Positions 1 through 48,829 are shown, counted from the first letter of the whole stretch. The stretch: DNA of 48,829 bases, filler included, from Sphacelaria rigidula (GCA_964200075.2; 3 parts of 3 records of this genome joined end to end with filler, not necessarily neighbours in it), one strand, 5' to 3'. Made by a program: numbers and translations. Notes: generated from the sequence alone by a model not told the origin.

Positions 1-13
1 ATCCAGTCGACCA

Positions 14-157
14 CTTGGTTCACTCACGTCCTCACGCTTTCCACGGTGGAAAGCATACATTACGAAGAAAAAACCTAACGCATCGGGAATCGAACCCCCG
101 TTCTCTCCACCCTAATGGCGACATTCGGACCATTACACCACCGGGTCGCAGCGGCAA
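14..157 (-). mobile_element. tRNA-derived SINE, family A (intronic copy)
   Basis: The minus strand has an A-box-like TGGTGTAATGG and a B-box GGTTCGATTCC followed by a non-tRNA body. Clearly homologous to 48184-48336. Confidence 0.75.
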
Positions 158-717
158 GCGACAATGAAAAGACCTTACTTCCTACGCATGAAAAATGATT
201 AGCCGTGAGAACTGTCAACAACTGTCGAAACACGTCCCGCTTACTTCGACGGGGTCACCACGGGAGGATTCGAGATAGTCAGGGGGGTGGAATCTAGCGC
301 TAACGAGAGCGATCCACCCGCGCTTGGAGACAAAGTGTAGTTGCTCCGTCAAATACGCATCGTGAGTTGTAGATATACGAAGCGAATCGGGGACCCACTG
401 CAACCGCATCAACAGTGCTGTCTAACTGACTGGCAATTCAGGTTCAACGAGGTTTTGGACTCAATGGCGAACATTATTTCCCTAATCTCTTGAGTGAGTA
501 CCAATGGTCGTTGTAATTTGCTGTGGGGCGCATGTAAGCGGTTTGTCCATTTCTAGCATGGTGCTCTCGTAGTCATCCGCTTGCCGGAGTCTCACTTGGA
601 CTAAAACCACATTAAACTCGTGTTTCCTACCCAATCAGCAAAAGCCGGAGAAATACACATCAATGGTCAGAGCTCCGGTATCCAAACGCTTCAAATTAAA
701 AAAAAAAAAATGCCCAC

Positions 718-804
718 CTGATCCTCGGTGTTGTTACGTCCAATCGCATGCCCGAAGTAGCTCAATCGCGGGGAAGCCGTGATGTTCTCCAGGGATTCGA
801 ATAT
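718..804 (-). CDS. UBR4: BIG/UBR4 exon (87 bp)
   Basis: AATAG|IFESLENITASPRLSYFGHAIGRNNTEDQ|GTGGGC. Completes the FPxxxFE...IT motif of BIG/UBR4. Confidence 0.75.
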
Positions 805-3800
805 CTATTTTCCAGAGATCGGCCCGCAGGGCGACGGGGGGGCACACAGCGCACGAAGCAACATGCAATGGTTTGGTTGCATATTGGCAATTCTACCCAG
901 ACAACGCACAAAGCCTCCAGTGCACTCCACAATTCTGACACGCAAAACAACGTCCATAACCAGCGGTATCCCCTGCCTGAGGCAGTCTTCTTTATGGCGG
1001 GCCCCCACTCAGCGGCGGTGGGGATCGGCTTCCACCTCACTACTCCCCCGTAGGCAGGGCTAAATCCACTTCGACGCTGAATCCCATTTACAGGCGGTCA
1101 AGTTTCGCTTGCAGTATACCGACATGAAGTAGGCCTCCACTGCAAACACATCTACAGGGTAGGGGTTGGTGCAAATGTGGTGAAAGTACTACGGGTCGCG
1201 ATCACCCTCCCCAAAGTCGTTTCGCCCCGGTTGGTGGTGTAACGGGTACAGCTTGAAATCGGTCAGGGCGGACATCAGGGTTTGACTCCCAGCAGAAAAC
1301 TCTTCCCTCTGAGGAATACCATGCATCTGATTTCCGTCGTTGGAACGTGAGGACAGAAAACACCGGATGATATGACCCAAGTCGGTGCGGTGAGGAAGTG
1401 CCAATCCAATCCGCGACACCACAGTGGCCGACATGCATGTACCCGGGTACAGATAGGGTAATCCCTTGAGAGCACGGAGTAATCCCGAGGAAGGGGAGGG
1501 GTAAAAGGTATGACGATACACGCACATGTATATATACATATTAATACCCACATACCCCCCGCCTAAACTCCAATTCTCCTCGGACATCAGACGAGACACG
1601 TGAAAGTTTGTAATCGTTCGAACACAGCAAGCTTACCTCCACCGGGAAGGAGGGCGCTCCATTGGCACCAGAGAGCGAAGCCGGGGTGGGCAAACTAGCG
1701 GCGCTTTCCGACTCAGTGCGAGCCGCCTGAGTAGACAGCAACATGATTCAAGGGGCACGAGCCGAGCGATGCAGACGCATTTCAGTATCATTGGCCGTGC
1801 GGGTCAAACGGGCTAGCCTTCTCGCTGAACTGTTGTGTGGCCAACGCGTCCGCACCATGAATGACAAGAGTATCAATCAACATGCCGTAAGGGGGTGGTA
1901 GGATCAAAATGATCCACGAAGCACGTGTCTTGCGAAATTAGAATGGACAAAAGTGCAGAGCGACGGAACAAACACAACCAACACCGGGAGACCCAAAAAG
2001 GCAGCTACAAGAATTGGGCAATACACAATCGAAAACAACGAGCGCCATAGATGCGCGTGCATCCATCATCCCTAGGGAAACTCACATGAGAACGGAAAGA
2101 AACAAAAACCTCTTCCTCGCTGGAATGCTCATGTCCACTCGAGTCGCCACCTCCTTCCCCCCCCGCCACAGCGGCTGCCGTCCTGCTAGCCATTGATAAG
2201 GATCCGCGGGTACCAGCAGTTCGACCCGAAGATCTAGCGCGACTTCGTGCTGCCGCCACCGCAGGCGCACCCACACCTGAAGGTCCAGAGCCCATCGACA
2301 AACCTCGCGAGATTCGCTGCGCGCGCTCAGCCGCTCGCAGGCGCCTGGTAGCAAGGGCTTCCTCGAGCTTGGTGAGCGAAGAGGACAGGGAGGAGGCGGC
2401 AGGGGACCGACGCTGCTGCTGCTGCTGCGAAGACACCGCGGCTGGAGGCTGCCACATGCGGAGTCGGCCGCGCCGACTGGGCTGGGGCTGGGAAAACGAA
2501 GGTGACAACGCCTTGTGATTGGAGATAGCGCCAGCACTGCCACCCCCGCTAGTCTTCCCTGACGCGGAAGTGGAAGGTCGGATATCTCCCTGCTCGCCTG
2601 GCGAGGACAGAGAAATCCTGCCGGCAGCGTCCATTAAAGATGTGGTCGCTGCGGATCCGGTGGTTGCCGCCCTCGACATTCCCGATATCCCTGTACCTCC
2701 CTGCACCCTAGCAGGTGGAGTTGGGGTGGGATTTCCGGCTGGTGCAGCAACAGATCGCCGTGCATCGGACGTGGCGGGTACAACCGCCGCGTTCGTGACC
2801 ACCGCTGCAGCCGCCGCCGCTGTCGCCCGGGTTCTCTCCTTCTCTATGGCGCTGAGGTGCGCCGGGCTGGTGTAGCACTGAACACTTCCGTTTTCGAACA
2901 AAACCATGAGAACCGGGGTCACGTATGGAGGTCTGCGGCTGGTACTGTTTTCGCTGCTGACGTGCAATAAGTCGCCGTTGTGCCTAGAATGATCGCCGAC
3001 ACTCGCCGCCAGGCCTAACCCCCGCCCAGCTCCGCCCCCCCATGTAGACGCCGACTGTGGAATCGACAGAGATGGGGACGGACACATGCACATTCCTTGC
3101 ACCGTGCCTGGGACCAACGTTCGGGTCAGCGCCGCAAAAGCAGAAGGGCCGACCTCCGTCACACTGCGGTCAGGCCACTTTAATTGCTGCAGTTCGAGGT
3201 CCAGCTGAGTTGGTTCGGTGTTCGGGGAAGCGAGCGCGTGCGACAAAGCAAATGGAGTTAGGGGGTGGGAGGGGGGGGAGGATAAGCCGTGATATTCTCA
3301 ACTACATGTGAATCTATTGCGCCGACAAGAGAAGATGGAATATATTACTGCTAGTTGTGATATCAACACACGGCAACCCATTGGGTTGTTTCGTCGACTC
3401 ACCCCGCGCTTGTCGCCACTTCCACCGCTTATCTTCATCGCCAGAACCCTGTCCGACTTGACCTTTCCTCCTCCCGCTGCAACTTTTGTTCCTCCCTCGG
3501 CGATGCAAACCAAAGACGCCGAGGCCGATGTAGCGGCCGCTGTGCCATCTTCCCCCACAAGATCACTTGCCCCGTCCCAGTAGTCCAGGAATCGAGTGTA
3601 AGGGGGTAGGCAGGATTTTGATTCTAGATTCATCGCTGCCGCAGTCGCCGCTGCTGACACCACACCTTCGGGGGTCTTCTCGGTGCCCACGCCCTGAGAG
3701 GTGGGAGTGGCGCTGACATCCCCGGTGGTAGCATCGCAACCACCGTTGCCTCCGTTGTCACCGCCGTTCGAGCGGGGGAGCAGAACAAAGCCTCCCGCCA

Positions 3801-6800
3801 CAGCCATCGTGGCACCCGTGCCTCGCAATCGCAAACAGAGCGTAGATTTACCGCCGCCCGCGACCACGAGGACATCCATCCGGGGGGAAAAGTGGAGCGC
3901 ACCAGCGGTCGCTGCAGACGTCGTTGCAGCGCTTTCCGATGCTGCTGTCTTCGATAAGTGAACCGGAGACATCGCCAGCATTCTGTCGGCTTCGGAAGTA
4001 GACGGCGCGGCAGACGCACGACACCCGGCCGCCGGCCAACCGCTTCCCCTGCGGCGCAACCCGGGTTCTGCGAAGATCAGACTGTCGTCCGGCGAGTCTT
4101 CGACCGCATCCTCGAAGTCGCACCCTGCAAACGCCTGGAGATAACTGCTATAGCTCGGCGATTCTTCAGCAGAGCCAGAGACCGGGGACTCCACCTCTTC
4201 GTCTTCCTCACGCCCGCTGCCTCCTACGCTCTCGCTTCGCCCTTGGCTTCCGTCGCTTTCACTTCCATTGTCACCCTCCACTTCGCCCCCGGTATTATCA
4301 CCAGCGCTGCCTCCGCTAGTACCGCTGCCGCCTGCATCAGCATTGTTCTTGCTAACGTCTCCACCAGCAGCCGGTCGGGCTTCTTCCAGGTGTGGCGGAA
4401 CAACGAGCTTATGCCGAATCTCCCCATCATGGGCATAAGCCCCATCACCACCGCCGCTTCCCCCGTCATTTCGGCCACCATCTGTCGACGGGGTAGGGAT
4501 GCCCTTGGCGTACAAACGGCCGCTTCCAGTTAACACGACCGCTGTGCCAAGCATTGCGGGGGATGCACTTGTCCCTCCCCCCCAGCCCTCCGCCGACGCC
4601 TCTCCCGAGAGAGCCAACGAGGCATCCGAGGGTGGTGGTCTGGGTGGAACCAGTTCAACATCACGTATGGATGACCCGGCGCCACCGTTCGACGCGTCCT
4701 CCGCAGTAGCGGGAAGGTAAAAAGTGTTTACCGGAGCAGCCGCGTCTTCTGAAAGATCGTACACGCGGATGAATTGTGTACAGACCACCGCGAGCAAGAC
4801 CTGTGTACAATGTGTCGTGACGAGGATACGTCAGTGTAATACTAATTTTGTCACCGAAACAAATGCACCAATCTGTGGCAGTTTTGCCGTAAGGCTACAT
4901 GCACAAGGCAGATCCGGATTCTCTTCGTGAGGACACACACTTTGATCAAAGGCAGAGGTTGCTGAACCAACGGCCAGACATATTTGTTCAAGCGTCGATA
5001 TACTATTTTCAGCCGTGTAGGAGAGGCCCCATGCACAGAGGAAACGGCGAGGGAATACTGTTGACTGAGTGCACACCTGCGACCCGGGCACCCAGATGGC
5101 CTTTAACACGCACGTCCCGCAATCTTCCGCCCCGCCGCCAACGTTATTACTGCGATCTGCATCACCGCCTCCCGAGGACCCGAACGCCCCGAAGGACAGG
5201 TTCACCTGCACATCGTGGGTCATATTGAAGGAAGCAAGTCTGAGTAAGCACTACCCCTCGAAATAAAATTGCCGGTTGTCGGCCAGATTGTGGACACACG
5301 GTACGACGCGATCGGGATATCTACATGCAATATCATATAGCACAGAAATACGCAAATGGTTCCAGCTTTGATGACAGCCTGCAAACTCATTCCCTCAAGT
5401 ATGCAGGAGAAGGATAAACATATCTATATACACACACAGGACGCGCGAACTGCACACCAACTTCTCACTGCACGCATTATATGTACCTGAACGCGTCGAA
5501 TCGCCATACCACGAGAGTTAAGCACAATCACGCAGCAGTTGCGCAGTCCCCACGCCACGAGATGGCGCTCGTTCATCCGGTTAAAGGACAAGCCGACAAC
5601 GTCGAAGCCCACGGGCATAGAAGACACCACACAGAGATGACTGCGGTCGACAGGTGCATCGGCGGTTGAAAAATTTCCAAGAGCAGATCGTGAACTTGAT
5701 GCGCCACCGGTCGTACCCGCGCCCGCCACCGTCGCGGGGGTCGCGTATCGGAGCGCGAGCGCCCCGACCGGGTCCACCATAAGCACAGTTTGTGTCTCCG
5801 CTACCGCGACCCTACCACACGAGGTGGCAGCGAGATTGCGCCTAACCACACCATGAAGGGCCATGGACGCCCGATCCTGCCTCACGCGCGCCCCGTCTGT
5901 AGGTAAACGAACGTCAAGACTGCCGTTTCGCATGAGGCGTGCCGGCGCCAGTATTGGATACAACGAAGCCGTTCGCGTGGTGTCGACGGCGGGACGATAT
6001 CGCAGGAAGGCTGCCGTCCGTCGGGATGGCGAGGAAGACGTGGCAGTATCGCCCCCGTCACCCTTCGCATCCATCGTCCCTTCAGCCGGATCACAGAGAG
6101 CATCCCATGGACGCTGTCGAACGCGCTTGTTGCCACCTGAGACGGTGTTACCGTTGCATTCGTCCATGTCTACCCCACCGACTTCCAAATTCCCAGGGGC
6201 ATTCATCGCGTCAAACTTCGATAGAAGAACCGAGTACACCGTGCGCAGGTCTTCGAGTATGCTAACCCCTTCGTCTCTTGTGCCACCGGTCATGGCGGCG
6301 AGCATGGATGCTCTCTGTGAAGGGAAATCGCGCCATTTGCACGCTGCCTGAGCCGCCGCGGCAGCGGCCGTCTTCGCTCCAGACATCGCTGCCCGCAAGG
6401 GAGTTCGGCTACCACGCGGGGACTTCTTGGAACCGCTCTGCCGCCGCGAGCTCGAAGTCCGTCCGCCACCGCCGCCACTGCGCGATCGCCCCGACGGCGA
6501 TATTGGCTTCGTGCCGGGTGTCGTAGTGGAGAGCAGCGCGCCAAGCTCTCGACGCGTGCGCGTTTTGAGGCATTCACACTTAGCGCGAGAGCCCTCTTTG
6601 ACGGTATCGGTTCGGTTCACGGAGGCACCGCCAGCGCTCGCCGAAGGCGAAGACCCACTCATACCTTCCGAGGAGGCTGGTGAATTTTCGAGCGAAGGTG
6701 GGGGGGTCTCTGCATCCCCGCCACTCTCCGCCGCGCTGCTGCCACAGTCACAAAAGAAGCAAGAAAGCCGAGCGTACGACACATCGTGACCTCGGTGGCA

Positions 6801-9800
6801 TACGCGCACGCAGAGCCGGCAGCATCCCTTGTCGTGCACCAAGCCGCAAGTATAGCAGTGATACCAGTGCTGGTTCACGAATTGCTTGTGATTCGACACG
6901 AACGTGCAGACTAGCGGTGGTTCCTGTTGCGAAGATGCCACCGCCGCTGCCCCCTTAGTCATGGCCAGTGTCGCACCGCTTCCCGAGGATTTCCCCACCT
7001 GTCCCGAGACCCACTCAGCCCCGTTCATGAGGATTTCGTCGTCTTCAGAATCGACATCATGTTGCTGCTCGAGCGTCTCACCGATGGCTGGCCCAAACAT
7101 CGTCAGCATAAGTTCCAGACACCGCGCAAGCGACCACAACGCTTCCTCTTCTCCCATTTCCTCTTGCCCGCTTTGAACCCTCCCCCCCCCCCCCCCCCCC
7201 CCCTCGTCCACCTGCATCCTGTCTGCATAAGGAGGGCCGCCGCGCAACTTACGCGCGAGCGGACGCGCTACACCCATCAAGGCCACCGCAAGCTCGGCGT
7301 GCAGCCCGTTTTGTGATGCCAACCATAGCGACAGACTAGCTGGATCTACGGCAGTCCCCTCCGACGCCAACCCCCTACCACTACTAGGGCTTGCGACGAC
7401 TTTCTCGCAACTGGAGCTCGAGCCGCGAGGAGAAATAAGGGATACCAGACTGCGCCTCCCGGCCCAGGAGCTCGCCATGCGCAAGAGCTCATGCAAGACC
7501 CGTTTCCGTAGAGTACCTTGTTGGGAATTAACGACGGAGGGCTCCCCATTCACCTCCGTCGCGGCTGTCGTCTCAGGCACCCCAGTCGGAAACGGGTATC
7601 CCACGACTAGACCGAGCACCGCGAGAGCATCATCCACAACATGCGCTTTGCTTGCACGAACTGCACCCGGCCGAGGGTCACGGACAGCCCGTGCCACCAG
7701 GTCGTGCATGACAGCCTCGGATCGGCTGGCAAGGATGCACACAATCGCGTTTGCGAACGGACGGCGATATTGGGTGTCTTCCGAGGAGGAGGACTGAGAG
7801 GAGGACGCCAAACTACACGCATGCGCTTCAGCCTCAAAAGCGGTCCGTAGTACGAGAAGCACTTTAGGGAGGGAGTTGCAAAACTCCGGGCGCTCCAGCA
7901 AGTCTATGAGCGTCGACGCGTCTCCCCGCGGTAACAAATACTCCTCATCTGCGGTTTTGCTTGATTCAGCCTCCGTTTCCGCGCCGCCCGTACGAGGACC
8001 GCGGGGCACAGCGGAGGTGACAACCTTGACGACCTTTGCATGTGTTGCAATGCTACCGCTGCCGTTGTCGTAATAATTGAGCACGTCGCGAGCGGTGGTC
8101 GGCACAGAAAGAAGCAAGAGCAGCTGATCCAGCCCATCCTCGAGAGCGATCTGCGCACAGGCGTTCGACTTCCCCGACTTAGCTGCATTTCCAGTGTCTG
8201 AAACAGTAGGCTGTTGCCCGCTGACTGTACTTGCTTCAGCGCCAACATCGCCCGCAGCAACGCTGGTGAGGGCCAATCGAATCAACCGATCCGCCCTCTT
8301 CACTTGCCACGCGCCGGCGACCATGTTCCAGAGCTTGGCGTTGGCAGGCGACGCGGAATCTCTCGTGCTAGTTGCGGGTCGAACAAGGTGCGCAAACGCG
8401 CGGGTGGGGAGTGGCTTGAACCACTGACACCACACGTTGGCGGACATCTCACCCCACAACAATATGACGCGTTTTGACGTCGCATCCCACGCCTGGTTGA
8501 GATCTTGCCTCGCCTCTCTCGCAGTGACGGCTGGGCCCCCGCCGACCAGAGCAGTTCGCCTGGTACCCTCTCGAGCTGTAGACGAGAGTGCATTTGTCAG
8601 CGTAAACATGCTGAGAAGAACAGCTTCCAGCATCGACCTGGCCGACAAGCACAGTTTCGCGGCGCTTTCCGCCACGCGGTCAACGTCTTGGCCTGCCTCT
8701 GTGTCGGTTACGTCAACGCCGCTACCTCCCGTGCCCGGCGACGCCGTCGTAGCATCGGTGCCCCACCCAGTGTTGACCTCTTGCAGCGACCGCGCGGTAG
8801 ACCATGCTGCGATGTTGATCATGACCTCCCACTTCCGTATCGCATCCGTGCTCCTCCCTCTTGTTCCGCAAGTGCTGATTTCCCTGCTTCCTCTCAAACC
8901 AAACTCAGACGCGATGGTTTCAGGCTCAGCAAAAGCAACCGGTAGTTTGCCCGCAGACTGCGATCCCCTCGACGTGGAATGACTGCAAGCACGCCGATGC
9001 CACAAGGGTAACGTCTCCAACACTCCCTCTACGCTAGGATAATTGAGCTCAGTGTGCAGCCCTCCACCCAAATACTGGTCGCACCCTAACTTCGCTAGTC
9101 GGGACATCGGCTTCGACGTTGACTGGCAATCGATAAGCAGCATGATGGAAGCGAACAAGTCTGACGACATGCTGCCTTCGGTATGCCCGCCTGCCTCGTT
9201 TGCTCCACCGCCAACACCCCCGTTATCATTGTTGCCAATATCCAGTTCGTCCACTGCGTTTAACGAACTCCTTGCCCCCTCCACGCGGTTTTTGCCAGGC
9301 TCGACAGCATTCCCTACCGTGTGGACGGCGGCCAGCGCAGCCTTGACAACCTCAATGTAGTAGTGGAAACACCTCTCCGCGAGCTCTGTGAGAAATCGGG
9401 AGAAGTCGACGAGCGGTGAATCTCCACTGCTCGCGACGTGGTGTTTCCCCGACGGATCATCCCCGTCATCCACAACGAGTGGCGATACGGAGCCTCCAAG
9501 TCCGTTTTCCTGATGGGCCGCCTTTCCGATCGCAGCGCTAGCATAGACCGCGAAAGCCTCCACGACACCGTGCACGCAAAACCGTTTGGAAAGCAGCTCA
9601 TTATGGGCCATCGAGCGAGCAACCCCGGAGGGCAACAACGCCTGTACGATCTCTTGCGAGTCCAGATGAAACCAGCTCGATAGTCCCATCCGGACCATTG
9701 ACAGAGTCGCCGAGAACTGCGGCGAAAGTAGCCCCCAGTCCCCAATGCCGCTGGCGTCGCACCGTGCCAAGCGTTGTTTGTCCTGCAAGCCCAGCAGACA

Positions 9801-12800
9801 CGCCCGAATCTGACAAATGCTCACCATGCAAGGGTTCGGGCACGATAATCCTTCCGCAGTAGGCTGCCGACTTCCTTCACCGAGAGCAACATACTCCGGC
9901 GGCAGTGTGCCGAGGATCCTCCAAGCGCAAAAAAAGAGGTAACCTTCGTCCCTATCCCCGTCCTCGAACCCGGATCGTGTTGAAGCTTCGAGTACACCCT
10001 GCCATGCCTCACGCCATTCGTTGAATCCGCCCCCGGCAACTTCGGACCACAAGTCGCGGCTGTATGCACGGGCCGCTCCAGGACGTTCGTGCCACGCTGT
10101 CACCCCTACCTCCTCGTCGGCCTCGAACACGGCGAGGTAGCGCGAGCGGTGGTCGCCCGTTCGTCCTCGATTGCTGCCACCGGTGACCCCGCCGCCACCA
10201 TTGGTGGCAGGCGTATGTGGCACGCGTGCGAGGTCGCTTCGTAGGCGAGCCCCCTGCGATGGCGTTCGCTCCGAGTCGTGGAGTGTACGCAGCATGAACT
10301 CTGCAAGGGTCATGCACTGGGCGAGAAGCACCCGCAAACCCTTCGCCGGGGGGCCGGGGCCAGAAGACCGGGACGAGTTGCCTGTCGACTCTACGCCGAC
10401 GACCCGAGCTTCAGCACCACACCGTGCAATGAAAACGGCGCTGAGGTTGAGGACTAGCCCGAGGTGAGATGTCAGCACCGCGCGTCTGAACTCCAAGTCC
10501 TGAAAATAGTACGAGACGGCTAGGAGTTGGGCATGATGCCGGAAGATATCATCTCGCCCCAACGACGACGACCTCTGCTGGTGCTGCCCCCAGAAGGCGC
10601 AGTAGGACTCGCCTACCTTGAAGAAGCGATCCCACAACAGCTGCGCCATCAGTCTGCTCGATTCCGCGTCGTCGGTGGCCGTCGTGGCAGAAAGGTGTTC
10701 CTGGACCTGTGATGGCACGCAGCGGGTGGAGAGAGCATGGAGAAGACGCGTGGGCGCGGGGGAAGGTGGGTTGCATCGTTCGAGGTGCACCCCTGGTTGT
10801 GGTGCCTAGATGTGATGGATAAAACATGAAATTCATCAATCGACTACAAAGAAACGTAGGCGCCCAAATAACAAAACAGATCATTTTCGATCAGGTACCC
10901 GAAAATACCCCGAGTTTCTCACAAGGGAAGGAGTGTAACTACTGAAACAAACGAATACTCACGTTTGGCTTAGTATGTTGGTCAAAATAATGATGTAAAC
11001 ACTCGAACTCGCGCTTGATCGAAAGATAAAATATGCCCCACGCAATCTTCGAAACGTAACAAGTGCTCGACCACGACCGTGTAAGATGGTACAATTTACA
11101 TGAGGTGTAGCTCAACTAAACCGTGGTTTCAATACTGTGTGCAGACAGCCGGGGCGTTCAAGCGCGGGATTCAAAGGCCACCGCGTAGCTGCTCCGCTTG
11201 CTCGCGCAACGAACGAATAATCAAGCCAACCTGAAAGGATAAAAAATAAGCCCACCTTGCAAAGGATTAGCACCGCAGGCATGTCCAAAAACGGCAAGGG
11301 ACCGTCGCCAGCAGAGGTAGCCCTGAAAGATACTACAGTCCGCGCAACCAGCGCGGCCAGCCCCTTTCCCTGGAGCGGCGCCGATCGGGCCGCTACACAA
11401 GCCTGAGCTAGCTCGTCCGTGAGCGTCCCAAAGGTCTGCCAGCTGCGTGACTGTCGAAACGGGATAGACGTTGTGCGAACCATCAACCCACCACCCGAGG
11501 ATGTCCCCCACGTAGAGCACCCCTTTTCCACCCAGGGATGCCACGGCTCCCACGCCAGTAAGAGCGCCGACACATGAACACGGTTCAGAGACGCAGGCAA
11601 CTGCAACCCGGCAAGTGCACGCCATGTAACGTTTGCAGTAGCAGAATGCATCCCCTGTGTGGTGGCACTGCTGCTGTGACTGTCCGAAGAACTTGAGCGT
11701 CGCTTTTTAACGCGCGCTAACATGGACAACCTCAAAGACGCCACGTTGCTGCCAGCTTGGACACCGTTTCCGCGAAGCGATCCCGCGCCACCGTCGCCTC
11801 TCAGGAGCACAGACATTGCTTGTAGAGCAGGTCCGATCACATGACCGACGGTGCTTGCGTTACCTCGCGTAGGGCGGCGCTGCGCGCCTGATGCCTCGGC
11901 TTTTTCCACCTTAATAGTCGAGAGACGCTCATGCTCGGCTGCGGCGCACATCACTGCAGCGAGGGCGTCCAACACCTCCGCGGCAGCTGCCAGAGCAGCG
12001 GTCGCTACCGCCGCATCATTACCTCCGTCATCTCCATCCTGCCCTTGCGCAGCCGTGCCAGACTGCTGCTGCCACCGTTGGCGCCATGCCGGCATTTGCT
12101 CTGCGATAAGTGCAACGCGGTAGAACGCTGTCGGGCGTCCGTTGCAATCCTTCACGGTCGTAGACCCACCGACTCCAGCCGATTCCTCACTGAAATCTCC
12201 GGCTGGTCGCGGAGACGGCCGCGCTCTCGGCAGTGAAGGTGGAGACGGCGCGGTGGCGTCCGGAGTCCCCGGACCCTTGTCCCGGGCGTCCTGGGCATTC
12301 TCAAGCAGGGTGCGGACGGCGAAGCACGCTAGTCTGGCAGGCAGCGGGCGAACGGATGGCACAGAAGATTGGACCTGACTCTGGCCAGCGATCCCCGCAT
12401 CTGCATCTCCGTCAGACAACTGCTGCAGTCCAAGCGCGTACTCCAACTGCGCTCGCCCGGGCATACACGCGAGGATCCGCCCAGAGGCCCAGCAGGATAT
12501 CGCAGAGGAAAGCATGGCTGCTGCGGGTCCCGCTCGAGCTGCTCCGCCACCAACGCCCTTGTCCGCCTCTGGCTCCAGAGAGGAAAATAACCAAGCGATG
12601 TCACTCACTAGGTCAACGCTGAGACCAACCGTCTCAGCCGGAGATGACCCATCAACGAGAGGCGATATCTCCGCCAGTACCATCGCTGTGCCACGCTCAG
12701 GAGTAGCCGGAGCAGCTGCGCCTCCAGTTAATGCACTCGTCGCCCCACCACCTGTTTTCGCATGCTCTTCATTCGTACATGTGTCTCGCCTCTCGTTAGA

Positions 12801-14571
12801 CTGCTGGGTACTGTTTGACAACCGTAGATGATGGTGTAGAGCGGGGTCCGCCATGTGGTCCGCGAACGCATCCAGGACGGCGTCAGCCAGAGCTCCAACT
12901 ACGGCCTGTACGGCTGCTGAGGTCTCTCGCTTGCGAAGATCGAAGCTCCGCTCGGTGCCCCCTTCGAGTATCCTGCCGCCCAGTTCACCCACGAGCGTTA
13001 CCGCACCCGCGCGATCTCTTGCCGCTCCCAACACTTTCGTGTGCTCTTTGACGGCATGCACCACCTGACTTACAATACAAAGGATCTGAGCCAAGCCAGG
13101 CGGTTCCCGGCCCTTTTCTCGAACCTTGCTTAAATCTTCACGCGAGATACCTCCTTCACTCTGCCGAGTACCATCTTCCTCTTCTTCCATGGCATCGTTA
13201 GACGGCGTAGGGGGCGGCAGTAATCCCTTCTTCTGCGGGCGCTGCGGGGAGCCGTACTCGGTGTCGGGATCGGTGCAATAAGTCACTTCCATGTGCTGCG
13301 CACTGCGTTTCGTGCCTGCTAAATCAGTAACTGCTGGCTGCGCAGCTGATGTTCGCGTATTTGCATCTTTTCCTCGCTGTTCCTCCTCCTCCTGCTGATG
13401 CTGGACAGCACGCTTGACCGAAAACAATTCGCGCCATTGCCGCGACCGACAAACTGTCGTGCACCAGCGTAAGAGGTCAGCACCCAGCGCGTCTCCCATA
13501 ACCAGACACAGGGATGGTTTGTTAACCGGCTCCCTGTCCGATGCCGCTTCAGGCTGACCCGTCTGCAAAGGCCCGTACCCGGCAGGATCAAATCCACCGC
13601 CACCGAAAGTGACATCAAGGACTTCCATGCTCTCTTCTGAAGGCGCGGCCGTTGCGCCTTGGGTCTCTCCCCGAGCGACAGAACCCGCAGGATCCAGTTT
13701 ACCGACATTTCCAAAATGCTTGCTCAACATATCGCGTTCCACCCGAAAAGCATCCCCGTGAACACCAAGCACATCGTCCCCGATAGTTGGGACGGTTTCT
13801 GAAGGCCAGTCCGCCGCCGATCCTTGCCCCCCATGTCTGGTGCCGATGCTACCGTAGCCAAGCGACGCCGGCGGTGCCGAAAGCATAAGCCTTTCGATTA
13901 ATCGCACCGCAACGTTCACGTCAGCGGGTGACAATTGAAGAGCGACACCTCCTTCCAAAAACCTGGCGTAGAAAAAATAAAAATAAAGACATATGAGTAC
14001 AAACGCCCGGTATGGGGACCACCAACAAAACAGGTGAAGCCAAAATGGCGATCGTACAAGACTAGCACAGCGACGAAGAACAACGCTGTACCCTGAGAAG
14101 CTGACGCGCGCGATATGCTACCAAACATTCACCCGCCTGCGCTAAACTTTCCAGTTTAAGCGGCTTGTGACATCTCATCGTGTTCGCTCTGTTTGGCCTA
14201 CAACGGTAGGCCCAGCAGTAGGCAACAGAACACTTGACGTCAATGCGAGGCTGCGACAGACACATGTGACAGGCTGCTAGGGTTCCTGGAGGTCCCATGT
14301 ATCATATGATTGCCAGCGAGTAAACGTGCTTTGGAAGACATATCCACGTTTCCAAAATAAAAACAGAAAAGCAGCGACAGTAGCGGAACCCATCGTCCAG
14401 CTCGCGGGCTCATCTCTCAACTATCCACACACCCATTTCCTACATTTTTCTCACCTTATCACGAATGCGGTCAGGCCATTACTAAGGGACTCCGCCGCGT
14501 CCGCCGGGACGTCATGCCAGAGCCCGCTAGCCTTAGCTACAGAGGATGACGAAATCGACGCAGATCCACTG
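718..14571 (-). CDS. UBR4: BIG/UBR4-like giant UBR-box E3 ubiquitin ligase, partial multi-exon gene (5' end unresolved; 3' part continues beyond the left edge)
   Basis: Exons join in frame at GT-AG sites: ~14571-14455, 13962-11256, 10706-5487, 5205-5077, 4800-3403, 3204-2110, 1726-1637, 804-718 (~10.8 kb coding). UBR zinc finger CTFVSNHKQFVNQHWYHCYTCGLVHDKGCCRLCVRVCHRGHDVSYARLSCFFCDCGS at ~6738-6908. Spliced motifs KAIWVPGSQ|VLLAVVCTQFIRVYDLSED and PSFPVE|IFESLENIT match conserved BIG/UBR4 blocks. Confidence 0.9.
1637..1726 (-). CDS. UBR4: BIG/UBR4 exon (90 bp)
   Basis: ACTCAG|AARTESE...PSFPVE|GTAAGC; 30 codons. Confidence 0.75.
2110..3204 (-). CDS. UBR4: BIG/UBR4 exon (~1095 bp)
   Basis: Acceptor ACTCAG|LDLELQQLKW with an upstream CTAAC branch-like site. 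Contains LMVLFENGSVQCY. The donor (GAG|GTTTTT) is weak, so the lower boundary is less certain. Confidence 0.75.
3403..4800 (-). CDS. UBR4: BIG/UBR4 exon (1398 bp)
   Basis: CACAG|VLLAVVCTQFIRVYDL...DKRG|GTGAGT; 466 codons. Confidence 0.85.
5077..5205 (-). CDS. UBR4: BIG/UBR4 exon (129 bp)
   Basis: GTGCAG|VNLSFG...KAIWVPGSQ|GTGTGC; 43 codons, phase 0 at both ends. Confidence 0.85.
5487..10706 (-). CDS. UBR4: BIG/UBR4 exon (5220 bp) containing the UBR-box zinc finger
   Basis: Core of the 1788-aa ORF. Acceptor CACAG|GTCCAG, donor GTTCAG|GTACAT; length is exactly 1740 codons. Confidence 0.92.
11256..13962 (-). CDS. UBR4: BIG/UBR4 exon (2707 bp)
   Basis: Core of the 948-aa ORF. Pyrimidine-rich acceptor TTTTCTACGCCAG; donor TGCAAG|GTGGG in phase 0. 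Confidence 0.85.
14455..14571 (-). CDS. UBR4: BIG/UBR4 exon (most 5' exon identified; acceptor uncertain)
   Basis: Donor ATAAG|GTGAGA in phase 2 joins acceptor CCAG|G at 13962 to give ...LTAFVIR|FLEGGVALQL. No in-frame ATG, so further upstream exons are expected. Confidence 0.55.
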
Positions 14572-15664
14572 CTGCAAGACTCCCGCCGCTTTGACCGTAA
14601 CCAAGGAACGTCGTGAGCAAAGAGGGTAAACCATCAATGTTGGGTTTTGGAAGGGGAAGGGTGTTGTTCCATTGTATTTATAGCCAATGAGTCAGTATCA
14701 TGTGCCTACGTAAGCTCGCAAGAACCAAGCAACAACCAACTAAACACAGAAGGCTAATATCGACCACTCATCACCGTTGCGCCGCGGAAATTACACAAAT
14801 CGCTGGGGTACGCCACAGTCATCGACTCAGTTCCTTGTGCGTTCGCTCAACCGGGAATATCTGCCAGATCACACGCCACCAGTCGATCATGAATCTGCAA
14901 CCCGTAAGAGCTCGTTTGCGTCGGGAAACGCGTCAAAAAACTCCAACAGTAGCAGAATTGTCATTACCTTGGAAACGCGTGCACACCTCAAGACCTAACC
15001 AAACGGTTGCTCACGACACTTCGGAAGGAGAATAGACTGATGAAATTTGTACCGTCATGGATCGCACAAGTAGGTAAACATGCCGGACTGCCTTCACCTG
15101 TATGTATCAGTCCTTCCTCTGAATGAAAAGCAATTAGCATCAATTGGGGTGAAAGCGAAAGCCCACTTGGGCGACTGAGGTACAGAAGCCGATGACCCTC
15201 TTGACGTCACACTGACCTAGCTTCCACGGAAAACCCTGGGTACAGTCTAAAGGCCGTAGCAGTACATTCCAGTATGAAAAAATAGACAACTTCGTCCCCC
15301 CAGACTTGAAACGGAAAAAGCTCACCCACAACTCCCCCACGGCGTATTCTGCAAACTTCAACAAGTATAGATAGCCCTCGCGGACAGGGGACGGCACCGG
15401 TTCCTCCCCACTTTCTCCGGCGACACATTTGCCCTGGAGAGCGCGCTGGTTTGTGCAGTGTTATGAGGGCAAGTGAAAACGTGAGGAGGCGCGTAGGGGT
15501 GGTGGTGAAGACGCCGATCAGTGTTGCCACTATGTCGCGCTGGTAAACGTACATGTCCACTTTGGCAAGTCAGGCGACCGACAAAACGGATTATTAGATC
15601 ACGACGAGAGGCTTCAGTGAAATACAGTCCCTTCCATCTCATTGGCGACTCCGAGAAATACCCT

Positions 15665-15819
15665 TAATGCCTCATATTGGCGACATTGGCTAGAACGAAC
15701 CCAAGCGTGGGAATTCCCAGCTTCTCGTTGTGTTCGGCTTTTTCAATTTCGATTTACGTGAACATCTTGCCTCCCAAAACCATGCACTTTTGAGGGGGAG
15801 GCTATCGTAGTAAGTGTCA
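15665..15819. mobile_element. Partial copy of the TG...CA MITE family (one end)
   Basis: Matches 19070-19227 and the reverse complement of 27920-28075; ends in the TIR ...TATCGTAGTAAGTGTCA. Confidence 0.7.
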
Positions 15820-16211
15820 GCCTAGTGACCACAAGGTTCCGGTTCGAATTTTGCCTTCATCACCGCGGTAAATAACAAATAATAATGCGCATAAGGTAGC
15901 CCTGTCACAAAGAGTTGAATCTTTACTGCAAGAGCAACCGCGGACAAGAATCAATACACAAACTGGCGCGTCGGCGTTCGTGGTCTCAAATGAACAGCTG
16001 TGCGGCAAAACGAACGGGCAGGAACCAAGGGTAGCGATGATGAGGAGACAAATCAGTGAGCACAGTTCTCCAGATTGACAACTCGTGTGCCCAATACATG
16101 CAAGACGTCATGCGAAAATTGGTGCAAAGAACTCAACGGCTCCTCAGCGGAAACGCTCACCTCTACAGGCTTCTTGGTTCAAATACTAACGAATCAATAA
16201 ATCGGGGGGGG

Positions 16212-16311
16212 NNNNNNNNNNNNNNNNNNNNNNNNNNNNNNNNNNNNNNNNNNNNTTAATTAATTAANNNNNNNNNNNNNNNNNNNNNNNNNNNNNNNNN
16301 NNNNNNNNNNN
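16212..16311. other. Artificial assembly spacer (44 N + TTAATTAATTAA + 44 N)
   Basis: Exactly 100 bp, with a six-frame-stop linker; identical to 32523-32622. Confidence 0.97.
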
Positions 16312-16590
16312 CACAGGAGGAAGGTCAACACAGGAGCTTTTAATATTTATTTGTTTTAGTACCCCACCTTCCTTCTGCGGTGCTTGACTTTATTTTTTAT
16401 CGCGAGAGGGGTCCAGCAGTCCCTTTTCCTCGTCGACTGTGAAGTCGATTTTTGTGTACCCACGATATAGTCGCTCTCCACTGTTGAGCATGATGTAAGA
16501 AAAAATCCCAGGTCGCTCCGAGAATCGAATCCCACAACTCAACCACTAGAAGGTTACGAGGTTACCAACTGAGCCACCGGGGCAACCGCC
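16312..16590 (-). mobile_element. tRNA-derived SINE, family B (truncated by the gap)
   Basis: Minus-strand A box GGTGGCTCAGTTGG and B-box-like GGATTCGATTC. Body is homologous to 39832-40090. Confidence 0.8.
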
Positions 16591-17030
16591 TGTGAACACT
16601 GATTTTACTTCTTGTTTTTACTGCAGAAGCAAGTGAGCGTCACAGCCACTGTGCACCCTCTGCAATGCCATCTCCTAGATAGGAGGTGTGTCTCCCGATA
16701 GTACGACACACCAATCTTGCACCATATGCCAGAGGCGCGAAGGAAAGAACAACGAACAACACCGGCGCGCGAACCTCAATACGACGCGCAGCACATCTCT
16801 ACTTGCAGTCCATCACCATTGAGAATCATGCCCCCTTCCCCAGAGACTCTGATTGTTTTCATTTGGCAGACACTTGCAGACTTCGGTACCTCCCACAAGG
16901 GCCATAACCGGACCTTGTGCGGGGACAAGACGAAGTAAGCCAAGGAAATGACGCCTACAACGTTCACATGTATCCCCGATATTGGAATTGTCGCGTTACT
17001 CGAAACAAACGACGCAATCAAGCGACGCAC

Positions 17031-17121
17031 CTGCCGCTTCAGGGTCCAGTTGCATGTAAACCTCGTTGTTCTCGATTATATTACCCGTAGTCCCCTCCTT
17101 CATATCGACACCTTCATTTCC
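17031..17121 (-). CDS. Beta-helix gene exon (91 bp)
   Basis: ACACAG|GNEGVDMKEGTTGNIIENNEVYMQLDPEAA-G|GTGCGT. Confidence 0.85.
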
Positions 17122-20100
17122 CTGTGTTGCATTGCGGGTGAGAAGGAGTCACGGGAGCGAGAGGGCGTACTCTTTTGTTGTTTGCCTTAGTCGTTTGACC
17201 ATTCACCAAGGGGGTCGTGAGGGGGCGTACTCATTTGTTGCTTGCCTTGGTCGTTTGACCATTGACCACGCATCCCTTTCGAGACGGAGCACTGTTCATA
17301 CTCTTGATAGGACACCTCCAACATTCCGATGCTCATCACGTTTCTCCCATACATTACACAAAACCTTTTACATATCTTATCCCCGTCCTGTTTCGCCGTC
17401 TCTGGCCCCATCTATCTCCTAGTATAGGGGGTCGGGGGGGAGTATACAAGCGTGACAATGGATTCTGTGAAGCACACACCCTGCAATGGATTAGGGTTGA
17501 TTCGACCATTTATTTCAAAGGAGTCGAAAGGACTAGAACGATCTTTTCCACAGTCGAGGAAAGACGTCAGAGGCACTGACTCTAGTCAGCTGCGGCAATG
17601 GCAAGGGGAAACCCGGAGGATCGCTTCGAGGGGCTTTCAAGCTCGAAAGTACACCGGTTGTTCGTTAGAGGGAAATGCACAACAGTGAACTGATGTTCAA
17701 GCAAACGCCCAACTGTCAAATGATGCTATGAGCTTCAGCGGCGTGACAAGTAAAGTACAGTACAGCATTGCCACGGTTTACACGAGGTGCAGAATATACG
17801 AGAGTGATGCCGCGATAGCCCTTCCCAAGCCGGCCCCAGAACTACCAAAAGAATGCCCGTACAGCGCATGAAAGCTGGTTTCACACGGCATGGAGCGCCT
17901 CATATGGGGGACATTGGCAACCCCGATCGCAAGTGAGTTCCCAGCTGCACGGTGTGCTGGGCTTTTGTGAGTTTGATTCATAGCAAGATTTTTCCTCCTC
18001 AAACCAGCGACTTTTGCGGCAGGGGCTATCGCGGCATTACTCCAGCGTGTAACGAGGAGATTATGAAAGGGAAAATGTGAGTTGTCGAGCGTCACAAAAT
18101 AACATCTACCTGCAGGGAAGCCGTTTGAAAAATGATAATCCGTATGAAGAATATACTCAATTGCTTGTACTTTTGTTCAAGTATATCTCGTAGAGTACCC
18201 AAACGTTGGGTAAAGTTAGGTATGATCTAAACACTCTACCTCAATAATGGGTGGAGTCCGGTATGATAGGGTTAGGGTTAGGGTTAGATAGCGTGCGGCG
18301 GTTGAAGCGTGTACTTGTCATAACAAGAGAAGAGAACGTGATAAACGTAGGTGACGTTGGTTTCGTGTCTAGGCTCAGCAGACGCACGAATACGTGCTAT
18401 TCAAATTCTTGGATACAAATTTAGGTTACGATCAGATATACCTGGAAGACCATATACATGAGAAAACCAGGGATTGTTCTCTACCCCAGGGATTTTACTC
18501 TACCCAAGGTTTAGGTAGATTTGGTATGACTTCAAATACTACCTTCAAACATTGGGTGGAGTTAGGTATGATCTCAATACATTACCTCAATAATGGGTAA
18601 ATAATGGGTAGAGTCCAGTATGATCTCTGTTCTACCCAAGTATTAGGTTTGTACACTCGGCAATACTAAGGTACAGAGTAGAATTTAGGTATGACTTTTG
18701 TCCCCGATCCTACAATCGGGTAACATTGAGTATGACCTCAATAGTCTACCCCCCAAAATGAGTAGAGTTGGGTATGATAGCTACTCTACCCAAAAGTTAG
18801 TTCGTATCCTGAGCAATACCCGGGTATGGGGTATCACTTGGATATGAGTTCAATACTTTACCCAGCGTTTTGGGAAATTTGGGTACGATCTCTTATACTC
18901 CACCCCGATTCTGCGTAACTTGGATACAATATCATTTTTTTACCCATTTGTTTGAGTAATCAAAGTGCGACTGACACTTTCTACGATATCACCCCCCCTC
19001 AAAACCAGCCCAGAAGTGTCACGAAAAAAGTAACCATACAGTGCCTGTTGTTTGGGTTGAGGCTGCTTGAAATGCCTCATATTGGCAGCATTGGCTAGAA
19101 CGAACCCAAGGTTGGGAATGCCCAGCTGCTCGTTGTGCTCGGCTTTTCTCATTCCGATTTACGCGAAGCTTTTGCTCCCCAAAACCATGCACCCTGTTTT
19201 TTGGGGGGGGTATCATAGAAAGGGCCGACTTGCAAACTACGCCCGGGTGTCGGGTGTAACCTACCCAGTACCTCCTTGCAGTTCTGAAAGCTTCCATCCT
19301 GAAGTTATTGGGTCTTCATCCTGGACCGTTGTTTCCCCCCCCGAAGCACTCTACAATTTGAGGTCCATTGCTGAAAACGTTAGGGCACGAGTATCCGAAA
19401 GAGCTTATTCGACGCAAGTCCACGCACTTCGGGAGTCTTGATCCCAACCGGGGTACCGAAATGTAAGGTTTGTACTGCGCGGGGGACATGGGTACATATT
19501 CCAAGACCACGGAGTCTTCTCGGGGAAGGGAGGAAACGAAAAATGCTACGAGAGACAAACCCTAAATACAGCCGTATCTAACAATAATCAATCCAGCAAA
19601 CCTTCTCATTCCGATCGTTAGGGATCGAAACTGGTGGTCTGAGTAGTATATTCGCGGTAAATATTTTGTGCCGTTCTTGCAGATAACCCAGGTTTTCACG
19701 AGATCGATGTTTTTGAGAATGAGTAAGGCCGCGCTTGGCGGCCGTAGAGTGGGTTTGCACTTTTTTTATTCGAAACCAATTTCATGCTGCCCGAAGTTCT
19801 CGCCATGCGTTTGAAGTAATCACGACCACGTTGCCTGTGCACGGGGGAGAACTGATAACGGCTTGTCATGATGCTGTAAAATATCAATATCGTGCGTCTT
19901 GTGCCCGTAGTTGTCCACCAAGTAATCCAACAAAAGAGAAATGAGCTATCGTTTCGGGACCATGTCGGGACCCCCTGCCTTACTCCGTTGGTACAGTGCC
20001 GCGGCATGAAACACGGACTAACAATAGCAGGGGAGCAATGCTACGGTAGGGGTGCACTTGTTCGCGAAATCATGTCTAGTTCAGGGGCTCCTAACGATTC

Positions 20101-23100
20101 TAGATGCACAAAAATATGGATCAGGGCATCCCCGTTTGCGAATTTATTCGGGATATCCCCAGCACATTGGAGTAGTAATCCTGGTGTATTTCCACATATT
20201 TTCATAGGTAGTGTTTTGCATGAGATAAAGGGCTCCTAACAATTCTAACCTCGGAAAATATTTGTGTATCACTACCGTAGCATCACTCAGGGAGAAAAGA
20301 GGATCTTTGCTCCGTGCATGGGAGATACGCTCCATACAGCCAGGGAACCAGACAGCCACTCTCCCTCCCCCCAGGGATGAATGATCATTGGCACGATGTA
20401 GGCGAACCTGGCGGGTGTGTACAGAACTGACTTTACCCTCTCCACTTGTTATTTTGAAACCTAATGTACCGAATGAAACGCTGATGCGTACGTGGAAGTG
20501 CCCTGAGACGGCAGTCAGCACAGTATCCTGGCAATTGGCGGCTGCATTGTTCTGTCCTGCAATATATTGGTTTGTACTGTGCGTTACAATAGTTGCTCTG
20601 CCTTACCCGTGCGACAATCAATCAATCGAATCAAATCAATCACCCTGTTCACGCTGTTGTGTGTCCCGAGCGATCTGTGCAACTTCATTCCTCTCGGACA
20701 ACGGCTGCTTTACATTAGCTGTGCTGCCCCGTACTGCACTGTACTGTACGATGTGCGTGTACGAACAGACACGCGCGGTATACTCAGTGTTGTATAACGG
20801 GGCACTCAGAACTACGTAACCTGCCCGATCTGCCCTTGGTGTTTTTCTATTACATCACTATTATTAGGTGAACACCCGAGAATATCCTAACCGAGGATTC
20901 TGGAATAAGAGGTTGGGCACTCGAATGGGGCTCAAGTGGCCTTCCAAAAAGTCACGTCTCGTGCGAAACAGTATTTCCAAAGGAGAGCATTAGCGCAAAA
21001 AACGTTTCTGTTACAGCTGAAACAATGTTTTCGTGAGATTGAGAGTTGAAGCTATGATTGAGAGTGAAAAGTTTATTCGAATGGCGGTCACATGCACCTT
21101 TCAAACTGTTACATGACACGTTGGCTTGTAGCATAATAAGAGGCTAGTTGACCCTCAGTAGGCCAGAAGAAATGTTCGTACACAATGCTTAACAGGGATG
21201 ACTACTCGAATTTAGACTTGATAATGTTCGGAAATAAAATACGGTTTGGGGCAGATGAGCAGCGGATCCAGCTCGTCCAAAATATGTTTTTGTCGACCTG
21301 CCGCGACGATTTGAAGTCTGCCAATGCACACTTTGCCTAGGGGGATGAAGTTATGCACCCTCCTCGTCCGAGGGTCTCGTACGCATCGGGTCGGGGTTAG
21401 GGTTAAGGTTAGTGTTAGTGTTAGTTTGTAACATCCCATGATGTTCCTCATCAACCATCATCTACGAACATTTCCTTGCGTCCCCTTCCTTAGATCGCGA
21501 GGGTAGGTCACCTGCTGAATCGGCATCAATTTTCACTTGAAAAAAGTATGTGTGATCCACATGGACTACCCGCACGGCGGTTTAAGGGTTAACCGTCGTT
21601 AGGCTACGTTTTAGAATTGTTGGCACAATTTCACAAGTATCGCTACCCCTAACCCTAACCCCAACCCAACGCATACCGAGGACCCTCGGGCAAGGGCGGG
21701 ACATACATTCCCTCGGCAAAGTGCGGCCTTGGTAGACCCCAAATCGGCGCCTGTGGCGCCGATTTCAACGGAGACGCGTTCTATGCACGCGACGAGCACA
21801 CGGGACTGTCAGCCTCACTAGAATTCCGATCTTCATTATTGACACGCAAATCACGTGATATAAACCCTTCTAAGACGTAGACCAACACCGGTAAACTCTA
21901 CTGCAGTGCAATAGAGTTTACCGAGGTTAGGGTACGGTTTAGAATGGTTGATGTTCCTCGATTCGAGTGTGAACAACGAGAAGCATAATTTTTGTGGGGC
22001 TGACAGTCCCGTGTGCTCCTTGCGTGCGTACAGAACGCGTTTTTCGTTTAAATCGGCGCCACACTTTGCCTGGGCAATACACGCTAACCCGATGAATGCA
22101 GTGTACTCGTGTGTCGATCGATGACGATACCACCGGATGAGATATGGCAGACAGGGAGCTCCCAGCCTGTGTCCTTGGTGTGTCCTTCCTTCTTCGGCGA
22201 TTCACACTCGTTAAAGAGATTTGCATCATGCTACCAGCACATAACCGATTTGCCATGTGCCGACAGGCGGGCTGCACAGCCCCCTGAACAAGATCGGGGT
22301 ACCGAGGGTAATCGTCTGCCCTTTGTCTGTGGCGCTGATCGATGCAAATATCGGTTTCTCTCTGCGTTCTTGTTGGACGGGCCGTGCCTCTGTGCGCTGC
22401 AAAATACATCGTCGAAAAGCAGGGCGGTCTTCCCGTCACTGCTCTGTTCTCACACACACATGCTAGCAAGGACGGTCGTGCCAACATCCAATAGCATGGT
22501 GTGTGGTGTTATTATCATCGTTGATTTCACTCGATCTATGCCACAAGGACAAGAGTCTGCCACATGCCATTGAGGGGGTATGTATGAGAGATGAACCGAG
22601 TCATCCTACGATAGGGGGGGTGGTATTTCGGGGCACTTCTTGGACGAAATTCCAAGTCAGTATTTAATCATCGAAACCCCACAGTCAGTACAGCAACACA
22701 AAGGCTATGACATTATACATAGGTAGTGCACTCTCTGGGATATTCGTCATCATTCGTGACACACAGACGGTGCAGTTGGGATTGTTTTCATATATATATT
22801 AGTATAGGACACAATCGGAACAGAAACAAGTCACTACCTATGTATACATCTTGTATATATATCCAACTGCACCGTCTGTGCGTCACAGACGATTTCTTTT
22901 TTATTATTTTTCATATGTATTTTAGTATCGGACAATCGGAACAGAAACAAGTGCGCTACCTATGTATAATATCATAGCCTTTGCAGCAACAAAATATTCG
23001 TCAGGGCTCATTTGACCTACCGCTGACTATGCTGCTTGAAAGCTAAACTCAGGCAAGGCCTTTCTGGTCAGCGCTTGACGGTGTAGATCAAAATTGCAAC

Positions 23101-23213
23101 GGCTAGTGGTGAACCATAGAGTACCATTGTTCCTCGTGAAAATATATCTCGCCTAAGCTTGTGACGAATTCACACGGGAAACTTCGAAACACATGAACAC
23201 ACACACACACACG

Positions 23214-23259
<46 letters not shown>

Positions 23260-26200
23260 TAAGCACGCGCCCGGATGTACGTAAGGAAACCTATAGACTA
23301 CAGCATGACAGCCCACATATGGATCATGTCGAGCTTTTTTTGGCGATCTTTCTGTTTCTCTTCACATGGAAAAATCGCTCTTGTGCCCGTGACTGGATCC
23401 CTCGGGAGTCAGCGAAGATGGTGCAATCAAACCGTGTATCAATCAACCACAGTAATGCTGTGCTCGTTGATTTTTAACCCGCATTCGCGTAGACCCAAGT
23501 TTCGATTTACGCTATGTGCTGTTTCGATCACAAGAAGAGCAAGGACACAATCTGGAACACTCTCTCAGAACATGGTACTGAGAATAAATTTACTCGAAAA
23601 TTACATACACAGAAGAATCATTGGACGCTAGAGCAATGGTTTTCACGGTGATGGGATGATACGCACACAGAAGATCCTCATCAGTAGTGCGCTGTTTTAT
23701 GATGCCCGAGCGTTGATATTGGACTAAGGAAGTTCGTCAGTTTGAATTTTCGGTAATGCCTCTGGGCATGTCATTCGGAATTCGAACATTTTTTCGTCAC
23801 ATGTGAACACGGCTGGATCCCTGGGGGGTCAGTCAAAGTGCGACGATCAACGAACCAACCAATCAATCAACCAATCAATCAACTTTGTCACCCCTTTCGC
23901 CCTTGTTAGTCGGTCGTTCCCATTTATGCGGTCATTTTCCGTTCTCTCTGGTTACGTTTTGGTTCCATTATGCGGGGCATACTAACAAGTTCGCGCTTTT
24001 GCAGGTACCGAAGCACTTACTCTTCGTTTTATAAGTGGAAGATTTTCTGTATTTAAATGAATAACATTTTCCCGTACCGTACTGTCCCTTACCATCACAT
24101 TGGGTTCACGGTACCAGTATGTTCACACAGTCAGACTTCACGAGCTGCCGGGAAGTTCTTAGTCACTACTACCATTGTAGCATTGCCACACCATTCGCGA
24201 GGTGTGTACGACAAGCGTTCAAATATATTACGCTCTCGCTGAGAAATGAGCATCAACAGAATGTTCGATAGTTGTATCGCTCCCCTCAGGTGAATTAGAG
24301 GTCACGATATTGTTGGATTAACATGTTTCATTCCCGCGTGTACCGTTCAACTTGAGTATTACCCAAAAATATCTCACGTTAGTCGTGATGATGTTGTTGC
24401 TGATGATGTTGTTGATGCACGCGTCGGGATCGGCGGTGGGGTTTTTGCCGTCGGCCCACATATCTTCCGCAGTGCCAATGTCTGACAAACAATAAGCGAA
24501 GAAGCGCAAAAAATGATGTTTAGACGTTCCATTGGATGAAATAAGGAAGGAAGTTGTCGTGATAAAGTTCCTGAGATTCGGAGGAAGGTGAATAGTCGAA
24601 TACACCCTTGAAGAGCAACAGCAGATATAGTGATCGGATACAAATTCCTTCCTGTTGAACAGCCGTCCCTACCATGTTTGTACAACGCCGGAGGTGTCAT
24701 CTACGGTATACCTCTACAGTAAAATGGGTTACTACGTCAAAACTCGGAAACTTACAAATTCCCTCCCCGGTCTTATCTCCTTCATTGTACCTGCAGCGCA
24801 GTCAAGCCGACGGCGTGTGAGCAGCATTGGCGGGGAGAAGGGACGGGGCACATGTTTACGACGTTGCCACACATTAAGTGATCCCCAGCAGACATAGCCT
24901 TTGACACAAAGTAGACGTACGCGAGGGAAACGAAACGAATCCACTCGCTAAAGAGGAAATCAGGCGCGTGTGGGGGGCGCACCCATTTGTTTCTTGCCTT
25001 AGTTGTATGACCATTGACCACGCATCCCTTTCGAGAGTACATACAAGTGTTTGTGAGGGGGGTGGAACGATCGGCGTTACTTGCAAAACGAACAACGGAG
25101 ACAAGGATAAACAAACTAAACAAAACGAACAACAGCAAGCCCAGGCACGAAACGGAAATGGAATACACACACGTAGAACTCGAGAACAATGGCACACGTT
25201 CGTGAATTTCAGGTATTTGACAAAGAGCTAACTGTATGTTCGTGATATCAGGAACGGTTTACGGGATAATAAATGGGTTTGAAATCGAACCTCCGCATAT
25301 GGCCGCCGATCTCTTTCAGGCAACTCTGGATTGACCGAGACTTTCGTGGAAGACGTCGTTTGTTTTATTGGAAGTTTGCGTATAGAAGAGGGAGATATGA
25401 TTTTTCTCCTACGGCGATTGGGATTAGCGACGGTGCCAAACCAAGAAAGAGAGTCTCTCTTTTTATACTATACTAGAGGCTCCTGTGTGCTGTCATCAGT
25501 TAGCTTTGGGGCGAGGGGCAGAAGGGACAGGCTAGCAGAATATCTGTACAACCAAAACAAGCCTTGGCGTCTACCGATAGATGTGCCCCACATCATTCCT
25601 ACCCCCTCCGACATGCACAATGACCTGCAGGGGTCAGGACCTTCATCTACAAGCATGTGATGCAAAAGCACTCTGCTGCAGTACTGTACCGATGTGCAGT
25701 GAGCGAACATGCCAGAAGTTGTCCAATGGTCCTCCGCAAAGACAATCTAGGGCAAAGACAATCTAGGGCAGAAGGCATGGCAGAACCTATACTACGAACC
25801 CGCTGCTATACATAAAAGGAGCACGGCCTACTATTTGCTCGGTACGCTCACACCGCACGCCCATCTAATCCACCGCAGTACTGCCTTGTACATGTGCAGT
25901 GCATCCTCTGCACTGAACTTTTGTTGTACTGTACTGTACTGTACTATTTTGACCTTGGGAATTCGTGATTCTCAATCAAACAATTATAATTCACCTTCCC
26001 TCAAGGTTTCACTCTCCGAAGTGATAGGTATCAGCTATGAAATCGAACGGATCAGCGAACCTTGGAATCAATTTTACCAAAAAGATCGCTGAACGTTTTT
26101 ACTCAGACGGTACATGTAGGAACGGAATCAGCAATGTTTGCCGGCAACCGAAAGAACACCAGGGAAGAATGTTCTCTCAAAGTACAGCGTAAAACAATGC

Positions 26201-29200
26201 CGGGAAGATTCAAGGTCTTATCCGTTCCACACACTTACACCGCAAGCCTTCGTAATTAGAACCGTCCGAAAAAAAGTTGAAATGTCCTGTCAAAGCTCAC
26301 CCTCAATAATCGAATCGCCACATCCAAGCCCTTTTCGAATTATCTAGCAAGTGTTTAGGGGGTAGGTGTACCCCATGATGATAACCTAGGACTAATATGT
26401 TCCGACTTCCTGCACGCAACTCCAGTTGCTGCCTATGCATGACTCCAACCTGAACCACCACACGCCATGCCTTCTGCATTAGATTGCCCCTGCGAAAAAA
26501 CACCGGACAGCTTCTGGCATGTTCGCTCACTGCACATCGGTTAAAAACGACAGTAGAGTGTTTTTGCATCACACGATCGTAAAGTAAGATCCTGACCCCT
26601 GCAGGTCATTGCGCGTGTTGGAGGAGGGTAGGAATGGTGTGGGGCACATCAATCTGCAGACGTCAAGGCCTTTTTATATGGTACAAATGTTCTGCTAGCC
26701 TGCCCCTTCTGCCCCTCGCCCCAAAGCTGGCTGATGACAGCACACAGCGGCCTCTAGTGTAGTATACAAAGAGAGACAAAGTTATCGACTTTCTTTCTTG
26801 GTTTGGCACCATCGCTAATCCCAATCGCCGTAGGGAAAACATCATATCTCCTTTTCTTTACGCAAGCTTGCAATGAAAAACAAATGACGTCTTCCACGAA
26901 ATTCTCGGCCGACTCAGTGTTACATACCTGTAAAAAATCAGCAGTCATATGCGAATGTTCGATTTTAAATCTATTCCTCATCTTAGGATCCGCTCTTGAT
27001 ATCACGACCATACTGTCAGCTGCAACCACCCATTGTACGCGATGTAGCCCCGCTCGTGGAGCACAACGGCCAACATTCATTTCAGTTGAGATATCCTATT
27101 TAGTGGGGCTAGCTGCCATCGCGAAAATCATACTCACACGAAGTCGAGGATACCGCAGTTGGTTATGGTGTTGCCGTCTATCTTGGCGTTTGTGACAAAG
27201 TCTCGTCAGAGGTAAGATGGCACGATAAAGTACACGCGCGCGAAAACATCAGGAAGACAGAGAGTGCGAAAAGGTGCGGGAAGGTGGAAACGAAAGCGGG
27301 AACTTAGGCCGGACAGCGTTAATGATTTGATGAAAGTGTCAACGATATTTTTGATGTCTTTGAATATAGTGCTTTCATAGCGCAGTGAGCGAGGTGACGC
27401 GAGGAGGGGAGGGGTGGGCCTACTCATTTATTGCTTGCCTTAGGCATTTGATCATTGACCACGCACCCCCTCGCGACGGATTCCAGTTCCTGATTAAAAC
27501 AGAGACACCCTCAGTGTTTGGACTCTCATCATGTTTCTCCTACAGTACACATATGACTTTTACATATCTTGTCCCCTTCGTGTTTTGCCGTCCATGGTGA
27601 CCATCTATTTACTAGTGTAGCGATTGTTTCCCCCCTGTTGTTTAATGTACCAAGCTATTTCATGCTATCTTTGTTCACTTCTCATGTTTCCCCCTCTCAA
27701 GGTCTCGCTCCTCCTTCCATAGTTCACGTTCTGCCACTAAATGAATCGTACTCTCTGTTGCTTTGCTAGAGGGGCAATTCTGCGCATGTACTCCCTCCCA
27801 ATCTCGACTATGATATAGTTCCTCCTTCTTTCTGGCAGGTCCAGGTCCTCCACCCGAAGTCGCTCTTCCAACGTTTTCGCGTCGTCCATTAGGTCGTGTA
27901 GATATGTTTTATCCTTGTCCGACACTTCCCACGGTAGCCCCCCCCCGGTCAAAAAGTGACTGATTTGGGGAAACACAATATTCACGTAATTCGAAATGAA
28001 AAAAGCGGAGCACAACGAGCAGCTGGGAATTCCCACGGTTGAATTCGTTTCCGTCAATGCCGCTCATATGAGGCGTTTCAAGAACCTGAAACCAAACATC
28101 AAGTGCTGTATGACTATTGTTTTCGTGACAGTTTTGGGCTGGGTTTTGGGGGGGGGGAATCGTAAAACGTGTCATCCCCTCTCAGTCCCCCGAATATATC
28201 AAGGTGCTCTTCCTCGTATACTTTGCGTCTTAGCGCTTGTTCCCCCCTTAATTCTCTGGCGTCTCTTAGCTTCGTTGTGTGCCCCCCACATTCCCCCATA
28301 GATATGATCTCGTTTTGGTTTCCACTCACGTCCTTCCATACTTTTTCGACTACGCTATCCCGGTTTATTCCAGCCTGCCTTTGCCCTCTTTCACTTTCTT
28401 TCATACAGCCCTATCAGCCATGGCTGGTAATATCTTTCTCGACCTATTCCTCACGTTGTATTGCCGTTTCAGTTTCTCCTCGTACAATGGTATCTTCCAC
28501 ACACAAGCTGTTCCATGTCCACACACAAGCTGTTCCATGTCCACACACAAACTGTGCCAAATTTGGAACTTTAAGTGTTCCGCGCCTTTAAAGGTTTCGA
28601 CCGCCGTGCACATCAGCTCGTCGTGTCTTTGGTTGCGCGGAAGGTTTCGACTCATCTGGTTACGACAGCTCTCGTAATACCTTGTTTCTGCTCGCTATCC
28701 CCACTATTCTACTATGTTATCAACATTTGTGCAAAAACCATATCTCAAATTTGGTGGGTACGTATGGCAAGCTCCGACAATATGCATCGTCACGGGTATA
28801 GTATATTGATACCACGAATATTTGCGGTAACATACTCACAGCGCAAACGCACGCACTCGTCCTCGGCGTTCTGGATGACCATGTTGCGGACAACTAGACC
28901 ATCTACGGCTGACAGGTACCCGCCGGCCCTCATCGTCCGTTCCTCAAGCCCTGCTCGGAACAGGTGCTCAATGAATACGATGATGTGCTCGGGCATTGTG
29001 ATTGTGGGAATATGGTCAGGCATTACCTCACAACGGATCTATGTGCTTTTAGGAGTACAAAAAATTACCGATGTAGTGGTGAAACAAAACATTGGGCATA
29101 AACGAATTGCGCGGGGTAGCATTTTGCGGAAGAGAAGGCCCCCTTCGTATCGAACTCGCACTGCGTATCGTTATACGACAAATGACATACCTCTCTGTTG

Positions 29201-29514
29201 ACTAAGCTGATGTTTTGCATCTTCTCTCAGCTTTACAATACTCATGAGTTCACGGGTTCATCTCTGAAAGCATATTCAATAATAAATTAGCTCATATGTG
29301 AGCGCCCTCCCCTTTTGTTTGCTGGTATCTGAGAGTTCCTATGAAACCGGGAGGGGGCAATCCCCAGTATGTGAACACACACCTTCGGGCAGCATGTTTG
29401 TACACTAAGACTGTTGTACGTCTCACCAATGACAAAGAGAAGCTTGGTGCGATATGCCGCCAGGTAGTTGGTGCTGTTGGCGTTCTCAATAACTTCTCCA
29501 TCAATGGTGAAATC
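17031..29514 (-). CDS. Right-handed parallel beta-helix (pectin-lyase-fold) protein, putative polysaccharide lyase-like; internal part of a multi-exon gene
   Basis: Six exons (29514-29427, 28950-28840, 27201-27138, 24790-24756, 24481-24378, 17121-17031; 493 nt) splice with compatible phases into DFTIDGEVIENANSTNYLAAYRTKLLFVIGLEERTMRAGGYLSAVDGLVVRNMVIQNAEDECVRLRYFVTNAKIDGNTITNCGILDFVYNEGDKTGEGIYIGTAEDMWADGKNPTADPDACINNIISNNIITTNGNEGVDMKEGTTGNIIENNEVYMQLDPEAA. It shows Asn/Ile ladder repeats and GEGIYIGT and EGVDMKEG motifs. Confidence 0.85.
17150..17427 (-). mobile_element. LINE (non-LTR retrotransposon) 3'-end fragment with a 60-bp tandem duplication
   Basis: Homologous to 27410-27620 and 24968-25036. 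The minus strand reads ILGDRWGPETAKQDGDKICK. 17161-17220 is duplicated at 17221-17280. Confidence 0.65.
18180..18945. repeat. Degenerate ~41-bp palindromic minisatellite with an embedded (TTAGGG)3
   Basis: GGTATGA-like motifs recur at ~41-bp spacing (e.g. 18523, 18564, 18688, 18729, 18771). The unit contains ACTCTACCC...GGGTAGAGT inverted halves. TAGGGTTAGGGTTAGGGTTAG lies at ~18267-18287. Confidence 0.65.
18972..19227. mobile_element. MITE (~256 bp), TG...CA-type termini, 2-bp TSD (AC)
   Basis: TIRs TGACACTTTCTACGATA...CCCCCCC / GGGGGGGGTATCATAGAAAGGGCCG, flanked by AC on both sides. Three copies in the window. Confidence 0.75.
21307..22070. repeat. Cluster of inverted fragments of a telomere-motif-bearing repeat, with hairpins
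   Basis: 21307-21404 is inverted relative to 21650-21746, and 21755-21826 is inverted relative to 21988-22063. Hairpins at 21741-21765 and 21889-21923. GGGTTA/TAACCC motifs are present. Confidence 0.6.
22699..22983. mobile_element. hAT-type MITE (285 bp) with an 8-bp TSD
   Basis: TIRs CAAAGGCTATGACATTATACATAGGTAG... / ...CTACCTATGTATAATATCATAGCCTTTG, with a perfect TSD CAGCAACA at 22691-22698 and 22984-22991. Confidence 0.88.
23197..23256. repeat. Compound microsatellite (AC)n(GC)n(AC)n
   Basis: Directly visible dinucleotide run. Confidence 0.95.
24378..24481 (-). CDS. Beta-helix gene exon (104 bp)
   Basis: TTGTCAG|AC-IGTAEDMWADGKNPTADPD...IITTN|GTGAGA. Confidence 0.85.
24756..24790 (-). 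CDS. Beta-helix gene micro-exon (35 bp)
   Basis: CTGCAG|G-YNEGDKTGEGI-T|GTAAGT. Confidence 0.8.
24968..25036 (-). mobile_element. Short LINE 3'-end fragment
   Basis: Matches 17221-17285. The minus strand reads SRKGCVVNGHTTKARNK. Confidence 0.6.
25226..27021. repeat. Long diverged inverted repeat (~420-bp arms 25226-25643 and 26586-27021)
   Basis: For example GATGTGCCCCACATCATTCCTACCC...GACCTGCAGGGGTCAGGA versus TCCTGACCCCTGCAGGTC...GGGTAGGAATGGTGTGGGGCACATC. The ORF track gives near-identical peptides on opposite strands. Confidence 0.85.
27138..27201 (-). CDS. Beta-helix gene exon (64 bp)
   Basis: ACGAG|AC-FVTNAKIDGNTITNCGILDF-GT|GTGAGT. Confidence 0.8.
27410..28480 (-). mobile_element. 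5'-truncated, decayed LINE (ORF2 C-terminal region), interrupted by a MITE
   Basis: Broken minus-strand frames KLKRQYNVRNRSRKILPAMADRAV / DSVVEKVWKD / EEEHLDIFGGLRG / KTYLHDLMDDAKTL / DLDLPERRR, and a degenerate zinc-knuckle-like segment. Its 3' end is shared with two other copies. Confidence 0.7.
27920..28174. mobile_element. MITE (TG...CA family) inserted into the LINE, 2-bp TSD (TC)
   Basis: Reverse-complement homologue of 18972-19227. Ends are CGACACTT... and ...CGTGTCA, flanked by TC on both sides. Confidence 0.75.
28499..28550. repeat. 22-bp tandem repeat (~2.4 copies)
   Basis: ACACACAAGCTGTTCCATGTCC twice plus a partial third copy. Confidence 0.85.
28840..28950 (-). CDS. Beta-helix gene exon (111 bp)
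   Basis: AGCAG|GG-LEER...DECVRLR-T|GTGAGT. Confidence 0.85.
29427..29514 (-). CDS. Beta-helix gene exon (88 bp)
   Basis: TTCCAG|DFTIDG...LLFVI-G|GTGAGA. Confidence 0.8.
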
Positions 29515-30877
29515 CTGGAATCGGGACATGATAATTGCAGGGAAGGGTTTATATCAGTATATGCATTTCCATGTGTGATCGCCGAGTTTGCGTACCCACC
29601 GCCCCGAACGAAGGACTGGGGCTGAACGCTTGACACAAAAGGGATACACCTACTGCTAGCTCTTGTTTTGTACAAATGATGGTGGATGCTCAGACTTTGG
29701 CTTCCGAAACACTGAATCTTCAAAATGAGGTTGGTAGTCATAGTAGGCTCATTCCGTATTCAGGTCAAGGAAACGCGGTAGGGCCAAGACCTAGGCATGG
29801 CGGGATTTTCGCGAACACGGCCCTGCCGGCATATATAAAATTTCCACCAAGTATTTTCACCACACCATTTTGTCCACCACAAGCACATCGGTTGTCGACA
29901 TATTGCTCAATAGCCAAAGAGGTGGTCGCTGAATTTCAGCGCCCGATACCTACCACAAGGAAACTGTATCCACTTGTCCTCGTGTAGAATGATAGGATCA
30001 CGTGAACGACAACGCTGTTGACCTGGTTGAAAACGCCCTCAACTTTCGAAGCAAGAGTCAAACATATTATGTTCCCGAAATCTCGCCAGCCACCGTAAGC
30101 TGCTTCGTCGGGCACTAGTCGTAGTGACAGAATGCCGCAAACCGTGGAATGTCCTCACGATGAATTTCATATCCCACTCATTTGGAGCTGCGTGGTGTCC
30201 TGAGAACGCGTGTCTCGGTTCATTTGCATGCCACGAAGAAACAAATGTTCGTGTTGAACTTCCAACCAGTCTCCATCGGTATGAGTCCATAGACGCAAAG
30301 GGTTGACCCATCTCTCCTCTGGTACACGCCTTGCACATTGGTTTCGCGGACTGGATCATTACTCTCGCAACGGCACGACTCTCGTCAAAAACAACATATT
30401 TGCTACTCACGCCCTCACGTTTTCAACGACTGGCACAAATATTGTCCGGGGACAAACCGAATGCACCTGCCGGTAAGCCGATCAGCATTCTTTTGTCCTA
30501 TGAGTTGAGCCAGCCACACAAACCGCATTCATTCGACGCACGATAACGTTTTCAGCTTTCGGAATGAGCCCGATATACGTATATCGCTGCGAATTGCAGG
30601 CCAACATGATGCATGCTCTGACGTTGAAGCAAATGGGGGAAATTCACTGCATAACACATGACCTCAACGGCGGAACCAGATTATACGAAAAATGTGTTTG
30701 TCGGGATTCGAACTCGTGACCATTCGCCCTCGTGAACACATCTCACATACTATTCAGATGTTAGAGTGCAGCGGTGTCACAAAGTAGTGGTATGCAATGC
30801 CTAATTTCACAAACCTTGAGCCGAACGTTTACAAGGACCTTCTGCCCGCAAAATCTATTTATTCCAAGAAAGCTGAG

Positions 30878-31232
30878 AAAGGTTTTCACACGTCGGACGA
30901 GTCATTACCTCCGAAACGAGTGCACTCGTGGGTGTTTCTTAGAAACAAAACGAGCAAGACTCGGGTGCTCGAGTCGTTTCTTCTTTTTACAACGAGAAAT
31001 GACTCGAGTGCTCGCCCTATTACGTTTTTTCCACAACGAGCAATGACTCGAGTGCTTGCCCTATTGATTTTTTCCACAACGAGTAATGAGTCGAATGCTT
31101 GCCCTACTACTTTTTTCCAAAACGAGCAATGATTTGAGTGCTCGCCCTATAACGTTTTACGGCCAACGAGCAGCTCAACGAGTGCGAGTGCCACGAGTCA
31201 TACTCGTGCTCGTCCGACGTGTAAAGATCTTT
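30878..31232. mobile_element. TIR-bounded non-autonomous element filled with a ~43-44-bp tandem repeat
   Basis: TIRs AAAGGTTTTCACACGTCGGACGAG / CTCGTCCGACGTGTAAAGATCTTT. Internal units AACGAGCAATGACTCGAGTGCTCGCCCTATT...TTTTCCAC start at ~30949, 30991, 31035, 31078, 31121. Confidence 0.7.
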
Positions 31233-32522
31233 TCATTTGATTTCATCGAGTCATACCATTCCCTGCTTTATTTCACAATTCATGTCCTCTTGAAGATATG
31301 TTTTCTTGATAGCTTCTGCTATTGTCCGGATATTGATGACATGAATCTCGTGTCCAAATTGAAGCCCTATACTCCTAAAAGTAAGCAGGGAAAAAGCATT
31401 GAACCGCTATCACCCACTCTTGGCCGGCCCTACCATTAGACTACCAGACCGCGATCAGTATCAAGTTTCAGGGTGACGAAATTACATGATATATCTTCAC
31501 TTCATTGTGTGATTTGAGTGGTATTACATGAGGGGTATTCAAAAGCATTCTCTGGTATGAATTGCCAGGGACGTCTGTCATGTTCTCTGAAGAACGACTC
31601 ATGAAATATGTGCGAAAGCGCCATAAATAATCTTACAATGTACTAGGAATATGCCAAATGGGTTTGAAATCGAGAATGTCCTGATCCAGATTCTTGCGTA
31701 GTGCCTACCTTTCGAAGTCGTCCGATGAGAAACATCTGGGCCTAAATATGAAATCCATACCGTGGTGTGACTCATTTAATGAAATGATCATTACATCACG
31801 GTAATCATACCTTGTAAACCTCCTATCAGACAAATACGATGAAGCTGCAAGGCATTACTTGCGGTGTCTTCTTCGTCAAAAAATCAGAACGTTTCGCCCT
31901 TTCGAACGTTGTGTGAATTCAGTCTGGTCCCGGTCAAGGTATCCTAGCGATGAGGCTGTAATACTTTACTTGCACCCAATTCGTTGATGGACTCGCTTTG
32001 AAGTCACCCCACTGGTTTACGCCCCTCGGATCCATTCATTTAACACTATTACAGTTTGGCTTGAGTCGAAACCATACTATCATGATTGAGATGACATCGA
32101 ACAAGATCATACAAGTTACCACCAGCGTAAGTTTGATTTTTGTCGGACAAAAACGCTCCAAGCTATGTACCCGATTATGTCTCCTGAAAAATTAGCAAGG
32201 GACTGTAACGCCTTGACACCCACTCCTTGTCGTGGCAATGACAGAAAACATCTCATCAAGATCACACCACTTATTACGTGTATTCTGAAGGGGGCTTGTT
32301 TCCCACTTTCCCGTTTTTTTTTAGTGAAATAGTGACAAATCAGCCAAAGCACCAAAATCAGTAAAGCTTGTCTTGCTGGAAATAGGTATTTGGAGGGGTT
32401 CTGCACCGGCTTGCGGGGGTCTTCACGCCGGGACCTAGAAAGCCAGCAAATGGCATATAATATTTGAAATATTCTTCGACAAATCAGAACAGCCTGGATT
32501 CGTTTTTGAGGTTCAACATTAG

Positions 32523-32622
32523 NNNNNNNNNNNNNNNNNNNNNNNNNNNNNNNNNNNNNNNNNNNNTTAATTAATTAANNNNNNNNNNNNNNNNNNNNNN
32601 NNNNNNNNNNNNNNNNNNNNNN
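32523..32622. other. Artificial assembly spacer (44 N + TTAATTAATTAA + 44 N)
   Basis: Identical to 16212-16311. Confidence 0.97.
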
Positions 32623-35217
32623 CTGCCGTTGCAAAAATATCAAACGCCTCGTACTCTGGGAGTGTACGTCAATACACGTACATCACCTCAGAAAAATCGG
32701 GGGAGTCACGATCTCGGAACGGTTTTCCCCTGATTTTAATCGGGGAAAGCCGTTCCGAGATCGTGACCCCCCGATTTTTTCGGCCCCGACTTGGTCCAAA
32801 TCCGTGTCCATGAAATGCGTTCCCCGAATTTTTGTCCCCCCGATTTTGAAGAAATCAAGATTCGTGCTTGCCATAAAAGTGGGTCTAACTCCCCAATCAG
32901 ATCGCTCCATTTTGATTGGGAATCGCCAGGAGAGTATTCTAAAACCTAGTGTTCGTGCGATCGAATGTCACCGCCAATGACACCCGCACTCACATGGTAT
33001 TCATAGTACATATTGCAGTACAGAACGCTAAACACACAGAGTAGTACAATACAGTACACGGCCCCACCGCACAGCGCTAACAGGAGTGTCGCAGCAGCGG
33101 ACATCGCCTTGTTCGTTTCACAAAAAACGAAACGGCCAATACACCATGAAGTTTTCAACAGTGTGCAGCCAGCACTGCGTGCCGACTAAAATTGATTTCT
33201 GGGGAGAAAAACACAACGACAATATCGCAGCTCATGCAATCTAAACCGCCTTCGCAATGCGTCGACACCCTAGAGTACAGACAGTGAAAGCTCCAACACA
33301 ACATGAGAAAGGGCGCGAGGGTGTTATTTTGCTGCGGTACAGTGAAACAGGACGTGTCCCATGTTACAGTCCTCCGCCTGATTGTGGATAGGTCCTATAA
33401 TTTGGGGCTAGTGCCGAGTTTGAGCGTTTCGCCGTAGTCGCGCTTTTTTACAGTTCACCTTGGGTCTCCTTATTATTTGTGTGTGGGAGATCTGACTTGT
33501 GATACGGGCTTCGCCCGCTAATTTAATTAAGCAGATTCTCTCCCGGTACACCTTCAGTTTGCCGAAACTTGGAAGGTGGTTGATCCTTTTGGGACTAAGG
33601 CACACAAACAAGAGGTTCACTATTCGTGAGTAGAATAATAATAAACAAGTCTGTGAGCGACCGGTCCAATCAGGGCGAGGCGAAATTTATCGACCACATC
33701 AGAACGACCAGTGGGTGTACTCATGATCATGCATGCCATAGTCATCAGACCATTGACCTCGCATCCCTACAAAGCCGGGACGGAGCACGCCGGACAAGGC
33801 TCGCACTCAAACCACCAAGCGCGAAGCGCCGTGGTGTGCTCGGCGAGTCGCATGAAGGGTGAACTGCATCCTGCTAAGATTGTTCGGCCCGTAGCCTACT
33901 GATTATCTTGCATTTAGATGACAGCCTCGAATGAGTTGCTATGACATCTGGTATCGCCACTTCCAGAGACAGCCACGGCTTATACACGGCCTCATGGATG
34001 CGTCACCAGTGGGGGGGGCCGTCGCCGGGAGTGATGTCACTGCAAACTTGGTGTACCCTGACCCTCTCCCACAAAGAAGCCTTCGAAGCAAAAGAAACCT
34101 CAAGTTGTCGGGGCTCGGATTCTCGATTTTTTCATCATTTGCATTTTATATAGGCCCGACTTTCCATCCCCCGATTTGTTTTTAGGTACCATCCTGTAGT
34201 AACCCCTAGTTGATGACACTATCATGTAGTGCTCGGGGTTAATATGTGGTCATGTTCACAAGGCAACTGAAGCTGGCAACGTTGTAGGACGAGAGGCGGA
34301 GCTAGAGGCATGAGTTCTGCGTATCCCTCTGTTGAAGCGGTACAAGCGGCGGTGCGGTCGTATGTAATCGATGGTAACGAACTTGCTGTGTATGGGCAGC
34401 TGATCTCCGTCGCGGAGAACTGCCCAGAATATGCCGGGGGATATGCAGCGGCAGGTGGTGCTGCTGCTGCATTCGGAAATGCGTGTTGCACTGTTGTGCT
34501 GTATCTGCGGCGCAACACCCATGCCGTTCGAAGAGAATTTGCCGCTTGCAACAAAGAGGGGAACCGCGGCCCACCACGACCACAAAGGGCTGTGTGGCAA
34601 GGTGATGAGGAAAATATCCAAGGCCACCAGTGGCGGGCGGCGGTTGCTACATCCTGTTGAAAGCTCTCCACCGCGACTCATACTGCTCGATACATCTGTA
34701 CATTACCTGATGCGCCCAACACCCGAATTTTAGTACAGACAGTTGGCACCTGCACCTGAAAATAGATTAAGTGAAACTTTCCGTCTTCATCTAACCCTGC
34801 CGTTACATACATTCGTTGGTTTTTAGTAACATGAAACCACTGTTTCATGCATATGCAGGACACGTCATTCCTTATCAGCCTCATTGGTCGTTCTGAAGGC
34901 CCAGTCCCTCAAGGGTTAATCCTGTGACCCCGAGGTTGGGTCACCTACTGAGTTGGCATCAATTTGAGACCAACGTTTATGGCAGTCACCAATCCCGATT
35001 TTTTCGAGCATCGGGGGAAAAGTTTGGGAATGCAATTCATGAACATCGATTTGGACCAAATCGGGCGCGAAAAAATCGGGGAGTCACGATCTTGATTTTC
35101 CCTGATTTTTCGAAACAAATCGGGAGATGTTGTTCCGACATTGTGACTCCTCCCGATTTTTTTGAGGTGACGTACGGTGGTGAGGTACGAAGCGTTTGAT
35201 ATTTTGCAAGGTAGCAG
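32623..35217. mobile_element. ~2.6-kb segment bounded by ~260-bp diverged inverted repeats (putative non-autonomous DNA transposon)
   Basis: 32623-32890 is the reverse complement of ~34960-35217 (TTGCAAAAATATCAAACG / CGTTTGATATTTTGCAA). The arms contain repeated AAATCGGG/CCCGATTT motifs. Confidence 0.6.
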
Positions 35218-35343
35218 GAGACAGTCTCGTGACAGCGCAGGGCGTGCCTACTGCCCGCACCAGCTGCTGAAGCAGCTTCGCACGGGGTTTGACAAGCGGA
35301 TAATACGAGCTGGGCCAGCCGAGAAGCGAATTCGTAGTTTGCA

Positions 35344-35611
35344 GGCCCATTGCACGGCCAGTATTCAGAGTTGGACCCTGAAATTCGGTATGGACAAAGA
35401 AAATGGCACAATGAAAACAATCACCAGTGCACACAAGTTTTTTTTGTTTGTCCATGAGTTGAGGGCAATTTACTGATGCCTGAAAACTGATTATCGCCCT
35501 TGACTCATGAAAAAAAACCTTTTGTGCACTGGTGATTATTTTTGTTATGCCCTATTCATTCTCATACCAAATTTCAGGTTCCAACTCTAAATATTGGCCG
35601 TACAACGGGCC
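35344..35611. mobile_element. Foldback MITE (268 bp), GGCCC...GGGCC termini
   Basis: Near end-to-end palindrome: GGCCCATTGCACGGCCAGTATTCAGAGTTGGACCCTGAAATT / AATTTCAGGTTCCAACTCTAAATATTGGCCGTACAACGGGCC, plus ATCACCAGTGCACA / TGTGCACTGGTGAT. Confidence 0.75.
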
Positions 35612-35936
35612 GTTTCGTGACGGGATCAGAATAAATTCGGAACAGTTTTGTGCAGGCCACTTAACCCTTAGACAGCGCCCCCTCCGCTGGTAGACTAAGG
35701 TAGACACCACACTTTTCGGGTCCATTCCTTTGTCACAACTTAAAATGCCTACTTCACGGCGGAAGGGACCGGAAGTGCATAGGAGGCACATAGTTGCGTC
35801 ATAACACAGACGGTGGTGGGGTTGTCGACCACCTGATTATTACGCCTCATATTATTGCTGTGCAGTCTGTAGTGGATCGTGCCGCGGCTGCACGTGCGGT
35901 CTGCAGCGCACTGGATCTTAGAGCGTTGAACGTGCC

Positions 35937-35945
35937 NNNNNNNNN
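35937..35945. other. Short N gap
   Basis: 9 undetermined bases. Confidence 0.95.
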
Positions 35946-37928
35946 GATATCGCACCATGACTACTGCCGCGAACGTCCCTGACTACCGTAGAGCAATTGC
36001 TCGGCGATGGCTGTCGCCTCACCGTCGAAGTACTTGTCTACATCTACGTGCGTCGGGGTACTCGTGGCCGCCGCTCGCGTGTTGCGCCATGACGTTTGGT
36101 ACCAGATGGAGGTGTGGAGCTAGTACGACGCTCAGGCAGTACTGAACAGACAGACTCAATGTACCGAAGATGCTCTAACACCTACTTTTTGGTGATATAA
36201 TCTATGGTTGATTTGGCAGGCTCAAAATGAGTTATGAGAGTAGACAGCAAATATGTATACCAGGTGTCTACTTCTACCGTAACAAGAGTGCTCATTTTGA
36301 CGACCGTGATTGGTCAGAATGGTCACTCCGCGTCTCTCGGGCCTCGTGCACGGCTCACAATTTTCCGCGGGAAACTTCCAGACACACATTGTTGACTCCA
36401 TGAGCTTCTCCGATGCTCCGCGGAGAGACCTCCCCCCCCCCCGAGCTCTGGAAACCCCCGGATGTCTCGGAACTATCAGCCTGTTCAACTGTTCCGAGGC
36501 GATGCTCGTCGTCGAAGGACTAACGTCCCACGTTTGGTTTTTGTGTATCGAAACTTTGTGTGGGCCGTGGCTAGGACATAATTGACGAAATGTAGTGGGT
36601 CAGGTTGATTTGTTTCATTTTTTTCACAGATTTTGGGCGTTTAAGTACGGAAACCGCCATTTTTTCACGAGAACGCTCGAACCTCTCCCTCCCCCCCCAA
36701 AAAAAAACTGAGGGCCCATTTTTATTTTTATTTCAGCATACCTCTGTGGCTCTTTATCCTGAGTTTCGAATGAAAATTCTCAAAGTTGAGGAGAAAAATT
36801 GAGATGAGGCCCAAAAGCAGTGTTCATTTCTCCTCAAAACTGCCCCAAAAACCCGAGAAAAAGGAAACAGCTGTGTTGTTGAGCTCTATTATGCACTAGT
36901 GGTTCTCCATACGAAATTTGACAGCATAACTCTCAAAAACTGAGACGCGATATCCAGATTTATTTCATCTAGTGCATCTACTCGCAATATACTGATTTTA
37001 GTGTTGAACCTTTTGTGTATCATATCTCGAGATAGATGACGAATTAGGTGAAGGTGAGGGTATCTATCGTCTCCCCGTGCTCCAGGGAATGTACACACCA
37101 AAATTCGTCATCCGCTGAATGCATCGATCGGGGGTTTCATAGAGATTTTAGTATGGACGCTATCTTCCTTCTGTACAGGAATTACTAGACATGGGACTTA
37201 ATCAACGAGAAAATATGGGCCCAAACTTTTGAGCAAATGGGCACCTTCCTCTTGTTTAGACGATTCATACAAAATGCGGATGACGGCCCAACTCATCTGT
37301 GGCGACGGGATATTGCGTTGAGAGCTTGAATCCGTGTCTAGGCTGGCCCAGCTCGTAACTGCGCTGCGCTGCCATTAGTGTACTGTACTAGGGCACTGTA
37401 CACTCTGTACTGCGGTGTAGGGCCCTGCACAGCTTCGTCTTTTGTTGAGAGTTCAGAGTGCAGTTCCTTCCCAAGACTAGACCGCAATGCGGGATTTTGA
37501 ACAGAGGGTACGATGACGTATCTTATCTGTGATCCAATATATATATTTGCGTCGCCAGGAAACAGGTAGGAGCCTTCACCATGCACTTCGTTACTGTTAG
37601 TTTCGTGCAGCGCACTCGAGTGTGCCCCACCTCGCCGCCACTTCGAACTCAGCTGTAAGGCTGAGTAGTCATGGAGGTGGTCCGGTGTATGAGTGGGCAC
37701 CCAGGTGGGCTTCCCCCCCCCACCCAGGTAGCCTCGGACTTAAAAGTATCTCTCGTCCTCAACTAGGTAGTCTTCCTCACCGAGTGAACCTCCTTTCAAC
37801 CTACTCCAGCTCGACCCTGTGCGTGAGCCACCCTACTCATCCGGGCGTTGGTCTCCAGTTTGTGATGGCTTATAAAGCACAAGGATTACTCCGGACGTCA
37901 GCTCACCCTCGATGTGTAAAACATCCAA

Positions 37929-38338
37929 CAGTGGATTCTCAAAAATGGGGCTGAAAAAAAAAACGAGGTTCAACTTGAAAGCCGTGCTTTCCCTGACCTA
38001 AATTCATGACTAACTACCTTCATACGGGCGACCTCATCCCTCCCGACCTCCCTAAAACTATTTCGGGAGATTTTTAGCCTTCCGTTCCCGCGAAGGGTCG
38101 CACACTTTTGCCTCCATTTCGGGGTGGAAATAGGACGTTTTTTGGTCTCAAAATCGTGCTTTCGCATATACCCTTTGGGGTAACGGAAGGCTAAAAATCC
38201 CCCGAAATAGTTTCAGGCAGGTCGGGAGGGATGGTGTCGTCCATATGACAGTCACTTGTCATGAACTTGGGTCAGGGAAAGCACGGCTTTTGAGGTGAAC
38301 CTCGTTTTTTTTAAACCCTATTTTCGAGAAACCCACTA
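37929..38338. mobile_element. Foldback MITE (~410 bp) with ~170-bp TIRs
   Basis: AAAAAACGAGGTTCA...AAAGCCGTGCTTTCCCTGACC...ATTTTTAGCCTTCCGTT is mirrored by AACGGAAGGCTAAAAAT...GGTCAGGGAAAGCACGGCTTT...TGAACCTCGTTTTTT. Confidence 0.85.
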
Positions 38339-39628
38339 TCATCTTGTGTACGGCTACTCTCCAGTGCCTGGGTTCTGCCCACTGTTTCGGTGTAGTTACG
38401 TTATGCTCGGTATTGTGGTGAGTAGATACTAGTGATGGGTATCAATAAGCACAGGACGGAGTCGACAGCAAGTACTCACTTGCTGTTGAAAAATTGTGAC
38501 ATCAAAACGATATAATACGGCACATCATATCGTCTGAAATTGCGCAATATCAGACACGATTTGGGATATCCGTCTCCAAACTTCCCCAAAACTAAAGAAC
38601 CTACGAACTGGGCCGGCCTTCAAGCGGATCCGTACGTTACAGGGTCATCTCACCTCAAATTCGAGAGATGAACTTTTAAATTTGGTCTAGTACCGAGCCC
38701 TACAAAAAATTGAGTTTTTTCGGCAGTCGAGTCCAGGTATTTCAGCCTTTTTAGGATCGACAGGGTTTTCGCCAGATCGAGAGTCTAGCGTGTGGTTGTG
38801 AGTAAGAGCCCGAAGTCGGTACTCTAGACCCAGTACTGAGACTGATTGATCGATTGACACACATCAACGGATCCCCTGAGAATCCAGCCGTGGCCACAAA
38901 TGTCAAGTACCCGAGGTAAAAAAGATCGAAAGTGGAGGAGACAAAGTCGGATATGTCGTGATTTTTTGTTGACAAAAATAGATGGCGGACTCTTCGGTTC
39001 TGGGCACAACGCTAATTTTTTCAGCTGATTTGTTGTCAAAATATGATGCTCTAAAAAGCTCACCTTTTTCACGCCCTAGTTCAGACTGTTACCATGTGCC
39101 GAAACAGAAAGTTGGGTATGCTGCCCGAGCACGCTGGGCGCGGGGTTGAGGCGCTGGAACGTATTATGGAGGTGCCCAGCACGTGCAGCGTTGCGGCCAG
39201 AACCGGAAGTGCGCTACCCTTATTGTTCCCAAAACCACAGAGTACACCTGACTTTGCCTATCCCCCAAAACAGTCAACACTCGCTGAAGGAAGTCCGAGA
39301 AAAAGGAAAAGGAAGTAACTAACATAGTAATGTAAGAAAACTACGGAAATACAGAAATCCCTCAGTTTCGTAGGTCATCCTCGGCACGTTTGCCCCAGAA
39401 GAGTGTTGGGGATCGAATTGAGTCTGAGCAGGTACTTGTAGCTATCGATATTTTCGCTTTGTAATACTCGGTAATGGCAGGACGCGATACTTCGGGTACT
39501 CTGAAATACTCAGGATCTTCCACGGGCGACAGTTCAGTACCCCGCAACGCTCCTTATTTTGCCCAGTCGGTACTGTACGTACCCTGATACGTTCGATACG
39601 TTCGGGTGTTCCGTACTGATGATGGAGT

Positions 39629-40090
39629 GTGTGTGTTGTGCGCTGTCCCAACTATTCTGGACTCTGGTCTACGCCTTTCGGTATATGTGCGCGCACCAGC
39701 CGGGGTCAGTATTTGCGGTAGGAACCCTGGCGTGTATTTTAGTGTGTTCTGTGTTGTCCCATCTATTCTGGAAGCCGGTCTGCACCTTTCGGTATATGTG
39801 GGCGCACCAGCCAGGACCGCACAGTAGGGAGGCCAACACAGGAGGTTTTCCTTTCTGTTTGTTTTGGCTCTCCACCTTCCTTCTGCGGTGCTCGCCTTTC
39901 TTTTTCATCGCGAGAGGGGTTCAGCTTTCCCCGTCGACTTTTGAGTCGAATTTTGTGTACTCACGACATGGTCGCTCTCCACTGTTGGACACTGTGTGGG
40001 GAAATTTCCCAGATCGCTCCGAGATTCGAACCGACGACCCAACCTCCAGAAGGATTTGAGGTTATCAACTGAGCCACGGGGGCGACCGGC
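39629..40090 (-). mobile_element. tRNA-derived SINE, family B, with a duplicated ~75-bp tail segment
   Basis: Minus-strand A box GTGGCTCAGTTG and B box GGTTCGAATC. Body matches 16312-16590. Direct repeat 39629-39704 / 39742-39815 at the distal end. Confidence 0.75.
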
Positions 40091-40496
40091 GTGTGTACTG
40101 GACTTTATCGGGTAGTAGGCACATGTGATATCTGTTTCATTGTTCATAGCAAGTAACTTCGAAGTCCACGCGGACTGTGTCACGGAAGAACATGAACCAC
40201 CACCCAGCACTTGATCACCAAAGTGCCGCAAGGCGACGTCAGATGGATGCACTGTAGTGAATGTGATGGATGTACCGCAGAAGTCCTGACCCATAGTATG
40301 CGCACATGGTGTAGTTCTTCTGCGAGGTGACGACACATAATCCTCGGGAGACTTGACGGCCATGAGGTGACTACTTCTGTTGTTGCAGCTTCCCGATTGT
40401 GACAACGCCTGAGCTCCATCCCCCTCTCGATGTCTCTTGCCCGCGTCCGCCCGCCCAAATGTGTTTCGTGTATGTCTGTGCGTTACTTCCCAGCAG

Positions 40497-41143
40497 ATGT
40501 TTGAATCGTCCGTCCGGCGATTCTGTCCTCCAGAAGTGACCCTCCTTCTCGCCGCCACAACCGGCGACTTTGCTCAAGCAAAAAACGCCATGACCCAAAT
40601 TCAAACCAATACCACCCGTTACAAACACAGCAGCAGCCACCACAAATTGGATCATGACATGAACAAAAACACCAACACCAACAACGACACCGGCAGTAAG
40701 ATCAACATGTCGAACGAATACGATACCATCGCCACGATCGCGAACACCACCGATGCGCGGGGACAAACAGCGCTCCACCTCGCCGCCGTGCACGGCCACG
40801 CGCACATCACATCCCTATTGTTGCAAGCATCACTCTCCACCACGACCACCGCGGACCCCGGAAGCCCGGGAACACGAGCATCACGCTCCACCTCTTCCCT
40901 CGTTGAGTGTGTCACCCCGGGTGATCGTCTCACCCCTTTGCGGCTCGCGGCCGAGCGTGGACACCTCGAAACCGTCAGGGTGCTACTGGACTACGGTGCC
41001 AGCGTCTCGGCCCGAGATAGGATTGATCAGGCCACGCCCCTGCACGCGGCGGCTGAGGCCGGACACGCGGAGGTCGTCGTCGAGTTGATTCGTCACGGCG
41101 CTGATGTGGAGGCCCGGGCCGTATCTGGACAGACACCACTGAG
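40497..41143 (+). CDS. Ankyrin gene exon 1 (start uncertain)
   Basis: The ATG at 40497 directly follows TTACTTCCCAGCAG, which looks like an acceptor, so an upstream exon is possible. Donor CTGAG|GTGGGT in phase 2. Confidence 0.8.
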
Positions 41144-44100
41144 GTGGGTGTGGTATCTGCTCTGTAGCGGTGCCTTGGTGATTGTTTTGGTGCACGTCCA
41201 GCTTTATTTTCTCGTTTTTTTTTGCATACGATCACTGAAGGTCGTCCGATGTGCATGCTATGTTGGGTTCCTACGTTGGCTACTTTGGTGGTTGTATTTG
41301 TACTGAGATCGGCAGCCTTGCCCACTCGGATTTTTTTTCACGAAACAGGTGCGCCCTCGTGTCAACCATGAGAGCAAACGGCAGTATCAAGCTTCTCTGT
41401 ATGTGTGTCCAGTCAAGTATGGAAAATGACAAATGTTGTAGGTGACAATCGTGAGAACCGGCGAATACCTCGCTCGCGTAGTCACATGAAGATCACTAGA
41501 CAGGAAGAGGAACTTGTTCATAATGATCGCATATGTGTGCACGTGTTTCCGGACATGGTACACACATGAACCATGGAGGAGCCGAAACGTTCAGATCGTC
41601 ACTGCGTATGTCGCGTTTGCTCATTTTTATTTTATTTTTGGCATGACCTTAACCTGGGTTACCTGGGCCGTTGAGGACACGTCGTAAACATGATTTTGAT
41701 CGTCGTGAATCAAAACCAACCGCTTTGCTCATTAGTGAGCCGGCGTTCTGACCCCGAGCATTGTGCACCTACTCCCGCGATGTTGCTGGAAGTTTTTGAG
41801 GGTTCAAATAAGCTCGTGTTTCCTCCATGATGTGATACGTGTGAAAGAACCTCTACGCTGAGCATAGTTATATCACCCCGCTGAGTACCTGCTGAAGACC
41901 CTGTCGTTACTCTGTCCGTACCGTAACCGTAACCACATCTAGGTGGGCGTTGAGCCTGGGCCAAGTCGAGACCACCGCGGTTCTTTTGCAGCTGGGGGCC
42001 GACCCGGACGCCCCGGACCGGTTAGGAGCGTCGTGCCTTCACGGCGTCGCTGCCCTGCAAGATCACCACAGCCAGCAGCAACAGGCAGAACAGCTGCTCG
42101 ATGACGACTTCTTTCAGCCGCCCGTCGTTTGCAGCGCCTACTGCAGCTCTGGGGTTGCGGTTACCGCTGCTGTTGCTCATGATGAACTTCACGTCGATCA
42201 TTTGGGTGAAGTCCAAAGCTTCTGCTCATCTTGTGGTGGTGACGATGGATCCATGTCTCCACATGATTCAGTTTCGAGCTTCTGCTCGGCATCAAGCTCA
42301 GAGATGTTCTCCGATGAATCTGAACCAGAGGCGATTTCCATGGCAGCATCGGAATACACGGGATTAGGTTGCGATAATGCACGTTCCTCTCTTTGCCCGA
42401 CGGTGGTGGTCACGGCTGCTGTGTCACCGAGTCCGTGCTCTTGCCCTTCCTCGCCTTCCGGCAGAGCAAAACCCGCGACGTTCTGCCTCCGCGGCGATGG
42501 CGGCGCGCTTCGACGACGGAGCACTCCCCGAGACTTGGCCGAACTCCTCCTATCGTACGGCGCGCGTGCAGACTTTGTCAAACGCTCGCCTCGCGCCACT
42601 GCTCCCGGCAGCAGCAGCAGCAGCGACCATTACAGTAATAACAGCGTCCCTAACATGAACGGCAACATGCCCCCCGGCATCAACGCAGCACACTCCAGCA
42701 TTCACGTCAGCCCCGGGCAGCAGCACCCTAGCGCTGTCTGCACCATCCGCTGCAGGACAGGCGGATGTAGTGAGGACAGTATACACATCAAAAACAGGGT
42801 TGTGGGAGAAACACCGCTGCACGTGGCAGCGCGCGAATCCTCGGTGAGGGTGGTCGAAACCCTACTGCGGGCCGGCTCTGATCCAAACGCAAAGACAACT
42901 GCCGAGGAGGGCGGGCTGTCCCCGCTACATTGCGCCGCCGCACCCGGCGGGGGGGAGGAGCACCGGAGCACCGTCGTACGACTGCTGTTATCGGCGGGCG
43001 CCGATGCGGACGCCGTCGCGGCAGACGGGGTGACCACCCCCTTGCGACGCGCCTGCGAGAACGGCGCGGTCGGGTGCGTGGAGGAGCTGTTGCGCTGGAA
43101 CAGTGCTAATAGTACTAGTCAGTTTCTTGTAAGCCCGCCCTCGGTGCTACCGCCAGCATGTTCCACCGCCTCGCGTGTTGTTGGGAGTGACGTTTCCGCC
43201 GCGGGTTTAGCCGCTGAGGCCGCTGCTGTTGCCGCTGGATACGGAGGAGCAGGTGGTTTTTCTCGTTGTGGAAGCACCGATGCTGTCCACCCGATGCTGC
43301 GGGCCTGTGGTCGTGGCAGTGCTCCGGGTGGTCGCCGGCGGTTTTGTGTTCCTGCCGCCTCTCCGGCGTCTTCGTTGATCGGCGATGCCCGCGCTGGAGC
43401 CACTGCCGCTGCCGCCTCGTCGAGCGGCGTTGTTTTGGCGTCGAGTACTGCGGCTCAAACACATTCTTGCTACGAAAGCGTGTCATTCTTGGCTGACAGC
43501 TCTTGCGCCGGTGCTGTCCCCTCCGCTGTTGGCTGGGGCCGCACTACCTCTGACAGCAGCAGCGGTAGTAGCGGGTGCAGCAGTAGTAGAGCCACGAACC
43601 ACTCACCGTTGACGGATCAGCCATTACTGTCGGCACCAACATCAGCCATTGCAGCCGCTACATTCAGCACTGCTAGCCGTACCACGACCTCTGTTCTTAG
43701 CAATCATGCATTCCGGCGTCTAGTGAGCAATCTCGAGCAATTCGTGGGTGTACGAGTTCCCGCCGCGGCGAGGGACCCGGCAGACCTCGAAAAGATCCGG
43801 ATCTTGCTGAGGAATGCCCCGGCGGAACGCGCGTGGCAGCGCCGAGGTTGGCTCGTGATGCTGTATAGATGGTACGTATCCCGCACAAGCACCAGCTGCT
43901 GCTTCCGAAGCAGCGCTGGTGGCGTCGACATCAACCGTACAAGGAGATTCCTACTGCCGACGGCCCCCGCCAGTGATTCCCGCACAAAGGTTCAGGTTGA
44001 ACGCATGTGCAAGGTGAGCGGTGCAGATTGATTTCAATATTTTCATTCGGTTTTGTGAACGGTAGCGACGCGAGCGAGCAAGCGAGCGCGTGGGTGGGTG

Positions 44101-45277
44101 CCTTCGTGCGATTTTTGGGGCAGGCGTCCTGGTCCGAGGTTGTGTTGCACCGGCCATGCATACATTTTGAGTGCGCTCCATTTGCCCTATGATGCCGTTA
44201 CGCCGCCTGTTGTGTACAACCCCCGCGAACTTGCGCCGGCGACGTATGGACCATGGAAGAAATTGCAAGCAGGGTCACATCAAACCTACTTCTACCTGTG
44301 CCTTTGATTATTGTGGGCTACGCGCAGCAGTATGCCCCTTGATGAGTGTTCATATATATAATCATATGATGATCGCAGTTATGACGAGTTGATTCGCGGA
44401 TGACTTGTGTGCTACACCACCGAAACCGACGAGCATGGAATATTTCTGTATTTCCTCGCTGCGCATCTCGGGGGCATAATACGGACTAACGTCACAAAAA
44501 AGCTTCGAAGCACCTTGTACTTGAGTAGGGGCAGCAAGTGCCATGCAATGATTCTTATTCCATCCTACCTCTCTTGCCGAACTCATTCTGTGCCGATCTC
44601 ACTTTTGAAAACAAAAGCACCCACGCCAGGATGATGCCCAACAACAGTCACAGTTTCAGGCAAGTTCTTCTGCTGACGCACGAGCGTCATGGTTCAACGG
44701 CAACGGTTGTTGCTCGTCCGTTCCGCCCTGGTCGAGATGCGTCAGGGGTGCCTCGATCACCCCACCACAATTGATGCCCAGCACTGCTTCTACTACTAGG
44801 AGGAAATGGCTGATGCCGCAAGTGTTTTTACGTTCGCCACCAAAACATCAGTTATCGTCAGAAAATCCCGGGGAAATCCCATTAGTGCCTGCACTGCAGT
44901 CACAGTCAAGGACAAAACAACGCGAGCGAACATTACCGATCAATAGTGGTATCCTAAGGAACGGCAGCTCGAAACCTAGAGAGTGTCCAGCTCGCTGCCG
45001 CTGCTGCAGCACCAGCAGCACGACCGCCATGCCTAGCAAAAAGCAGAGAGGCACAGCAACACCACCAGCAACGCAGGGGCCGGCGACATCGAGTGCGTTC
45101 GGGGTAGGGAGCGGGGTGCTGACACAGACCAACAAAAATGTCGACAACCACAACAACCAAAAAGATGCAGTCGTTGGAGGCATCGTGCCGCTAGTTCACC
45201 TGGCTCCTCTCATTGGCTCTCTATTCGAAATTCAAGGCGACCAATCGATCTTGCGCCAGGTGGTCCAGTGGCTCTAA
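40497..45277 (+). CDS. Ankyrin-repeat protein (three-exon model, ~1047 aa)
   Basis: Exons 40497-41143, 41943-44013 and 44852-45277 total 3144 nt, in frame. ANK motifs GQTALHLAAVHGH, TPLRLAAERGHLETVRVLLDYGA, TPLHAAAEAGHAEVVVELIRHGA, QTPLR|WALSLGQ, GETPLHVAARESSVRVVETLLRAG, SPLHCAA, TPLRRACENG. C-terminal IRILLRNAPAERAWQRRGWLVML and ILRQVVQWL*. Confidence 0.85.
41943..44013 (+). CDS. Ankyrin gene exon 2
   Basis: Acceptor CATCTAG|G completes the Arg codon and continues the 693-aa ORF frame. Donor TGCAAG|GTGAGC. Confidence 0.85.
44852..45277 (+). CDS. Ankyrin gene probable terminal exon
   Basis: Phase-0 acceptor ACATCAG| in the frame of ORF 44771-45277, which ends LIGSLFEIQGDQSILRQVVQWL*. Confidence 0.6.
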   Translation, partial: LSSENPGEIPLVPALQSQSRTKQRERTLPINSGILRNGSSKPRECPARCRCCSTSSTTAMPSKKQRGTATPPATQGPATSSAFGVGSGVLTQTNKNVDNHNNQKDAVVGGIVPLVHLAPLIGSLFEIQGDQSILRQVVQWL

Positions 45278-48183
45278 AACTTTGGTAAAACGTTCCAGAA
45301 GCGTTTCCCCACCTCAAGACGTTTCGTTTTACGTTAGTCTACCGATCTCCTGTGTTTACCTGCTACTCTGCCACTACTACGGTCAAAGATCACGCCTCTG
45401 CCCTGGCTCCGGAGAGCGGGGGGGGGGGGGGGGGGGGGCAGGAAGGAGGGTTGGTGCTTTTAGTGGATGCCGAGAAGCGCTCCGAAAAGAAGGCGATTGG
45501 TGGAGGTTTTTGGCGTTATTAGTGTATTTTTTTAACCAAAAAAGTAGGTGATGGGCAAACCGTGGGCCTTCTCCATCCCCCGAAATATTAATGACAAGAG
45601 GTGGTCGACGGCGGACAGGCGGAGCTGAACTGCGGTCCTCTGGGGGCAAGACGCGGCCGACCGGCATTCTAAGCACCATGAGGCCGTGGCGTGACCGTAA
45701 AATGCGTAGTAGCGCATCATCTTGTTTCCTCCTGCTCTCCAGTCCTTCAACCAGTCCGCGTCGGGACGTGATTCCCAAAAACAAGGCGAAGTTCTTCATC
45801 CACAGAGAAATGGTTCCACATGGAGGGGGAGGGGGGGGGGCGGCAAGACAGGGGAAGGCTGAACCACTACTGACCACAAACGGGGATAATGTACTGTACT
45901 GTACGTCGATCATTATTCAAACTGTCGTGCCGCATGGATGATGCACGCGTCCACAAGGGATGCTTCACAGGTGATGCGATGGGGCCGAGGCCATGCGGGG
46001 CCGGGTGTCCAATGCTCGATATTTGGTGAAAAAGTTAAGAGCCAACCCTCAGTGCACGCGCCTTTCGTTAGCTAGGTGCTTCCTGTCCGGCAGGGGCGCC
46101 AGCGTCTATGGAGTAATTGCGGCAGGAGTTGCAGCAGCAGCAGCAGCAGCAGCGGCGGAGTCAGCTGTCCTGGAGTACCACTCCCCCCCTGTATCTTTCT
46201 TTTTCATTGTTCTTGATGTCTTACAGGTGGACAGGTGGTCGTTTGCTGCAACTATCAGCTACGCACGAACAAGATAGCCCGGGGCGATGCGAAGGAAGTG
46301 GGCGGAAGGGGGGGAACGAACGCGACGAGCAGAGGATTGCCGGGCTCAGGGCCGGGTATGGCCATAGTTCAGGAGCACTGCGGATGGCGACGACAGTAAT
46401 CGTGGCGGTGGCGTTCGTCTCGTGGCCCACCCTCTATCGGTCGGTCCTGCGGCCTTTCCCCCCTTTCCCCCGCTCCCTTGCCGCGTGCGTGCCTGTTCTT
46501 CTATGTGCTGTCATTGCTTCCTGTCCTGCCCTCATGTTTATCGTAGTCCCTTCGCCAATGAGATGGAGTACAGCTGCGTCGTGTGCCAGCGAAACGTTAT
46601 CGGGGGCGTTTGTGACGGTGCTTCCGGTATCGTGGCCCGTCTGCGTACTCATTGTTCGTTGTTATATTTTTTCACAGCCGTGTATTCTTCGTTTTCAACG
46701 ACCTGAAAAGAAATCGTCGTTGTGTCATGATTGTCTCGTTTTCCTGTGCAGGACATATAGACCGTTCAAAAATGGTTGGAACAAGCGCGATGTTGATTCG
46801 CGGGAAGGTAATTGATGTACATAGAGGTGGGGGGCGGCAAGGGACGCGTCGATGGGGTGGAGGAACTAAGATGGAGCGCCGCTTAAAATTTTCTCTTCCA
46901 CTTGTGGCGCATTGGACGACGATGTTTTGGTTCTGTCAATCGCAGTATGTGATCGTTTCGTCAAGTGGTTTCTCAGTCATGTTGAGTACAAGTGTCACGA
47001 GTTCTGTATAGTGACGCAGTCAGTGATGGAAGTAAATGCATCCTGTTTTTGTCTCCCAACCGTACGGCACCCGAGTAATTCATGGACAAACACCGAGTAG
47101 CCTAGTTGATACCAGGATAGGGCGTGCAGGATTGGATGTCGCGTGGGTGGCACAAGCAAGCACAGCCTCAAGTACTCATGAGCACGATCTGTCATGTCCG
47201 GCTTTTGTCTTTTCCCGCTCATCATATCGAGTCTGCCACTACCGCTCCGGTTTCATTTTCTGTCCTTCTCATCGCACAGGGGAATTCATTGACTCCACAA
47301 AATTTCGACTTGACCGCGGTATCGTCGATGATAAGTTGTTTTTCCGCTCGTGTGCTTCTAAAAAGTTGGTAGGCGTACACGCCTCGACCATTCGCAGTTG
47401 GTTTGAGGAGTGATCGGTCATACTTCCTCCGGTCGGGAACGTAGGATCGAATCAATTTGGTGGAAATATAAGCTCGTTTGGGATAACTCTCTTACCAGAG
47501 CCGTTTTCTGACTGGGGACGGCTGGGGACCAAGTGACGTTCTCTAAATGACTCATGGGTTCGTGATTTTCAACAACGAAAAATGGGGGCGGGGAAAGCGT
47601 TATTTCATCCCCAGGGCTGGAGACGCGAGAACCCCCCCTCCCGCCCCCAAAGCGCTCATCCTCTGGATCGACTGACTACTGTAATGGTCGCCTCCGGGAC
47701 ATTTCGCCTTTGCGCGATTCTCCAGAACCCGAGGAGACCTACTGTGCACAAGTTTCCGAGAGTTTTTGACCGGAACCCATATTCGGAGATTTTCCTTTTT
47801 TTTTTCAGCTCTTCCTCCAGAGTGTAAGTAGTTCGATGTTGGTTCCCATGACAAACTCGGTTTCCAGCGTTTGCTCCAGATCATACGAGAACTATCAAGA
47901 AAAAAAGTCCAGCGAAACTTCTTCATTAGCCCCTGGTACCCATATTTTACTCCAAGCCAGCTTACACTCCCGACCAGGGGTAGTATGTGTTTTTTCCTCT
48001 CTAATATTCGGAATTGCGGCTTCCCCGTCCTCCCGCCAGGTATCGAAGAAGGACGGTCGAGTTTTTCGGAGCTCATGTAACGCCCACAGAAGAGCACAGA
48101 GTTTCTCGCACATGAAAACCCCCGTTTTCCTACCTGCAAACAGTTTTACGCCCTTGGCTTTTTAATGAGGTATAACTGTCCAT

Positions 48184-48336
48184 TTGCCGCCGCGCCCCGG
48201 TGGTGTAATGATCCGACGGTCCGACTGTCGCTATTACGGTGGAGAGAACGGGGGTTCGATTCCCGATGCGCTGGGTATTTTCGTGGTAATGTATGACTTC
48301 CACTGTGGAACGCGTGAGAACGTGAGTAAACAAAGT
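48184..48336 (+). mobile_element. tRNA-derived SINE, family A
   Basis: CCGGTGGTGTAATG (A box) ... GGGGTTCGATTCCCG (B box), followed by a body matching the reverse complement of 14-157. Confidence 0.75.
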
Positions 48337-48829
48337 ACAGTGTCGGGCTCTCAGTAGTGCGGGTATGTGCCCACCACGGACACCGGCACTACTCAGAAAG
48401 CCCGACACTGCTCTGAAAAGTGCCAAAACAAGTGCGATTGAGGGCTCTGAATACCTCAGTAGTGCTGGTTCTGGCACTACCGACGGCCGTCCGTTCGTAC
48501 AGTGCTACGCTTGCCCTTCGTGAGACCAACGGAAGCACAAAGTGGACGAGGACCTTTGTATCGAGGGGTTTCGATAGAATACGTCAAGTAAGATTTCGGG
48601 GTAGCAGAACTATACCCCATGTTTTTTTGTTTTTCACATTCATCTTGATTGATCCTATTCACAGGTTGATCATTTCCTTCCCTACTAGCACAACAGCAGC
48701 GCCACAAAAGTTGCTCATGCCGAAAGACCTTCCCGACAAGAAAAACAAGGACACATGTGACGGCGGATATTAGTCGCTTAAATGGAAGGCGTTCTCGATG
48801 TGCGTGATATGGGCAATAGGTCGTATTCC

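What the first reader, a model, noticed from the sequence alone, without database searches (positions are those of the whole stretch)
17031..29514. Hidden gene: six small exons encode a bacterial-type beta-helix polysaccharide-lyase-like protein
Seen: six exons of 35-111 bp over 12.5 kb with GT donors and AG acceptors, whose phases (1,1,2,1,0) chain into one stop-free 164-aa peptide. Split codons rebuild the motifs ECVRLR|YFVT, GEGI|YIGT and TN|GNEGVDMKEG. Three of the six exons do not appear in their coding frame in the ORF track. Knowledge (from recall): DExxxLR...GEGxYIGT...ExxDxKEG with Asn ladders is typical of bacterial right-handed beta-helix proteins, including PL9-like sheath-polysaccharide lyases, where an acidic cluster binds Ca2+ and a Lys is the catalytic base. 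Inference: an intron-rich, domesticated enzyme, possibly gained by horizontal or virus-mediated transfer, acting on algal wall polysaccharide (alginate or fucoidan) or on epiphytic bacterial sheaths. The substrate is unknown.
Basis: partly seen in the sequence, partly recalled or inferred. Interest (0 to 1): 0.78.

Follow-up and report, generated by a model that had tools for sequence, protein, structure and literature searches.

The report
Split alginate-lyase gene in brown alga
Six tiny exons spread over 12.5 kb really do join into the catalytic core of a beta-helix alginate lyase, an enzyme family that brown algae are already known to carry in many copies, so the gene is real but not a new kind of thing.

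Summary
On the minus strand, six exons (88, 111 or 69, 64, 35, 104 and 91 bp) have AG acceptors and GT donors, intron phases 1,1,2,1,0, and join without a stop.

- **Homology:** the joined peptide scores 75.8-76.4 bits (E about 1e-25) against a profile of 90 bacterial relatives of PsAly, the PL31 alginate lyase (PDB 6KFN). The single exons score at most 19.5 bits.
- **Independent recovery:** a spliced-alignment script of my own finds the same boundaries at 66.7-76.7 bits, against 20.7-36.0 in controls.
- **Active site:** the equivalents of PsAly's catalytic Tyr184 and Lys221 and its cation ligands Glu181, Glu216 and Asp219 are all present. The Tyr codon is split by intron 4.
- **Conservation:** exon 6 has ten homologues in raw public assemblies, and their similarity stops exactly at its two ends.
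- **Organism:** the neighbouring genes point to a brown alga.

Brown algae carry about 20 PL41 alginate lyases each, acquired from bacteria, and PL41 is the family closest to PL31. This is most likely one more PL41 member, not a PL9-like enzyme.

Three things stay open. I found no N-terminal or C-terminal exons. I have no RNA evidence. I could not fetch any PL41 sequence, so PL41 versus PL31 is untested. A truncated copy remains possible.

The parts
29427..29514 (-). An in-frame ATG lies at 29529-29527. This is the weakest exon.
   Evidence: Acceptor ...ttccag|, donor |gtgaga. It adds only 1.2 bits to the profile score. It has a coil-like beta-helix pattern, and it lies in a single-copy contig of X1 (record 7).
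28840..28950 (-). Exon 2 (111 bp from acceptor 28951/28950). The in-frame alternative acceptor at 28909/28908 gives 69 bp. It ends with the first base of the split Tyr codon of ...RLR|Y.
   Evidence: The two acceptors score 76.4 and 75.8 bits, so the profile cannot separate them. My spliced alignment picks 28908. The exon holds the Glu and Arg of the DEx[VI]xxR coil, which are invariant in 22 bacterial relatives.
27138..27201 (-). Exon 3 (64 bp, acceptor gag|, donor |gtgagt, ends in phase 2).
   Evidence: It was recovered by the spliced alignment at penalty 10. Using it instead of reading through the exon 2 donor raises the score from 67.8 to 75.8 bits.
24756..24790 (-). Exon 4 (35 bp). It encodes ...GEGI plus the first base of the codon for the catalytic Tyr.
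   Evidence: It contains the Glu equivalent to PsAly Glu181.
24378..24481 (-). Exon 5 (104 bp). It starts with the last two bases of the Tyr codon (the PsAly Tyr184 equivalent) and ends in phase 0.
   Evidence: The frame alone scores 9.1 bits against the bacterial profile. A perfect 15-nt tandem (1.9 copies) lies inside it at 24386-24414.
17031..17121 (-). Exon 6 (91 bp, ends in phase 1 at donor gtgcgt). It encodes the E-x-x-D-x-K-E-G catalytic and cation motif.
   Evidence: Alone it hits PDB 6KFN, E 6.6e-5. It scores 19.5 bits against the bacterial profile. Ten exon-limited homologues exist in raw assemblies. Because the phase is open, at least one more exon must follow, or the frame stops 11 codons into the intron (ORF 16996..17148).

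Best explanation
The six exons are real coding exons of a nuclear brown-algal gene. They encode the central, catalytic coils of a right-handed beta-helix polysaccharide lyase of the PsAly/SjAly type (CAZy families PL31 and PL41).

It is most probably one more member of the expanded brown-algal PL41 alginate-lyase family.

Inferred mechanism, by homology with PsAly: beta-elimination on polymannuronate stretches of alginate.
- The substrate carboxylate is neutralised at a site formed by the Glu of GEGIY and the Glu and Asp of E-G-V-D-M-K.
- The Lys of that motif abstracts the C5 proton.
- The Tyr of GEGIY, whose codon is only created by splicing exons 4 and 5, protonates the leaving O4 (syn elimination).

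In the alga such enzymes are thought to remodel the organism's own wall alginate.

Shown here: the exon structure, the homology, and the conservation of the five key residues.

Inferred, not shown: the substrate, expression, secretion, and the existence of the missing N-terminal (about 100 aa) and C-terminal (about 100 aa) parts.
For: Exon structure and homology:
- Exon 6 alone hits the PL31 alginate lyase PsAly (6KFN) at E 6.6e-5.
- A degenerate pattern for its motif retrieved at least 120 bacterial loci, mostly Actinomycetota. I listed 122 frames around the pattern matches in the 121 loci held by then (L001-L121), and 90 yielded a usable domain.
- A profile of 22 of them hits 6KFN at 3.9e-96.
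- The joined window peptide hits the 90-sequence profile at 75.8-76.4 bits, E about 1e-25, collinear over profile positions 96/114-216 of 313.
- My intron-aware alignment recovers 28908, 27201, 24790/24756, 24481/24378 and 17121 on its own. It scores 66.7-76.7 bits against 20.7-36.0 in controls.

Active site:
- In the alignment the window keeps the bacterial invariant columns E (DE), R, E and Y (GEGxY), and E, D, K, E, G, T, G.
- By the chain numbering (+34), these are PsAly Arg156, Glu181, Tyr184, Glu216, Asp219 and Lys221.
- Passages of PMC6796002 give Y184F and K221A as inactive. They say Tyr184, Lys221, Glu181, Glu216 and Asp219 are conserved in the brown-algal SjAly.

Conservation of exon 6:
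- An exhaustive phmmer search of 1.84 billion representatives gave 11 hits at E <= 0.001.
- Nine are 42-83-aa unnamed frames from raw assemblies, 62-74% identical by the table (60-67% in the alignment). One more cluster member makes 10.
- Their similarity covers only the 30 exon residues. It is preceded by Q or K and followed by G in 10 of 10.
- The Glu and Lys are invariant. The Asp is kept in 9 of 11 rows.

Coding signature: GC3 is 0.677 against intron GC of 0.42-0.475.

Organism: the best named relatives of the flanking ankyrin gene are two Ectocarpus species (E 2.5e-53 and 4.3e-52). The next named hit is a generic ankyrin protein at 3e-39.

Literature:
[quoted passage not shown] It was acquired by HGT, and its bacterial homologues are mainly in Streptomyces (passages of PMC11468063).
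- SjAly is a 359-aa, seven-exon, polyM-specific endolytic lyase with a parallel beta-helix model (abstract and section 5 of PMC6426991).
- PL31 and PL41 are each other's closest families (passages of PMC11890756).
Against: - No exons for profile positions 1-95/113 or 217-313 were found.
  - In the 11.5 kb upstream, the real score was 17.4-24.2 bits against 16.3-34.0 in controls.
  - In the 2.9 kb downstream, before the next gene, it was 12.1-15.6 against 12.5-19.2.
  - The test has little power for small, diverged exons. Still, the gene as seen is incomplete: no start with a signal peptide and no stop.
- The window core is far from the bacterial set.
  - Median identity is 31% (range 23-47%), against a median of 47% among the bacteria.
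  - Its tree branch is 2.0 substitutions per site, against a median of 0.11.
- Some PsAly active-site residues differ or cannot be seen.
  - His154 is Arg.
  - Asp188 and Lys191 are Ala and Met, though these vary in bacteria too.
  - The Lys128 equivalent is Ala under the 28950 acceptor.
  - Asp250 and Lys252 lie in the missing part.
- No full-length annotated protein reached E <= 0.001 with exon 6. A word search with the exon 6 frame found none either.
- I could not fetch any PL41 sequence, so assignment to PL41 rather than PL31 rests on the organism and the literature.
Confidence: 0.6

Rival explanations
1. A truncated copy or pseudogene. Only the middle third of a PL41/PL31-type lyase gene survives here, for example after a partial duplication or disruption by the transposable elements that fill the introns. 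No functional enzyme is made.
For: - No N-terminal or C-terminal exons score above the null.
- Motif scans upstream found nothing resembling the conserved N-terminal cap.
- Only 2.9 kb, much of it high-copy repeat and 88 masked bases, separates exon 6 from the next gene's large exon.
- Exon 6 ends in an open phase.
- Passages of PMC11468063 acknowledge that gene fragments are an unresolved issue in these genomes.
Against: - There are 164 codons without a stop, six intact GT donors and six AG acceptors.
- All five key catalytic and cation residues are intact.
- GC3 is 0.677, well above the intron composition.
- The search for terminal exons had little power. Even the true exons 2 and 3 score only 2.6 and 1.4 bits alone.
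Confidence: 0.3
2. It is a PL31-type lyase, or a separate intron-dense lineage between PL31 and PL41, rather than a PL41 member. That would make it a second polysaccharide-lyase lineage in brown algae, possibly with a substrate other than alginate.
For: - Every homologue I could actually compare is PL31-like.
- The Arg156 equivalent is kept, whereas passages of PMC6796002 list His154, Arg156, Asp250 and Lys252 as not conserved in SjAly.
- There are six exons in 164 aa, against seven exons in 359 aa for SjAly (PMC6426991).
- The only close relatives of exon 6 among 1.84 billion representatives are unannotated frames, not annotated proteins, although annotated Ectocarpus proteomes are in the collection behind it.
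- Passages of PMC11890756 say half or fewer of the characterised PL31 enzymes act on alginate.
Against: - The core is more distant from the PL31-like bacteria than they are from each other and sits on a very long branch. That is what a sister family would show.
- PL41 is abundant in every brown alga examined, and no other PL family has been reported there (PMC11468063).
- The listing threshold (about 34 bits for 30 residues) would miss paralogues below about 60% identity.
Confidence: 0.1
3. One reading: a PL9-like pectate or sheath-polysaccharide lyase that acts on fucoidan or on epiphytic bacterial sheaths.
For: The fold class is the same. SjAly was once modelled on a PL9 template (section 5 of PMC6426991).
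Against: - No PL9 chain was found by exon 6, exon 5 or the family profile in the PDB at E up to 10, 10 and 1.
- The PL9 catalytic Asn and Lys are not conserved in SjAly (PMC6426991).
- The conserved residues match the PsAly Tyr/Lys site instead.
Confidence: 0.03
4. Not a host gene: bacterial contamination, a recent phaeovirus insertion, or a chance chain of frames.
For: The family is of bacterial type. The Ectocarpus homologues of SjAly are annotated after a Feldmannia virus protein, FirrV-1-B30 (PMC6426991).
Against: - Five GT-AG introns of 274-7256 bp interrupt the coding sequence.
- Depth in run X1 is uniform single-copy across the exons and the unique flanks.
- The locus lies between two eukaryotic genes.
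- Scans of viral contigs with the family profile and the exon profile gave only high-GC phage-like bacterial-type relatives or nothing.
- The null controls are far lower.
Confidence: 0.02

Closest known systems
SjAly of Saccharina japonica and the brown-algal PL41 family (Ectocarpus proteins annotated 'FirrV-1-B30 precursor / NosD')
   Same: - A nuclear, intron-containing gene in a brown alga.
- A parallel beta-helix lyase.
- The Tyr184, Lys221, Glu181, Glu216 and Asp219 equivalents are conserved. This is reported for SjAly in PMC6796002 and seen here.
- A multigene family of bacterial origin (PMC11468063).
   Different: - No direct comparison was possible, because no PL41 sequence could be fetched.
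- There are six exons for 164 aa here, against seven exons for the whole 359-aa SjAly.
- The Arg156 equivalent is kept here but is listed among residues not conserved in SjAly.
- The ends of the gene, including any signal peptide, were not found.
PsAly of Paenibacillus sp. FPU-7 (PL31, PDB 6KFN) and its actinobacterial relatives
   Same: - Significant sequence similarity over about 105-120 residues of the catalytic core.
- The same GEGIY and E-x-x-D-x-K-E-G motifs and the same spacing of coils.
- The inferred mechanism is the same: Lys as base, Tyr as acid, and cation-assisted syn elimination on polymannuronate.
   Different: - Only 23-47% identity (median 31%) and a very long branch.
- His154 is Arg.
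- The Asp250, Lys252 and second cation-site regions were not found.
- Split by introns and encoded in a eukaryote.
   Same: A right-handed beta-helix, beta-elimination and cation-assisted chemistry. PL9 served as the template for the first SjAly model.
   Different: - No detectable sequence similarity here.
- The catalytic residues are at other positions (PMC6426991).
- PL9 uses anti elimination on alpha-1,4-galacturonan. PsAly-type enzymes use syn elimination on beta-1,4-mannuronan (PMC6796002).
PL6 alginate lyases and chondroitinase B (AlyGC, BcAlyPL6)
   Same: Beta-helix alginate lyases. The bacterial family profile finds their N-terminal cap at E 3.6e-8 to 0.034.
   Different: The similarity is confined to the N-terminal region, which is not found in the window. 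PL6 uses a catalytic Lys/Arg pair that is not conserved in SjAly (PMC6426991).

Membership tests
PsAly/SjAly-type beta-helix lyases (PL31 + PL41 together) | Significant sequence similarity to the catalytic domain | tested here: met
   Exon 6 against 6KFN gives E 6.6e-5. The joined peptide scores 75.8-76.4 bits, E about 1e-25, against the profile of 90 bacterial domains. That bacterial set hits 6KFN at 3.9e-96. Caveat: the set was collected with a motif taken from exon 6, so the exon 6 match is partly by construction. Exons 2-5 are independent of it.
PsAly/SjAly-type beta-helix lyases (PL31 + PL41 together) | Catalytic Tyr184 and Lys221 (PsAly numbering) | tested here: met
   The Y of GEGIY (a split codon across exons 4 and 5) and the K of E-G-V-D-M-K-E-G align to the invariant Y and K columns. 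Roles are from passages of PMC6796002.
PsAly/SjAly-type beta-helix lyases (PL31 + PL41 together) | First cation site: Glu181, Glu216, Asp219 | tested here: met
   All three are present in the alignment. In the exon 6 relatives the Glu216 equivalent is present in 11 of 11 rows and the Asp219 equivalent in 9 of 11.
PsAly/SjAly-type beta-helix lyases (PL31 + PL41 together) | A complete beta-helix domain of about 300 aa (N-terminal cap, C-terminal coils with the Asn ladder) | tested here: inconclusive
   Only profile positions 96/114-216 of 313 are covered. Searches for the rest do not exceed the controls, but these searches have low power.
PL31 (CAZy) | Other fully conserved PsAly active-site residues: Lys128, His154, Arg156, Asp250, Lys252 | tested here: inconclusive
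   Arg156 is kept. His154 is Arg. Lys128 is Ala under the 28950 acceptor, or possibly kept under 28908 by my own reading of the spacing. Asp250 and Lys252 lie in the part not found.
PL41 (CAZy) | Closer to SjAly and the brown-algal PL41 sequences than to any other PL family (dbCAN HMM or tree) | not tested
   No PL41 sequence or HMM could be obtained. Three word-index searches, one exhaustive search and scans of viral and metagenome contigs gave none. The supplementary alignments of PMC11468063 and PMC6796002 were closed.
PL41 (CAZy) | Host range: brown algae and Schizocladia among eukaryotes | tested here: met
   The best named relatives of the flanking ankyrin gene are Ectocarpus sp. 13 and E. 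fasciculatus. Identity is only 42% over 27% of the query, so this is a brown alga or close kin, not Ectocarpus itself.
PL41 (CAZy) | Secreted enzyme with endolytic polymannuronate lyase activity | not testable with these tools
   No N-terminal exon or signal peptide was found. Activity needs a biochemical assay.
   No PL9 chain appears among the PDB hits of exon 6 (E up to 10), exon 5 (E up to 10) or the family profile (E up to 1).

The most novel reading that the evidence does not exclude
This locus and the ten unannotated exon-6 look-alikes in raw assemblies may belong to an intron-dense lineage of PsAly-like lyases that current brown-algal gene models miss. It could be a fifth, unannotated PL41 group or a distinct PL31-leaning family. 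Its catalytic Tyr exists only after splicing, and its substrate need not be alginate.
Probability: 0.1. Interest if true: 0.5.

Novelty: new member of a known kind. Interest (0 to 1): 0.28.

Why it matters
Alginate lyases let brown algae cut and remodel their own wall alginate. The PL41 family was only recognised in 2019, and only one member has been characterised. A correct model for one more copy adds a little to gene catalogues. It also shows that copies built from very small exons (35-111 bp), separated by repeat-filled introns of up to 7 kb, can be found by motif chaining where ORF tracks fail. Family counts may therefore be underestimates. It does not change the picture of alginate metabolism, unless the copy turns out to belong to a separate lineage.

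Tried and rejected
**RNA evidence**
- The look-up of sequencing runs listed no RNA holder.
- Three small runs of the same species label, guessed to be RNA (X5-X7), were laid on 16312-32522.
- Their contigs cover only repeats and give no cover on the exon bins and no exon-exon joint. This is a blank, not evidence either way.

**Getting brown-algal PL41 sequences**
- The word-index search with the exon 6 frame found nothing.
- The search with a bacterial scaffold plus the six exons as rows gave 1897 hits, of which the 120 listed are all bacterial or unnamed.
- Metagenome scans with a fragment and with the exon alignment found nothing.
- Viral scans found only high-GC phage-like relatives, nothing, or a chance match in what looks like a phage terminase (my reading of the ORF).
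- The protein atlas gave only generic beta-helix clusters.

**Other negative results**
- Pfam on single exons found no family.
- MAFFT stacks the short exons on one coil, so that alignment served only as a source of words.
- An alternative upstream exon at 31697-31637, proposed by my spliced alignment, adds only 3.5 bits and puts Phe or Pro where Lys128 should be. I did not adopt it.
- Reading through the exon 2 donor gives a peptide faintly like exon 3. There is no DNA similarity beyond the shared donor, and 14 of 500 shuffles score as high. I rejected it as chance.
- A possible exon 7 around 16840-16800 (coil-like peptide) has a purine-rich acceptor and no profile support, so I did not adopt it.
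- Rfam found nothing in the window.
- Pfam on nine other ORFs of the 15-40 kb region found nothing.

Full report
**1. What is there**

The feature lies on the minus strand. I read the sequence and placed the exon ends by script.

| Exon | Coordinates | Length |
|---|---|---|
| E1 | 29514-29427 | 88 bp |
| E2 | 28950-28840, or 28908-28840 from an in-frame alternative acceptor | 111 or 69 bp |
| E3 | 27201-27138 | 64 bp |
| E4 | 24790-24756 | 35 bp |
| E5 | 24481-24378 | 104 bp |
| E6 | 17121-17031 | 91 bp |

- Each exon follows an AG and precedes a GT. Four of the six donors start GTGAG.
- The intron phases are 1,1,2,1,0.
The 451-nt version gives 150 aa without a stop.
- E3, E4 and E6 sit in stop-to-stop frames of 23, 34 and 50 aa, which is why an ORF track would not show them.

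**2. Is it more than chance?**

Exon 6 alone finds one solved structure, the alginate lyase of entry 6KFN, at E 6.6e-5.

- A degenerate DNA pattern for its motif found one relative in viral contigs and at least 120 loci in prokaryote genomes, mostly Actinomycetota.
- I listed 122 frames around the pattern matches in the 121 loci held by then (L001-L121) and kept 90 domains for a profile of 313 positions.
They score 19.5, 9.1, 2.6 and 1.4 bits and are collinear on the profile.
- Joined, they score 75.8-76.4 bits, E about 1e-25. E2-E6 alone score 74.6 bits.
- I wrote a profile-to-genome alignment that allows GT-AG introns in all phases and ran it on 27 kb. At intron penalties 10 and 12 it scores 76.7 and 66.7 bits and recovers 28908, 28840, 27201, 24756, 24481, 24378 and 17121 (24790 at penalty 12). 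The reversed profile, the plus strand, and both together score 20.7-36.0.
- The joined CDS has GC3 0.677, GC1 0.521 and GC2 0.360. The introns have 0.42-0.475 GC.
- All exons lie in single-copy contigs of run X1 (depth 68.9-78.5, no differences). Parts of the introns are repeats at depths of thousands to millions.

One caveat: the bacterial set was gathered with a motif from exon 6, so only exons 2-5 are independent tests. E1 adds just 1.2 bits.

**3. What it is**

The bacterial set is PsAly-like. A profile of 22 diverse members hits 6KFN at 3.9e-96. The weaker hits after it are the N-terminal caps of PL6 enzymes and other polysaccharide lyases, plus one unrelated ligase. No PL9 chain appears.

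According to passages of PMC6796002:
- PsAly (later CAZy PL31) is an endolytic, polyM-preferring beta-helix lyase.
- Tyr184 and Lys221 are essential.
- Glu181, Glu216 and Asp219 hold the first cation.
- Exactly these five residues are conserved in the brown-algal lyase SjAly, which is 24% identical to PsAly.

With the chain numbering (+34), the window's motifs map as follows.

| Window motif | PsAly equivalents |
|---|---|
| GEGIY | Glu181, Tyr184 |
| E-G-V-D-M-K-E-G | Glu216, Asp219, Lys221 |
| D-E-C-V-R-L-R | keeps Arg156; Arg replaces His154 |

The Tyr codon is T|AC across intron 4, so the proposed catalytic acid exists only in the spliced message.

**4. Context**

- The locus lies between a giant minus-strand gene with a UBR box and a plus-strand ankyrin gene.
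- The ankyrin gene's best named relatives are two Ectocarpus species, at E about 1e-53 and 42% identity over 27% of the query. There are unnamed 100% and 74% matches in raw assemblies. The organism is therefore a brown alga or close kin, but not close to Ectocarpus.
[quoted passage not shown] It has on average 19-22 genes per genome in at least four orthogroups. It was acquired by horizontal transfer before brown algae diverged from Schizocladia, and it has bacterial homologues mainly in Streptomyces.
- SjAly is 359 aa, has seven exons with GT-AG introns and a signal peptide, and was modelled as a parallel beta-helix on a PL9 template (abstract and section 5 of PMC6426991).
- PL31 and PL41 are each other's nearest families (passages of PMC11890756).

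The simplest reading is that the window holds one more PL41 gene.

**5. Independent comparative support**

The one exhaustive search I had (phmmer, exon 6, 1.84 billion representatives) gave 11 proteins at E <= 0.001.

- Two are unrelated repeat proteins.
- Nine are unnamed 42-83-aa frames from Logan, ENA or JGI assemblies. A tenth came as a cluster member.
- In the alignment, similarity of 60-67% covers exactly the 30 residues of exon 6.
- In 10 of 10 rows it is preceded by Q or K, as a frame read through a CAG or AAG acceptor would give. In 10 of 10 it is followed by G, as G|GT would give. Beyond those points the rows are unalike.
- I did not see their DNA, so the splice sites themselves are inferred.

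This shows a family of loci with the same exon, and with the Glu and Lys invariant.

**6. What is missing**

- The exons cover profile positions 96 or 114 to 216 of 313.
- Intron-aware searches for positions 1-113 in 28909-40400, and for 217-313 in 14100-17030, do not exceed their controls. Motif scans and inspection of all frames gave nothing convincing.
- These tests are weak for exons this small and this diverged.
- Exon 6 ends in phase 1, so the reading frame must continue. Otherwise it stops 11 codons into the intron.
- The putative RNA runs gave no cover on the exons, which is a blank.
- A truncated or dead copy therefore remains a serious rival. I put it near 0.3.

**7. PL41 or PL31?**

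I could not obtain any PL41 sequence or HMM, so membership is untested.

- The window core is 23-47% identical (median 31%) to the PL31-like bacteria. They are 47% identical (median) to each other.
- It sits on a branch of 2.0 substitutions per site inside an actinobacterial set (SH-aLRT 96, but long-branch placement is unsafe).
- This fits a sister family such as PL41. It does not exclude a separate lineage. I give that about 0.1.

**8. Verdict**

- It is wrong about PL9.
- The family, its origin by transfer and its expansion in brown algae are already published. This is a new member of a known kind, with an incomplete model and no expression evidence.

Noticed in passing
window 2005-14117 (minus strand): Very long open frames (430, 510, 1793 and 1001 aa) belong to one giant gene. 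It carries a UBR-box zinc finger (Pfam zf-UBR, E 7.6e-6), so it is probably a UBR4/BIG-like E3 ligase. Its first visible exon lies only 2.9 kb downstream of exon 6 of the lyase gene, on the same strand.
   Followed up: partly
window 40413-44031 (plus strand): An ankyrin-repeat gene with two long open frames (297 and 711 aa). Its best named relatives are in two Ectocarpus species, and there are 100% and 74% identical unnamed frames in raw assemblies. I used it only to place the organism.
   Followed up: partly
window 16312-17393, 19017-21721, 27673-28213, 30919-31459: The introns and flanks of the lyase gene are full of very high-copy repeats. Summed contig depth there is thousands to millions, against about 70 for single-copy parts of run X1. 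A 64-nt element occurs four times (17161, 17221, 24973, 27414). Long inverted repeats lie at 25391-25754 / 26475-26851.
   Followed up: partly
window 28908 and 28950 (minus strand): Two in-frame AG acceptors 42 nt apart could both serve exon 2. The profile scores are 75.8 and 76.4 bits. This may be alternative 3' splice-site use; it needs RNA to settle.
   Followed up: partly
window 24386-24414: A perfect 15-nt tandem duplication (1.9 copies) lies inside exon 5 and encodes the doubled N-N-I-I motif. The length of this coil still matches the bacterial profile, apart from one single-residue deletion.
   Followed up: no
window 23197-23256: An (AC)30 microsatellite lies in the 7.3-kb intron 5.
   Followed up: no
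window 16212-16255, 16268-16311, 32523-32566, 32579-32622, 35937-35945: Runs of N: two pairs of 44-base runs, each pair 12 bases apart, and one run of 9. The first pair lies in the stretch where the next lyase exon would be sought.
   Followed up: no
L001 and L125 (the same IMG/VR contig), L122-L124: PsAly-like lyase genes occur on high-GC contigs filed as viral. In L001 the gene is fused to an N-terminal concanavalin/laminin-G-like domain. These look like actinobacterial prophage or misfiled bacterial DNA, not algal viruses.
   Followed up: no
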